Virus record (IMG/VR): IMGVR_UViG_2627853872_000003
Source of the DNA: a virus
Lineage: Duplodnaviria; Heunggongvirae; Uroviricota; Caudoviricetes
Length of the DNA: 45,982 nucleotides
Reading direction: 5' to 3' (one strand)
Part shown: piece by piece, positions 1 to 45,982 of the stretch
Position numbering within the stretch: the first letter of the stretch is position 1
Layout of the letters: every line of letters starts with the position of its first letter
The notes under the pieces: model-generated
Database searches by the model: none
Seen by the model: the letters and a program-made list of their open reading frames with translations, nothing else
What the model was told of the DNA's origin: nothing
Program-made: the position numbers and the translations under genes

Positions 1-1336
1 ACAGCAGTTGCTCCGCTGCAACTGAATCGGTGCTGTCGCCGGTGATGCGCGCGTACCAGCCGTAACCGGGACGGGTGATTGAATCGGTCGCCTGATCAGT
101 GGTTCCGTTGTTCGGCAGTAGGTGTACTGCCGCCACCCGGCCCGACTCGGTAACTGGCATCCGCGAATTGGTGAAAATCCGGGTATGAGCTGTGAGTTCA
201 CCGACGGTCTTGGTCCAGCTCCAGCACAGGGCGGGCTCACTGACCAGCGTCGGCACCTGAGCGGGGAAACGTGAATCGTCCACGATTGCGATCCGCGGCA
301 TCGCCTGCACGGAGGCCGGGTCGTCGACGAGCTTCTGCGCGGCTCCCGTGTTGATCATCATCTGCGCGAGAACAGGACTGACTTGCTGTACTCCCCCAGA
401 CCCGACCAGGTAAAAGGCCCGCGCCCCTGAGGCGGTTGTCACTGTCAGCACATCGCCGATCGCTGAACCGTTCACTGTCGGGCTGGGCTGGCCCTGGTTG
501 ATGAGCCTTGGCGCGGTGAGCACCGGCGAGGGAGCGATCGTGGCGAGTAGCGAGGGAGAGACGGTCACTGCGGATTCGATCAGCGATGGTGTCAGGCCCA
601 GAGCGGCCTGGGCGGCGTAGTCGCCGCGACCGACTTCTGCCCGAGTGTCCCGATACAGCAGCCACAAACGCGTCGGGTCACCAGCGGGTTTAACCAACAC
701 CGCGCGGGTGCTTCCCAGATCAGTTCCACCATCGAGCATGTCGTCTCCGGCAATCACAGCTGTGGTGATGTCGCCGGTCTTGAGCAGCGAGAGCGGTACA
801 GCGGTGTCGCGCCAGTCGCACACGGTCCACACCGCTGTTTCATCAGTCCGGGGCGACAACAGATTCGGCGCGCTGGGGATACCCATGAGCGGGCCGGTGG
901 GCAGCGAACGCAGCGCTGCGTCGGTGGCCACTTTGGCTTCCTCCGGCTTGCCGACGATCAGGCGTGCCGAAGCCAGGTTGGTTACTGGGTGCAGCCGGCC
1001 GTTGAACTGAACGAAGATGCCGCCGGAACGAGTTGTCATGATCGCGGCGACGCCCGAATCGGGCTTGGGGTTGATCAGCGAGACGATGAAGGCTGCCACG
1101 AGAACAAGCACGCCGCCCACGAGGCTCACTGACAGCGACCCCCGCAGACGAGTCAGGGGCGAGCCGACACCGCGCACATCCTGACGTGACAGTGCTTCGT
1201 CGATGCGATTGAGTTCACGCTTGTACCCTTTGATCTGGCGACCGGTCGTCACATACCAGGGCACTGCTGTGTCGGTGCGATTGCGTGCACGCTTGGGCCC
1301 CTCGGCCTGTCGGCCATCGGCAGAATTCCCGGCCAC
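1..1336 (-). CDS. eccB: Type VII secretion membrane component EccB (3' end beyond window)
   Basis: Manual translation, absent from ORF track: VTTGRQIKGY, TM helix, FNGRLHPVTNLASARLIVG, GPLMGIPSAP, WTVCD, ALCWSW; GTG at 1336 has AAGGAG 5 nt upstream; frame open to base 1. Confidence 0.9.
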   Translation of the reverse strand, partial: MAGNSADGRQAEGPKRARNRTDTAVPWYVTTGRQIKGYKRELNRIDEALSRQDVRGVGSPLTRLRGSLSVSLVGGVLVLVAAFIVSLINPKPDSGVAAIMTTRSGGIFVQFNGRLHPVTNLASARLIVGKPEEAKVATDAALRSLPTGPLMGIPSAPNLLSPRTDETAVWTVCDWRDTAVPLSLLKTGDITTAVIAGDDMLDGGTDLGSTRAVLVKPAGDPTRLWLLYRDTRAEVGRGDYAAQAALGLTPSLIESAVTVSPSLLATIAPSPVLTAPRLINQGQPSPTVNGSAIGDVLTVTTASGARAFYLVGSGGVQQVSPVLAQMMINTGAAQKLVDDPASVQAMPRIAIVDDSRFPAQVPTLVSEPALCWSWTKTVGELTAHTRIFTNSRMPVTESGRVAAVHLLPNNGTTDQATDSITRPGYGWYARITGDSTDSVAAEQLL

Positions 1337-1489
1337 CGCAACTCCTTCTTCGCCAAGACAGCCGGCCTGGCGGCCGGTCTCGATGCGTGGGGAGGGTGGC
1401 AAAAACCAGCGACTACAGCGGCCCGCGGCGCGAGGAGTGACAAAAGGGCAGCCGCGTCTGGCACCGCCGTTCAGACAAGTCGTGGTGTA

Positions 1490-1506
1490 TTCTCCGTTTT
1501 AGAGAA
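1490..1506. promoter_or_regulatory. Palindromic operator copy 1 (TTCTC-N7-GAGAA)
   Basis: TTCTC cgtttta GAGAA between divergent eccB and XRE gene. Confidence 0.65.
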
Positions 1507-1535
1507 CTTGCGTTGTACACCAGGAGGCATGCCTT

Positions 1536-1838
1536 ATGCGCACCGACTCCGCCACACCCAAGAGGGCAGGCGGCCCACTATTGCTGACGGATTCAGCCAT
1601 CGGCGCAGCAATCCGCAGCCGCCGAGGCGAGGTTCAACAAGGTGAAGTGGCTAGACGCGCAGGGCTCAATCTCAGCGTGTACTCCCGCATCGAGCGTGGT
1701 GAACGGCCCTGCCGCGTATCAGAAATGGTGAGCATCGCCAAGGCGCTCAACACCCCTGAAGACGAGATGCTCAAACTGATCAGGGAGCACGTCGCCGAGC
1801 AAGAGGCAGTGAAAAGCCTCAGGAAAAGCAATGGCTGA
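1536..1838 (+). CDS. XRE-family HTH regulator (paralog A)
   Basis: IRSRR..QGEVARRAGLNLSVYSRIERGER HTH_3 pattern; AGGAGG RBS. Confidence 0.85.
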   Translation: MRTDSATPKRAGGPLLLTDSAIGAAIRSRRGEVQQGEVARRAGLNLSVYSRIERGERPCRVSEMVSIAKALNTPEDEMLKLIREHVAEQEAVKSLRKSNG

Positions 1839-2457
1839 CAGCGCACTACACATCGGGATCGACATCGACGGAGTGCTGGCCGACCATATGGCTGGAGTCG
1901 CCGCCGTTGGCCAGAGCATGGGGCTGACGATGGACGGATCGGCGAGCGGACCCACCAAATACGGCCTGGTGGAGCCCGGTTGGTTCCCTGACGATGAATC
2001 CGCGTCGAAGGCAATGACCCAGTTGCGTGACAGCGGAGGCCTGCGCAGACTAGCGCTGCTTGACGCCGGAGCTGCTGCGGCTATCAGGCGCTTGCGCATT
2101 GCCGGCCATCGCGTATCGATCGTGACCGCCCGGCATTCCGGCGGACGCTACATACAGTCGCGCGACGAGCAGCGCATCGCGCGCGAAACCATCGACTGGC
2201 TGACAGAACACGAAATCTTGCCCGACGACCTGAGATTTGAGCGGCGCAAGAGCGTGGTCGGGTGCCAGATCTACATCGATGACGCACCACACATCATCGA
2301 GGAACTGCGCCAGAACGGTCGCCGCGCCGTTGTCTACGACCAGCCATACAACAGACACCTACCAGGTGAGCGCGTATCCAATCTGACTGAATTCGCCGAA
2401 TTGGTCCTGGCCGCAGCCGATGAACCCAAAACCGTAGGTGCGAAAGCATCGTTCTAG
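1831..2457 (+). CDS. HAD-family 5'(3')-deoxyribonucleotidase (NT5C-like)
   Basis: IGIDIDGVLAD motif I, IVTAR motif II, YIDD motif IV. Confidence 0.85.
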   Translation: MADSALHIGIDIDGVLADHMAGVAAVGQSMGLTMDGSASGPTKYGLVEPGWFPDDESASKAMTQLRDSGGLRRLALLDAGAAAAIRRLRIAGHRVSIVTARHSGGRYIQSRDEQRIARETIDWLTEHEILPDDLRFERRKSVVGCQIYIDDAPHIIEELRQNGRRAVVYDQPYNRHLPGERVSNLTEFAELVLAAADEPKTVGAKASF

Positions 2458-2528
2458 GCCCACGAACGAGTCTGCTGCCCCTAATCGCTGGCGAGCCCAT
2501 CGGCCAGAGATGTCAGAGTGTCCTGATA

Positions 2529-2545
2529 TTCTCTAAAATAGAGAA
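2529..2545. promoter_or_regulatory. Palindromic operator copy 2
   Basis: TTCTC taaaata GAGAA just before the RBS of 2561. Confidence 0.7.
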
Positions 2546-2560
2546 ATCGATGAGGTGGTC

Positions 2561-2917
2561 ATGAAGCAACTAGCTCGCCAAGAGAGCAGCACTGAGAACA
2601 CGACAACTCAGCCCTACTTCATATGTGGGTTCGACGACGGAGCGAGGTCCACTGCGTGCACCAATCCGGCTCCCGACGATGCCAGTTATTGCAGCCAGCA
2701 CGACCCTGAGGTGGTCACTATCGAACGCAGCTACCTGGTCCGAGTGGTGCAGACCTACACGGGCAGGCTCCCCGAAAGCCGGGAGGAACGCAATGACGAT
2801 GTCGACCAGTTCATCTGCGACAACTTTCTTTTGGTCAGCGACGAAATCGAGACCGTCGACGAGGACGAACTTCAGGTGATCCTGCGACACCCCGATGGAT
2901 CAGCCGAAGCGCTCTGA
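2561..2917 (+). CDS. Hypothetical protein with possible Zn-binding Cys/His
   Basis: GAGG RBS, acidic; C..C..C..H pattern. Confidence 0.7.
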   Translation: MKQLARQESSTENTTTQPYFICGFDDGARSTACTNPAPDDASYCSQHDPEVVTIERSYLVRVVQTYTGRLPESREERNDDVDQFICDNFLLVSDEIETVDEDELQVILRHPDGSAEAL

Positions 2918-2962
2918 AATCTCCATTGACGCCACATCCACAACCCGAGAGGAACTCGGCTC

Positions 2963-3220
2963 ATGGCCAACGCAACGCACACGGTTCGGACAATCACTGA
3001 GCACCGGTTCACCGTGCCATGCGAATCGCCTCACGGCGGAAACTGGCAGGACTTCGACGTCGCCCGCGCGATGGCCGAGAACGTCGCACGTGAGCACGGC
3101 ATCAACACCAGCACCGACGGTTGGTCTCGGCTGCGCTGCGAAGATGATCGGTTGGTGATCGTCTTGACCATTGAAGGGCCGGACGAACTACCACCAGCTC
3201 ATAGGCCTGGCAATGTCTGA
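2963..3220 (+). CDS. Phage-like hypothetical protein
   Basis: Protein-like composition, operon context. Confidence 0.7.
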   Translation: MANATHTVRTITEHRFTVPCESPHGGNWQDFDVARAMAENVAREHGINTSTDGWSRLRCEDDRLVIVLTIEGPDELPPAHRPGNV

Positions 3221-3689
3221 GCCCCCAACACTGCCCCCGTTCAGCGGTTATCCGCTGGATATCTTTGCGCCCATTGACATGGAGCGCCCCGGCCTCCAGC
3301 CACCGGACACTCCCCTGGTTCGCATTCTGCGCCACGGCCGCTCCACCTACGAAGGTGGAGCTGTCAACTGGTTACACGAGGCCCGCGACGAGGTGAGCCG
3401 CCACAGTGAGACGGACTTCTTCGAGCGATCGACTCAGCAGTGGGCACATCCACCCGATGCCGATGGTTGGTTCTACAGCTACTGGAGCTATCCGGCACAC
3501 AGTTGCGATCACGGCTGCAACGAGGAGCCCTTCGTCGATGTACGTGCCGTGCGCTGGGTGAACGCCAACCAGATCCCCGAAGGCGAACGCCACGTCGCGG
3601 GTCGACCGCTGAACCCAGATGGAACGCCGCATCAGCGCCGGCCCCAACCGACTCGTCGCCGAGGCTTCGCCCAAATCGCAGCCAACTAG
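3213..3689 (+). CDS. Hypothetical protein
   Basis: ATG 3213 overlaps upstream stop; Trp/His-rich. Confidence 0.65.
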   Translation: MSEPPTLPPFSGYPLDIFAPIDMERPGLQPPDTPLVRILRHGRSTYEGGAVNWLHEARDEVSRHSETDFFERSTQQWAHPPDADGWFYSYWSYPAHSCDHGCNEEPFVDVRAVRWVNANQIPEGERHVAGRPLNPDGTPHQRRPQPTRRRGFAQIAAN

Positions 3690-3736
3690 ACCCCGCACTT
3701 TCTGCGAATCCGCAATTTCTGCGGTATTGTATCGCC

Positions 3737-4129
3737 ATGGATGACAGATACGACCAGATTCGCGAGGAGCTGCGCCAGGCCGAAAGCGCCACCGCTGCCG
3801 GATCTCTGCCGCATCTTCGCGTTGCGGTCGATTTGGCGAGCCAACTGATCGACGAGCACATGGCCGAAGCTGTCATTGAAGGGGAACTCAGCATTCGCGC
3901 TGCCGGCGCCCAGGTCGGGCTGACCGAGAACTCGGTGGGACCGCGGCTAGCGCGAACCCCGCAACTGAATCCCTACGCACGCGGTGACGGGCGGGTCACC
4001 GCGTCGGAGATCAACCGGGCCCGCTACGACCGCGAGGCCGGAATCCCCGCGCCGACACCAGCGGAGCAGCCCGAACCACTGCGATTCAAACCACGCCGCA
4101 ACAACACTCAACCCAAGGAGACGAAATGA
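3737..4129 (+). CDS. Hypothetical helical protein, possible HTH
   Basis: LSIRAAGAQVGLTENSVGPRL resembles an HTH; stop overlaps next ATG. Confidence 0.7.
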   Translation: MDDRYDQIREELRQAESATAAGSLPHLRVAVDLASQLIDEHMAEAVIEGELSIRAAGAQVGLTENSVGPRLARTPQLNPYARGDGRVTASEINRARYDREAGIPAPTPAEQPEPLRFKPRRNNTQPKETK

Positions 4130-4764
4130 CAAACCCTAACCTCACCTGGATTCTGTTCCTGCTCGACCGTTCCGGATCGATGAGGCAGATCAAGAAGGCC
4201 ACCGAAGAGGGTTTCGATGCCTTTATCACCGAGCAGCGCAAGGCGCCCGGCCAGTGCGCGGTGACACTGGCCCAGTTCGATACCGAATACGAGGTTGTCT
4301 ATTCCCAAAGGCCACTCGATGAGGTTCCGCCGCTGACGCTGGTACCGCGCAACAGCACAGCTCTGCTCGACTCGATGGCCAACCTGATTGTGGAATCTGG
4401 GCTTCAGCTCGCAGAGCTGCCCGAAGCAGAGCGTCCGGGCACAGTGATCGTGGCGATCATGACCGACGGGCTGGAGAACGCAAGTCGCGAGTGGACGCAC
4501 CCCATGATCAAGGAGCTGGTTCAGCAGCAGACCGAGCAGTACGGCTGGCAGTTCTTGTACATGGGAGCCAACCAGGACGCGATCGAGGAGGGCGCCAAGC
4601 TTGGCGTGTCTGGTGACTACTCACTCGATTTCGCCGGGGCCAACGTGGGGCAGGCGATGACTGTCACCTCGCAGAATGTCGTGTCATATCGATCGGCGCG
4701 GTCTACCGATCTGACCGCGTCGATGCCGACATACACCGCCGAACAGCGGCGCTCGTCAAAGTAG
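4126..4764 (+). CDS. von Willebrand factor A domain protein
   Basis: LLDRSGSM MIDAS motif, TALLD, IMTDG.EN.S. Confidence 0.9.
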   Translation: MTNPNLTWILFLLDRSGSMRQIKKATEEGFDAFITEQRKAPGQCAVTLAQFDTEYEVVYSQRPLDEVPPLTLVPRNSTALLDSMANLIVESGLQLAELPEAERPGTVIVAIMTDGLENASREWTHPMIKELVQQQTEQYGWQFLYMGANQDAIEEGAKLGVSGDYSLDFAGANVGQAMTVTSQNVVSYRSARSTDLTASMPTYTAEQRRSSK

Positions 4765-4963
4765 GCACACAGCGACCGGCGTCTGGGGTAGACCCCAGGC
4801 CTGGTCGCTTCTGCATGGTCAGACATGGCTCCCGGGCACAGCGTCTGCTGCGAATTGACCTAGCCGCGGCCTCGCTGCTCCAGGTGCGAATCACAGCAAG
4901 AGACATCACGATGTTGTCACGTCCCTGGCGTGGTTCCCTTGGCTAGCGCGCTACCAGGGGATA

Positions 4964-4980
4964 TTCTCCGCATTAGAGAA
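4964..4980. promoter_or_regulatory. Palindromic operator copy 3
   Basis: TTCTC cgcatta GAGAA 22 nt upstream of XRE paralog B. Confidence 0.65.
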
Positions 4981-5002
4981 TTTCTGGCCCCGAAAGGACC
5001 CC

Positions 5003-5278
5003 ATGCCTGTCTCTCCGCAGCGGAAGTTCGAGCTACAGGATTCAGCTGTCGGTGACGCCCTCAACGCGGCGCGCCGGAAGGCTCAGCTCGAGTTGCAGGA
5101 CGCGGGCCCGCTCGCCGGCCTTGATTGGCGAGTCCTTTCACGCATCGAGCGCGGCGAGCGACCCTGCCGTGTGACCGAGCTCGTGGCTCTCGCTGCCGCC
5201 TATTCACGCCCGCCAGAAACGATCCTGCTCGCAGCGACCGGGGACCCCGAAGCATGGAAAGAGCTTCTCAACCCGTAG
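5003..5278 (+). CDS. XRE-family HTH regulator (paralog B)
   Basis: Shares SRIERGERPCRV exactly with 1536..1838; AAGGA RBS. Confidence 0.8.
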   Translation: MPVSPQRKFELQDSAVGDALNAARRKAQLELQDAGPLAGLDWRVLSRIERGERPCRVTELVALAAAYSRPPETILLAATGDPEAWKELLNP

Positions 5279-6213
5279 CAGTCCGATTCCCCGGAGTACG
5301 GCACCAACCCAGTCTCGCCGATTGCATCGTCGATGGTTCCAAGCAAATCGCCTGCAGTCTCGTTCGGTATCTCTATAACCGAGAACAAATCGATTGCGCC
5401 AACATCTTTAGCGTTGGCCAGACGCTACACCGCCTGATCAGCTGAAACCACACTCCGCGGCCAAACGCAGCACCTCACCTCGCCGAATTTAGCTGGGCAA
5501 TGTCGCTGACCAGTGATACCGTCAGCTCGTGACTTTGATACGCCTCGACCAGCGAGTTGCCGGGATGCAGACAGCATCACCGGCGGCTTTGTCGTGGCTG
5601 GAATCGGTCATCAAGACCCAAGAGCTCTCCACGGCCACGAGCCACGATTTCGGCCAGCCCAGATGCTTCCGGTCACCCCGATATGACCTATCCGCCCTCC
5701 CCATGGGCGAGCGCCCCGATCGGAAGCAAGGGCCAGGGAACAAATCTCATAAAAATCTCAATATTTGCGTTTCCGCTGCTAGGGATGTCCGCTGACACTC
5801 CCTTAGTTCAGCACGCTTTGAATTACCTTGCCACACAGCCGATTTAGGTAAATTGCGCTTTACAAGACTCGTATTCCGTAGCACCATCATGCTCAGCACG
5901 AACGAGAAGATCGCTCGATTCGCTGCCGCACGCGGGACGCTAAGGCGTTCTCCTGCCAGGACTTTGAAAACTCCAGAGTGTGTGATGCACCGCCCCTCAC
6001 GAGGGTCGATGAACAAGCCGTCTCGGCGCCCGGGGCTCCCAAGAGAGTCAATGACCGGTCAGCCAGTCGAGCATGCTCATCCTCAATCCTCCTGTCGGGG
6101 CGGTACGCCGGGCGCCGCCATGCGCCCGGCCCTCATGCCAGCTTTCCGTCAGGGAGCAGGCATGAGTTCCGTTTGGTTGATTTGGTGTAAATCCATTGCA
6201 ACCAAACGGATAT

Positions 6214-6287
6214 GCGCCTCTAGCTCATCTGGCCAGAGCACCTGACTCTTAATCAGGGGGTACGGGGTTCGAGACCCCGGGGGCGTA
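6214..6287 (+). tRNA. tRNA-Lys(CTT)
   Basis: Full cloverleaf; loop CT-CTT-AA. Confidence 0.9.
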
Positions 6288-6773
6288 CGTAGCGCGACGT
6301 GCGGTGAAGTAGACCGCACACGTACCAGCGGGTGGTGCCGGGCACTGGGTAGGCGGCCAGAGTGCCGCAACCGACCATCAATCGGCTCCTCCCCTCTCGC
6401 AGGTCTTCCGGTGTCAGAGCCCGGTTGGGGTGTGGGGACGGCACCGATCGGCGTGAGATATACCGCCAACCGTCCACAGCTCGATTGCTCCGATCCCACT
6501 CCTCCTTCGCAAGGCGGGGCGGCGCGGCATCTCACCGCGAAACGACAACCCGTTCACCCAGTAGGGGCACCCAACGGTGAGCGGCACGGTGCAGGGTAAG
6601 ACACCTTCGGGTGGGTCGAATCAGAGAGGGACACCGGCACACCGGTGTGGCGCCGTGGACAGACACGGGGGCGATAATGCAGCCCTTGACGGAGCAGGAG
6701 CCGCCTCGTTCTGGCGGCAGGCTAGAAATCCGAACACCGAGTGGTCCCGTCGGGCGCAACAATCCGGGACGCT
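6288..6773 (+). ncRNA. Candidate large structured ncRNA, family unknown
   Basis: No credible ORF; many perfect hairpins including a cUUCGg tetraloop (6602-6613). Confidence 0.5.
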
Positions 6774-6845
6774 GCGAGCGTGGTCCAATGGCTACGACCT
6801 CAGACTTCCAATCTGATGATGCGGGTTCGATTCCCGTCGCTCGCT
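6774..6845 (+). tRNA. tRNA-Gly(TCC)
   Basis: Cloverleaf; loop CT-TCC-AA. Confidence 0.9.
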
Positions 6846-6998
6846 CTTGGTGCCCACGACGGTGGGTAGGGACAGAGGACGGTCCCTTCGCCACGGGGTT
6901 CGATTCCCTGCGTTGGCTTCGGCCCGCGGTGCGGAACTGGTGATGCCAGCTGGTCGGTGCCAGGTACCGGATCACTGCCGACCTTCTCCAAACATCTT

Positions 6999-7083
6999 GG
7001 CCCTGTGGCGAAACATGGCAGCCGCGCCGGATTCAAACTCCGGTGTCCGACAGGACGTGTGGGTTCGATTCCCTCCAGGGCCA
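6999..7083 (+). tRNA. tRNA-Leu(CAA)
   Basis: Cloverleaf with long variable arm; loop TT-CAA-AC. Confidence 0.9.
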
Positions 7084-7101
7084 CCGCGTCCGAATGAACA
7101 A

Positions 7102-7173
7102 TGCCTTGTGGGGTAATCGGCAGCCCACTGGATTTTGGCTCCGGGAGTTCAGGTTCGAGCCCTGGCGAGGCAG
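7102..7173 (+). tRNA. tRNA-Gln(TTG)
   Basis: Cloverleaf; U1-A72; loop TT-TTG-GC. Confidence 0.9.
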
Positions 7174-7199
7174 CAGGTCGGCGGACCCGAAACGCACAT

Positions 7200-7271
7200 T
7201 GCCCGGTGGTCTAACGGCAGGACTCCTGATTCTGGATCAGGTCGGTGGAGGTTCGAATCCTCCCTGGGCAG
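7200..7271 (+). tRNA. tRNA-Gln(CTG)
   Basis: Cloverleaf; loop TT-CTG-GA. Confidence 0.9.
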
Positions 7272-7384
7272 CATCGCGAATCCCACTGTGCGGAGTTAAT
7301 CGCCCGCGTGGCAGTGGTCTTCGCAGGTGGCGTTCCAGGAGCATGTTCGACGCTATGGCCCCGTTCCAGGATCACCACCACAAC

Positions 7385-7459
7385 GCCCTGATAGCTCAGT
7401 CCGGCCAGAGCATCTGCCTTGTAAGCAGAGGGTCGCCGGTTCGAATCCGGCTTGGGGCT
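7385..7459 (+). tRNA. tRNA-Thr(TGT)
   Basis: Cloverleaf; loop CT-TGT-AA. Confidence 0.9.
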
Positions 7460-7479
7460 CTCCCCCACCTTCGGGTGAT

Positions 7480-7554
7480 GCCGCCATAGCTCAGTGGCAG
7501 AGCGTTTCCTTGGTAAGGAAAAGGTCTCGGGTTCAACCCCCGATGGTGGCTCCA
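7480..7554 (+). tRNA. tRNA-Thr(GGT), CCA encoded
   Basis: Cloverleaf; loop TT-GGT-AA. Confidence 0.9.
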
Positions 7555-7694
7555 CGGTTGTCGGTGACCACCCGCTGCGCGAGCGGAATGCGGAACCGTC
7601 AGTCCCGGCGCCCCCGCCCATGCAGGGGTCTTCGATGGCCGCGCCGTGCCGGGCAAGCGAAGGTGCACCTCGCCGGAAGGCATGGGTTTCCGAT

Positions 7695-7770
7695 GTGGAT
7701 GTAGCGCAGCTGGTAGCGCGTCTCGTTGCCAACGAGAAGGCCGCGGGTTCGAATCCCGTCTTCCACTCCA
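7695..7770 (+). tRNA. tRNA-Gly(GCC), CCA encoded
   Basis: Cloverleaf; loop TT-GCC-AA. Confidence 0.9.
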
Positions 7771-7904
7771 GCACTTCTCCCCTTCGCGGGAGGTGTGGGG
7801 GCTGGTTCCGGCCCCGGCGTCAACGGAGGGTTCGCGTGGACCCTGTACCGCCCGATTGAGGTTGGCGGACGCAGAGCGCAGGTAACCCCTGTGGCAGGAC
7901 ACAT

Positions 7905-7978
7905 GCCCCTCTGGCCCAACTGGCAGAGGCGTCGGCTTCAGGTGCCGAAGGTTCCCGGTTCGAATCCGGGGAGGGGTA
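7905..7978 (+). tRNA. tRNA-Leu(CAG) with short variable loop
   Basis: Cloverleaf; loop TT-CAG-GT; 5-nt variable region. Confidence 0.85.
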
Positions 7979-7984
7979 CAACGA

Positions 7985-8758
7985 GGCATGGCTCGATAAC
8001 CGGAGGTGACTCCGGGAAAGGTGGGTGTGACACCCCGCCGCCACATCTCTACGGGGATGTGGCACACCATGCACGGCTCCCGCAAGGAGTACCTGGGCAA
8101 CCGGGTGCCACAGCGGTCCGAGTTCGACGGCAGAAGGGACGGCGAGTGCTCACCTTCGCGCCGGCGCTACGCAGCGCCGGCACCGTCACGTGAACGAGGA
8201 TCGCCAGCGGGGTGCGAGGGAACACAAGTCCAAGCTCGCCAGGCGAGGGCGGTTCCCATGACCTCGGAATCCGGTGGGCGCATCGGTGCACGGCGAAGAG
8301 CGCAATGGCTTGGCGGCCAAGCGCGAGGGTGTGAAGCATTCTGTGGCTCAAAAGGTTACGGAACTTCGTGGGAAAGCACATCCTCAGTCAACAAGCACTA
8401 GCTCAATTGGCAGAGCAATCGTTTCTGGAACGGTAGGTCGCCGGTTCAAGTCCGGCGTGTTTATCCCAAGCGAAAGACTTTCCCTGCCACGGCTCGAAAG
8501 CGCCGTAATCCTCGGCCCTGCAAAGGGAACCGAGGCAGTTGTGAACTCGCAAGGTGATCAGCTGTCCGTGAGGCGGTAGAGCAATACAGAGGTTAGCTCC
8601 CTCTGTGCGAATCGAAACCTGCGGAGTAGGTCGTGGCATGACGAGTGGCTGCCGCAAGCAGCCCGGCGTGACGGTTACCAGTGGAAGCTGGATGGATAAG
8701 TCGGGAAACCATAATCCGATGAGAGACCGTTGCTTTGGGGCCTAATCTCAGCCCCAAA
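7985..8758 (+). ncRNA. Probable GOLLD lncRNA (~770 nt; ends approximate)
   Basis: ORF-poor, many GNRA hairpins; motifs I associate with GOLLD from memory: GGCTCAAAAGGT (8345-8356), GCGAAAGA (8470-8477), GCTGCCGCAAGCAGC, terminal 8-bp stem with loop CTAATCTCA (8734-8758); tRNA-array context is typical. Confidence 0.7.
8392..8464 (+). tRNA. tRNA-Gln(CTG)-like element nested in the putative GOLLD
   Basis: TAGCTC D-arm, loop TT-CTG-GA, T arm GCCGG-TTCAAGT-CCGGC; weak acceptor stem, no CCA. Confidence 0.65.
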
Positions 8759-8765
8759 TAACCAA

Positions 8766-8840
8766 TAGCTCGTAGCTCAATTGTGGCAGAGCGCGCGACT
8801 GTTAATCGCGTGGTTGGAGGTTCGACTCCTCCCGGGCTAG
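8766..8840 (+). tRNA. tRNA-Asn(GTT)
   Basis: Cloverleaf; loop CT-GTT-AA. Confidence 0.9.
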
Positions 8841-9004
8841 CGCTGCCGAGTAGGGACGCGTACCTACGGTGGTGACCGCTGAAAAGGAGCAGTGACCGTG
8901 CCCGGCTTGGTACGGCGGCGTGGGGGGCGCCGTAGTCCTCGGGGGTATCCCCCGGCACATCGGAAAGCGTCGAGTCCACAGTGTGTTCGACAGACACCTC
9001 TTTA

Positions 9005-9077
9005 GGGGGCTTAGCTCATCTGGTAGAGCGCCTGCCTTGCAAGCAGGAGGTGGCGGGTTCAAGCCCCGTAGCTTCCA
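9005..9077 (+). tRNA. tRNA-Ala(TGC)
   Basis: Cloverleaf; G3:U70. Confidence 0.9.
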
Positions 9078-9148
9078 CTCCCCGTCAGAATCGGGCGCAC
9101 CCGCGCCATCCCGGCCCGCCCCACAACACGGAAAGGAGGCGCGGCGCC

Positions 9149-9616
9149 ATGACAATGATCGTGCCCGCCCCCGCTGTGCGGGTGTTCAACGCCGACTATT
9201 CGTTCCTCGACACCGTGCGCTGGCAAGACGCGGTCGGCATGCTTCTACGCGACGTGGCGTACGCGCTCGAGGCCCACGTGCCCCCGCGCATCGTCCGCTC
9301 GCCGAACGCGGAGGTGGAGGTGCCCAAGTCGCTTCTGCTGACTCGGTACGCCCCTGTCCCCTACCGGCGTGATCCGGAGTTCGCCTCGCGTGCCGAGATT
9401 CTGCGCAGGGACAACTACCTGTGCCAGTACATCGGCTGCGGAGCCAAGGCCACCACGATCGATCACGTGTTCCCGCGTTCGCGCGGCGGCGCACCGTCAA
9501 CGTGGACGAACCAGGTAGGCGCGTGCGAGCCGTGCAACGGCCGCAAGGCAGACCGCACGCCGGAGGAAGCGGGTATGAAGCTGATCCGTGAACCGTTCCG
9601 ACCAGCGCACATCTGA
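9149..9616 (+). CDS. HNH endonuclease
   Basis: RRDNYLCQYIGC..TIDHVFPRSRGG..N...ACEPCNGRK; AAGGAGG RBS. Confidence 0.92.
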   Translation: MTMIVPAPAVRVFNADYSFLDTVRWQDAVGMLLRDVAYALEAHVPPRIVRSPNAEVEVPKSLLLTRYAPVPYRRDPEFASRAEILRRDNYLCQYIGCGAKATTIDHVFPRSRGGAPSTWTNQVGACEPCNGRKADRTPEEAGMKLIREPFRPAHI

Positions 9617-9660
9617 CGACGGGGAACAGACCCGTGACGGCTCGGAGAGACGAGTTTCCT

Positions 9661-9735
9661 GGTCCGTTCGTCTAGTTGGCCCAAGACACCTGGTTCTCAA
9701 CCAGAAGATCACCGGTTCGAATCCGGTACGGACTA
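9661..9735 (+). tRNA. tRNA-Glu(CTC)
   Basis: Cloverleaf; loop TT-CTC-AA. Confidence 0.9.
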
Positions 9736-9872
9736 CGTTAAGTGGCGTTGAAATCGGGTTTGATTCCCGCAGGCCGATGGTGTGCCTGGTTGGTGTGGTG
9801 CCGCACGTCATGTGAGAGCCGTGAAAATCGGCGAAAACTCTACCGCTGCTGATCAATCCGCAAGTAGAGCAT

Positions 9873-9948
9873 GGTCCCGAAGCTGAACTGGTTCAAGCGC
9901 TCGGTTGAAGCCCAAGAGATGGCGGTTCGATTCCGTCCGGGACCACCA
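9873..9948 (+). tRNA. tRNA-Phe(GAA), CCA encoded, atypical (A8, anticodon-stem mismatch)
   Basis: Perfect acceptor stem; loop TT-GAA-GC. Confidence 0.8.
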
Positions 9949-9950
9949 GT

Positions 9951-10038
9951 GTCGATGTGGCGGAACGGAATACGCACTAGCTTGAGGTGCTAGCGCCCTA
10001 TTACGGGTATGCAGGTTCGACTCCTGTCATCGACACCA
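9951..10038 (+). tRNA. tRNA-Leu(GAG), CCA encoded
   Basis: Cloverleaf with long variable arm. Confidence 0.9.
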
Positions 10039-10039
10039 A

Positions 10040-10112
10040 GCCGCGGTAGCTCAGTAGAGAGAGCACCTGCCTACGAAGCAGGGGGCCGGGGGTTCAAATC
10101 CCTCTCGCGGTA
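10040..10112 (+). tRNA. tRNA-Arg(ACG)
   Basis: Cloverleaf; loop CT-ACG-AA. Confidence 0.9.
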
Positions 10113-10133
10113 CTGAGACTGACAGTCTCTCTA

Positions 10134-10207
10134 CGACTCATAGCTCAGCTGGTTAGAGCGCCGCTCTGATAAGGCGGAGGTCTGGGGTTCAAGTCCCTGT
10201 GAGTCGA
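10134..10207 (+). tRNA. tRNA-Ile(GAT)
   Basis: Cloverleaf; loop CT-GAT-AA. Confidence 0.9.
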
Positions 10208-10252
10208 CAGCCGCTATTCTCTGCAAGGGCACCCAGCGTCAGGAGAGTTCCT

Positions 10253-10618
10253 GTGGGTAATCACCTCCCGGAGACGAAACGTCGGCTTCAAGCCGAATAT
10301 CGATCACGCAATGTAGAGAAGCTACGTTGCGCAAGCAGACAGCGGCGAGCTGCAATCAAAGATGAGGCCCTAACGCAATACGGCAGATGCTGTGCCTGTT
10401 GCGGATTCGACAATCCTTTGGCACTCGTTGTAGACCACGTGGATGACAACGGGGCTGAGGAGCGAAAGGCTCTCGGCGGGCAGCATTTCGCAGGATGGAA
10501 CTTCTACTCACATTTGCGGAGGCAAGGGTGGCCCGCTGGCTATCAGACTCTCTGCGCGAATTGCAACATGATCAAGCAGCAGACCTTGCTGCAGAATGCC
10601 GGTGTAGCTCAGCGGTAG
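10253..10618 (+). CDS. HNH-like endonuclease; stop lies inside tRNA-Asp
   Basis: CACCG..LVVDHV..LCANCNMIK; AGGAG RBS before GTG 10253. Confidence 0.8.
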   Translation: MGNHLPETKRRLQAEYRSRNVEKLRCASRQRRAAIKDEALTQYGRCCACCGFDNPLALVVDHVDDNGAEERKALGGQHFAGWNFYSHLRRQGWPAGYQTLCANCNMIKQQTLLQNAGVAQR

Positions 10619-10669
10619 AGCGTCCGCCTGTCGAGCGGAGGGCCGCGGGTTCAAGTCCCGTCACTGGCG
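10598..10669 (+). tRNA. tRNA-Asp(GTC)
   Basis: Cloverleaf; G73. Confidence 0.9.
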
Positions 10670-10697
10670 CCCGTGGTGCATTTTGAGCACCGTTTTC

Positions 10698-10774
10698 AGT
10701 CTCGTAGCTCAGTTGGAAGAGCACCTGGTTTACACCCAGGGTTGTCGGGGGTTCGAATCCCTCCGGGACTACCA
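10698..10774 (+). tRNA. tRNA-Val(TAC), CCA encoded
   Basis: Cloverleaf; loop TT-TAC-AC. Confidence 0.9.
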
Positions 10775-10775
10775 T

Positions 10776-10856
10776 GCCGGCACGGCGCAGAGGCGAGGCG
10801 CAGCGGCCTGTAAAGCCGTTCTTTCGGGTGAGTGGGTTCAATTCCTTCTGCCGGCA
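10776..10856 (+). tRNA. tRNA-Tyr(GTA), C8
   Basis: Cloverleaf with extended variable region; loop CT-GTA-AA. Confidence 0.85.
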
Positions 10857-10887
10857 CCGGGCCCGCGTCGGCCTCAACGACGCGAAA

Positions 10888-10961
10888 CGGGATGTGGCGC
10901 AGCTTGGTAGCGCATCTGCTTTGGGAGCAGAGGGTCGCACGTTCAAATCGTGTCATCCCGA
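10888..10961 (+). tRNA. tRNA-Pro(TGG)
   Basis: Cloverleaf; C1-G72. Confidence 0.9.
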
Positions 10962-10975
10962 CAAACAAGATTTCA

Positions 10976-11048
10976 GCCCGCGTAGCTCAGTGGATAGAGC
11001 GCCTGCCTCCGAAGCAGGAGGCCCCGAGTTCAACTCTCGGCGTGGGTA
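10976..11048 (+). tRNA. tRNA-Arg(CCG)
   Basis: Cloverleaf; loop CT-CCG-AA. Confidence 0.9.
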
Positions 11049-11071
11049 CTATTCCTGATCAGGGAGAACAC

Positions 11072-11145
11072 TGCCCCTATGGTGTAAGTTGGTAGCACTC
11101 TTGGCTTTTACCCTTGAAACGTCGGTTCGAACCCGGCTGGGGCAC
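11072..11145 (+). tRNA. Degenerate tRNA-Lys(TTT)
   Basis: D and T arms intact; two U-U mismatches in anticodon stem; acceptor register irregular. Confidence 0.6.
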
Positions 11146-11195
11146 GGTGAGAACGACACAAATTTTGCGCCGAACTCTTTGTCGGATGCAGTTTT

Positions 11196-11627
11196 ATGAT
11201 CGAGACCATGTGCAAGTGTGGCGAATGTAAGACCTGCAAGCGACGAGTAGTCGATCGCCGTAGGTACGAGAATAATCCCCTTCGCCGCGAGATGATCGCA
11301 GACAGGTGCGAGCGTAACCGTGCTGCGAAGCGTGCAATAGTCGAGCAGTACCTTGTCACCCATCCGTGCGTGGATTGCGGTGAGGCTGATCCGATTGTTC
11401 TTGAATTCGACCACGTTCGGGGCGAAAAGGCATCCAACATCTCGGACTTAGTCGTATCCGGCGGCCTGAGGAAGTTGATGGATGAGATTGCGAAGTGTGA
11501 TGTCCGCTGCGCCAACTGTCATCGACGAGCTACCTATATGCGACGACTGAAGGATGCGGGGCTCGGGCGGTACAGCAATCCGTACGAACTCCAATCCCAA
11601 CGAGTTTCACATGCGTCCGTGGTCTAG
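11196..11627 (+). CDS. HNH-like endonuclease; stop lies inside tRNA-Trp
   Basis: PCVDCGEADPIVLEFDHVRG..KCDVRCANCHRR. Confidence 0.85.
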   Translation: MIETMCKCGECKTCKRRVVDRRRYENNPLRREMIADRCERNRAAKRAIVEQYLVTHPCVDCGEADPIVLEFDHVRGEKASNISDLVVSGGLRKLMDEIAKCDVRCANCHRRATYMRRLKDAGLGRYSNPYELQSQRVSHASVV

Positions 11628-11685
11628 CGGCTAAGACGCCGGTCTCCAAAACCGGAAGACGCAGGTTCAAGTCCTGCCGGGCGTG
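11613..11685 (+). tRNA. tRNA-Trp(CCA)
   Basis: Cloverleaf; G73. Confidence 0.9.
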
Positions 11686-11751
11686 CAAATATCCGACCAT
11701 CGAACGGTGGGCGGATCCAGAGGTCGCGGCGACGGTCGCAGCCTCGTCCAT

Positions 11752-11824
11752 GGCGTCGTGCTGTGATGGCTAGGCACCCGGGTTTTCACCTCGGGACGCG
11801 CGGGTTCAATTCCCGTCGGCGCTA
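11752..11824 (+). tRNA. tRNA-Glu(TTC)
   Basis: Cloverleaf with weak D arm; loop TT-TTC-AC. Confidence 0.8.
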
Positions 11825-11998
11825 CTCGATTTTTCGGCGTGTCGCGACGCCTGGCTGGCCCTTGACGCCGACCTCGAACAAGCTGAATCCGCGAGATCCC
11901 GTGTCAACGCCAACCCCCCGTTATCACCTGGCGAAGGCATCTCCACGACGCCGCATAGTCTCGGACGAGAGGTGACCTGCACGGGATCTCGCGCATAT

Positions 11999-12070
11999 GC
12001 CCCTGTAGCTCAGTGGACAGAGCGGCACGGTCCTAACGTGACGGCCGGCGGTTCGAATCCGTCTGGGGCG
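11999..12070 (+). tRNA. tRNA-Arg(CCT), atypical
   Basis: Loop GT-CCT-AA (G32); acceptor mismatch and shortened T stem. Confidence 0.7.
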
Positions 12071-12205
12071 CGGGCGGCACGACGATGTCGCACACCTCTC
12101 GCATGAGCAGTCTCGGGGCTAGCACCGAACTGCGAGTAATGGCCCGCACAATCTTCGGGAATGATTGGTGCACGGCTTTAGCGGGCAGCATCGGGCGTGA
12201 GTATT

Positions 12206-12281
12206 GGGCTGTTGGCACAGTTGGTAGCACGCTTCCGTGGCGCGGGAGAGGTCACCGGTTCGATCCCGGTACAGTCCACCA
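12206..12281 (+). tRNA. tRNA-Ala(GGC), CCA encoded
   Basis: G3:U70; loop GT-GGC-GC; D stem GCAC/GCAC partly mismatched. Confidence 0.8.
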
Positions 12282-12388
12282 CTTCGATAATCGGCGTGTC
12301 GCGCGGTCGCAGTGGATTCGAGAGTTCTTGCAGCGGAGGCTATATGCCAGTGCTCGAACCGCACCAATCGCCGAACCTTGGAGGGCAT

Positions 12389-12592
12389 ATGAAACTCTGC
12401 GTCACCGCTGTGATCGCGGCGGCACCCTTGTTGATCTTCGCTCCATCCGCCAGCGCGGGGCCGCGCTGCCTCCCAGACCAAACAGCCTGCTGCCCCAGCG
12501 GCTACATAGTGGCCGAACACCCCAGCGGTGCGATGACGTGCTCTCCTGACGTCGATGCCCAGTCCGCCGCCCGAAACAGCATCCCGATTTGA
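12389..12592 (+). CDS. Small secreted Cys-rich protein
   Basis: GGAGG RBS; signal peptide ending ASA-G; 4 Cys in mature part. Confidence 0.7.
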   Translation: MKLCVTAVIAAAPLLIFAPSASAGPRCLPDQTACCPSGYIVAEHPSGAMTCSPDVDAQSAARNSIPI

Positions 12593-12652
12593 TCGGTAGA
12601 CACTCCACCTCCGCAGTGTGCGCCGCTGCGATTCAGAGGTGTCAGGCGCAGG

Positions 12653-12727
12653 AGCGGAGTAGGGCAGCTCGGTCAGCCCGCGTGGCTCATAACCACGAAG
12701 TCGCAGGTTCGAATCCTGCCTCCGCCA
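12653..12727 (+). tRNA. tRNA-Met(CAT), A1xC72 mismatch (initiator-like)
   Basis: Cloverleaf; loop CT-CAT-AA. Confidence 0.85.
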
Positions 12728-12794
12728 CGACGTCCCACATGAGCTGCAACAAGGGATAACAGAGGGCACGACAACACCGATGGTGGTATGAGAC

Positions 12795-13040
12795 ATGGCT
12801 AATGATCCTGGCCGACGAACTGCGGAAAAACGCTCGTGGCGTCGTGAGATTGACGTGGAGGCAACAGCCCAGGTCGAGCCGTTCAACCCGTACGCGCACT
12901 GCATAAGCCTGGTGGAGTGCCGCACAACCTGCGTCTATGTGGGCCAGGGGTGTTCAGAGGTGCACAGGAATCACTATCGAGGTCTCACTGCTGATGAAGG
13001 GGTTCCACCACCCCTAACTCAGCGAGTCAACGCTCCGTAG
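12795..13040 (+). CDS. Hypothetical protein; stop lies inside tRNA(CAT)
   Basis: Fills an inter-tRNA gap; no recognisable domain. Confidence 0.4.
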   Translation: MANDPGRRTAEKRSWRREIDVEATAQVEPFNPYAHCISLVECRTTCVYVGQGCSEVHRNHYRGLTADEGVPPPLTQRVNAP

Positions 13041-13103
13041 CTCAGTTGGTAGAGCTCCGCACTCATAATGCGGAGGTCGCGGGTTCAAGTCCCGCCGGAG
13101 CAA
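13031..13103 (+). tRNA. tRNA(CAT), Met or Ile2, C1xA72 mismatch
   Basis: Cloverleaf; loop CT-CAT-AA. Confidence 0.85.
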
Positions 13104-13185
13104 CGAGTTCTAGCCCCTTGGGGGCCTGAACATTTGGAGGGTGCTTCCGACGAATGGCGCCGTCGATGTGGCGCTGTTCTGCCCT

Positions 13186-13635
13186 TCAGAACTGAATGTT
13201 GGCGCTCACCGAGTATCGATCGAACTGGGAATGTCCGAGCAGGCCGTCGAGAAGCCGGGCACGCTGCATCTCGGGCTCGCTGACCTTCATCCCGATCACG
13301 CCTTTGCCGTCTTCGCTTATGGTGTTTCCGCTCGGCAGAACACAGCGACCGCCATCGACGCTCAAAACAAGATCACGCTGAATGGGCACACCGTTGTATC
13401 GGATGTCGAGCCAGTGGCCGTAAATCTTCTTATCTGGGAATCCGCCAGATTCGGACCATGTCTCGGTCCAAGGCTCACCATCGAGATGGTCCTTGCCCCA
13501 GGCAAGGCTAATTGCGGCGTCCTCGTGAAACACGTACAGCTGCCGGTGACCATCCTCAGTGGTCACATTCTCGACCTTCGTCCAGTCGTCTGGAGAACTC
13601 GCCTCAACCTTTGTGAGGATCGAAAAGTAGTTCAC
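13186..13635 (-). CDS. Hypothetical protein antisense to the array
   Basis: Globular, protein-like 149-aa ORF. Confidence 0.75.
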   Translation of the reverse strand: MNYFSILTKVEASSPDDWTKVENVTTEDGHRQLYVFHEDAAISLAWGKDHLDGEPWTETWSESGGFPDKKIYGHWLDIRYNGVPIQRDLVLSVDGGRCVLPSGNTISEDGKGVIGMKVSEPEMQRARLLDGLLGHSQFDRYSVSANIQF

Positions 13636-13743
13636 GGCTGAAATCTAACCAGGACCAGTCGGATATCACCTGGCTTACGCGAATCTGGCCTGTGCACCTT
13701 TCTTCATCACATCCTGAACCGCCGGATAGCCTCCGGCAGAAAT

Positions 13744-13833
13744 GGAAGACCCACCCGAGGGCTGGCGACGGGCGCTGTCTTGAAAACAGTTGGGGCCGAG
13801 AGGCCCGTGTCGGTTCGATCCCGACGTCTTCCG
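13744..13833 (+). tRNA. tRNA-Ser(TGA), atypical D region
   Basis: Acceptor GGAAGAC/GTCTTCC, long variable arm, G73. Confidence 0.85.
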
Positions 13834-13968
13834 CGCAACCCAACCGGCTCACAACCGCACGGGAACCGCTCGGCTGAGATGCCGGGTGCGGGTGGCTCCG
13901 CCTGCGTGTCCGGGGACAGACGGCGCGTAGACAGCGGCCCGGGCTGGGCCTGTCCCCCGGCTCGCCAT

Positions 13969-14044
13969 GGCGGCGTTAGCTCAGCGGCAGAGCCCCGGTT
14001 TGTGGAACCGGTAGTCGTCGGTTCGATCCCGACACGTCGCCCCA
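13969..14044 (+). tRNA. tRNA-His(GTG) with G-1:C73 and CCA
   Basis: Cloverleaf; His identity pair encoded. Confidence 0.92.
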
Positions 14045-14125
14045 CTGTTCGGTGCGCACTTGGCGGCTAAGCCCACAATCGCGCCGGACACAACCAACCA
14101 CGATGTTGCGACCGATCCTTAGGAC

Positions 14126-14416
14126 ATGCCAACCACCATCTACCCGACCATCCACGGTGATGATCGGAGTCTCGAAGCGATAATCGCCTCGTTCACCGTC
14201 AACGCGACGCTACGTAGCTATCTCGAGGATTTCTTGCCGGGACGACGTGACTTCAACCGGCCATCACACCTCGTCAAGTTTGACGGCGGTTGGATTCTCG
14301 TCTTTTACGTGGACACAGCTGACGACACCGGGTATCTCAAATTCGATTGCTCCGGTGGATCGTATGAGTTCATCGACGCCTACAGAGCACATGCCCTGAC
14401 GGGACGCTGGCTCTGA
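14126..14416 (+). CDS. Hypothetical protein
   Basis: AGGA RBS; protein-like composition. Confidence 0.65.
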   Translation: MPTTIYPTIHGDDRSLEAIIASFTVNATLRSYLEDFLPGRRDFNRPSHLVKFDGGWILVFYVDTADDTGYLKFDCSGGSYEFIDAYRAHALTGRWL

Positions 14417-14526
14417 GACGAGGTCAGCATGATGCACTGGACGGAACCTGACAGGTAAACGTTGTCGACCAGGGTTAGTGCACTAGGCGAGGATCGGGCG
14501 CAGTGCGACCGCGTCTGCACGAGCAT

Positions 14527-14599
14527 GCCTCCGTGGCGCAACGGATAGCGCACCGGCTTTCTACTCCGATGGTTGCCGGTTCGAATCCGGCCGGGGGCA
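14527..14599 (+). tRNA. tRNA-Arg(TCT), weak anticodon stem
   Basis: Good acceptor, D and T arms; 3 of 5 anticodon-stem pairs. Confidence 0.7.
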
Positions 14600-14679
14600 C
14601 CGAGTTCGACACCGACACCGGCGTGTCGTCACCGTCTCGGCACAACAACAGAGCGTGCCGGACAGCATCGAAAGATCCA

Positions 14680-14757
14680 CGGGCTGTGGGAAAGCTTGGT
14701 CAATCCGCCTGGCTGGGGGCCAGGAAATCGCGCGTTCGAATCGCGCCAGCCCGACCA
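14680..14757 (+). tRNA. tRNA-Pro(GGG), CCA encoded
   Basis: Cloverleaf; loop CT-GGG-GG. Confidence 0.9.
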
Positions 14758-14803
14758 GCGTGGCGGAAAGCCTGTCGCGCGAAAACACACGAAGGGAGGA
14801 GCC

Positions 14804-15994
14804 GTGAGCACACAATTCCCCGTCACGATGCGCGGGGCAGACAACGTCGCACTCTGGGCGTACGAGCATGAGATCGAGCCGGCCGCCCTGAACCAGTTGC
14901 GCAACATCGCCGCTCTCGGGCCGGTTGCCAAGGTAGCAGTGATGCCAGATGTCCACTTGGGCAAGGGCGCCACGGTCGGATCCGTCATCGCGATGCGAGA
15001 TGCGGTCTCCCCCTCGGCGGTCGGCGTCGATATCGGTTGTGGTGTCTGCGGCGTCCGAACGTCTCTTTCAGCCCACGATCTCCCGGATGATCTGTCCGGG
15101 CTGCGCTCCGCGGTGGAGGCAGCGATTCCGGTCGGGTTCAACTCGCACGAGCGGGCCGTGAACGTCCAGCGTCTCGGGCTGCGCACTGCTGACCACGATC
15201 GACTCTGGCAGTCGGCCAAGGCGATTTACGCCAACGTTGACCCGTTCGGTGGTCGTGCCCCGCGCCAGCTCGGCACGCTCGGTGGCGGCAACCATTTCCT
15301 CGAGGTGTGCCTGGACGGCGAGGACCGCGTATGGCTTACCCTCCATTCAGGATCGCGTAACGTCGGCAAGGAGCTGGCTGAGCGACACATCACGGTCGCA
15401 AAGGGCCTGCCGCACAACGCAGATCTACCGGATCGAGACCTGGCGTTCTTCTACGCGAACACCCCGGAGATGGACGCTTACCTCTACGACCTGACGTGGG
15501 CGCAGCAGTACGCCGCGCTGTCGAGGCAGGTGATGATGGCGCTGTTCCGCACCGTACTCAGCGAGGCCTTCGCAGGAGTGCGGTTCACCGACGAGATCAA
15601 CGTGCACCACAACTACGTGCGCCGCGAGACTGTTGGCGGTGAGGAGTTCATCGTCACCCGCAAGGGGGCTATTCGCGCAGGATCTGACGAACTGGCGCTG
15701 ATCCCCGGCAGCATGGGTACGGGCTCGTACGTGGTGCGCGGTTTGGGTAACCCTGAGTCGTTGTTCTCAGCCTCGCACGGGGCGGGTCGCAAGATGAGCC
15801 GCTCCGCCGCCAAACGGACATTCACCGTCGAGGATCTGGCAGAACAGACCGCCGGCATCGAGTGCCGAAAGGACGCTGGTGTCGTCGACGAGATTCCCGG
15901 GGCCTACAAGGACATCCACGGTGTCATCGCCGCTCAGGACAACCTCGTCGCCGTAGTGGCGCACCTGCGCACCATCCTCTGTGTGAAGGGCTAA
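14804..15994 (+). CDS. rtcB: RtcB RNA 3'-phosphate/5'-OH ligase
   Basis: MPDVH, GVDIGCG, LGTLGGGNHF, HSGSR, HHNY, IPGSMG, SHGAGR, DEIPGAYKDI; GGGAGGA RBS before GTG 14804. Confidence 0.97.
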   Translation: MSTQFPVTMRGADNVALWAYEHEIEPAALNQLRNIAALGPVAKVAVMPDVHLGKGATVGSVIAMRDAVSPSAVGVDIGCGVCGVRTSLSAHDLPDDLSGLRSAVEAAIPVGFNSHERAVNVQRLGLRTADHDRLWQSAKAIYANVDPFGGRAPRQLGTLGGGNHFLEVCLDGEDRVWLTLHSGSRNVGKELAERHITVAKGLPHNADLPDRDLAFFYANTPEMDAYLYDLTWAQQYAALSRQVMMALFRTVLSEAFAGVRFTDEINVHHNYVRRETVGGEEFIVTRKGAIRAGSDELALIPGSMGTGSYVVRGLGNPESLFSASHGAGRKMSRSAAKRTFTVEDLAEQTAGIECRKDAGVVDEIPGAYKDIHGVIAAQDNLVAVVAHLRTILCVKG

Positions 15995-16166
15995 GTCGCA
16001 TAGCGGAAACCCCTGATGGGTTGAGACAGCATGCGCGAGGTGCGGCACGTCGATGCCAGCGTGTCGTACCTCGTGCTTGGCGACAGTGCGGCGGCATGGC
16101 ACCGTTGTGACAAGCACAGGCGCGTGCCTCGTCATCTGATGCAGACCCACGACAGGAGAGCCGATC

Positions 16167-16394
16167 GTGAATATGCCGTCCAGCAACAAGGTCATCGAAG
16201 AGCTCGGGGACTATGTCAACGACCCGGCCAATGCTTCAGTTATGGATGTCTTCCGGGAGATCGGCGAGCGGGGACGGATGTTGCACACCGCGGAGATCGC
16301 TTCTGATCCGGAGTGGTTCGCACGGAGATTCGTTGCGTGGATTCGAGCAGGGGCGCCGGCATGCAGCAGACAAGCTCTCAACCCCGACAACTAG
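16167..16394 (+). CDS. Hypothetical protein
   Basis: AGGAG RBS; protein-like. Confidence 0.5.
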   Translation: MNMPSSNKVIEELGDYVNDPANASVMDVFREIGERGRMLHTAEIASDPEWFARRFVAWIRAGAPACSRQALNPDN

Positions 16395-16483
16395 CTCAAC
16401 AGTCCAACTGACGAGTTGTGTGCTCTGCCACCACGCCGTGTACCAGCGTGGGCACGGAATCACTTCAATGTGCGGAGACAAGA

Positions 16484-16723
16484 ATGCGGAAACCCGATGG
16501 TCGATCAATGGCGGCCCTCAAGAAACTTGAGCAGCAGAACAACCGACTCAAGTCCTCCTATCACACCGCGAGCGAGAAGCGTGCGATGAAGGCCGCACGC
16601 GAGAAGCGGCAAGCTACGCGAGCCGAAGCTAGTGCGGAAGAGCTTCAGGAGATGTTGGACGCCGATATACGTTGGCTCGACAGTCTTGGCCCCAGGCTCA
16701 GCCAAAAAAGGTCTGACACCTAG
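16484..16723 (+). CDS. Small basic helical protein
   Basis: GGAG RBS; charged coiled-coil-like sequence. Confidence 0.5.
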   Translation: MRKPDGRSMAALKKLEQQNNRLKSSYHTASEKRAMKAAREKRQATRAEASAEELQEMLDADIRWLDSLGPRLSQKRSDT

Positions 16724-16788
16724 CCTTCGGCAACACTTCCCAACTTGAACATTGAGCTGGCCCAGCTCCACCCGCGTCAGCGGGTTCT

Positions 16789-16862
16789 GTCTCCGTGGCC
16801 GAGTGGTTAGGCAGCGGCCTGCAAAGCCGTCTACGCCGGTTCAAATCCGGCCGGAGACTCCA
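16789..16862 (+). tRNA. tRNA-Cys(GCA), CCA encoded
   Basis: Cloverleaf; U73. Confidence 0.92.
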
Positions 16863-16884
16863 CACTGGTCCACCGGCCAGCAGC

Positions 16885-16958
16885 GCCCCCATAGCTCAGT
16901 TGGCCAGAGCGGCTCACTCGTAATGAGCAGGTCACCGGTTCGATTCCGGTTGAGGGCT
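16885..16958 (+). tRNA. tRNA-Thr(CGT)
   Basis: Cloverleaf; loop CT-CGT-AA. Confidence 0.9.
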
Positions 16959-16984
16959 CAAACGGACACGTGCAGTGTCTGATT

Positions 16985-17058
16985 CGGGGTATGGGAAAGC
17001 TTGGCAATCCGCCTCGTTCGGGACGAGGAGACCGGCGGTTCAAATCCGTCTACCCCGA
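16985..17058 (+). tRNA. tRNA-Pro(CGG)
   Basis: Cloverleaf; loop TT-CGG-GA. Confidence 0.9.
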
Positions 17059-17136
17059 CGTTGGTTTTGCACGCTACCTAGCAGTATCTTTTGGATAGAT
17101 GATAGTATCTGCCAAACAGATACCGGAGGAGTGGAC

Positions 17137-17772
17137 ATGACCTACCCCGATACGAGCATCGCGCACCCCACCGATATCGTCCGCGAGGCTGATGCGCCTT
17201 GGCATACGGGCGACGTGTTCAGCCTTCGCGGCTTGGTCGACGCCGCAGTGCTGATCCGCCCCTTGTCCAGACACGTTTACGCATCGCGATGGAGCCACGA
17301 CGGTAGAGCAACGGCGATCGTCGCCGATATAGCGGTGCTAGAGGACCACAACCATGCCGCCAGCCTCTACAGCCAAGTCACCATTTTCCAACCGAACGTT
17401 GTCAAGGCGCTGTGTGCGGTTCTGGACAATCCGCAGGTTTTCACCGTCGCCGGCGTGGTGTCCACGATCGGCGATAGTGAGCGGCGCGCCTTGGTGCTAG
17501 CTCCACTACCGGAGGCTCTGGTCCCTTTCGCCGCTGCAGAAGCAGCAGCGCGGGACTGGGACTATCCCCCGGACTACGACGCAATCGTGGGCCGCAAGAT
17601 CGCCGCTCTGCGCAGCGATAAAGGACTTCCCCAGGCCGCCCTAGCGGGCGTATTGGGTGTCATGCAGTCGGGCGTATCCGACATTGAATCCGGACGACGG
17701 TCATTGGACCTCAAGAAGTTGTATGCCATCGCATCTGCACTGAGCGTGCCAGTGCATGAGCTGTTGCCCTGA
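17137..17772 (+). CDS. Protein with C-terminal XRE HTH
   Basis: KIAALRSDKGLPQAALAGVLGVMQSGVSDIESGRR; GGAGGA RBS. Confidence 0.85.
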   Translation: MTYPDTSIAHPTDIVREADAPWHTGDVFSLRGLVDAAVLIRPLSRHVYASRWSHDGRATAIVADIAVLEDHNHAASLYSQVTIFQPNVVKALCAVLDNPQVFTVAGVVSTIGDSERRALVLAPLPEALVPFAAAEAAARDWDYPPDYDAIVGRKIAALRSDKGLPQAALAGVLGVMQSGVSDIESGRRSLDLKKLYAIASALSVPVHELLP

Positions 17773-17783
17773 CGGGCGCAACA

Positions 17784-17811
17784 ATGACATCCGATTGCAT
17801 TGCGATATAAC
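17784..17811 (+). promoter_or_regulatory. Possible sigma-A promoter for tRNA-Ser(GCT)
   Basis: ATGACA-16 nt-TATAAC ending 7 nt before the tRNA. Confidence 0.35.
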
Positions 17812-17817
17812 AAATTT

Positions 17818-17903
17818 GGAGACGTGGCAGAGCGGCGAATGCAGCGCGTTGCTAGCGCGTAGTCGACCTACATCGGCCGAGGGTTCGAGTCCCTCCGTCT
17901 CCG
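17818..17903 (+). tRNA. tRNA-Ser(GCT)
   Basis: Cloverleaf, long variable arm, G73. Confidence 0.88.
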
Positions 17904-18847
17904 CGGGCATCACACGCTTTGGGGTTCTTGTCCGCCAGCTACCCTCGCCGTACTGTTTGGCCCATGGCTAACGTACTCGGAGGACGGTGGTGATGGGTCG
18001 ACCGTTTCCTGAGGCGGAACGGGCATTGGCGCTGGATACGTCGGTGCTGGCGCCGCCGCTGGCTGCTGAGCGGTTGGGGCGCACGGTGGGCAGCGTCCGT
18101 ACTTTCGTTGCAGCCGCAAGATCCTGAACGATCGCGATAACGGGTTCACCGTCGAGGATCGCCGCCGTACCGACAAGATTGCTGTTGCGCCTGTTGCGCC
18201 TGCTGCCCCAGAGACCCATCAAGTGCCGTACTGACGAACACGACAAACAATTCACTCAGAGACAAAGGTCAAGTAATGCGTCGATTTGAAAGGTACTGGG
18301 CATGGCTCACCGCCATCGGGGCGCAGATACTAATCGTGGCCAACGTCATTGATCATGACTGGTTCGGTGTTGTGATCGGGGTCTTGGCGCTGCCGGTGGG
18401 TCTGTGGTGGGTGTACGACAACCGGAACTCGGAGAGAACCGCCGCCGAACAAGAACAGCTGGCCGCTGAATGGACCGACGCCAAGGTGCAGGATGTGATC
18501 GCAGGTCATCATGATCAAGTCAGCGCGGTGAAGGCGATGCGAGCAGCTGATCCCCGACTCGGGTTGGTCACCGCCACTCGACTTGTACGGCGGGCCAGAG
18601 CGCCACAAGAAACCACCCATGATCCCAATGCCCAGCGAGGCGGTAGCAACTCTCGGCCCGATGCTGACCGGCGTTGACGCCGGCAACAACACACCGCATC
18701 TTCGCGCATTTTCGCACTGAACACCACCTGTCTACACCCGAACGAAACACGTATCGGCAAGCAACAGACATTTTCTGGATGGTCGAGGAGGCTTCGAGTC
18801 CCTCCGGCTCCGCCGGCATCACACACTCTGGGGTTCTTGTTCGCCAG
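17884..18847 (+). repeat. 55-bp imperfect direct repeat (17884-17938 / 18793-18847) containing the tRNA-Ser 3' end
   Basis: 50/55 identical by manual alignment. Confidence 0.85.
18276..18677 (+). CDS. Membrane protein with 2 TM helices
   Basis: Two N-terminal hydrophobic helices plus a soluble helical domain. Confidence 0.75.
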   Translation: MRRFERYWAWLTAIGAQILIVANVIDHDWFGVVIGVLALPVGLWWVYDNRNSERTAAEQEQLAAEWTDAKVQDVIAGHHDQVSAVKAMRAADPRLGLVTATRLVRRARAPQETTHDPNAQRGGSNSRPDADRR

Positions 18848-18895
18848 TACACACTTTTCAGTAGCGTAAGTTTCTGCGCCGTGTGCCTGCCAGGG

Positions 18896-20476
18896 TCAAG
18901 CAGATGTGGCCGGTCGCTTACCGTTGATCGAAGAATGGGCAGCCTGCAGAACACCGTCCGGCGTTGTGAACGGGTCCGCACCGAAGGTGTACAAGCGGCC
19001 GGTGCCGACACCCGTCGGATGCGCGATTGAGATTTGTTCGTCGCTCGTCATTTCGCTGAAGGGGAAAGTGCCGATGTCCACGGTCACGTCGTCGGGGACG
19101 AATGTGGCCCAACCCGTAATCCGTTCCCCTGGCTTCCATCCAGTGGCTTGTCGTTGCGCATCGGTGCCAAAAGAGGCTGTGTCAGCGCCCAGCATGCTTA
19201 CCGCAAATTTGAGTACGTCTTTGATCAGGTCAGGAGTTGCGACTTCCCTTGCTGTGTCACCTGGCCCGAAGTCGACGCGCAGGGATGAACGCAGCGGCGG
19301 CTGGTTCGCAGCGGTGCCTGTTGACATCCCTGTGCGCAGCAGCAGCGTGATCGGTGCTTGGGCGGGAACGGCGGTGCGCAGATGCAAGATGTAGTTGTTT
19401 GAACTCAAGACGACGAGGCGCCGGCGGACCGCTTCGTTGAGCTGGTCGACCGGTGTAGTTGCGAAATCGACGGGTTGGCGCAGGTCATCTGGAATAGTTA
19501 CAGCGGCACCTGCGAGTTCAGTAACCATCTCCCAACTCCGCAGGGCGGGGTGGCTCGCCAACTGCGTAAGGTACTGCGTAATGAGTTGTGCAGACGGGAC
19601 GGCCGGCTCGAAGCGGAACGGCCACGAGGCCACAGCTGTGGCCGTCGAGGAGACCGGCGGGGGTACGGCGGGTATCCAGTCAGGGCGGCCGGTATCCGGG
19701 TATCCCAGAGCCGCCCTGATCGCCAACGCGGCGTCCAATGGCGGACGTAATGGATCGGCGCCAAGCGTGTAGATCGCACCTGGCGGGTTGGATGTTCTGT
19801 TGCCGCTCGTCGTGCGCAGAACCGAACTGACAAGCTCGACGGGGAAAAGTGCCGAATTGACAATCGCCGCATCGGGGATGAAAGTAGCCCAGCCGATGGG
19901 CATTTGGTCAGATCCGAGGTCCCAGTTCTGCTGATCACGGAAATCGCTACTGAGGAAGGACGCGTGCAATCCTCCGAGATTGAGGGCGGCGATCATCGCC
20001 GTGATGATTGCTACTGGTGTGGCGTGTGCAGCTGCCGATTCTTGTGTGTTAAACCTGAGCGCGGCGTAGTTCTGTATCCCGACAATCGAAGCCCCAACCC
20101 GCAACTCAAGGGAAACATCGAGAGTCGGATCATCGGAAGCTATACCCAGAAGCAGTGGATATCCGTAGTCAGTCGATGCTGCCTGCAGCCCCGCGGCTAG
20201 TCGTTCGTTCAGCTCGTCAGTGGTCGATGCAGCAGTAATCGGTCGCCCCAGGTAGGGATCTGGAAGCGATTCAGGCAAGGGGCCGTCGGGTAACGGGTCC
20301 GGGGGCAGGTACTGATTCCATTGCGAGAAGCCAGGATCCAGGCCTGTCAGCGCCCCCAGATAGCGCAATATATCCGCCGCGTGCTGAATAGTTTGGTCCT
20401 GGAAAAGAATTGAACTGTCCCAAACAGATCGGATGGTATACACACTCGGCATATCGTTAGGCACAGTCATGCGCAT
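18896..20476 (-). CDS. Probable immunity protein with two tandem Imm52-like domains
   Basis: Internal repeat (YL..L...P....W / ATP / GWATF.PD / G.(I/L)YT(L/F)GADP twice); directly follows the REase toxin; GGAGG RBS. Confidence 0.65.
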   Translation of the reverse strand: MRMTVPNDMPSVYTIRSVWDSSILFQDQTIQHAADILRYLGALTGLDPGFSQWNQYLPPDPLPDGPLPESLPDPYLGRPITAASTTDELNERLAAGLQAASTDYGYPLLLGIASDDPTLDVSLELRVGASIVGIQNYAALRFNTQESAAAHATPVAIITAMIAALNLGGLHASFLSSDFRDQQNWDLGSDQMPIGWATFIPDAAIVNSALFPVELVSSVLRTTSGNRTSNPPGAIYTLGADPLRPPLDAALAIRAALGYPDTGRPDWIPAVPPPVSSTATAVASWPFRFEPAVPSAQLITQYLTQLASHPALRSWEMVTELAGAAVTIPDDLRQPVDFATTPVDQLNEAVRRRLVVLSSNNYILHLRTAVPAQAPITLLLRTGMSTGTAANQPPLRSSLRVDFGPGDTAREVATPDLIKDVLKFAVSMLGADTASFGTDAQRQATGWKPGERITGWATFVPDDVTVDIGTFPFSEMTSDEQISIAHPTGVGTGRLYTFGADPFTTPDGVLQAAHSSINGKRPATSA

Positions 20477-20489
20477 CTACCTCCAAAAC

Positions 20490-21302
20490 CTATGGTGTGT
20501 AAAAGACTTGTACGCCGCGCACGTTGCGCATCGCAAGCTCTTCTCGGAAGAACTTTGAGAAGCTCAATGAATTTGTATGCACCTGGTAACCCATGCCGTT
20601 CGCGAAACAAATCCTTGCCGAGTCTTCCATTTGGTCCAGATCCTTGCCCAGCGCACTCGACCCGATTTTCGGAAGGGTGTAGAACTTGGCGTACGGGTCA
20701 TACATCTTGCATTCCTGGACGTATCCGTCGCGATAGCCGTCGGCCACTTTGTCGCCGCCGTGCCGGTCCGTGCCAGGCAACTTATACCCAAACCCGCGCG
20801 GAACACCGGTAACACGCTCCTGGTAGTCACCCCACCCAGCCTTCCGGTCTCCCCCTTGCCGCTGGTACGTTCCGGTACCACCGAGGTTCTGCTGTGGGAT
20901 TGAACCAGGGGGTAACTGACCCAGACTTTTGGCGACCTGAGCCTCACCACGCGCAACCAACGCTCGGGCATCGTCTTCCAGCTTCTTGTATGCCGCCCTC
21001 ACAGCGTCAATCTGCGCGTTGTTGTCGTCAATTTGACGATTCAACGCATCCGAACGCGCGATTAGGTCGGCCCTTCGACTGTTCCACGCCTGCCCCTCTG
21101 ATTCTGGAGCCGTTGGAGGCGGCTTCGAAGCTGCGAGGCTGTCCCATTCCGCTTCTAGCGCCTGCCGCTGAGCATCCAACGCCGCGCGCCGTGCCTTAAC
21201 GGGTTCCCCGCGACGATCTACCTCTAGCATCCGCGCCCACAACAGCCGGAGTTGAATCTGAATATCGCGGGACCACCGCGAGTCAGCGTCTGGGTGCGTC
21301 AT
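20490..21302 (-). CDS. Polymorphic toxin: coiled-coil N-terminus plus Tox-REase-5-like nuclease (start uncertain, up to 21386)
   Basis: WGDYQERVTG..ADG..VQECK..DQM PD-(D/E)xK pattern. Confidence 0.75.
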   Translation of the reverse strand: MTHPDADSRWSRDIQIQLRLLWARMLEVDRRGEPVKARRAALDAQRQALEAEWDSLAASKPPPTAPESEGQAWNSRRADLIARSDALNRQIDDNNAQIDAVRAAYKKLEDDARALVARGEAQVAKSLGQLPPGSIPQQNLGGTGTYQRQGGDRKAGWGDYQERVTGVPRGFGYKLPGTDRHGGDKVADGYRDGYVQECKMYDPYAKFYTLPKIGSSALGKDLDQMEDSARICFANGMGYQVHTNSLSFSKFFREELAMRNVRGVQVFYTP

Positions 21303-21667
21303 CTTGGCCGCGCTACAAGGCCGGTATTCGACATATGCAGACCCCCATTCAGCAAACCAACACCCTTTGGAAGCGGAAGCTACCACTCACGGCAAACAGC
21401 CACAATCCGAACAAGGTCACGGAATGAACTGAGGCCGCATGCGTTGCCACACCCCAATAACCAAAAGAGCCTTACCAGCGATCCGTCATCGACCGAACCC
21501 CTTGTTGAGCTGAGTCTTGCGGCAACGTGGGTGTCTCACGCCTCCCACCACGGGGGGAAATTCGCAGTTCCTGGGACCGGTTCAACCGTGACTGTTCGAG
21601 CTCAGTAATACCCTGCCACTAGGCTGCGTGCGAGTGCCCGCGGCGTCAGAGAAGGTTGAGGGGCCGA

Positions 21668-22333
21668 GTGACCGCAGACGAATTCGTCAACAGAATGTCC
21701 GGCTACAGCTACGTCTCGACGAGGTCGCGACACTACCGGGATACCCTCCAGGCGGCTCGACTTGGACATCTGGCGCCAAACTGGCGCGACAACCTGCGTC
21801 CTATCTCCGCTCAGGTTGGCGGCCCGGAGTACCACGTCGATGCTGAGGCCACTGCGGTGGCCGAGCTACAGAACCTGCCAATCATGCCGTGGGAGCCACA
21901 CCAAGCCGATTGGCGGATGGCACTTGACTGCTGGTACTCCGCAGCTCGGAAAGCTGCCGTAGAGGATTATGCGAACAAGGCGCTCGAGAGCCTGGAACAG
22001 TTACGGAGAAGCCCGATGGTCGAGGCCTTGATTCCGGGACGGAAGCTCGCCGAGAGCATTCTCACCCTGGTTGCGCCGCACGACAACCGTGTGAATGAGA
22101 CGCGCCATTTGCAGGACTGGCTTTACGTCACCGAGACAACCAGTCTTACAGCCGCCTATATGGCAGGGCTTGCAGCCGGAGGCGAAGAGATCGATTGGCG
22201 AAGCTGGTACCGCGAACAGATCACGGCGTGGCCTGACGGACACATGATGCGTCGCCGCGCCGAAGCCGAAATCCAACATGGCAGATACGAGTTCCTCCCC
22301 GAGTACTGGATGAACGAACAGTCCCCCAGCTGA
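21668..22333 (+). CDS. Unknown helical protein, paralogous to the core of 24817..26022
   Basis: PWEPHQA.WR.ALD.WY, AGL.AGG...DW..WYR and LPEYW shared. Confidence 0.8.
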   Translation: MTADEFVNRMSGYSYVSTRSRHYRDTLQAARLGHLAPNWRDNLRPISAQVGGPEYHVDAEATAVAELQNLPIMPWEPHQADWRMALDCWYSAARKAAVEDYANKALESLEQLRRSPMVEALIPGRKLAESILTLVAPHDNRVNETRHLQDWLYVTETTSLTAAYMAGLAAGGEEIDWRSWYREQITAWPDGHMMRRRAEAEIQHGRYEFLPEYWMNEQSPS

Positions 22334-22338
22334 CGGAA

Positions 22339-22581
22339 TTATCCAGCTGAGCCTGAAGGCCGCCCAGTCTCCCAGTCCCACACGGGGTCCGGCACAGGCA
22401 ACGGAATGTATTCGGCGCCTTCGCTTTCGGCCTGCTCGCGTGCGGCATCTTCTTCATCTGCGGTGTACGTGACAAACGTGGCCGGACGCCCCGGAAGTCG
22501 AACCATCGACGTAATGTCCGCGAGCGTGACACCGCGACGTTTCGGCGTTTCACGAGTGTGCACTGGGGTGGGTTCGCTCAC
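22339..22581 (-). CDS. Hypothetical protein
   Basis: Protein-like, coupled to upstream gene. Confidence 0.7.
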   Translation of the reverse strand: MSEPTPVHTRETPKRRGVTLADITSMVRLPGRPATFVTYTADEEDAAREQAESEGAEYIPLPVPDPVWDWETGRPSGSAG

Positions 22582-22647
22582 GGTGAGTCAGTATCGCAGT
22601 CGCCGGCGACAATGCCGCGCACCACGCTGGAGCTCTGTCCGTGCCCG

Positions 22648-23400
22648 CTACTTGGGCGCTGGCGGAGCAGGCTCGGCAACGGTCCACGCTCCCGACGACC
22701 CGATGAGCCTTCCGGCCCCGGCCGTCTCCGTGCGTGCACCAGCGATAGGGCCGGCCACATCGGCAGCACCAGAAGTGATCTTGGCGGTGCGCCCATTGAG
22801 CGTGATCGAAATGACCCCAGCTGCGGTGAACACCGCAGTCGCCTTCTCGGCGCGATACACGGTCTGGGTGCTGCCGGGAACTGTGTTCTCCACGCGAGCT
22901 TGCGGGCCGGGCAGCAGCGCGGCTGTCGCGGTGCGCAACGGGAAGGCGATGTCGCCGAAAAGCGCTCCGACGTTCACCCATCCCTCGAAAGCGGTCGGTA
23001 CACCGATCGAGGCCCAGAACGAGGAGTTTCCACGCAGGTACACCAGGTTCGCCGCGACCAGCAGGTCCGCCGATTCCGCTCCAGATCGCACCTTGCCGAT
23101 CGAGTCGCCGGTGGCGGCCTGGACGGTCTCGGTCACTTCGAAGCGGGCCACCGCGGTGGTGACTTGGCTCTCGACATGAACGAAGCCGTTGCTGAGCTCG
23201 GAGCGTGCGTCGGCTACCGCGGCAAGCTCCATCACGGACAGCTCACGTTCGGGCGGGGGTGGCGGTAGCACCGGATCCCGCAGCATCAGCCAGGCGACGA
23301 GCGGCACAGCTGCCAGCGCCCACACGAGCGCGATCACTAGTCCGCTACGTGCGGCCTTCTGCTTCAGAGTCAGTCCGGGCAGTTCCCACATCTCGCGCAC
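22648..23400 (-). CDS. Membrane-anchored exported protein
   Basis: N-terminal TM, Pro linker, beta-rich domain (VYLRGNSSFW). Confidence 0.8.
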   Translation of the reverse strand: MREMWELPGLTLKQKAARSGLVIALVWALAAVPLVAWLMLRDPVLPPPPPERELSVMELAAVADARSELSNGFVHVESQVTTAVARFEVTETVQAATGDSIGKVRSGAESADLLVAANLVYLRGNSSFWASIGVPTAFEGWVNVGALFGDIAFPLRTATAALLPGPQARVENTVPGSTQTVYRAEKATAVFTAAGVISITLNGRTAKITSGAADVAGPIAGARTETAGAGRLIGSSGAWTVAEPAPPAPK

Positions 23401-23608
23401 AGTCGCTTCTCCCTTGTCGCTGGTCCCCTGCGCGGGGTCGCGGCGGAAGTTATCTGCCGCGCAGAGGACGTGTCGGCTGGGGCGCGGAATTCAGCGATGG
23501 CTGTCGTGGCGTGTCCACTGGCCCCAAGCGTTTCCGCATCAGTACTGTGCTGACAAAGTCGTGGGGGCGACTTTGTCGGAAGGTCCGCACAATTCGGGGA
23601 GGAATTTC

Positions 23609-24286
23609 ATGAAACGCGATCACGTGTCGATTGTCGACGCTTCCGAACAAGACCTCGAGCGTCTCGGTGACTGGTACACGCTGGCCGGCGGGCGACCCGG
23701 AGACGCTACAGACCAAGCCAACCTGATCAAGGCCAGAGAGTCCGGGGTGTTGGGCAGCGCTATCGGTAACACTTTGCCGGAGAACACCAAACGACTCTTC
23801 AGAACCCAGTTCAAGGACTGGTTCTTCGCCCGAACAGCCGTCAAGGCACTGGTGGTCGGCGGGGAGACGCGCGGAGTGTTGGCGATGGGCGCTCACCCGA
23901 TGCTGTGGGATCGGATTACCAAGTACCCCGGCGAGACTCTGAATATCCAGGATGTGGATTCATGGCCAGCATGGGCAAAGTCGTTCACAGTTTCGGCGTT
24001 AACAACGGCCAAGCTGCACCTAGTTGCGGTGTCGCCCGAGTTCCAAGGCAAGGGCTACGGCTCCCGGCTGCTGAAGCGCGCGCTCAAGATATCTGAGCAC
24101 GGCAACACCGCCATGCTCTACGGGCAATTCGAAGCACGCCGGCAGGGGTTGGCCAAGTTCTACTCGAAGCACGGATTTAAGGTCTCCCCTGAGGGTGAGC
24201 CGTTGCCGATGGTGGTTTTGACTGGTAATCCAGCTGACATCTCCATCCCGCCCGAGGGTGACGCGTACTTCGTTAAGTACTGGTGA
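23609..24286 (+). CDS. GNAT-family acetyltransferase
   Basis: VAVSPEFQGKGYGSRLL motif A, FYSKHGF motif B; GGAGG RBS. Confidence 0.9.
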   Translation: MKRDHVSIVDASEQDLERLGDWYTLAGGRPGDATDQANLIKARESGVLGSAIGNTLPENTKRLFRTQFKDWFFARTAVKALVVGGETRGVLAMGAHPMLWDRITKYPGETLNIQDVDSWPAWAKSFTVSALTTAKLHLVAVSPEFQGKGYGSRLLKRALKISEHGNTAMLYGQFEARRQGLAKFYSKHGFKVSPEGEPLPMVVLTGNPADISIPPEGDAYFVKYW

Positions 24287-24362
24287 GCAGGATTCCGATG
24301 CGGACTTGTCGCGCTGCCGAGTTGTTTTCCATGGCGTGAAGCTTGGCTGTCGACGAGTACCG

Positions 24363-24647
24363 CTAGGCGACGCGGTACCCCAGGAGTGACAGCGCTGACG
24401 ATGGATCCACGACGCCTGGCACTACAGCTCTCGGATCGAAATCGACAATGTCGCCGTCCTCGTTGGCTCCAAATACGTATGTGCGCAACTCGCCTGCGAC
24501 GACTACGACATGATCCAAACGGTCACGTGGTGAAGCGAATTCAGCACGCAACGCATAGTGGCGCTGAGTTGTCCCGATGCGGCTGGGTCTCCGATGCTCC
24601 TCCACCTCAGCTGCGGTGCGGACGAACCCTCCTGGAGTCATGCACAC
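24363..24647 (-). CDS. Hypothetical protein (start uncertain)
   Basis: Protein-like C-terminal two thirds; divergent from the XRE fusion. Confidence 0.5.
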   Translation of the reverse strand: MCMTPGGFVRTAAEVEEHRRPSRIGTTQRHYALRAEFASPRDRLDHVVVVAGELRTYVFGANEDGDIVDFDPRAVVPGVVDPSSALSLLGYRVA

Positions 24648-24759
24648 AACCTATTGTTCATGCAATAAAAAAGCAATCACATCCTCAAATAACCTCGCAG
24701 TGGCGCCTGATTCGTCGCAATTGGCCAGATCATTGCCTGTTGCACGAATTGCATCTATG

Positions 24760-24775
24760 GTTGCATTTATGCAAC
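24760..24775. promoter_or_regulatory. Palindrome GTTGCAT-TT-ATGCAAC, putative operator
   Basis: Perfect 7-bp arms in an AT-rich divergent intergenic region with more TTGCAY half-sites. Confidence 0.5.
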
Positions 24776-24816
24776 AAGGACGGGATGAGACACCCGGAGG
24801 TGCAGATAGGAACACG

Positions 24817-26022
24817 GTGTCCGCATCAAAGACGGCATGGGCGGAATACCTGAAGCGGGCCATGGCGGGCACTCCACAGAACAAGATCGCCGAATCGGCA
24901 GGTGTTTCACCGTCCCAGGTGTCGCGATGGCTGAGGGGCGTGACGGTGCCTTCAGAGAAAACCGTTAGACAGCTGGTGGCTGGTCTGGGCCTTTCTGAAC
25001 ACGAAGCAATGACGGCTGCGGGTCACCTGCTGGAGTCGTTGCCCGCTCCACCCGCCCCTGCTTCGTCGGTACCTGCGCCGAAGCCGTCAGTCGCACTGCC
25101 TGGATTCGGGGCCGAGTCGCACAGCGGGGTGATGGACTTCTTCTATAGGGGCGCCAAGACAAGACATCTCGCGCAGATCCTCCTTCAGGCCCGACACGGA
25201 CTGTTGAGTCCCGATTGGCGCGACCACCTTTTCTCGTACGCGGCACGCTGGGCACCCGAATCGGCGAATGCCAGCGCAGAGGCCGTCGCCATCGCCGAAT
25301 TGCAGAGCCGGCCGATTGAACCGTGGGAGCCACATCAGGCTCCATGGCGTCAAGCTCTCGACAGTTGGTATCTGGCTGCACGCGAGAACGCTGCCGAGGA
25401 GTACGCCAACATGGTGCGACACCATCTAGAGCAGGTAGCCACCGGAGAACACTTGGCCCGTGTATATAGCCACAACAACCGACTTGGAGTGGTCATCCTC
25501 AATAGCGTTGCGCCACTGGATATCCAACGGGACCGGTCACGGGAAATGAACGAGCGGCTGTACTTGGCGAACCGGACCAAACTCACTGCGTTGTATCTGG
25601 CAGGCCTGTCCGCTGGAGGGCTGGATGTCGATTGGAAGACCTGGTACCGCGGCGAGGTAGAAAAGTGGCCAGAAGGTCACCCCGGACGTCCCCGCCACTT
25701 GTTGGAGGCGCGCAACCCACTAGCTGCCAGTCTCCCAGAATATTGGGGATGGCCGGATGACACGAGCAGCATTCCAGCCCCACCTGCAACAGACATCGTC
25801 GGGTTAAGCGCACTGCAACCTGGCGATCGTCTCATCGCGATTCAGAGATATGGTCCGGGCGGAGAGGTGGCGCGGTATCCCGAAGGATGGGTTATCAAAG
25901 ATCCAGCTGCGGTCGTCGACGGTATCGAGCGAATCGAGTTCGATGAAGTTGACTTCGACCTGTGGAAAGGGGCGCACTACGGGAATGAGAGCCTCTTCCA
26001 CATACAAAGGCCTAGCACTTAA
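24817..26022 (+). CDS. XRE HTH fused to an unknown helical domain (start uncertain)
   Basis: QNKIAESAGVSPSQVSRWLRG HTH; core paralogous to 21668..22333. Confidence 0.85.
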   Translation: MSASKTAWAEYLKRAMAGTPQNKIAESAGVSPSQVSRWLRGVTVPSEKTVRQLVAGLGLSEHEAMTAAGHLLESLPAPPAPASSVPAPKPSVALPGFGAESHSGVMDFFYRGAKTRHLAQILLQARHGLLSPDWRDHLFSYAARWAPESANASAEAVAIAELQSRPIEPWEPHQAPWRQALDSWYLAARENAAEEYANMVRHHLEQVATGEHLARVYSHNNRLGVVILNSVAPLDIQRDRSREMNERLYLANRTKLTALYLAGLSAGGLDVDWKTWYRGEVEKWPEGHPGRPRHLLEARNPLAASLPEYWGWPDDTSSIPAPPATDIVGLSALQPGDRLIAIQRYGPGGEVARYPEGWVIKDPAAVVDGIERIEFDEVDFDLWKGAHYGNESLFHIQRPST

Positions 26023-26058
26023 GCCTTACACGTGCCGACTTGCCATCCGAATCCACAC

Positions 26059-26142
26059 TGGTCAAGACTGTCTTGACCACTGAATGACGGCGGTGTAACC
26101 TAGTCCGTGCAGACCCCCCCACACCTGTGGATAAGGGGGTCT
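26059..26142. repeat. Inverted repeats downstream of the DUF3800-like gene, including a perfect DnaA-box sequence
   Basis: TGGTCAAGAC-T-GTCTTGACCA (26059-26079); AGACCCCC..GGGGGTCT (26111-26142) with TTATCCACA on the minus strand at 26126-26134. Confidence 0.75.
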
Positions 26143-26839
26143 AGCTGTTTCTGGGGGTAAGTTCGTCTGGCTCCCGATTGGGGTCGCGCTCAGCCAGATA
26201 GTTCTCGTACCACTCCCACGCGAACGAATTCTTCTCGTGCCGGTCAACGGTGGCGCTGGCGCTCCACGCCACCAAATCGGCCATTTGCACAAGTTGAGAG
26301 ACCTTCGAGTCAAGGTGGATCGCGTCTTCGATGATGCGGCGTTTGGCCAACTCCAGCTGCCGGTGCGTGGAACGGTAACTCGAGTCCTTGCCGTCCCCAT
26401 CCATGATCACCACGCCGAGTGACTCACGAATGTCTAATTCGTCCTCGAATCGCGCAATCAGATCGCTGTATAGATCACGCTTCGTGTCAGCGATTGTCTC
26501 AGGACTTCCCCAGCGATACACCGATCCGATCACCAAACCCTCAGTGCATCTGAGGGTTTCCAGACAACGCACCGCGACTTCGCGCCCGAAGTCCTTCCAG
26601 AATTCGACACCGTTGTGTAAGTGGCGATCCGGGATGTGCTTGGAGATGCGGCCGCGACCGTTCACGTACTCCGTAGTGTGCAGCTCCTCTTGCACTGCGA
26701 TCCGGTACTCACGCCACAGGAGCTTGCGGGTGTCGAGCCAGCACCGCAACACCGAGCGCCAGTGGTCCGGATGAAACTCGATCCAGCCGTAGACAGCCAA
26801 TCCCGACTGTGGGCGACCTGAGTCGTCCATATAGATCAT
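26141..26839 (-). CDS. DUF3800-like protein (RNase H-like fold)
   Basis: N-terminal YMDDSG, ELH, IMDG, C-terminal LVQMADLVAW. Confidence 0.8.
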   Translation of the reverse strand: MIYMDDSGRPQSGLAVYGWIEFHPDHWRSVLRCWLDTRKLLWREYRIAVQEELHTTEYVNGRGRISKHIPDRHLHNGVEFWKDFGREVAVRCLETLRCTEGLVIGSVYRWGSPETIADTKRDLYSDLIARFEDELDIRESLGVVIMDGDGKDSSYRSTHRQLELAKRRIIEDAIHLDSKVSQLVQMADLVAWSASATVDRHEKNSFAWEWYENYLAERDPNREPDELTPRNS

Positions 26840-27040
26840 GCGGTCGATATGCGCAGGCACGTGTCGATGATCTCTGGTGGCGCGATCAGTAGACGCAACG
26901 GCACGCCCCTGAGCATCCGTATTCGGGTCTTGTGCGAACCCCATGCGCCTGAATTGCGCACCGAGTGCGTGTCGCCACCGCTCTGGGCAGCTCCACGGAA
27001 CGATTGAGCTTCGACCACCGAAAGGAGCCACAACAACAAC

Positions 27041-27295
27041 ATGAACGCGAACGATCGTGAGATCAGCGCAGGTCTGGAGCTCATCGACAGCCTCGATCAC
27101 AGGGGTGGGCAGATGGCTGACATCGGACAACAGTTGATCAGCTGTATCCGGAAAATCACCGGGGGCGGTCTCATCGGCGAGTCCGCCAAGGGCGTCGCAT
27201 CCCTCGAGGTCACGATCAACGGCATCGCGCAAGCCGTGAGAGACACCAACCAGCAGGTAGTCAACCACCTGGAGTCAACGTGGACGCCGCGATGA
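27041..27295 (+). CDS. WXG100-like small helical protein
   Basis: 84 aa helix-turn-helix with central LIGESA. Confidence 0.5.
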   Translation: MNANDREISAGLELIDSLDHRGGQMADIGQQLISCIRKITGGGLIGESAKGVASLEVTINGIAQAVRDTNQQVVNHLESTWTPR

Positions 27296-27436
27296 CTTGT
27301 GCGGGTCCAGGGCGCTGATCCTCACCAAGCGGGGACGTGACACGAACTTGTGGGTCTGCGCATTTCCGCTGGTCAGCCGGTTGCGGCGTGATGAGATCCG
27401 ACGCACGAACACGCGTGCAGCTACCTGAAATGTGCG

Positions 27437-28291
27437 GTGACGTGCCACGATGTGTTTGTGGCAAAGAGATACCGGCTCGTTTGCGCGCTGGCTACCGCTG
27501 CTGCAGCGGTGTCAGCGTGCTCTACAGCCGTGTCCGGAACGCCGGTCTCTGATACACCAAATGCGCCAGCCGCCGGCGCCGCTGTTTCGGTTACACCCAG
27601 CGGGGTGACCACCCGCTGGATCGATGTGTCCGGACAGGGTGTCATCGTGAAGGACTCCCGCGGCGGCCAATTCGGCGCTCTCCCCTATCCGGGAACCGTC
27701 ATCGCCCAGCACCAAGACGACGGATCCACGAAAAGTTGCACACTCGGTCCCGCCGTTGCGGACAAGACCACGAAGCGGACCGGGTTTATCGGCGCCGGAC
27801 ACTGCGACAACTCCCCCGGCGGTCAAACCTTCGTCTTCGCAGACTCCGAAGGTGCTGAACCTGTCCCTGTTGGCGTGTACGCCAATTCCAAGGATGGGCC
27901 AACTCCGCTGGGCTACAGCGATTCAGCGGTGATTTGGTCCAAGATCCTGGATCCTCGGTCCACCCTCATTGCAGGCACCTGGCCAGTGGCTGGCGTCATG
28001 CCATCTAGCGACGTGCGCAAGCTGCGCGCAGGGACACCGATCTGCATCGACGGAGCAGTTTCCGGCGTCGTCTGCAGTCCGCTGATCGCGGCTGATGACT
28101 CATACATCCGCTCGGTGCCTATCACCCAGCACGGAGACAGCGGAGCTCCTGTGTTCGTCGTCGACGAGCAGAACCGCCACGCGACGCTGATCGGCATTGT
28201 CAGCGGCACCGAGAACGGCCAAGACGAATCGACCTTTCTCGAAGCTGAGCTGAGCAGGCTTGGCGCCACGGCACTCACCGCGACCCCTTAA
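27437..28291 (+). CDS. Lipoprotein trypsin-like (S1) serine protease (start uncertain)
   Basis: Lipobox VSA-C; AGHC, SDSAVI, GDSGAP catalytic triad motifs. Confidence 0.88.
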   Translation: MTCHDVFVAKRYRLVCALATAAAAVSACSTAVSGTPVSDTPNAPAAGAAVSVTPSGVTTRWIDVSGQGVIVKDSRGGQFGALPYPGTVIAQHQDDGSTKSCTLGPAVADKTTKRTGFIGAGHCDNSPGGQTFVFADSEGAEPVPVGVYANSKDGPTPLGYSDSAVIWSKILDPRSTLIAGTWPVAGVMPSSDVRKLRAGTPICIDGAVSGVVCSPLIAADDSYIRSVPITQHGDSGAPVFVVDEQNRHATLIGIVSGTENGQDESTFLEAELSRLGATALTATP

Positions 28292-28339
28292 TCCGCGCCG
28301 CAGCCTTCACCTGCGCATTTTCGCTGGCATCCTGAACCC

Positions 28340-29683
28340 ATGCCACAAACGACAGACAGCGGCTTCGATATGTCGTTCCTCGATAGCGGGGAGACCGCCG
28401 GGGTTTTGTCGGACATCGCCTCCGCGACAGACACGTGGAACACGCAGTTGGGTGCGCACATCGACGAGCTCGCGCAACTCTCCGACAGCGAGACAATCTC
28501 GGCGGCGATCAACCAACTAGGCAGGGCCCGTGAAGGACTCAGCGCCGGCGGTTACGCCCTGGCGGCCAGCAGCGCGGCGCTGGCGGCACAGAAGAGCGCC
28601 GATGATCACTGGCGCAGGGCTCCACAGGACGACGAGCTCGAAGAAGCACGCCGCGCCGTCACCGAAGCCAGCAAGGAGCTGTCGGCAGCTGCCGACAGCC
28701 AAGCGGCAATCGCGGCCGAAGCCAAACTGAAAGCCGCCATCGAGCATTCGCGTGACCTGAATGAGCGCCGCAGGCAAGCCGACAAGGATTTCGTCGACGC
28801 CTCCGGAAAGATTCAAGGGCGTCTACGCGAGTTCAACCCTGATGAGGGGAAGAACAAGAAACAGAAGGACAAGAAAGAGACAGGCGACCGTGGATATTCC
28901 ACCCCGGGCAAGAAGCCTGAGCTCAAGGCCAACGCCTCTCCTGCTCCGTCGAATCATCGCGCTCCTGCGACGCCCGGAGCGCCGGTTGCCGCTCCCCCCT
29001 CGCCGGGCGCATCTTCTGGATCCACCAGCTCCGGGTCGCCCGCGTCAGACGCCGCACTGACCGCGCTTCTGCAGCGCACCGGTCAGCTTCCGCCTGCCCA
29101 ACCGGCTCAGCAGCAGCCGCCGCAGCAACAGCCTCAAACTGCACCGGCCGCCGCGGCTGGACCGTCGTCAGCGCCTTCACCGGTCAGCAACCCAAAGAGC
29201 AAGGTAGAAGGTGCGATCAACGCCGACGACATTCCGGGCATCACCTCTGCACCTGTCCCCATAGCCATGGGACCTGCGGCCGGCCCTGCGCCCGCCGCGG
29301 CGGCATCGCCCGCCCCGGCACCTGCGACCAGCGGTAATTCCGCAGCGGACCTGTCCACCGACAGCAATGTCAGTGGCCGTCCCGACGGCCAGCGCGGCGC
29401 CTTCAATCAGCCCCACACGTCGGCCTCGGGAGCCACCGGCACCGCAACCGGCGCAGGAACCGGGACCAGCACCAGCCTGAATCAGAAAGGCATGCAGGCC
29501 GCGGGCATGCCCGCCACCGGTATGCCCATGGCCGGCATGCCGATGGCACCCGGGGCTGCTGGCGGCCGTGGCGGAACGGTCAAGCCGGTGCAAGCGCACC
29601 AGGACAGCAACGTCTACGAAGAGGGCGTTGTACGCGGCGGCACGATCGCGCAGAACCGCCCCGACTTCACCGAAAAGGGCTAG
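28340..29683 (+). CDS. ESX secretion-associated-like protein with helical N-terminus and Pro/Ala-rich tail
   Basis: Helical first ~170 aa; PPE/Esp-like GMPMAGMPMAPGAAGGRGG tail. Confidence 0.7.
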   Translation: MPQTTDSGFDMSFLDSGETAGVLSDIASATDTWNTQLGAHIDELAQLSDSETISAAINQLGRAREGLSAGGYALAASSAALAAQKSADDHWRRAPQDDELEEARRAVTEASKELSAAADSQAAIAAEAKLKAAIEHSRDLNERRRQADKDFVDASGKIQGRLREFNPDEGKNKKQKDKKETGDRGYSTPGKKPELKANASPAPSNHRAPATPGAPVAAPPSPGASSGSTSSGSPASDAALTALLQRTGQLPPAQPAQQQPPQQQPQTAPAAAAGPSSAPSPVSNPKSKVEGAINADDIPGITSAPVPIAMGPAAGPAPAAAASPAPAPATSGNSAADLSTDSNVSGRPDGQRGAFNQPHTSASGATGTATGAGTGTSTSLNQKGMQAAGMPATGMPMAGMPMAPGAAGGRGGTVKPVQAHQDSNVYEEGVVRGGTIAQNRPDFTEKG

Positions 29684-29796
29684 CCGGTCAACACACGAGG
29701 CTGAACTGCTGTGCGGGCTGTATCTCGCTCCAGGTCCTCGGTCTGTAACCCGAGCATCCCGGGGGCTTGATTTCGCCCTCGCCTGGCTCGAACTGG

Positions 29797-30426
29797 TCAG
29801 TGCGTGTGGGCGTCGAAAACCGCGCGGAGACGTTGAAGCGCTTCCTCCCTCTCGCCGGCCTCCTCATACCAGCCGTTCGCAACCTGTTCGGCGATTACAG
29901 CCTCAGGAGTGAACTCCCTCCCGAACAGGCAGTCGCCCACCGCGTAGTCGAACCCCACATCGCGGCTAAAGCCGGTGCCCCCGAAGAGGGCGATTCCGTT
30001 CCTCTCGCAGTAGGTCAACAGGCCGTCCGCTATGTGCCAGGAGGCGCCGTCGAACCAGAAAACACCACTGGCGTGCGGGAGCGTCTGGCCAGTGGACGTC
30101 TCCGTCACGTTGTGAAATTCGTAACTCTCCGGTCTGTTCGCCACGAGTGCCACCAACTCTGCGGGCACACCTCTGAACACTTCGAGCTGTGCGGCGTAGT
30201 CGCCGTCGTAGAAGTTCAGGGCGCTCTCGTGCTCATAGGTCAGCAAGAGAACCTTGCCGTCGTCAGCGAAGAACCAGCCCGACGATTGTCCACCGCCGTC
30301 GTTCCACGCGTACCGCGTGCCGCCCGGGACCTCGACCGATTCAATGTCATTCCACTGGTCAACGATCGCCGCCCGGCGACGCACCTCGTCGATCGGTGTC
30401 TGCTTAAGAGCCTCCCACGCACTCAT
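29797..30426 (-). CDS. Conserved-looking hypothetical protein
   Basis: WNDGGGQ..FFADDGKVLLLTYEHES; globular. Confidence 0.75.
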   Translation of the reverse strand: MSAWEALKQTPIDEVRRRAAIVDQWNDIESVEVPGGTRYAWNDGGGQSSGWFFADDGKVLLLTYEHESALNFYDGDYAAQLEVFRGVPAELVALVANRPESYEFHNVTETSTGQTLPHASGVFWFDGASWHIADGLLTYCERNGIALFGGTGFSRDVGFDYAVGDCLFGREFTPEAVIAEQVANGWYEEAGEREEALQRLRAVFDAHTH

Positions 30427-30664
30427 GCGCCGAATCCTGTCACAGGACTGCATCGCGATCGCCTTCGTGTTGGGTCGCAACACCGTCGCCCATTCCCGGC
30501 CCTGGTCTGACTGGGCCCCGGTCTACCCGCCGGATCGTCAGACGAGTCCCACTGCCCCCAACTGCGCCACCGGCAACACCCCTTGACCCCACCCCCAGCC
30601 GCCGTCCGAAGCAGCCTCGCGGACCCGGTAGGGTTTTTACACACAGGTCCCCCGCCCCGCCCCC

Positions 30665-30737
30665 GCCCTCGTAGCTCAGGGGATAGAGCACGGCTCTCCT
30701 AAAGCCGGTGTCGCAGGTTCGAATCCTGCCGAGGGCA
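30665..30737 (+). tRNA. tRNA-Arg(CCT), stand-alone canonical copy
   Basis: Flawless cloverleaf; loop CT-CCT-AA. Confidence 0.95.
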
Positions 30738-30755
30738 CAAGACTTTCAGGGCACC

Positions 30756-30797
30756 AAAAAGAACCACCCCGCAGCGCGGGAGCGCATACGGGGCGGT
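30756..30797 (-). terminator. Intrinsic terminator of the ESX-substrate operon
   Basis: GC-rich hairpin followed by TCTTTTT on the minus strand, 30 nt after the 30828 stop. Confidence 0.6.
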
Positions 30798-30827
30798 ACC
30801 TGTGGATAGGCGTGGCGCGCCGGGTGT

Positions 30828-31142
30828 CTAGATGGCTGCGATGGCCGCGGAACCAGCTGTGCCGAGCGCCTCGAAGGCGACGTTCTCGGTGGTGGTCTCC
30901 GCTGCCCGTTCGCCGAGCTGCTCGATGCCGGCGCCAAGCATGGCGATGAATTCCGCTGTGGTGGCCGCGTTCTGCGCGGTGGCTTGCACAGAGTCGGCGT
31001 CATTGCCCGGCGGCGTGCAGGCCGCGGCGATTGCTGTTGCGGATGACGACGCAGCGGTGAATCCGGTGGTCTCGGCGACCAGGCCGCCGACCTGGCCGAC
31101 CACGTCGGCGAAGCTGCTCACTCCGGTGATTGCACTGGTCAT
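30828..31142 (-). CDS. PE-like ESX substrate
   Basis: 104 aa, Ala-rich, PPGNDADS..A..NAA resembles the PE-domain P.xDEVS segment; AGGAG RBS. Confidence 0.6.
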   Translation of the reverse strand: MTSAITGVSSFADVVGQVGGLVAETTGFTAASSSATAIAAACTPPGNDADSVQATAQNAATTAEFIAMLGAGIEQLGERAAETTTENVAFEALGTAGSAAIAAI

Positions 31143-31281
31143 GGTTGGTATCTCCTGCTGTCGGCGAATAGATGCTTGCTGCCATTCTGGCACGGTAAAA
31201 CCGGCATGACTACCGGCAAAATATGGCTTCTGGAGCGAGTAGTCGCACGTTCGGTGCTGAAAACGTGTATGCCACAGACAT

Positions 31282-31464
31282 TCAATTGGCTCGAATTCGA
31301 GGCGATTCCAGGCTCAACGGCTTACCGGACTCACCATCTTCGGTCATGAAATAGATCGAGGACATGATGTTTGCTGCTAGCTCCGCACCGGTACGTTCGA
31401 CCACTGGGCCACTCAAACGCACCAGCGGCCGGCCACCGATGACATGGACGTTGACCTGTGTCAT
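31282..31464 (-). CDS. Small hypothetical protein
   Basis: ATGA overlap with the upstream stop. Confidence 0.5.
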   Translation of the reverse strand: MTQVNVHVIGGRPLVRLSGPVVERTGAELAANIMSSIYFMTEDGESGKPLSLESPRIRAN

Positions 31465-33506
31465 CGCTGCACCTGCGCAGGCACAGGTACGCGCAGCGCA
31501 TTGCGCAGCATGTACCGGGCGCTGTCGATATCTCCGACTTCCTTGTCGGCGATCGCCGCTGCCAGCAAGAAATGCACCCAGGCTTCTGACCGCTCGGGGT
31601 TCCCGAACTCCCCTGACCAGCGCTGCTGCCAGACGTGATCCTCGAGCCAGGTCGCGGTCGCCCGTGGAGCACCCCACAGCCTGACCAGGTACTCGATTAC
31701 CGCGTCGACGTCTTCGGTGTCGATTGCGTCGACCTCGGAGCGCGCTTGCGAACCGGGAATAACGTTCACCTCGGCCAGCTCTTGAGCGCCCAATACCAGC
31801 ACGTCAGGCTGCTGCGACGCGGACGGGTCCGAGCTGACTACCGAGTCGAATGGTGCCACCAGCCCCAGGGCGACCGCATCGAGCAACGGGCGCCACGGTT
31901 GATCGCAACCCAGCCAGCGCTGCACGAAAGAGTCGGGAACCAGGGTGATCAGTGGAGTCAGATTCGGCTGCGCTTTGATGCCGCGCGACAGGAAACCCAA
32001 ACCGTCGCTGGTGACGAACACAGCTTGTGAGGCGCTGATCCCGACAGCGACGTTCGTCAGCACACCGGCCCGCTGATGCATGCGGATCAAACCCGCGGTG
32101 ATGGATGCGGCGACGTGCTGTAGGTCTGTCGCATGCGCCAGTCCGCGGGCCTCGGTGCCGAAGTCGCGCAGCTCGTCGTCGGGGGCGCTCAAGTCGGGCC
32201 GGAACGCCTTCCCTTTGGACCGCTCGGCGACCGCCGCGGCCCAAGACCCGCCCGCACCTGCGGACGGTGCAGCAGCTGCAGGCGGCATCCCGACCATGGG
32301 CATCATCGGCGTGCCCGGTGCAGCGGCGGCCGCGACCGGGGTGTGCCCGTTCGGTGTGAGCGTCGAGCTGGCGGCTCCAGCGTCACCTGATGAGGCGTGC
32401 GTCTGCGCGGATGGAGTCAGCGTGTCGGGCCCCGTGGCCGCTTCTCCAGATGAGGCTGTGGTGGTGGGAGATACCGCGGCCGGGGCCGCCGTTGTCGCGG
32501 GAGTGGTCGGCGGGTTGTGCGGCTTGCCGTCGGGCCCGGTCTCTGATTCCGGAGCGCTCGGCGCCAAGTGGCGGCCAGTTTCGTTGGCCACACTCTTGGC
32601 TCCGAGACCGGCTGGGCCACCCAGGTGCGTACCCGATCCTGATTCTGTCCCGGGCAGGTCGGCGCGGCGGGCGTTGGACAGCGAAGCGCCCTGGCCGGCC
32701 AGCCCAGCGTTTGTCGTGAGCTTCTTGAGGGCATCCTCGGTGATCGGGACTCCCTGGCCCTTGCCCTTCATCAGTTCCTGGATCGCCTGCTGCGCCGATT
32801 GCACTGCGGGCTGCGCCATCTGGCCGATATTGGGCATCTGCATGTTCGGCGGCTTCATCATCTGGCCGGCCACGTTCTGCAGCATTGACCCCAGAGCACC
32901 GTCGGGCATACCGGGAACGCTGGGATTCGAGCTCGATGTTGGCGCCATCGTTGACGGAATCTCCGGCGCCGCGCCTTTCTGCACACCGGCCACCAGTTGA
33001 TCCTGGGTCGACTTGTGGTTCTTACCCAGGGTGTTGGCCTGATCCTTGGCTTGCTGCAGCAGTTCGTCGTACTTCTGCTGGAACTCGGCCTGGTTCTTGG
33101 GCGAGGTGGGCCCACCCGAGCTTGCGTAGGAGGCAATCAGCTCTTCTACTGCGGCTTCGAAGTTGACCACCGTGCCGTTGAGTTGCACCTTGGTGTTCAA
33201 GATGTCCTGGGCCATGACGCTGACGCCTTGTCCCATGTTCAGTTGCTTGAGCGCACGGTCGAAGTTCGCACGCTGGTCCTCGGTGAAGTCTTCCAGCAGT
33301 GCTGTGGGCGTCTCACCGGTGGCGTTGGCCTCGATGAGCGCGAACATCGTGGAGGCTGTGTCCGAGGTACCCACCGACTTGGCCGACTCCTGAAACAGCT
33401 CGAGCACCTTCTGCGCCGTCATGGACTCCGAGGTGACCGGGTAGTTGGACCCGATGATCTCCGCTGCGTGCGGAGTGGTTACCGGTGGCATGTCAGGCGT
33501 TGTCAC
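31461..33506 (-). CDS. EspK-like ESX secretion-associated protein
   Basis: Helical N-terminal domain, Pro/Ala/Thr linker, C-terminal VFVTSDGLGFL..P..LITL domain. Confidence 0.7.
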   Translation of the reverse strand: MTTPDMPPVTTPHAAEIIGSNYPVTSESMTAQKVLELFQESAKSVGTSDTASTMFALIEANATGETPTALLEDFTEDQRANFDRALKQLNMGQGVSVMAQDILNTKVQLNGTVVNFEAAVEELIASYASSGGPTSPKNQAEFQQKYDELLQQAKDQANTLGKNHKSTQDQLVAGVQKGAAPEIPSTMAPTSSSNPSVPGMPDGALGSMLQNVAGQMMKPPNMQMPNIGQMAQPAVQSAQQAIQELMKGKGQGVPITEDALKKLTTNAGLAGQGASLSNARRADLPGTESGSGTHLGGPAGLGAKSVANETGRHLAPSAPESETGPDGKPHNPPTTPATTAAPAAVSPTTTASSGEAATGPDTLTPSAQTHASSGDAGAASSTLTPNGHTPVAAAAAPGTPMMPMVGMPPAAAAPSAGAGGSWAAAVAERSKGKAFRPDLSAPDDELRDFGTEARGLAHATDLQHVAASITAGLIRMHQRAGVLTNVAVGISASQAVFVTSDGLGFLSRGIKAQPNLTPLITLVPDSFVQRWLGCDQPWRPLLDAVALGLVAPFDSVVSSDPSASQQPDVLVLGAQELAEVNVIPGSQARSEVDAIDTEDVDAVIEYLVRLWGAPRATATWLEDHVWQQRWSGEFGNPERSEAWVHFLLAAAIADKEVGDIDSARYMLRNALRVPVPAQVQR

Positions 33507-33588
33507 GAGAAGGTCCTTTCGCTGGTGCGGTGGCGACGATGATCACCGGAAGACAACGTGATAGCCCGCGCAGGCGCGAGAAGTCGGA

Positions 33589-34545
33589 TCATGCGGCGTC
33601 AATGACCCGCACGAACTGCGAGCCCGGCGTCACGTTCGAGAACATGACGTTGGTGCCGGATCTCTGTGCCTCGACGACCATGCCGTCACCGACGTAAACC
33701 TGGACGTGCTTGCTCGGGTCCGTGGGGTAGGCAAGGTCACCGATCTCGGGCTCACTGACCAGCTGTCCCGCCCCGTACTGGTCGCCGGATACGCGCGGGA
33801 TTTCCACCCCGCCGGACGCCTGATAGATCAGGAAGCGAGCCAAAGCGGAGCAGTCGAATCCCGTCTTGAGGTAGTCACCGGCGGCGTTGGCCGCCGCATC
33901 AGAGGTGTTGCCTGAACATGTCGGTCCGTTGAGGTCGCCTGAGCCCCACGAATAGGGAACACCGGCCGCCACAACTTGTTTGGCCAGATCGATGATGTTC
34001 TGCTGGAACTGGTTCTTCCCAACACTGGTTGGGCTTCCATGCCCAGAGCCACCCGGAATCGACAGTCCCTTGCCTGCGCCAGATCCCACGGCGCTTTCTG
34101 AGTTGCCGTTGAGCACATTCGATATCGCGTTCTTGAGGGTGGGGTCCGACAGCGACGAGGGAACCCCCTGGCCAGCGGATGACGCTGGGACCTGCGGCAT
34201 CTGGGGCATGCCCTGCCCCATCTGACCAGCGGAGCCGAGTAGTCCAGAAGCCATCTGCCCCAGCGCCGGCAGCACACTGGCACCCATGCCGGAGATCTCG
34301 GAGGACCCGTTCTTGTCGATCGCGGTCTTACCCGCCGAATCCTTCTTGGTCTTCCCGATTCCGTCGCCGACCTTATGCACGCCGCGCTTGGTCTGTTCGG
34401 AAGTGTCGTCGACGGCGGTGGACAGGCGGGGATCAACCATTCCCGGCATCGGTTTGCCGTCAAGGCCTGTCGGCAACCCTTGCTGTGCTTGATCGCTCGC
34501 TGACTGAATGAGTCCGTCATCGGTGCTAATCGATGGTGTGGTCAT
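33589..34545 (-). CDS. NlpC/P60 peptidoglycan endopeptidase
   Basis: VPYSWGSG, GFDCSAL, IPRVSGDQY, GDL, HVQVYVGDGMVVEA. Confidence 0.92.
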   Translation of the reverse strand: MTTPSISTDDGLIQSASDQAQQGLPTGLDGKPMPGMVDPRLSTAVDDTSEQTKRGVHKVGDGIGKTKKDSAGKTAIDKNGSSEISGMGASVLPALGQMASGLLGSAGQMGQGMPQMPQVPASSAGQGVPSSLSDPTLKNAISNVLNGNSESAVGSGAGKGLSIPGGSGHGSPTSVGKNQFQQNIIDLAKQVVAAGVPYSWGSGDLNGPTCSGNTSDAAANAAGDYLKTGFDCSALARFLIYQASGGVEIPRVSGDQYGAGQLVSEPEIGDLAYPTDPSKHVQVYVGDGMVVEAQRSGTNVMFSNVTPGSQFVRVIDAA

Positions 34546-34550
34546 GGCCG

Positions 34551-34913
34551 CTAGGCCTCCTTCACCTTCGCAGCGCCGTGGCTGTCGATCGCGGAAAGCC
34601 CAGAAACGAGGGACTCAAGATCGCTGATCACGTTGCCCAGCGAGGTATTGGCGGCGCCGATCTGTTCGTCGGCCTTCGAAACCGTCGTTCCCACCGTGCT
34701 GAGTGTGTCGTTGTAGACGGGGGCGATGAGTGTGCCGGTCGTGGTCCCAGAGGAGGTCACGCCCCTACTCGCTTCGGCATGGAGTGCCTCTGTGGCCCTC
34801 TTTCCCTCGGCGCTCTTGGCGTCGATCTCGCTGCGGATCGAAGCCAGCTTGTCGAGCATCTGGCGGAATCTGTCGGTGTCCTTGATCGAGACCGAGGCGT
34901 TGGTGGGTGTCAT
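34551..34913 (-). CDS. WXG100-like ESX substrate (APVY turn)
   Basis: 120 aa helical hairpin; C-terminal LxxxDxxGxxxV. Confidence 0.65.
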   Translation of the reverse strand: MTPTNASVSIKDTDRFRQMLDKLASIRSEIDAKSAEGKRATEALHAEASRGVTSSGTTTGTLIAPVYNDTLSTVGTTVSKADEQIGAANTSLGNVISDLESLVSGLSAIDSHGAAKVKEA

Positions 34914-34936
34914 GGGTGGTGTTCCTCTCCTGCGGC

Positions 34937-35272
34937 CTAGGCCTTGGCGATGTCTTTGGCTGCTGCGGCGTCTGCGCCGGTGATCTTGGTGAACTTTTCG
35001 GTCATGGTTTTCGCGCATCCGTCCGCGGAGCCACAGACAGCGGTAATTGCCGACGACGCCGCGGTATGCCAGGAACCCAACGCATCGAGCAGCGCGTGAT
35101 AGATCGGCGCCGGCTCTCCGTTGGTGGTCAGCGATTTGGCCTCTTCACGAGCCTTGGTGACGATGGCCTCAAGCTTGGGACCGAACGTACGCAGATTAGC
35201 CACCTCCTGCTCGATCGCCTCAACCTTCTTCGGAAAAGCGTCGCGGTCCGCGATGGTGATGTTGTCGCTCAC
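34937..35272 (-). CDS. WXG100-like ESX substrate (APIY turn)
   Basis: 111 aa helical hairpin; C-terminal IxxxDxxAxxxI; AGGAG RBS. Confidence 0.7.
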   Translation of the reverse strand: MSDNITIADRDAFPKKVEAIEQEVANLRTFGPKLEAIVTKAREEAKSLTTNGEPAPIYHALLDALGSWHTAASSAITAVCGSADGCAKTMTEKFTKITGADAAAAKDIAKA

Positions 35273-35505
35273 TTCTCTCCTTAAGCCAGGGCGTATCTCT
35301 TCGATGCACTATTTGTTGCCTGCCCCACCCAACATGCAGGTTAATGAGCAACATGTGCCCGCATTTTAGGGCCAATTAGCGCATCAACCAGGGCCCGAAC
35401 ACGATGAAGCGCAGATTTGCCACTCCGGGGATCAACAACCGTTCAGAGGAGATCGGCCTGTAGCCAGCCAATGTCACGTCCCCGCTAGCCCGGAAACCGA
35501 CAGGA

Positions 35506-35640
35506 TCACCAGCCGATGCAGACACGCTCATTGGTTTCCGGCGACTCTGCGCTTCCCTGTTCCGGCGCGCGGTGGCGACCGGTGTACTCCTCGATTTCAG
35601 GGGCAGCTTCTACGTCCAGCGGTGCATTCCGGTCAAACAT
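35506..35640 (-). CDS. 44-aa small protein (not in ORF track)
   Basis: AGGAGG RBS; MFDRNAPLDVEAAPEIEEYTGRHRAPEQ.. Confidence 0.45.
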   Translation of the reverse strand: MFDRNAPLDVEAAPEIEEYTGRHRAPEQGSAESPETNERVCIGW

Positions 35641-35940
35641 GGGGCCTCCTGGGGAATTGTCGGTGCAACTGGAGCAGCGTGCGCCGCGGAGCAGCTACAT
35701 GGCGTGCCGGACACGTCTATCGACGAGGCGACCGCGCACCCTCGTCGTACGAAGGCAGGCACAGGGCTTCGGATTTCACGAGATGCACACAAGCCCCACC
35801 GGACATTCAGCGAACGCGGTGTTCGTGAAAAGGTCATCCGACACAGGCAGTGGCGACAGGAGCACTCCGGCGACGCCTGAGCACACGAGCGATCAGCGTT
35901 GAACCAATGCTGACCAATGCCCCAGCCTCGTAGGCTGGAA

Positions 35941-35993
35941 CCGACTCGGTGGCGCGGGGTTCCCGGGCGGGTCGCATCTCGCCACCGAGTCGG
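35941..35993. repeat. Perfect 14-bp inverted repeat with 25-nt spacer
   Basis: CCGACTCGGTGGCG / CGCCACCGAGTCGG just after the 35997 stop. Confidence 0.85.
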
Positions 35994-35996
35994 AGG

Positions 35997-36365
35997 TCAC
36001 GGAAGGCCGCTGCTGGGTTGGCCGAAAGCATCTCGTGCTGAAAATGCTGATTTGGAAAATCCAGCCTTCAGCGCCGCGACCTCACGCTCAAGCCGTTCGT
36101 TCTCCTCGATCAGCTCTGGGAGCATCGTCCGTGCTGCAGAGACGAACGCAGCATCGCGTTGCAACTGCGCGTAATCCGCACTGTCGAGCTCGATCCCAGC
36201 GAGGTCCACCGAATAGATCAAATCTGTGGACTTGTAGTCGTCCGGGTCGGACAAGAAGGTGCCTGCACCGACGGAGAGCACTTCGTCGTCATTTTCACCG
36301 ACCTCCCAGGGGCCCTCCGTTACCCCATCCAGGACCGCCCGTGCGCGCGTTGTCAATTCACTCAT
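35997..36365 (-). CDS. Phage-like hypothetical protein
   Basis: T.GPW..DAAFVSAAR..PEL pattern typical of actinophage early genes. Confidence 0.75.
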   Translation of the reverse strand: MSELTTRARAVLDGVTEGPWEVGENDDEVLSVGAGTFLSDPDDYKSTDLIYSVDLAGIELDSADYAQLQRDAAFVSAARTMLPELIEENERLEREVAALKAGFSKSAFSARDAFGQPSSGLP

Positions 36366-36637
36366 GACTGAACCTCGTATCGATAGTGCTCGCAGGGTTT
36401 CCGGTCCGGCCTGACGGTCCCGGGCGGGTCGCTCGCGCAGTAACGGGCCGGGTAGCGATAGTCCCGCAGTACCGGAACCTGGGTTTCGCGGTCGCCCCAC
36501 TCGGTGAATATCTCAGGCTCACTGTGAAACTCGGCATCAAGGTCGGTGCAAGTCGATATCGGCGCGAGGTTACGATTAGCATCTCGGTCCGCCCAGATCT
36601 GTTCGCGCTCAGCACACGTGATTTTCATCCACACCAT
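36362..36637 (-). CDS. Phage-like hypothetical protein
   Basis: Start and stop overlap neighbours on both sides. Confidence 0.7.
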   Translation of the reverse strand: MVWMKITCAEREQIWADRDANRNLAPISTCTDLDAEFHSEPEIFTEWGDRETQVPVLRDYRYPARYCASDPPGTVRPDRKPCEHYRYEVQS

Positions 36638-36909
36638 CAATGGACCCCTTCCGCACATAGAGCCGCGGCGAGAAGTGTGGCAGCTTGTTCGCGAGCCTCG
36701 GTGGGCGTAAGCCAGGTGCCATGTAAATCGACACGGCTGCCCAGAGTGCTCGCGCCGGTTTTGGAAGATCCGAAAAAGTTCCACGAGCCTGACCCCCGGG
36801 CCGCGGGCAGTTCAATCACCGCGTATCCGCGCGATTCGAGCAACGTCGCCGCTGTGTCTTCGATTGCGCTTGCGAGGGTTGTCCAGACCCGCCCAACGCC
36901 TGATTTCAT
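36637..36909 (-). CDS. Phage-like hypothetical protein
   Basis: Coupled overlaps. Confidence 0.7.
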   Translation of the reverse strand: MKSGVGRVWTTLASAIEDTAATLLESRGYAVIELPAARGSGSWNFFGSSKTGASTLGSRVDLHGTWLTPTEAREQAATLLAAALCAEGVH

Positions 36910-37262
36910 ACTGTGTCCTCGTTCGTTTCCGGTTGAATCAGGGCGTCACGCACCGCTCGTTCGATTCGCCTGTGCTGCAAGACATCCTCGGCGTCCTGGC
37001 AGTTGAACAGAGTTGTTCGGCAAATCACGACATGCCACCCTGGAATCCACAGGTAATGAACTGATTTAGCTCGCATCATCACCGCGGCCAGCACTGGACG
37101 ATTCGACAGGTAGTTAGCGTCCTTGGGCCATAACTTCCACGTCGAGAGATCGACCTTGGCTGACACATAGATCAGTATCAGTACAGCCGCGGCGGCAACA
37201 GCCAATCCCCCGATCAACACGGGGATGACCAGCAATCCCATCCAAAAATCGTGTGACATCAC
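36906..37262 (-). CDS. Membrane protein with 1 TM helix
   Basis: N-terminal hydrophobic helix; coupled. Confidence 0.75.
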   Translation of the reverse strand: MMSHDFWMGLLVIPVLIGGLAVAAAAVLILIYVSAKVDLSTWKLWPKDANYLSNRPVLAAVMMRAKSVHYLWIPGWHVVICRTTLFNCQDAEDVLQHRRIERAVRDALIQPETNEDTV

Positions 37263-37444
37263 TGGCCCACCAGAGTCAGCGGATGCCGCGCCTTGTGCCC
37301 TTGGCGGTAATCGATGTAGAGCACGGGTTCGAAGATCAATTCGCAGACGAACTTCCGCAGGGCCTGCCCACGGAGCGCTGCATGATCCTCGAAACGGTCT
37401 CCCCTGCCGATATAGCTGGCAAAAATCTTCTGAGTCACACTCAC
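37259..37444 (-). CDS. Small hypothetical protein
   Basis: GGAGG RBS directly after operator copy 4. Confidence 0.65.
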   Translation of the reverse strand: MSVTQKIFASYIGRGDRFEDHAALRGQALRKFVCELIFEPVLYIDYRQGHKARHPLTLVGQ

Positions 37445-37456
37445 GGTGCCTCCAAT

Positions 37457-37473
37457 TTCTCTATTTTAGAGAA
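37457..37473. promoter_or_regulatory. Palindromic operator copy 4
   Basis: Minus strand ATTCTCTAAAATAGAGAAAT, identical to copy 2. Confidence 0.7.
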
Positions 37474-37522
37474 TAGCGATGAGGTTTGGGAGTTGCAAGC
37501 AAAACGAAGATCTGCGGCTACA

Positions 37523-37981
37523 TCATCCCAACAGGACGTGACGGAGCCTGTGCAGCGGTGGTGGTACAGGTGCGCCAGCAGCGGACAGCGCCGCCCGGAA
37601 GGACCGACTGAATTCCACAGTCGACCAAGGCTCTCCGGCTGGGTTGAGGAACAACAGGGTGTCCGGCTCCGGTTCGCACCCAACCAAATGCTCTCGAACC
37701 TGCTCAACAAGCACCTCGGGCAGCCGAATCTCGGCACTGGGATGCTTGGCCGGCTCGAAACCAGTTCCAGACGTATCCACGACAACGCGCCAACGCACAC
37801 ACAGTGTCATCCCCGCTGCGCCATCGATGATGTCCTCGCGCGAAAGTGCCAGCACCTCACCAACGCGCAGCTGGCAGTACGCGATGAGAAGGACCGGCAA
37901 GCGCATGCCCACGGGCAGGTGATTGGCAATCTCGACGACCTCTTGGACTCTGAGGTTCCCTCTGCGGGAGCTGTCAATCAC
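37523..37981 (-). pseudogene. Truncated tyrosine recombinase catalytic domain
   Basis: LRVGE, PAK, LLF, LHRLRH then stop 5 codons later; no catalytic Tyr and no N-terminal domains. Confidence 0.7.
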
Positions 37982-38017
37982 CGGTCAAGCCTATCCCGCG
38001 ACCAGTGACGCCCACGT

Positions 38018-38341
38018 CTATCGAAGCAATGACGCACTGATGCCATGCTCCCGATCCAAATGTCGCTGATGGAGCAGTGTGAGCTCCCCCGAAGCTTGAA
38101 CGACCAGCAGTTCACCGCATTCGCCGCAGAGAGTGGCGCTTGGACCGCTCCCGTCGAACCCTTCTCCGAACTTGCCTACGAGGACGCTCCGATACCCAGA
38201 CCGGACGCCACGCAGCACCGGGTTGCCACTCCAGTCCGCACCCCACACCGCGACAACGCCGGCGGGAACGGGCTCATCCAAGTCGGCGATCTCCGCGTCT
38301 GTGAGCCGCTGCCCTGGCTGAAATTTACCGGGAGGCATCAT
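38018..38341 (-). CDS. Hypothetical protein with CxxC
   Basis: Coupled ATGA overlap. Confidence 0.65.
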   Translation of the reverse strand: MMPPGKFQPGQRLTDAEIADLDEPVPAGVVAVWGADWSGNPVLRGVRSGYRSVLVGKFGEGFDGSGPSATLCGECGELLVVQASGELTLLHQRHLDREHGISASLLR

Positions 38342-38577
38342 GCGTCTTTCGGTGCCTCGGCCAGGACGACGATCTCGTCGTCGGCATAGTCCCAGTCACC
38401 TGTCGTGCCGCCTTCGAGCGCACTGAAGAACCATCGGCCACCCTGGCGCCAACCCAGATACGTCGAGGCCTCATCGAGAGTGTTCCAACAGTCCCAGTCG
38501 TCGTCGTTGAAGGCGATCACATACTTGGCGCCGGCTACCGCGGCACAAGGTTCGATGATCGAATTCGGTATCTGCAC
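38338..38577 (-). CDS. Hypothetical acidic protein
   Basis: AGGAG RBS; protein-like. Confidence 0.7.
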   Translation of the reverse strand: MQIPNSIIEPCAAVAGAKYVIAFNDDDWDCWNTLDEASTYLGWRQGGRWFFSALEGGTTGDWDYADDEIVVLAEAPKDA

Positions 38578-38609
38578 AGAGAAACTCCTGAGTCGTCTTG
38601 GCTTTCAGA

Positions 38610-38831
38610 TCACTCCGACGCTGATCTCTCGGTTATGCGCACCGGCAGCGTGATCGCCGAGTACGCAACCGCTGCGGCGGATAGGTAGCCTGCTATCGTC
38701 CAGTACCCGAGAGGATGCGACGTAGAGGTCAAGATCCACATGATGAACGCCGCAGCGACAAGAATCTGCAGCAGTGCTATCGCCCACTTAGTCAGAAATC
38801 CGCCCCACTTGATCTCGATGTTCAGGTCCAT
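38610..38831 (-). CDS. Small membrane protein with 2 TM helices
   Basis: Two hydrophobic helices; GGAG RBS. Confidence 0.65.
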   Translation of the reverse strand: MDLNIEIKWGGFLTKWAIALLQILVAAAFIMWILTSTSHPLGYWTIAGYLSAAAVAYSAITLPVRITERSASE

Positions 38832-38904
38832 TTGTACTTCTCCATTCTCGGGTTGTGGGTTCAATGATGTTGAGCCGCTTACGATATGAGTTTTTGCGCC
38901 GCGC

Positions 38905-39183
38905 TCATGGCTCCAGCTCCTCTGTTCTGAACACCAAGGGTGAGAGGTCACTGATTGCCTTCTCGAACAACTGAATACGCGTGGCAGGACCGCAGGGTGG
39001 CTCAGTATCAGCGGCCAGCTTGTCGAGTACGGCCCGTATCGGCTTCAACGCCTCACAGGCAGCGGCCTCCATTGCCTCAGGTGTCCAGATCCCGTGATCG
39101 CCAGGTACGTAGGCGATTCCATCTAGTGGGTCTTTCGCATCCCATGCCCGTTGCGCGGCGCGGACGACCGGATCAGTAGTCAT
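38905..39183 (-). CDS. Mycobacteriophage-type small protein
   Basis: DP..RAAQRAW..AA.EALKPIR..L.PLVF..EEL; paralog of the 39349..39843 N-terminus. Confidence 0.75.
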   Translation of the reverse strand: MTTDPVVRAAQRAWDAKDPLDGIAYVPGDHGIWTPEAMEAAACEALKPIRAVLDKLAADTEPPCGPATRIQLFEKAISDLSPLVFRTEELEP

Positions 39184-39352
39184 CGCTCAATTTCCTCATT
39201 GAAATAGTTGGTTCAGAGCTTCGGGAGGCCGCGGGTCCAGTCACGCCGGCCTCGATCCGCTTGGCAAGCTCCACCTCTCGTTCCGCCGTCAACAAGTCAG
39301 GCAAGTCCTCGAGGATCTCTATCTGCTTCACCAGGTGCATGGCCGCACTCAC
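39173..39352 (-). CDS. 59-aa protein resembling sigma-70 region 1.2 (not in ORF track)
   Basis: Manual translation [39 protein letters not shown]..; overlaps both neighbours. Confidence 0.7.
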   Translation of the reverse strand: [59 protein letters not shown]

Positions 39353-39843
39353 TTCTTCCGGGATCTCTTGATCAGCGCCGGGCGCGCATGTGGAGGAACT
39401 GATTCCGAGCGCTTCCGCGCACGCTCAAACTCTCTCCGCAACCACCCCTTTTCCGGCTTCTGTTGTTCGGACTCCAGGTTCTGCATGATCTCCTCAGCGG
39501 AATAGAGCGCGGAAATGGGTTGCGCCGAGCCGAGAAGATCGGCCCCGTCCGAATCGTCGAAGGTGGGAGAATCGGCGTCAGCATCGTTGGTTCCGGTCGG
39601 ATTCGACATCGCGTTCACCGGCATCAATTCCGTGCTCGGATAGATGAGAACAACGAGCTCATCCCATGCCTGCGGAGACAACAGGTGCCACTGACGCGAT
39701 GCGCACCACCGCGCATGCCACGCCTTTACCGGCTCCAATGCTTCACCCGCAGCGGCAATCTCACTGGCTGAAGGCTCAATATCGGCAGCACCACGCTTGC
39801 CCCATGCCCGCCGCACGGCTGAAATCGCAGGATCGTTAGTCAT
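39349..39843 (-). CDS. Mycobacteriophage-type protein, possibly a fusion
   Basis: N-terminal paralog of 38905..39183 plus an acidic/basic C-terminal part. Confidence 0.7.
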   Translation of the reverse strand: MTNDPAISAVRRAWGKRGAADIEPSASEIAAAGEALEPVKAWHARWCASRQWHLLSPQAWDELVVLIYPSTELMPVNAMSNPTGTNDADADSPTFDDSDGADLLGSAQPISALYSAEEIMQNLESEQQKPEKGWLRREFERARKRSESVPPHARPALIKRSRKK

Positions 39844-40119
39844 TGTTCAAATTCCCCTCCGGATACCGAACTTGCGCGATGCGCGACACAACTGCATGCG
39901 GACCGTAGATGACGTATCCCTCCCGGACTCCTCCGGTTGCGGGATCGTCTACGCGGCAGTAGAACTTGAGCAGTTCCTGTCCGAACCGGTCTTGATGTGG
40001 TTCAGCGTCACGAAGTACCTCTGTGGTGAACACGCGAGATTCGTCTTCGCCCTGGGGCCGCGCCCAATGCTCGAAGAAGTCTCCCGCCCGAAGCTGATCT
40101 GCGCGGATCTCCGAAGTGC

Positions 40120-40123
<4 letters not shown>
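39836..40123 (-). CDS. Hypothetical protein
   Basis: ATGA overlap with the rIIB stop. Confidence 0.7.
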
Positions 40124-41199
<1,076 letters not shown>

Positions 41200-41237
41200 G
41201 GGTTGGTTCCTGTTCTGTTGATGTGGTTTTCGTGCTG

Positions 41238-43301
41238 CTACGCGGCTGCCGCTTCGGCCTTCTGGGGGAGCCGGGGCGGGGTGTGTGCTATGTACTCGGC
41301 GTATTCCGGTCCGGGTTCGCGGCGTCCGTAGTAGCTCTGAAAATGGGCAAGCAGCGGGTAGGCGCGCATCAAATCGCGGCGTAGTTCACCCAGTTCGGCA
41401 CGCAACGCTCCCGCCGAAGAGCTCCCCCAGACCGAGAGCATGACGGCTCGCTGAACAGCGGTGGTCTGGCGCATGTCGCTGACCAATGCGTCGATGCGTG
41501 TGAGAATTTCGGGCGTCGTCCGACCCGCTGGCATCAATTCCAGCGCCGTGGGGACCACACCGAAAAACTGTGACTCGTCTGCGTGTGCCACTAGAACGTC
41601 AAGCGCAACGGCCAGAAGCTGCTCGCGTGTCCACCCGGAGGTCTCGGCGCGAAAACGCCGATCCATCCATTTCTCGCGGGTCATTGCCTCCGGCACGGCG
41701 GCGATCAGTGGCCTGGTCTGACGTTTTCCCAAGTAGACCCCCAGTGACGCGGGTCCACTTTCGAGATGCCGGGGCCGATCTCCATGGACGTACCAGACCG
41801 GTAGCCCCGATGCCTTGATCTCGGCCGCGGTCATGTCAACGGCCTCCGGATTCGCGCCGTCGCAACCGATCAACGCACACTGATAGGCATTTGAGGCCAC
41901 TCGCTCCGTCTTGGTCTTCGCTATCTCTTCGTTCCACTCCGTGAAGGTGTAGTGCGAGACACCTTCGGTTGCCGCTCCGACTGACCAAGTCTGTGAGACC
42001 GTGCGCTTTTCGGCGTCGATAATCGGAAGTTCGACGGCTCCTTGGCCTTTCGGTACTGGAATGATCCGCCGAGCGCCCGGCTGTACGTCTTCCAGGAACC
42101 TTGCAAATCCCCGCAACACGCGACCGGCTGGAACCTCGGTGACAACCACGGTGTCGCCCATGACTTCACAGCCGCGCGCCGCGCTGAAAGAGTCGGCCTC
42201 GCAGCGACCGCCGACGCGGTCCCATCGTGCACGCCCAGATTGGCTGAACACTAGCTTCCAAGCGCCAATGCCAGCAGGCACCTGCACACGGAACTTGATC
42301 GGAAGGTGCTCGGGCTTAGCGACCTTCCCTAGAGTCTGAGCGCGCAGAGTCACCGCAGCAGCGATGTCCTTTTCCGCCAGCTCATTGAGACGCGTTTCCA
42401 GTGCCTCATAGGCTGATTGGTACCCAGCCAGGGCAGTGTCCACAGCGGCGAGCGTGCGAGCTGTCGCGACCACATTCTCTCGGCTGGGAGTGTGATCGAA
42501 CGACCCCACGGGAAGCTCAATCACGCACGAAATCAGTTTTGTAGTTTCAAGGACACGTCTGGTGACCTCGGGCACCGAGGCGAACAAGGTGCCGCCGCTG
42601 CGAACCATCACGGCACCTTTGCTGTCACCGATCTGCCGGCAAGAGACAGGACCGATCCAGCTCGGGCCTCCCTCAAGACTGGGCACCTTCTTGCCGTCCA
42701 CGAGGACGGCTCCCGCCGCGTGTGCGGAGGCAACCTGCTGCACCACACTCGCCCATTCCTGAACTTGTCCTTCCACTTCCACCGGCACAGTGATGCAGGT
42801 TCCGTCCGGGGAATCGCTGTCCACGCCAGCCGCGAGAACCTGGTGGGACAGGTCACGGGCAGCGCGCACGAGCGTGCGTTTTCCGCCCTTGACGGTGTCC
42901 ACCAAGAACGACTCCGTCAGCGCCCATGCGGATTTCGCGCCGACCCCGAGTCCACCGATCAGGTCATTGCTATGCCGTTTAGTAGAGGCAGCGAAAGCCA
43001 AGAAGGTGGCTTCGACTTCATCGGTGGACATCCCGGTACCGCTGTCCGTCACCGTCAGGTGAGGATCAACCAGTGTCGGCGTAGTCACGCGCACTGGTTC
43101 GGCAGAACCCGCCACACGACTGGCGTCCACTGCGTTCGACACATACTCACGCACTACAGCGAGTCGGCGGTCGGCGTACAGATTGACCAGCATTTCCATC
43201 ATGCGTCGCGCGCCCTCTGGGTCGACCCGGCTGGTCATGGTGGGTAGATCGGCACTATCGCCAACGCTGATCAGTGTCGAAGCCGGAGCCGATAGCCGCA
43301 T
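41238..43301 (-). CDS. rIIA: T4 rIIA-like GHKL (Hsp90/MutL-type) ATPase
   Basis: LY..RLAVVREYVSNAVDAS, VTDSGTGMS, STK..IGGLGVGAKS, G.FDHTPSRE; directly upstream of rIIB. Confidence 0.85.
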   Translation of the reverse strand: MRLSAPASTLISVGDSADLPTMTSRVDPEGARRMMEMLVNLYADRRLAVVREYVSNAVDASRVAGSAEPVRVTTPTLVDPHLTVTDSGTGMSTDEVEATFLAFAASTKRHSNDLIGGLGVGAKSAWALTESFLVDTVKGGKRTLVRAARDLSHQVLAAGVDSDSPDGTCITVPVEVEGQVQEWASVVQQVASAHAAGAVLVDGKKVPSLEGGPSWIGPVSCRQIGDSKGAVMVRSGGTLFASVPEVTRRVLETTKLISCVIELPVGSFDHTPSRENVVATARTLAAVDTALAGYQSAYEALETRLNELAEKDIAAAVTLRAQTLGKVAKPEHLPIKFRVQVPAGIGAWKLVFSQSGRARWDRVGGRCEADSFSAARGCEVMGDTVVVTEVPAGRVLRGFARFLEDVQPGARRIIPVPKGQGAVELPIIDAEKRTVSQTWSVGAATEGVSHYTFTEWNEEIAKTKTERVASNAYQCALIGCDGANPEAVDMTAAEIKASGLPVWYVHGDRPRHLESGPASLGVYLGKRQTRPLIAAVPEAMTREKWMDRRFRAETSGWTREQLLAVALDVLVAHADESQFFGVVPTALELMPAGRTTPEILTRIDALVSDMRQTTAVQRAVMLSVWGSSSAGALRAELGELRRDLMRAYPLLAHFQSYYGRREPGPEYAEYIAHTPPRLPQKAEAAAA

Positions 43302-43322
43302 GTCATTCTCCTGTCGTTTGCA

Positions 43323-43339
43323 TTCTCTATTTTAGAGAA
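43323..43339. promoter_or_regulatory. Palindromic operator copy 5
   Basis: Minus strand ATTCTCTAAAATAGAGAAT upstream of the rIIA RBS. Confidence 0.7.
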
Positions 43340-43476
43340 TAGCGGGAGGGTCTGACAAGCGGTTGGAATCCACCGGCTGAGGCCATTCATGGTGGTAGGG
43401 CGCCAGGGAAAGTCGCATGGGCCGACGGTGCCACGGGACGATGGCGCTGTCGCCCGGCAGTAGGCGACACGCCGAA

Positions 43477-44304
43477 TTACCGAGCGATCAGTCCCACCGA
43501 CAGGCGCTTCAGAAGCGGGCTCGGCTGCCAACCCCACTTGGCGGGCACGTCACGTTGACTAGCGACGATCGTTTCCACGACAGCAGCCATGTCGTCCGGG
43601 GTGTACCAGTCGGCAGACCACGGCGCGTTGGCTTCGACGACCCGCCAACCAGCTGGACCGACCGCGGGGTCAACGCACCAGCCGACATCAACAACGACCG
43701 CAGGCGGTACCGACAGGTAGTGCGGGACGAGCTGTGCCAGCCACGCTGCGGCCTCGGCTGAACGACCCGGATCATCCAATGCCGGCCACTGCTCGCGCGG
43801 CACGTTGGGGAAGTAAGCGGCACGCGCGACCACCTGTCCGCCCAGAAGCCAGCAGCGGACCTCGTAGTCGAAGTGCGCCGGGGTCTGGAGTTGAACCGGC
43901 TCATCTGGCGGTAGTCGGTACAACGCTGCGAGCAGCTCGCCGACTTCGCGCGTACGCGCGCTGAAACTGTCGTGCTTGGTCTCGGGCAGCTTGGCGAAGA
44001 CAGGGTCCGTGCGCTCCCCGCTTGCTTCCCTGATCAGGTCCGCCGCGGTGCTGGTCCGGATGTCACGTCCCGCCAACAGCTGATAAACGTGGTCAAGCCA
44101 CGCCGGGCCGGCGGACGACAGAAGCAGATGAGGGTGGCGGGCGATGGCAGCGGCAGCCCACGCTCCCGGACACCACAGCGCGACGTCGACGTCACCGGCC
44201 GCCGCAGTGTCCAGACCGTGGTCCAGGCGCACATCGGCGTACGGGCGGAGATCGTCAGCACGCCAGCGTTGATGGGTGATAACGGTCAGGTGGGGACGTG
44301 ACAA
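43477..44304 (-). CDS. ATP-grasp protein (DUF4343/R2K-like)
   Basis: VFAK, EVRCW, VVVDVG, VVEAN..W. Confidence 0.8.
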   Translation of the reverse strand: MSRPHLTVITHQRWRADDLRPYADVRLDHGLDTAAAGDVDVALWCPGAWAAAAIARHPHLLLSSAGPAWLDHVYQLLAGRDIRTSTAADLIREASGERTDPVFAKLPETKHDSFSARTREVGELLAALYRLPPDEPVQLQTPAHFDYEVRCWLLGGQVVARAAYFPNVPREQWPALDDPGRSAEAAAWLAQLVPHYLSVPPAVVVDVGWCVDPAVGPAGWRVVEANAPWSADWYTPDDMAAVVETIVASQRDVPAKWGWQPSPLLKRLSVGLIAR

Positions 44305-44352
44305 CTAGCCGACCTCACTTTCACCGGTATGCACAGCAACACGCCATTGCGT

Positions 44353-45210
44353 TCACGGGCGGCGACCGGTACGCGTAGAAGCCATGGGCGGCATGGCGTC
44401 TCCGTTGTCATCGGGGTATTGGCCGGCCGCCATCTCGTTGGCAACTTCGTCGACGTAGCGCTCATAGAACTCGCCGGTGAACACAACGAATGCGCTCGAG
44501 GGGCAATGTTCAACAGAGACTCCGATCGGCTGCGCATCGCGCGCAGGTGTCATCCGATCGGCCAAGTCCTCGGGTGTCCACTGGGTTCCATCACTCGGGA
44601 ATCGCATATCCGCGAAGAAGCTTCGGGCGGCACGCGCAGGGTCCATGCGCGTCTGCACAGACCCGTCAGGGTGCGGTCGGCCGAAGATGCCTAGCTCGTG
44701 ACGTACCCGGCTAACCTCATCGTGCGGTAGCGCCATCGAAGCCGGAACTGCCGTGTTGGCAAGATTGCGCATCTCGGTCTGCCGCATGGAAACCGCCAAG
44801 GCAGCGACGATTCCAGAACGATGGGTCCGTGTACGCAGGCCTTCGGCGATGATGATCTTGCCGTTGGCCACCTGGCGGGCGGTGAGGCTTGAAACCAACT
44901 CTGCAGACACCCGCGGCACGCAGGGTGTGATCACGATATTCGAGATGGTGGCAGGCTTCGCGAACGGGATTTCCAGTTGCCCTGGTCTGGGCTGCTGACG
45001 CTCAATGCCCGCCCTCTCGTGTTCCATCCAAACCAACAACGCAAACGCGAGGAGCACGACTGTGATTGCCAACGCAGCTATGGCCTTCTTGGGTATGGAA
45101 TCCCAGAGACGCCGCTGCTTTGTCCCTCCATCTACAACAGCCTCAACGGGGTCTGTCGGGTCGGCTCCGGCCTGCTCATTGATCGGTTGTTCACTCGGGC
45201 TTGTGCTCAT
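44353..45210 (-). CDS. Membrane-anchored protein with a degenerate lysozyme-like domain
   Basis: TM helix; LT..Q..N...II..ALA..E..NL..MDP..AA..F pattern of actinobacterial conjugative wall hydrolases. Confidence 0.6.
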   Translation of the reverse strand: MSTSPSEQPINEQAGADPTDPVEAVVDGGTKQRRLWDSIPKKAIAALAITVVLLAFALLVWMEHERAGIERQQPRPGQLEIPFAKPATISNIVITPCVPRVSAELVSSLTARQVANGKIIIAEGLRTRTHRSGIVAALAVSMRQTEMRNLANTAVPASMALPHDEVSRVRHELGIFGRPHPDGSVQTRMDPARAARSFFADMRFPSDGTQWTPEDLADRMTPARDAQPIGVSVEHCPSSAFVVFTGEFYERYVDEVANEMAAGQYPDDNGDAMPPMASTRTGRRP

Positions 45211-45356
45211 CTGCAGATTCCTTCGAGATGCGGTTCAGCGGCGGGCGCCGATCACCGGACCGTACGAGCGAGCGTCACGAAGAAACGAAGGTGGCGCGAA
45301 CCGACAGCGTCGCGCCGCAGCGCTGTGATCTGAACTGCAGCTGCCACTGTGCGGCC

Positions 45357-45587
45357 ATGCAGCTGACAGTGAAGTACACCGACGTCTACGACGGCGCAGA
45401 GTATCCGCGAACCGAAACTTTCGATGTCCCTGCCCCAGTTGGAGATATCGAGGACTGGGCCTACGACCACCTCTACTCGAGATCCGGGGACGGGCGCGGA
45501 CACGGCGAGGCAGGGTACTTCGCCGAGATCATCGCGTGTGCCGAGCGCCCCGAACTCGAAAAGCGCCAGTTTTCGTGGGGCGTCTGA
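45357..45587 (+). CDS. Hypothetical protein
   Basis: Protein-like, acidic. Confidence 0.7.
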   Translation: MQLTVKYTDVYDGAEYPRTETFDVPAPVGDIEDWAYDHLYSRSGDGRGHGEAGYFAEIIACAERPELEKRQFSWGV

Positions 45588-45703
45588 TGCGGACAGAAGT
45601 CACCGCTGGTTCGATCCTTATCCTCGACCGCTATCCGGCTGAGGCTGAACAACTTCACGCTGCTGCGGATCGGGCCGAGCGTCCGGCGAACGAGAACGGC
45701 TGA
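45587..45703 (+). CDS. 38-aa small ORF
   Basis: TGATG coupling; fills the gap to the next gene. Confidence 0.35.
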   Translation: MRTEVTAGSILILDRYPAEAEQLHAAADRAERPANENG

Positions 45704-45706
45704 GCA

Positions 45707-45928
45707 ATGAGCCTGTACCCCAACGATGTTCACCCGGACTTTCCGGTGGCCACGGTGTACTCCAGCACCGGGGATCCGGTCGACTATCTCGGGCACTGGC
45801 AGACCGTTGTGTCCTACGCCGCTCAGGGATACCGCGTCACGGTTCACGCAGGCGACGGGCCCTACTCGAAAGATGAGCTGCAAGCGGCCGCAGACCGCGA
45901 GCTGGCAGACGCAGAGGTTCGCTGGTAG
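45707..45928 (+). CDS. Hypothetical protein
   Basis: Protein-like, operon context. Confidence 0.7.
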   Translation: MSLYPNDVHPDFPVATVYSSTGDPVDYLGHWQTVVSYAAQGYRVTVHAGDGPYSKDELQAAADRELADAEVRW

Positions 45929-45982
45929 CTCATCCGGGCATGCCTTTTCGATCGCCACTGATGGTGTACACACCGATATCAT

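Follow-up and report, generated by a model that had tools for sequence, protein, structure and literature searches.

Within the window, the whole stretch of DNA analysed here (45,982 nucleotides), an array of 37 tRNAs spans positions 6214–17904 and also carries GOLLD RNA, an HNH endonuclease and RtcB. As delimited by ARAGORN, tRNA-Lys(CTT) at 6214–6288 and tRNA-Gly(TCC) at 6774–6846 bound a gap of 486 bases. The following features are relevant to the interpretation of this gap:

5903–6213, plus strand: array leader, with an RNA 5′ end near 5903, a boxA-like motif at about 5964–5988 and strong hairpins downstream
6214–6288, plus strand: tRNA-Lys(CTT), the first tRNA of the array (tRNA prediction and Rfam)
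6289–6478, plus strand: module A, a structured RNA candidate of about 190 nt (alignment of nine sequences)
6479–6773, plus strand: module BC, an ornate RNA of about 293 nt and the accumulating species (RNA-seq, homologs and covariation)
6774–6846, plus strand: tRNA-Gly(TCC), at whose 5′ end an RNase P cut would create the 3′ end of BC
7990–8740, plus strand: GOLLD RNA of the same array (Rfam RF02032 at 8324–8754, 200 bits; RNA ends at 7990/7991 and 8740)

The array HNH protein shares 97% identity with a Mycobacteroides abscessus protein cluster, and the gap is 95% identical to M. abscessus loci that encode an HNH protein of that cluster. Close homologs of the HNH gene (70–73%) also occur in Tsukamurella chromosomes (L003, L122–L126) with no tRNAs nearby, and those of L122–L126 adjoin thiC. 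The tRNA order of the window array is common to plasmid pCBMA213_1, the array of which is of the G2 type; arrays of this sort have been reported from 315 genomes of the M. abscessus complex, the non-coding genes listed for them being tRNA, tmRNA and one structured RNA of 430 nt (PMC5966550).

Upstream of the gap, the leader (5903–6213) is a further unannotated structured RNA: the segment 5940–6213 folds with a z-score of −5.8 relative to shuffles, the leader is 66–75% conserved among distant arrays, and 33 molecules end at position 5903 in RNA-seq run X21. It is retained even by arrays that contain neither GOLLD nor A nor BC. This retention, together with the motif at about 5964–5988, which we take to resemble the boxA of rRNA leaders, suggests rrn-type antitermination of the array. 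Downstream of tRNA-Gly, the spacer 6847–6998 is likewise conserved (88% in Mycobacterium sp. D16Q14, 69% in Tsukamurella), and contains a tRNA-like segment (6852–6917) with a weak match to mascRNA (E 0.19).

The initial annotation described the gap as one RNA of about 490 nt, delimited by tRNA ends, tiled with helices, devoid of a credible ORF and unlike any known family. The boundaries are correct, in that tRNA-Lys stops at 6288 and tRNA-Gly starts at 6774, and direct inspection of the sequence located all six helices (6299–6319, 6341–6366, 6602–6613, 6631–6648, 6700–6718 and 6744–6770). Homologs differ from the window by indels of 1–2 nt and their substitutions lack triplet periodicity, so the overlapping ORFs are not real. 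Rfam gave no match inside the gap at the gathering threshold; at E ≤ 10 a chance 50-nt antisense snoRNA match (E 1.4) was the only one, the M. conceptionense copy had no match even at E ≤ 10, and the environmental copies had nothing credible. As a single sequence, the gap does not fold better than chance: the minimum free energy has a z-score of +0.11, and the five perfect stems of at least 6 bp compare with 2.6 ± 1.6 in shuffles, 61 of 500 of which reach that number. The helix density of the single sequence is thus at chance level, and support for structure comes from the homologs. A folding energy no better than that of shuffles would also fit a GC-rich spacer that evolves neutrally and has its helices by chance, or else a small hidden ORF, a reading to which we return below.

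Orthologous arrays were collected via the HNH gene and by DNA search, and the Lys–Gly gap was excised from each. M. abscessus and M. conceptionense have gaps of 486–488 nt composed of A, B and C; L110 and Mycobacterium sp. D16Q14 have A and C (235–239 nt); M. aubagnense and pCBMA213_1 have A only (177–191 nt); and environmental contigs (L160–162) have B and C only, in 293 nt that begin directly at the tRNA-Lys end. The 706-nt gap of Tsukamurella consists of an ORF fragment, half of A, and then B and C, and the remaining arrays have either 35–79 nt or an ORF of unrelated sequence, and a remnant of C is often left. Each module keeps its fold when alone: three A-only copies have 0–2 broken pairs out of 48, and the BC-only copies 5 out of 71. 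The gap is therefore two separate RNA modules placed side by side, A (6289–6478) and BC (6479–6773), of which BC is dispensable, being missing from many arrays. In the HNH-gene tree, both branches of the deepest split between these arrays include the A+BC form, which indicates that the A+B+C arrangement is probably ancestral and that the modules were lost independently of each other; this ordering is read from sequence, and the HNH gene may itself recombine.

Module BC is the better conserved of the two. When aligned to the window, BC copies from M. abscessus are 99% identical (GOLLD 96%, A 89–91%), those from M. conceptionense and Tsukamurella 88%, compared with 85% for GOLLD, 70–76% for the flanking tRNAs and 66–69% for the leader, and those of the environmental lineage 69%. 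Scanning the alignment for helices gave a model with 71 pairs, including five crossing (pseudoknot or loop) pairings, organized as follows:

6487–6648, plus strand: 5′ domain, in which helix 6487–92/6587–92 closes a junction with hairpins near 6499–6519, 6523–39 and 6550–84
Loop 6530–33/6624–27 and 6543–46/6615–18, plus strand: crossing pairings of the 5′ domain, with one double-sided change each
6602–13 and 6631–48, plus strand: terminal hairpins of the 5′ domain, downstream of the junction
6653–6735, plus strand: 3′ domain, with hairpin 6653–68, pseudoknot 6669–72/6682–85 with 6678–80/6694–96, and pseudoknot 6700–05/6713–18 with loop 6708–11/6732–35
6737–6770, plus strand: module C, an H-type pseudoknot with an A-rich loop (6737–40/6750–53 and 6744–49/6765–70)

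The closing helix 6487–92/6587–92 is invariant except for a U–U in M. abscessus. The helices of the 3′ domain show two double-sided changes each, and the clearest case of covariation is loop 6708–11/6732–35, which occurs in three distinct complementary sequence versions. Module C terminates 3 nt short of tRNA-Gly; in arrays with B it hardly varies at all, and in arrays without B its fold is kept with changed pairs. An alternative pairing of 6749–54 with the 5′ end of BC (6480–85) is indistinguishable from the module C pairing, and invariant unpaired stretches are found at both ends of BC.

In the BC alignment, 97% of cells are paired and 19 of the 71 pairs show double-sided change, compared with 1–3 in slid-partner controls. 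As this model was derived from the same sequences used for counting, we repeated a blind helix search on four lineages against block-shuffled columns, and obtained 14 compensated pairs in nine helices where chance gave 4.9 ± 1.9 (maximum 11; 0 of 150 shuffles reached the observed value). The covariation represents 3–4 independent lineages, with most double changes on one environmental branch. We regard BC as very probably a real conserved structured RNA, and the sequence comparisons indicate that it is under strong selection. For BC, the neutral spacer or hidden small ORF is contradicted by conservation above that of the tRNAs, significant covariation, frameshifting indels and the RNA enrichment described below; as an explanation of the gap it is scarcely tenable, though neutrality may apply in part to A.

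The alignment model of module A, all on the plus strand, comprises:

6292–96/6396–6400 and 6299–6319, plus strand: closing helix and hairpin
6322–26/6341–45, 6331–36/6374–79 and 6337–40/6383–86, plus strand: double pseudoknot
6348–66, 6408–24, 6429–45 and 6450–67, plus strand: hairpins
6436–39/6472–75, plus strand: terminal pseudoknot

This model has 48 pairs over nine sequences, with 96.7% of cells paired and double-sided changes in 7 of the 48 pairs, and A is 80–87% conserved in four other lineages. Blind tests were mixed: depending on the rows and criteria used, 0, 2, 16, 18 or 100 of 150 shuffles reached the observed value. A is probably a structured RNA, with less certainty than BC. In the A-only arrays, its terminal pseudoknot ends a few nucleotides before tRNA-Gly. 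The loop of hairpin 6348–66 (6353–6361) carries a GGCC palindrome in most copies, broken in one; self-complementary loops of this sort bridge OLE dimers. No 6-nt palindrome is common to all copies. Returning to the six helices of the initial annotation, covariation supports five, four of them (6299–6319, 6602–6613, 6631–6648 and 6700–6718) from the alignment helix scan and 6744–6770 as judged by hand. The sixth, 6341–6366, is broken in M. conceptionense, and the alignment prefers 6322–26/6341–45 and 6348–52/6362–66.

Expression was evaluated from one stranded RNA-seq run (X21, of which 18% was read) in 161-nt bins. The sense depth is 22 over 6288–6448 (A), 600 and 455 over 6449–6770 (BC), 13–125 over the following tRNA and spacer bins, and 1607–9307 over GOLLD. 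In this run BC accumulates, at 6–8 times the array background, and A does not; the A and BC bins differ in depth by more than 20-fold. Antisense depth over BC is approximately one eighth to one fifth of the sense depth, as for GOLLD. The sequenced strain diverges most in A (87–95 of 101 letters per read), which may lower the depth of A somewhat; most simulated A reads stay above the 88% cut-off, and strain divergence is thus unlikely to be the cause of the 20-fold difference. BC is probably a stable ornate RNA of roughly 293 nt, excised from the tRNA precursor.

These data bear on whether a single 486-nt RNA comprising A and BC could be the functional unit, with the shorter forms as decaying or minimal variants. 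M. abscessus and M. conceptionense share the A–B–C order and the length of 486–488 nt, both of which look ancestral, and RNA-derived contigs cross the A/B junction, which is not in itself proof of a single transcript. However, each module is found intact without the other in natural arrays and the depths of the two are far apart in run X21, and we therefore consider a single functional RNA of this length very unlikely. The description of the gap as an undescribed, non-coding, ornate RNA of a GOLLD-bearing array thus holds, as does its probable liberation through tRNA processing, except that two modules take the place of one species.

We propose, as an overall account somewhat more probable than not, that the mobile array carries two RNA modules, of which BC is excised and acts in trans as a compact multi-pseudoknot RNA. 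The array would be transcribed on the plus strand from upstream of the leader, the strand and the 5′ end at 5903 being observed. RNase P would cut at the 5′ end of tRNA-Gly, leaving pseudoknot C 3 nt from the end of BC, where it may block 3′ exonucleases and cap the 3′ end. By analogy, the terminal knots of A and C could each cap a 3′ end after RNase P cleavage in the manner of the MALAT1 triple helix, which lies upstream of mascRNA and serves as a 3′-end cap. The 5′ end of BC would be exposed by 3′ maturation of tRNA-Lys plus decay or cleavage of A; in the environmental lineage, BC begins at the tRNA-Lys end itself. By sequence comparison, BC folds via five covarying tertiary pairings, and it accumulates in the one run. 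It may then serve as a structural RNA like GOLLD and ROOL, for instance as a scaffold or as a nuclease or protein decoy, alone or as an oligomer, in support of the tRNA supply of the element. A, the second structured RNA, would be less stable and would most likely act in cis on processing of the first tRNA. The alternatives considered here overlap in part.

One alternative is that BC acts in cis only, serving the processing or stability of the tRNA precursor, and that it piles up through its nuclease-resistant knots and has no role in trans. BC does lie between tRNAs, pseudoknot C persists in arrays without B, and decay resistance alone can explain the enrichment. On the other hand, arrays with a gap of 35–42 nt retain the same tRNAs, and a 293-nt fold that is more conserved than GOLLD seems excessive as a spacer, so that we regard a purely cis-acting BC as rather unlikely.

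The trans-acting account raises the question of a relation to GOLLD, which the initial annotation had proposed as a partner of the gap RNA. The RNA-seq ends of GOLLD (5′ 7990/7991, 3′ 8740) give approximately 750 nt, of which Rfam covers only the part matched at 8324–8754, and the 5′ ends of GOLLD and BC begin with the same 7 nt. Among the loci read, GOLLD sequence is present in 8 of 8 lineages with A or BC and in none of five array types without both. Of these five, one represents a large deletion; in the others, the elements disappeared at separate sites. The cases are non-independent, and the co-loss may only reflect general array shrinkage. In M. aubagnense (L134 3983–5771) both are damaged: GOLLD is interrupted by a transposase gene, and A has two 8-nt deletions and 15 of its 48 pairs broken. 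Co-occurrence agrees with a partnership, but intermolecular helices between BC and GOLLD are at chance level, with no covarying pairing above chance. Nor is A or BC a GOLLD paralog, as judged by the absence of a match to RF02032, of homology to the variable 5′ domain and of a match in cluster M phage loci; with filters off, models R2 and R3 scored no higher than 5.9 and 8.4 bits elsewhere in the array and did not match its own GOLLD. Within GOLLD, a tRNA-like element (8391–8468) has an anticodon that varies among arrays (Gln, Ile, Arg or undetermined). A set of 76 reads from run X21 returns from 8390 to 8346, a step of 45 nt, and carries nine extra letters, and in 2806 reads a loose purine-rich end follows 8390; the 8346–8390 reads may reflect strain variation, another copy of GOLLD or ligation at the embedded tRNA, RtcB being encoded by the array.

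Wider searches recovered no homologs outside Mycobacteriaceae-type arrays in the collections covered. Using blastn, nothing credible for A or BC was found in phages, and pCBMA213_1 was the sole plasmid match. Pattern scans of viral contigs gave no matches or chance matches only; one metagenome scan gave two chance matches inside a coding gene, its pattern being too strict for the M. conceptionense and environmental copies and thus uninformative on absence. In samples of Mycobacteriaceae and Actinomycetes genomes, only three arrays were found, which is not proof of absence elsewhere, and the Logan contigs of runs X1, X3 and X7 speak to presence only. Covariance models were run on 80 HNH-linked viral loci, many of which have tRNA arrays, on cluster M phages and on the Arthrobacter and Frondihabitans plasmid arrays, and detected no homolog in any of them. 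The A and BC families appear undescribed in Rfam 15 and the literature searched; an earlier mention in the Morgado 2020 GOLLD paper is possible.

We also compared A and BC with defined RNA classes, and agree with the initial annotation that they are unlike tmRNA, RNase P RNA, SRP RNA and Ms1, the defining features and/or Rfam matches being absent. For tmRNA, ARAGORN returned none, there is no T arm or 3′ signature, indels break every frame, and the BC model has no match to phage or host tmRNA. RNase P RNA is rejected by the lack of a P4 signature, an Rfam match and a host paralog match; group I and II introns by the lack of P7 and S elements, domain V and an Rfam match; and SRP RNA, Ms1 and Y RNA (YrlA) by the lack of an Rfam match, with no TROVE among 20 window ORFs scanned. 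A descriptor for HDV-like (theta) ribozymes, a nested P1–P2–P3–L3–P1.1 fold with a catalytic C in J4/2, found nothing in six copies, and Rfam gave no match. The T-box riboswitch likewise has no Rfam match, and the look-alike of UGGNACC in A departs from it at a single position and pairs internally. Likenesses to twister, HDV, T-box, FMN/B12 T-loop, group II domain V and tmRNA tag either did not survive the tests that define these classes or amounted to short motifs only.

BC or A could also be a new type of ribozyme that, for instance, self-cleaves at the A/B junction or aids tRNA release. This would be in keeping with the dense nested pseudoknots and the invariant unpaired stretches at both ends of BC, and, no tRNA lying between A and BC, some cut must part them. 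Yet host RNases E and J could make this cut and would be enough for it, and neither an Rfam ribozyme match nor a hammerhead, HDV-like, twister, group I/II or RNase P signature was found; we give a ribozyme only a slim chance. Another alternative is that BC binds the ribosome or tRNA as a tmRNA-like or IRES-like mimic, or senses a ligand. The three tandem pseudoknots recall tmRNA PK2–4, in related cluster M phage arrays a tmRNA follows the first tRNA, and GOLLD was recovered with ribosomes in a pull-down (PMC12286853). Against this, BC has no tRNA-like domain or tag frame, its model misses phage and host tmRNA, and there is no downstream ORF for riboswitch control; no sigma-70-type promoter or terminator was found within the gap. 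Ribosome, tRNA or ligand binding is thus unlikely as the role of BC. Also improbable is that BC represents a new class of functional RNA machine, either an array-processing ribozyme or an RNA-only oligomer assembling with GOLLD or tRNAs, on a mobile element common in clinical M. abscessus. BC is a small, well-bounded, expressed neighbour of GOLLD-type RNAs that offers a 293-nt structural target. The natural deletion variants in culturable mycobacteria (A only, BC only, both, neither) make its function directly testable, and the arrays carry more non-coding RNAs than the described tRNA, tmRNA and GOLLD genes.

Finally, BC can be set beside known systems. Cluster M mycobacteriophage tmRNA resembles it in position after the first tRNA and in having a series of pseudoknots, but differs by its tRNA-like domain and tag frame and is not matched by the model; in these phage arrays (L166 6828–7203; L167 5929–6290) the tmRNA is followed by approximately 300 nt that resemble degenerate tRNAs and have no relation to A or BC. 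T4 RNAC and RNAD are stable small RNAs from a phage tRNA region with no assigned role (PMC3014915, PMC9697503). As proposed for BC, they are passenger RNAs of a tRNA precursor, whereas host and element differ, and the likeness is one of description; BC has no Rfam match. ROOL, OLE, ARRPOF and raiA share ornate RNA-only folds with BC, and ROOL also the setting near tRNA islands, but none matches A or BC in Rfam even at E ≤ 10. ARRPOF, at 255 nt with four pseudoknots and a dimeric state, is similar in size to BC (PMC12990946). GOLLD (RF02032) is also large, pseudoknot-rich, non-coding, situated between tRNAs of the same arrays, abundant and without an assigned role (PMC12286853, PMC5966550, PMC6582537); at approximately 750 nt it is longer than BC (about 293 nt), which lacks an embedded tRNA and reaches a several-fold lower abundance in run X21. 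GOLLD and ROOL, both large ornate tRNA-array RNAs, form RNA-only cages without assigned function. BC shares with RNAs of this type the non-coding multi-pseudoknot fold with covariation (weaker in A), the location in a tRNA array on a mobile element and, in one run, the accumulation of the RNA. A and BC appear to be new RNA families of a known kind, that of GOLLD, ROOL and T4 RNAC and RNAD.

Follow-up and report, generated by a model that had tools for sequence, protein, structure and literature searches.

The tRNA cluster of phage T4 harbors two small stable RNAs, rnaC and rnaD (species 1 and 2), to which no function is assigned, and small structured RNAs processed by RNase P are likewise made by phages or satellites, e.g. 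the CI RNA of P4 and the C4 RNA of P1/P7. In the literature on T4, rnaD is listed as 'stable RNA' (PMC5931544). Theta ribozymes, minimal HDV-like ribozymes of gut phages, cut the 3' trailers of tRNAs (Kienbeck et al., 2024; PMC10879173), and GOLLD and ROOL, ornate and seemingly protein-free RNAs with loop-loop contacts, are found near tRNA islands (PMC12286853).

One kind of mycobacterial tRNA array unit, with GOLLD and HNH, is denoted as G2 (Morgado and Vicente, 2018, PMC5966550; Behra et al., 2019, PMC6582537; Behra et al., 2022, PMC9569102). In the M. abscessus complex, such arrays are frequent (315 of 362 array-bearing genomes; PMC5966550). The available portions of these three papers give tRNAs, tmRNA, and a GOLLD match of ~430 nt as the non-coding content of G2 units, with spacer RNAs unmentioned there.

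The host element

The window, i.e. the whole stretch of 45,982 nucleotides of viral DNA that was analysed, harbors an element of this already described kind, a mobile G2 tRNA array of the M. abscessus type that carries GOLLD, HNH, and RtcB (Table 1). All 37 tRNA calls lie on the plus strand, packed into 11.7 kb (at least 20 co-oriented tRNA genes define an array), and both GOLLD and the HNH gene, which define a G2 unit, are located inside (Rfam, Pfam). Compared with the published units, this is the same element: the tRNA order is shared with the G2 array of pCBMA213, and GOLLD with its embedded tRNA and the HNH gene match as well. The HNH enzyme is a stand-alone protein of 155 aa; a search for loci by HNH returned mostly unrelated loci. 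The leader upstream of the tRNAs is kept in 12 arrays. The first C of CCA is encoded in 35 of 36 array tRNAs, and 22 of the 36 show a U at position -1. RtcB and GOLLD occur in the same unit, an arrangement that was counted toward the explanation favored below.

Table 1. Positions of the array, its genes, RNA modules, and spacers in the window
Feature	Position	Strand	Description and support
Array leader promoter	5888..5903	+	-10-like CATGCT at 5888-5893; RNA 5'-end pile at 5903
G2-type tRNA array	6214..17904	+	37 tRNA calls, one within GOLLD (ARAGORN/Rfam)
Lys-Gly 5' module	6289..6480	+	conserved; homologues in L001, L089, L090, L097, partly L234
Lys-Gly RNA, ~290 nt	6481..6773	+	multi-hairpin, abundant
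Gly(tcc)-Leu(caa) module	6847..6998	+	three hairpins, third T-arm-like (6895-6909); near-invariant 3' stem-loop
Gln(ctg)-Thr(tgt) module	7273..7384	+	two long stem-loops whose loops are invariant in part; z -2.66
Thr(ggt)-Gly(gcc) module	7555..7694	+	invariant 5' stem domain; in the multibranch 3' domain, a UGCA-capped hairpin and a pseudoknot between a loop and the 3' tail
Gly(gcc)-Leu(cag) spacer	7771..7904	+	near-identical M. abscessus copies only; RNA 3'-end pile at 7900
GOLLD RNA	7990..8754	+	tRNA-Gln-like domain at 8391-8468; Rfam RF02032, 200 bits
Asn-Ala module	8842..9004	+	homologues in L089, L097
HNH endonuclease (HNH_5)	9149..9616	+	marker gene of such arrays
Glu(ctc)-Phe spacer	9737..9872	+	T-loop-like words; M. 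abscessus and D16Q14 copies only
Promoter-like element of Glu-Arg module	11835..11885	+	CGGCGTGTCG box, then -10-like NA(A/T)GCT
Glu(ttc)-Arg(cct) RNA	11891..11993	+	three-way junction; z -4.5
Arg(cct)-Ala(ggc) spacer	12072..12205	+	z +0.1 to +0.2
Ser-His module	13835..13968	+	five hairpins; covariation, 8 arrays
RtcB RNA ligase	14573..15994	+	listed ORF, start likely near 14800; Pfam PF01139, E 8e-118

Folding of the spacers

The original prediction singled out nine inter-tRNA spacers as ORF-free, mutually different, and rich in complementary segments. They are present, 112-172 nt long and flanked by ARAGORN/Rfam tRNAs; none matches another, the three best-aligned ones share no conserved reading frame, and the complementary words that had been named are found (8911/8928, 12098/12131, 12142/12181, 13912/13950). 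Complementarity as such is nevertheless ordinary: no spacer has more Watson-Crick stems of at least 6 bp than its dinucleotide shuffles do (P 0.28-1.0), and an unusually long stem of 14 bp occurs, among the nine, only in 11826-11997. Folding energy is better than that of shuffles in just two spacers, while the other seven are no more stable (MFE z from 5' to 3': -0.18, -2.66, +1.18, -0.56, -0.32, +0.65, -2.59, +0.08, and +0.06, where the background is -0.3 +/- 1.1). The remaining spacers are not confined to 1-40 nt, as had been stated, and include lengths of 65, 78, 302, 344, 371, 388, 467, 482, 485, 582, and 639 nt; these longer ones hold GOLLD, ORFs, and further RNA modules. Folding energy was rejected as a criterion: it fails for seven of nine spacers and for proven modules, the Ser-His module having a z of +0.06 in the window and of -3.2 in Tsukamurella.

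Conservation and covariation

About 12 homologous arrays were compared; the alignments are small and contain related sequences, and structures were assigned to them by hand. The Gly-Leu, Gln-Thr, Thr-Gly, Glu-Arg, and Ser-His modules show 69-85% identity to distant arrays, with tRNAs at 75-82% and fourfold sites of the HNH gene at 34-44% in the same comparison. Pairs changed on both sides number 14 of 48 in Ser-His, 5 of 39 in Thr-Gly, and, in Glu-Arg, first 8 and then 19 of 32; none of 500 shuffles reached the counts of 14, 5, and 19, and slid controls were 32-46% paired, compared with 93% of cells in Ser-His and 96% in Thr-Gly. Sequences kept out of model building still fit, namely the Thr-Gly copies of L234 (73 bits, pseudoknot fully swapped) and of L288 (109 bits), and 13 non-array copies. 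Stem counts and z-scores no better than chance would be in line with complementarity that merely reflects a GC content of 60-74% and similarity that reflects shared ancestry only. Covariation, and conservation far above that of neutral sites, make this highly improbable and rule it out for Thr-Gly, Glu-Arg, and Ser-His, but not for 7771-7904, 9737-9872, and 12072-12205.

Ser-His is 133-135 nt long in eight arrays, Tsukamurella included; its first hairpin bears a 7-nt CU-led, anticodon-like loop, the second a UGAGAU loop, and a loop-loop pairing joins GGACAG and CTGTCC. Gly-Leu (76% identity to L234) shows two-sided changes in 11 of 45 pairs among three sequences, and Gln-Thr, with homologues in L089 and L234, in 6 of 28. 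Two modules between Lys and Gly had not been listed before; the ~290-nt one, which makes up the entire Lys-Gly spacer of metagenome L288, is 88% identical in L234 and changed on both sides in 15 of 70 pairs (three sequences). The Asn-Ala module is conserved but nearly invariant (1 of 50 pairs), so that its covariation is thin, and no homologue of 12072-12205 was found, leaving it unsupported as an RNA module. A shared ORF or small protein was found in none of the modules.

For most slots, there are arrays that lack the module and in which the two tRNAs lie just 1-30 nt apart: the gap measures 29-30 nt for Gly-Leu in L001, L090, and L105, 20 nt for Gln-Thr in L097, 1 nt for Thr-Gly in L105 and 18 nt in L097, 10-13 nt for Asn-Ala in six arrays, 1-13 nt for Gly(gcc)-Leu(cag) in four, and 14 nt for Glu(ctc)-Phe in L097. 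One module of related arrays occupies two different slots. By sequence comparison, at least five of the nine spacers and the 290-nt module qualify as structured RNA genes in their own right, with selection on them matching that on tRNAs in strength. Arrays gain or lose these modules in one piece at set positions, and their transcription follows the tRNA strand. The predicted library of distinct, self-contained structured RNAs is supported for five of nine spacers, on the grounds of purifying selection, covariation, and presence or absence at fixed slots; the rest are undecided.

Patchy presence, the HNH and IS110 insertions in sister arrays, and the T-arm-like hairpin in 6847-6998 could also point to selfish or hitch-hiking RNA elements, or to decayed remains of tRNA or protein genes, without any gain to the array. 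This would suit the four undecided spacers, 12072-12205 above all. It is nonetheless improbable for the modules, which occur as single copies with no repeats or target duplications seen, retain their structure while synonymous sites are saturated, and adopt folds other than the cloverleaf. Pseudo-tRNAs were rejected, as the spacers yield no ARAGORN or RF00005 match and only isolated T-arm-like or anticodon-like hairpins.

Comparison with known RNA classes

No spacer matched Rfam, at gathering thresholds or at E up to 10, except for a weak mascRNA match (6852-6917, E 0.72); the search covered hammerhead, twister, pistol, hatchet, riboswitches, C4, 6C, tmRNA, and RNase P. YrlA/Y RNA scores of 19-22 bits fell on tRNA genes only, and a scan of 20 proteins of the window found no Ro60/TROVE gene, nor did the Pfam lists for sister loci show one. 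No alignment was obtained between the 290-nt module and the RNase P RNA of the host. Guide RNAs (crRNA, omega-RNA, bridge RNA) were discarded, the modules being mutually different and conserved end to end, with no split into scaffold and guide; the longest antisense match to them within the window is 13 nt. Models R1 and R2 matched in arrays only across 151 Mycobacterium genomes. Pattern scans for Ser-His and Thr-Gly over viral contigs and metagenomes were empty or at chance level (four of five matches of one scan were coding look-alikes), single modules had no blastn matches in phages, and the phage blastn showed no spacer match among its top matches.

Both Thr-Gly and Ser-His contain pseudoknots, and their first letters, directly behind a tRNA, are invariant; they resemble theta ribozymes in being structured RNAs that start at a tRNA 3' end within a mobile element. 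Together with the encoded first C of CCA and the theta precedent (PMC10879173), this would fit self-cleaving ribozymes of an undescribed class that trim tRNA 3' trailers. Such an activity of some modules has a low probability: there is no Rfam ribozyme match, a CUGANGA core or hammerhead pattern was not found, and most array tRNAs lack a module of this type. An HDV-like descriptor, run without a positive control, matched nothing at tRNA ends and nothing in nine of ten spacers, with one loose match 15 nt inside 6847-6998. The theta/HDV hallmarks looked for were G1 at the 3' end of a tRNA, a catalytic C in J4/2, and a nested double pseudoknot. The modules lack this pseudoknot of HDV and exceed theta ribozymes two- to threefold in length. 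The ribozyme and guide roles originally suggested thus found no support.

GOLLD itself resides in the array, but the modules, at 100-290 nt, match neither the GOLLD nor the ROOL model. Like T4 rnaC and rnaD, they are non-tRNA, non-coding units of 100-200 nt between tRNA genes; they differ from the pair of this lytic coliphage in comprising six or more unrelated, exchangeable folds on an integrated or plasmid actinobacterial element, and stability is known for the T4 RNAs. No descriptions of these motifs were found in the literature, in a search reaching few subscription papers.

The Glu-Arg RNA and phage satellites

The Glu-Arg RNA is preceded by a putative promoter. Between the CGGCGTGTCG box and the -10-like word, the gap is not conserved in sequence and of near-constant length; the word, which matches the CATGCT of the leader, lies 6-7 nt before the RNA, and the spacing is the same in six copies, one of them outside any array. 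A sigma-70 scan found no promoter.

The RNA also occurs in 11-12 kb capsid-encoding phage satellites, immediately after the head genes; the motif is carried by viral contigs of this size. These copies directly follow the stop codon of the last gene, ahead of att-like repeats, and none matches Rfam. Judged from their genes, which were established in full for L255 only (PHROG: integrase, primase, terminase, portal, capsid, and head-tail genes), the satellites that also host the RNA are of the capsid-forming, cf-PICI-like kind. A cis role at the operon end is equally likely there. The nearest analogy is offered by P4 CI and P1/P7 C4, from which the Glu-Arg RNA differs in having no Rfam match, in its place after head genes and not in an immunity leader, and in that no antisense target was found.

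Transcription and release

One RNA-seq run was informative, from a standard library that under-samples RNAs below 200 nt. Runs X22 and X23 lack the array, the contigs of X1 attest only to its presence, and runs with a small share were left aside. Stranded reads favor the plus strand by about 9:1, and 33 of 124 molecules have their 5' end at the leader pile. GOLLD transcript ends map to 7990/7991 and 8740 at a depth of 2800-6700. Two modules show 8-40-fold local enrichment, the 290-nt Lys-Gly module (depth 950 at 6572 vs. 25-122 at its edges) and Glu-Arg (116, peak at 11913, vs. 10-15 in flanking bins). The 3'-end pile at 7900 comprises 43 of 132 molecules and lies 4 nt upstream of tRNA-Leu. 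Ser-His, of a size under-sampled by this library, is no more abundant than its flanks (18-26x), and the end piles listed include none at either border.

An encoded first C of CCA disfavors RNase Z in B. subtilis. Release of the modules by tRNA processing, as originally proposed, is plausible: several span exactly from a tRNA end to the next tRNA start, and the pile at 7900 agrees. The Glu-Arg module fits poorly, because it has its own promoter-like element and copies away from tRNAs. Modules might instead be cis parts of the precursor that prevent tRNA misfolding, block 3'-5' exonucleases, or aid RNA polymerase across a 12-kb non-coding operon and are then discarded, as the unenriched Ser-His module, the fixed slots, and the satellite copies abutting the last stop codon before att-like repeats would suggest. 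We consider this rather unlikely: sister arrays join the same tRNA pairs by 1-30 nt, one module sits in two different slots, and invariant loops, the separate promoter-like element, and the enrichment of two modules suggest RNAs with a partner of their own.

Function and implications

The explanation that accounts best for the whole, and that we favor with modest confidence, is that the array is a mobile non-coding-RNA cassette, beyond a set of spare tRNAs. Most modules would, somewhat more probably than otherwise, be excised from a long transcript beginning near 5903: the 3' end would come from RNase P cleavage at the following tRNA and the 5' end from an endonuclease acting downstream of the preceding one, and compact folds would let the released modules persist. 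The Glu-Arg RNA would instead start at its own promoter and was probably acquired from, or is common with, capsid-encoding phage satellites. With regard to function, we infer only tentatively that the modules act in trans as protein-binding decoys, as the original prediction had offered; tRNA-like loops (7-nt CU-led, T-loop-like) could ward off host or phage RNA-attacking proteins from the translation kit of tRNAs, RtcB, and GOLLD.

G2 arrays have so far been read as tRNAs plus GOLLD, and their gaps hold at least six further conserved RNA folds absent from Rfam 15 and the literature searched. Since sister strains differ by whole modules, module function is directly testable, and this also touches on the old question of the role of RNAs in T4-type tRNA clusters. 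The three-way-junction RNA ties tRNA arrays to phage satellites, which gain a conserved RNA of which the search, reaching few subscription papers, found no description. A more speculative and doubtful generalization is that tRNA arrays are 'RNA islands', in which tRNA punctuation expresses exchangeable trans-acting structured RNAs, some from satellites, as protein-free decoys or interference factors. If true, they would be an RNA counterpart of defence islands in the conflict of host, phage, and satellite, and this one array would comprise six to ten RNA classes that are new.

The array and its single spacers

The 37 plus-strand tRNA genes within 6214-17904 (ARAGORN and Rfam) follow the order of the array on plasmid pCBMA213, which Morgado and Vicente (PMC5966550) place in their G2 group, and the element itself is therefore already known. 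Arrays share the leader (5740-6213) and the first Lys-Gly module (6289-6480), part of the leader recurs in the G3-type array L083, and a tmRNA lies 5' of the metagenomic G2-like array L288 (9353-9777). Cys/His-rich small ORFs between tRNAs (10199-10618 and 11196-11627) are HNH-like by eye, lack a Pfam match, and are missing from close M. abscessus arrays; some M. abscessus arrays carry an IS110 transposase between tRNA-Ala and HNH (L094 8312-9547).

Nine inter-tRNA spacers had been put forward in the original prediction as a series of structured RNAs. These spacers and the complementary words quoted for them are present, but the supposed richness in complementary segments is not, as 6-bp stem counts are at chance level in all nine. 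Folding surpasses dinucleotide shuffles in 7273-7384 (z -2.66) and 11826-11997 (z -2.59) and not in the other seven. The other spacers are not confined to 1-40 nt, according to the measured lengths. A Rfam search (E up to 10) gave no match to the spacers except a weak mascRNA score at 6852-6917. Judged as single sequences, they are not unusually structured. The 65-nt Trp-Glu spacer (11687-11751) forms two hairpins (z -2.8); eight arrays keep it at 60-65 nt and show changes that look compensatory.

Feature coordinates (window positions unless a locus is named)
Feature	Position	Remarks
RNA module 6481-6773	6481-6773	overlooked originally; ~290 nt, multi-hairpin; 15/70 two-sided pairs
Gly-Leu module	6847-6998	11/45 two-sided pairs (only 3-4 sequences)
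Gln-Thr module	7273-7384	6/28 two-sided pairs (only 3-4 sequences)
Thr-Gly module	7555-7694	near-invariant 5' domain, then multibranch domain; 5/39 two-sided pairs
GOLLD RNA	8324-8754	Rfam match
HNH gene	9149-9616	97% identity to M. abscessus protein
Glu-Arg spacer	11826-11997	5' element and 3' RNA
Glu-Arg three-way-junction RNA	11891-11993	z -4.5; 8/32 two-sided pairs among arrays
Ser-His module	13835-13968	eight copies, 133-135 nt; 14/48 two-sided pairs
RtcB gene		3' of His-Arg-Pro tRNA block
Satellite three-way-junction copies	L255 7171-7280; L256 7614-7719; L257 12202-12318	also L259, L268, L269, L272, L279

Conservation and exchange of the modules

A different picture emerges from about 12 distinct arrays of the same type (Mycobacterium, Mycolicibacterium, Tsukamurella, metagenomes). 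The tRNA order is fixed, and each slot between tRNAs is filled by a complete module or reduced to 1-30 nt: depending on the array, the Thr-Gly slot spans 138-144 nt (six arrays) or 1 or 18 nt (two), the Asn-Ala slot 163 or 10-13 nt, and the Glu-Arg slot 172-187 or 9 nt. Between distant arrays, the Ser-His, Thr-Gly, and Glu-Arg modules retain 73-85%, 77-79%, and 69-73% identity, compared with 75-82% for tRNA genes and 34-44% at HNH fourfold-degenerate sites, which indicates that the modules are constrained about as strongly as tRNAs. No reading frame common to module homologues was found.

The structures were derived by hand from small alignments of related sequences, and the fit of sequences outside model building is a stronger test than shuffle counts, which are not to be read as probabilities. 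The eight-copy Ser-His alignment yields five hairpins and a loop-loop pairing, GGACAG/CTGTCC, with 93% of cells paired (33-43% in slid controls). As this loop-loop helix is nearly invariant, its support comes from the position of its strands within loops of covarying stems and from the M. aubagnense copy, in which the last hairpin is lost and the partner loop altered. Hairpin 1 has a 7-nt loop, CUC-led in most copies and resembling an anticodon loop; hairpin 2 has a UGAGAU loop. The Thr-Gly multibranch domain (model 96% paired) contains a UGCA-capped hairpin and a pseudoknot between a hairpin loop and the 3' tail. Two sequences outside model building fit: the Tsukamurella-like L234 (73 bits), in which GGCGGCG and CGCCGCC, each the other's best pairing partner, replace the pseudoknot strands, and L288 (109 bits), where the module is exactly the whole spacer.

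Homologues of Gly-Leu and Gln-Thr also reach L234. Module 6481-6773 has no Rfam match, is 88% identical to L234 3668-3978, and takes up the entire Lys-Gly spacer in L288 (11946-12234); in one contig set a joint leads from 6688 back to 6586, possibly a circle or an assembly effect. The Asn-Ala module is conserved yet nearly invariant, 7771-7904 and 9737-9872 have close copies only, and a homologue search with 12072-12205 found no copy. The proposed series is supported for five of the nine spacers: identity, two-sided pairs (changed on both sides between homologues), and presence or absence by slot mark them as separate RNA folds that are under selection, can be exchanged, and are transcribed together with the tRNAs. 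For 12072-12205 it is unsupported.

Sister arrays hold further modules. One occupies different slots in two array types (L002 4404-4543 and the Lys-Lys slot of L092); others are shared by L082/L107 (Tyr-Pro), L002/L094 (Lys-Trp), and L001/L082 (Met slot, with a T-arm-like hairpin). An Ile-Asp module, missing in the window, is kept in four arrays (L001 12281-12408, L082 6880-7051, L090, L107 11434-11597). A short, structured insert of related kind seemingly splits the T-arm of tRNA-Pro and tRNA-Ala genes (L102 11315-11476, L234 6511-6841).

The Glu-Arg RNA in arrays and satellites

The 5' part of the Glu-Arg spacer keeps only a CGGCGTGTCG box and the word NA(A/T)GCT at near-constant distance. 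This word sits 6-7 nt 5' of the RNA and, as CATGCT, precedes the array RNA 5' end at 5903, making the 5' part a putative internal promoter. CGGCGTGTC occurs thrice in the array (11835, 12292, 14619), each time shortly 3' of a tRNA, as possible internal promoter elements.

Searches with the three-way-junction model retrieved copies in five further genomes among 151 Mycobacterium and also in viral contigs, of which many are 11-12 kb long. In most non-array copies, no more than a few bases separate the start of the RNA from the stop codon that closes a head-gene operon, and att-like repeats follow on the 3' side. The L255 element has genes for integrase, primase, terminase, portal, and major head protein, a layout that, from its genes, corresponds to a capsid-encoding satellite. 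Arrays and non-array copies together give 19/32 two-sided pairs with fixed junction words (alignment fitted to the model). The available text of a preprint on mycobacterial satellites (PMC12822802) does not mention any RNA.

Expression, processing, and function

One raw stranded RNA-seq run (strain with an L094-like array; standard library, short RNA under-sampled) covers 28/30 bins, about 9:1 in tRNA sense. GOLLD is the most abundant RNA, with ends at 7990/7991 and 8740; the transcribed 750 nt reach far beyond the Rfam match on the 5' side, where the fold of 7980-8323 has a z of -5. The tRNA embedded in GOLLD reads Gln, His, Ile, or is unassignable, depending on the array. Module 6481-6773 ranks second (depth 950 at 6572 versus 25-122 at its edges). 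Depth at 11913 in the Glu-Arg RNA is 116, with the flanking bins at 10-15; Gly-Leu and Gln-Thr lie at 70-160, and RNA 3' ends pile up at 7900, four bases 5' of tRNA-Leu. Ser-His is at background (18-26) in this run, and Thr-Gly of this strain diverges enough to lose reads. Given such a library and this divergence, the data suggest release as separate RNAs for some modules; of the predicted tRNA-processing cassette, co-transcription stands, while release of Ser-His finds no support in this run.

T at -1 (U in RNA) in 22/36 tRNA genes, often as CAT, suggests that RNase P cleavage at the next tRNA would set module 3' ends. The 5' end would require an endonuclease acting behind the upstream tRNA, because the module would be lost if exonucleases trimmed the tRNA trailer. 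Of the 36 tRNA genes, 35 encode the first C of CCA and only 9 the entire CCA.

Known ribozymes, Y RNAs, guide RNAs, and pseudo-tRNAs failed the tests applied to the spacers, and the ribozyme and guide readings of the original prediction found no support. Trans-acting decoys are tentatively favoured, though doubtful, since the array represents a translation-rescue kit that includes RtcB, its modules are optional, and tRNA-like loops are displayed; the main rival is that the modules act in cis on how the precursor folds or how stable it is.

RNAs within tRNA clusters have known precedents in T4 rnaC/rnaD and GOLLD, and the available text of the sources on these array units, PMC5966550 among them, gives tRNAs, tmRNA, and GOLLD as non-coding content. 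Array and concept are thus already known; the window array extends these precedents by at least six RNA folds for which no description was found in Rfam 15 or the open-access papers searched. One of these folds is, judging from sequence, common to the tRNA array and phage satellites.

What the first reader, a model, noticed from the sequence alone, without database searches (positions are those of the whole stretch)
10253..13040. Three ORFs, two of them HNH nucleases, borrow their stop codon from inside the next tRNA
Seen: TAG stops at 10616-10618 (tRNA-Asp nt 19-21), 11625-11627 (tRNA-Trp nt 13-15) and 13038-13040 (tRNA-CAT nt 8-10). Known: RNase P cuts at tRNA nt +1, and non-stop mRNAs are tmRNA-tagged for degradation. 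Inference: tRNA maturation would strip these mRNAs of their stops, so nuclease is made only when processing is blocked. That would be a processing-sensing switch, or a self-limiting trick of tRNA-targeting homing endonucleases.
Basis: partly seen in the sequence, partly recalled or inferred. Interest (0 to 1): 0.7.

Follow-up and report, generated by a model that had tools for sequence, protein, structure and literature searches.

The report
Selfish nuclease genes ending inside tRNAs
Two optional, probably selfish DNA-cutting genes in a mycobacterial spare-tRNA cluster really do end inside the next tRNA gene, as about two thirds of their tRNA-abutting relatives do; this looks like a side effect of riding tightly packed with the tRNA gene they target, not a switch that senses tRNA processing.

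Summary
All three stops lie inside tRNAs as stated. The window is a mycobacterial-type tRNA array (38 tRNAs, GOLLD, RtcB). Both HNH genes (phrog_2255) are optional cassettes: 92-97% identical sister arrays lack one or the other, and homology resumes at, or inside, the overlapped tRNA. The overlap is a family trait: 50 of 74 tRNA-abutting relative clusters, from many phyla, end inside the tRNA, against 2 of 24 other tRNA-adjacent genes. It is not required: 21 of 74 stop earlier, as do HNH2's nearest relatives and one ORF3 homolog. In-frame stops before the tRNA occur at the out-of-frame rate (odds ratio 0.99), so there is no sign of selection against an own stop. The frame that stops earliest in the tRNA is preferred, so full-length protein probably matters. 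HNH1's clade tracks tRNA-Asp (12/15 against 0/101), and 8 relatives carry a broken same-anticodon tRNA upstream. Best reading: tRNA-targeted homing cassettes that carry a replacement tRNA; RNase P/tmRNA damping is a plausible, untested side effect. Earlier scan notes saw the same layout on other DNA.

The parts
10134..10207 (+). tRNA-Ile(GAT), upstream of HNH1; its allele differs from those of HNH1-less sisters
   Evidence: the X18 contig departs from the window at 10180
10241..10245 (+). Shine-Dalgarno AGGAG, 7 nt before the GTG of HNH1; predicted in a hairpin, but not significantly
   Evidence: fold z -1.3
10253..10618 (+). HNH1: 121-aa phrog_2255 HNH nuclease gene (CxxC, DH, CANCN motifs); last 6 codons and the stop lie in tRNA-Asp; optional cassette
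   Evidence: absent in L328, L339-L341 and runs X18 and X24; model pLDDT 90.5
10598..10669 (+). tRNA-Asp(GTC); supplies TAG at nt 19-21. Its D arm and anticodon arm (about nt 11-47) differ from the Asp allele of three HNH1-less sisters, in which the HNH1 frame would not stop inside the tRNA
11073..11144 (+). atypical, low-scoring tRNA-Lys(TTT) upstream of HNH2; the same allele also occurs in HNH2-less arrays
   Evidence: Rfam 38.4 bits
11196..11627 (+). HNH2: 143-aa phrog_2255 HNH nuclease gene (CVDC, EFDH, CANCH motifs; second ATG at 11208); last 4 codons and the stop lie in tRNA-Trp; optional cassette replacing the Lys-Trp spacer
   Evidence: absent in L327 and L339-L341; right junction 2 nt before Trp +1
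11613..11685 (+). tRNA-Trp(CCA); supplies TAG at nt 13-15; same allele in most HNH2-less sisters
12795..13040 (+). ORF3: 81-aa protein of no known family, under purifying selection; stop at tRNA nt 8-10, but one homolog has its own stop
13031..13103 (+). tRNA(CAT), Met or Ile2; supplies U8-A9-G10 as the stop of ORF3
9149..9616 (+). internal control: the conserved McrA-like HNH (Pfam HNH_5) of these arrays, a different family, stops about 45 nt before tRNA-Glu
6214..17903 (+). host tRNA array: 37 co-oriented tRNAs, with GOLLD RNA 8324-8754 and the RtcB gene (ORF 14573-15994)

Best explanation
HNH1 and HNH2 are free-standing, tRNA-gene-targeted mobile HNH (homing-type) endonuclease cassettes. 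SHOWN: they are optional, their junctions fall at or within tRNA genes, their clades track tRNA isotypes, and some relatives sit between a tRNA broken at the anticodon loop and an intact, diverged tRNA with the same anticodon. INFERRED: the nuclease cuts the DNA of a sensitive tRNA gene in an empty array, and repair copies in the HNH gene together with a replacement tRNA or tRNA 5' half. Gene and tRNA travel as one compact unit: the tRNA starts a median 48 nt after the catalytic core, and conserved tRNA bases supply a stop for free, so selection for an own stop is relaxed and only frames that stop early are favoured. INFERRED: full-length protein is made from the nascent or unprocessed precursor; RNase P cleavage then ends production from that transcript (non-stop fragment, tmRNA). 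That would be a tolerated damping, not a switch. ORF3 is an unrelated small gene with an incidental, non-conserved overlap.
For: Reciprocal empty alleles L327 and L328 and doubly empty L339-L341, X18 and X24. Cassette GC 55% against 61.5% for the window. 101 of 139 HNH2-family and 14 of 16 close HNH1 clusters lie next to a tRNA on either side or convergent, while 0 of 58 distant HNH1-like clusters do. HNH1 clade beside tRNA-Asp 12/15 against 0/101. One clade (SH-aLRT 96) stays with Gly(TCC) in both orientations. Same-anticodon 5' remnants ending at nt 36-40 in 5/34 plus 3/38 loci. In-frame stop rate 17/318 against 31/576 out of frame, higher (0.08-0.12) in homologs without a downstream tRNA. 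Earliest-stopping frame used in 27/44, and about 11/17 isotype groups (p 0.008). Precedent: T4 SegB cuts inside tRNA genes (PMC2330249).
Against: No cleavage or homing was tested. Fold matches are weak (top VIA hits ZRANB3 HNH Z 4.4 and T4 EndoVII Z 3.7; Foldseek none). No tRNA remnant is detectable upstream of either window gene. L328 lacks HNH1 yet has the window's Asp allele. HNH2 has no cassette-specific tRNA allele. Remnants are seen in only 8 of 72 loci, and the control region gave 1 of 31. Overlaps exceed the geometric expectation (50 observed, 42 expected, P 0.018; HNH2 family 45 against 34), which leaves room for some selection.
Confidence: 0.66

Rival explanations
1. The same mobile cassettes, but the overlap is positively selected as a self-limiting device: RNase P cleavage plus tmRNA tagging keeps a toxic nuclease to a few molecules per transcript.
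For: The overlap is 68% in this family against 8-25% in other tRNA-adjacent genes. It persists through frame changes within clades (Pro TGG nt 8/21/88; Arg TCG nt 8/13/22). There is a modest excess over the geometric null. Homing endonucleases are often damped by RNA processing (PMC2988022).
Against: Own stops are not depleted (OR 0.99, CI 0.54-1.82). Supported sister pairs differ in state (L299 inside and L321 before, SH-aLRT 98). Convergent copies overlap the antisense tRNA equally often (5/9).
Confidence: 0.2
2. A processing-sensing switch: nuclease is made only when RNase P processing is blocked, in the manner of ArfA.
For: The stops lie 3' of the RNase P site. No terminator-like site on the + strand separates the genes from the tRNAs. 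The array is transcribed on the + strand in a sister strain. The arfA precedent (PMC10107115).
Against: The overlap is lost in close relatives and in an ORF3 homolog. The genes are optional inserts, not array core genes. The preference for early-stopping frames implies normal termination there. From general knowledge, not tested: a ribosome coupled to RNA polymerase can reach nt 8-21 before the tRNA is fully made and folded.
Confidence: 0.04
3. Domesticated partner of the array: the HNH proteins act in defence or tRNA turnover (for example as RNA nucleases paired with RtcB) and sit by their tRNA for functional reasons.
For: RtcB is in the array. An HNH gene is co-induced with the Anabaena trn operon (PMC8421152). 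Isotype fidelity could reflect an RNA substrate.
Against: The conserved array HNH is the other, McrA-like gene (9149-9616), which has its own stop. HNH1 and HNH2 are patchy, insert at different junctions (Val-Tyr in L341) and also flank lone tRNA genes in assemblies from unrelated phyla.
Confidence: 0.08

Closest known systems
Phage T4/T6 SegB (PMC2330249; PMC13096335)
   Same: Free-standing endonuclease gene inside a tRNA cluster, absent from related phages; SegB cuts within tRNA genes and drives inheritance of the region.
   Different: SegB is GIY-YIG and recognises the T-loop motif of many tRNAs. These are small HNH proteins whose clades follow particular isotypes, whose stops often lie in the tRNA, and whose relatives show breaks at the anticodon loop. 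No activity shown here.
Mycobacterial tRNA array units (PMC5966550; PMC12803027)
   Same: Array with a ~430-nt structured RNA, XRE regulator and HNH gene; syntenic with pCBMA213_1. The papers call HNH genes the most widespread array CDS.
   Different: The conserved array HNH is most likely the McrA-like gene (inference). Word searches of these two papers found no mention of stop codons inside tRNAs or of optional phrog_2255 cassettes.
Mobile-ORF (mORF) hybrid genes of fungal mitochondria: Allomyces atp6; Glomus atp6, atp9, cox2, nad3 (PMC3630166)
   Same: The endonuclease inserts into its target gene carrying a foreign replacement part and strands the native part as a relic.
   Different: Those targets are protein genes and the enzymes are LAGLIDADG or GIY-YIG. 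Here the target is a bacterial or phage tRNA gene, and the relic is seen in relatives, not in the window.
E. coli arfA non-stop mRNA regulation (PMC10107115)
   Same: RNA processing before the stop codon makes a non-stop message that tmRNA represses.
   Different: arfA uses RNase III or a terminator and has a clear feedback logic. Here the cut would be by RNase P, the overlap is labile, and no repression has been shown.

Membership tests
HNH (His-Me finger) endonuclease, phrog_2255 | profile match and conserved D-H and C-x-N-C/H motifs | tested here: met
   H62, N103, N105 invariant in HNH1; D72, H73, N107, H109 invariant in HNH2
HNH (His-Me finger) endonuclease, phrog_2255 | structural match to solved HNH domains | tested here: inconclusive
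   The top three VIA hits for HNH1 are HNH proteins, but Z is only 3.3-4.4; Foldseek gave nothing significant for HNH2
free-standing homing endonuclease (SegB-like) | optional presence, with empty alleles in close relatives | tested here: met
free-standing homing endonuclease (SegB-like) | association with a conserved target gene | tested here: met
   tRNA adjacency and isotype fidelity
free-standing homing endonuclease (SegB-like) | resident allele differs from the sensitive allele | tested here: inconclusive
   HNH1: Asp differs from L339-L341 but not from L328; HNH2: Lys and Trp alleles are shared with empty arrays
free-standing homing endonuclease (SegB-like) | site-specific cleavage of the empty allele and biased inheritance | not testable with these tools
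   needs biochemistry and crosses
mORF-type replacement cassette | stranded native gene part plus a carried replacement part | tested here: inconclusive
   met in 8 of 72 relatives; no remnant in the window's spacers
ArfA-type non-stop regulation | processing site before the stop is conserved across homologs | tested here: not met
   21/74 clusters and close relatives have their own stop; no depletion of own stops
ArfA-type non-stop regulation | tmRNA tagging, and induction when the pathway fails | not testable with these tools
   the only raw-read RNA run came from a strain lacking both HNH genes
mycobacterial tRNA array unit | dense co-oriented tRNAs with structured RNA, HNH and XRE genes; synteny with described arrays | tested here: met

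The most novel reading that the evidence does not exclude
A widespread family of small HNH elements homes into tRNA genes at the anticodon loop in an isotype-specific way, brings its own recoded replacement tRNA (thereby reshuffling tRNA alleles in phages, plasmids and chromosomes), and uses RNase P cleavage plus tmRNA tagging as a selected limiter of its own nuclease.
Probability: 0.2. Interest if true: 0.72.

Novelty: new variant of a known kind. Interest (0 to 1): 0.42.

Why it matters
It gives a testable mechanism for why phage and plasmid tRNA arrays are mosaics of swapped, recoded tRNA alleles. It supplies natural filled and empty allele pairs for a direct homing assay. It also warns annotators: such genes are missed, for example the copies in phages ET08 and Lacusarx have no annotated CDS. 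If the RNase P/tmRNA damping is real, it would be a new route to non-stop regulation; the sequence data here show only that it is tolerated.

Tried and rejected
1) 'HNH2 travels with a private tRNA-Lys allele': suggested by L327, rejected because empty L339 and L341 carry the same allele. 2) tRNA remnants in the window's upstream spacers: none significant. 3) RBS-hiding hairpins: HNH1 z -1.3, HNH2 none. 4) Stop completion by polyadenylation, as in mitochondria: the cut ends would read AAU, CAU and AA, so no stop can form. 5) ORF3 as a shadow of an antisense ORF: the reverse frames hold stops in all six copies over the stretch read. 6) Same amino acid up- and downstream of HNH: 11/38 against a background of 58/292, not significant. 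7) RNA evidence: X24 lacks both HNHs; X16 contigs span the HNH-tRNA junctions but cannot show strand or exclude DNA. 8) HNH1 was not found in 401 sampled actinomycete genomes, and HNH2-family matches in 5 of 401 Mycobacteriaceae; HNH2 had no match in the plasmid collection. 9) PDB sequence search gave nothing significant. 10) No sigma-70-like promoter in the array. 11) The Pope 2014 cluster M paper could not be read; two searches for a paper on this family trait returned none, which does not prove it is undescribed. 12) No whole genome is held for the window. 13) The HNH2 tree is a quick tree on 122 columns with many open forks.

Full report
Observation. ORF1 (10253-10618, SD AGGAG 7 nt upstream) and ORF2 (11196-11627) match the HNH family phrog_2255 with intact motifs. 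ORF3 has four database homologs and dN/dS near 0.15-0.2 against diverged sisters, so it is a real gene. Finding a stop once a frame has entered a tRNA is unremarkable: 54 of 114 tRNA frames in the window hold one, 36 within 25 nt.

Context. The window holds 38 tRNAs, GOLLD, RtcB, an XRE-type gene and a separate McrA-like HNH. It is syntenic with the arrays of Mycolicibacterium plasmid pCBMA213_1 and a Tsukamurella plasmid, that is, a mycobacterial tRNA array unit as described in PMC5966550. Public isolates with assemblies of about 6 Mb hold the stretch. Stranded reads from a sister strain lie almost wholly in one direction, which in the usual library means + strand RNA, and include ORF3; that strain lacks both HNH genes.

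Empty alleles. L327 keeps HNH1 and lacks HNH2, with homology resuming 2 nt before Trp +1. L328 keeps HNH2 and lacks HNH1, with homology resuming 4 nt before Asp +1. L339-L341 lack both, and L341 has another member of the family between Val and Tyr with its own stop. Against L339, HNH2 replaces only the Lys-Trp spacer. For HNH1, three empty arrays carry an Asp allele that differs in the D and anticodon arms (about nt 11-47) and agrees at both ends; a contig of run X18 likewise rejoins the window at 10641. In that empty-type allele the HNH1 frame has no stop inside the tRNA. The stop therefore lies in the part of tRNA-Asp that seems to travel with HNH1. L328, which has the empty spacer with the window's Asp, is the exception and may be a recombinant or a loss (inference).

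Family survey. About 340 loci from viral, metagenome, genome and phage collections were analysed. At 75% identity, 101 of 139 HNH2-family clusters and 14 of 16 close HNH1 clusters lie beside a tRNA gene (upstream, downstream, both, or convergent), across Actinomycetota, Chloroflexota, Acidobacteriota, Vulcanimicrobiota, candidate phyla and phages; none of 58 distant HNH1-like clusters do. Of 74 clusters with a same-strand tRNA within 110 nt of the catalytic core, 50 stop inside it, 3 straddle its start and 21 stop before it. Other conserved tRNA-adjacent genes in the same loci overlap in 2 of 24 cases (13 of 52 unfiltered). The overlap is thus a trait of this family, not a quirk of the window, but it is not obligatory.

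Why the overlap. The tRNA begins a median 48 nt after the CANC motif, about where homologs without a downstream tRNA end; a geometric null expects 42 overlaps against 50 observed (P 0.018). Between the functional end and tRNA +1, in-frame stops occur at 17/318 codons and out-of-frame stops at 31/576 (OR 0.99, CI 0.54-1.82), while homologs with no downstream tRNA stop at 0.08-0.12 per codon. This fits relaxed selection: neither a need for an own stop nor avoidance of one. Among overlapping genes the frame used is the earliest-stopping of the three in 27 of 44, and in about 11 of 17 isotype groups (p 0.008), so termination at the borrowed stop appears to matter. Convergent copies run into the antisense tRNA in 5 of 9 cases. 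Close relatives differ in state: LilhomieP inside a weakly called tRNA, Lewan and M. sphagni with own stops, ET08 reading through tRNA-Trp, and L299 inside against L321 before. ORF3's homolog in L341 has its own TGA.

What the genes are. HNH1's clade sits next to tRNA-Asp in 12 of 15 clusters, on either side, against 0 of 101 for the HNH2 family (related clusters are not fully independent). One supported clade stays with Gly(TCC) in both orientations. Earlier scan notes suggested looking for broken tRNAs; tested here, 5 of 34 and 3 of 38 loci have a 5' tRNA remnant upstream of the HNH that resembles the intact downstream tRNA in its anticodon and ends at nt 36-40, and 4 of 33 upstream-type loci have a 3' remnant downstream (control region 1 of 31). 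This is the footprint expected of an endonuclease that breaks a tRNA gene near the anticodon loop and inserts with a replacement, like fungal mORFs (PMC3630166) and, for tRNA targets, T4 SegB (PMC2330249). Cleavage itself is not shown, and the structure searches are only weakly informative.

Regulation. If co-transcribed, RNase P cleavage at +1 would leave a stop-less HNH fragment, and tmRNA tagging would follow, as for arfA (PMC10107115). From general knowledge, not tested here, a ribosome following RNA polymerase can reach nt 8-21 before the tRNA is complete, so at least the first round can give full-length protein. The likely effect is a cap on protein per transcript. RNA processing of segB and segG does not stop them from homing (PMC2988022).

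Verdict. It is a new variant of a known kind. This scan had noted the same layout on other DNA.

Noticed in passing
window 8324-8754: GOLLD RNA (Rfam RF02032, 200 bits) with an embedded tRNA-like element at 8392-8464, called Gln(CTG) here but Lys(TTT) at the same place in L341.
   Followed up: no
window 11073-11144: tRNA-Lys(TTT) is atypical, with a poorly paired anticodon stem, and alternates among sister arrays with a canonical allele independently of HNH2.
   Followed up: partly
window 10598-10669; L004, L006, L083, L085, L087, L090, L330: tRNA-Asp genes beside HNH1-family genes often read GTC-GA (G37) instead of the usual GTC-AC or GTC-AA; possibly an immunity change. Many adjacent ones do not, and no test was run.
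   Followed up: partly
HNH2 clade: window, L342, L343, L345, L243: The nearest relatives follow tRNA-Pro(TGG) and often precede tRNA-Trp(CCA); the two anticodons are reverse complements, so one DNA motif could match both. Speculative.
   Followed up: no
window 17879-17938 and 18788-18847: The 3' end of tRNA-Ser(GCT) and about 35 nt after it are repeated about 0.9 kb downstream at about 90% identity, like an attachment-site scar.
   Followed up: no
window 12069-12290 versus L327, X18, X24: tRNA-Ala(GGC) and flanks are replaced in some sisters by about 0.9-1.0 kb holding two genes; other sisters have both.
   Followed up: no
window 30665-30738: An isolated second tRNA-Arg(CCT), 12.7 kb beyond the array.
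   Followed up: no
window 5853-6245: A 130-codon frame, also seen in L339, runs into tRNA-Lys(CTT) to nt 30; probably not a real gene, not tested.
   Followed up: partly
L342:4025-4282 (phage LilhomieP gene 105): An annotated non-HNH phage gene also ends 10 nt inside tRNA-Leu.
   Followed up: no
L004, L186, L194, L199, L237, L332: Further HNH-like families in tRNA arrays also tend to end inside tRNAs (8 of 13 clusters), whereas the McrA-like HNH never did.
   Followed up: partly
L343:2342-2923 (phage ET08); L346 (phage Lacusarx): HNH2-family ORFs between tRNAs have no annotated CDS in these public records; in ET08 the frame reads through the whole of tRNA-Trp.
   Followed up: partly
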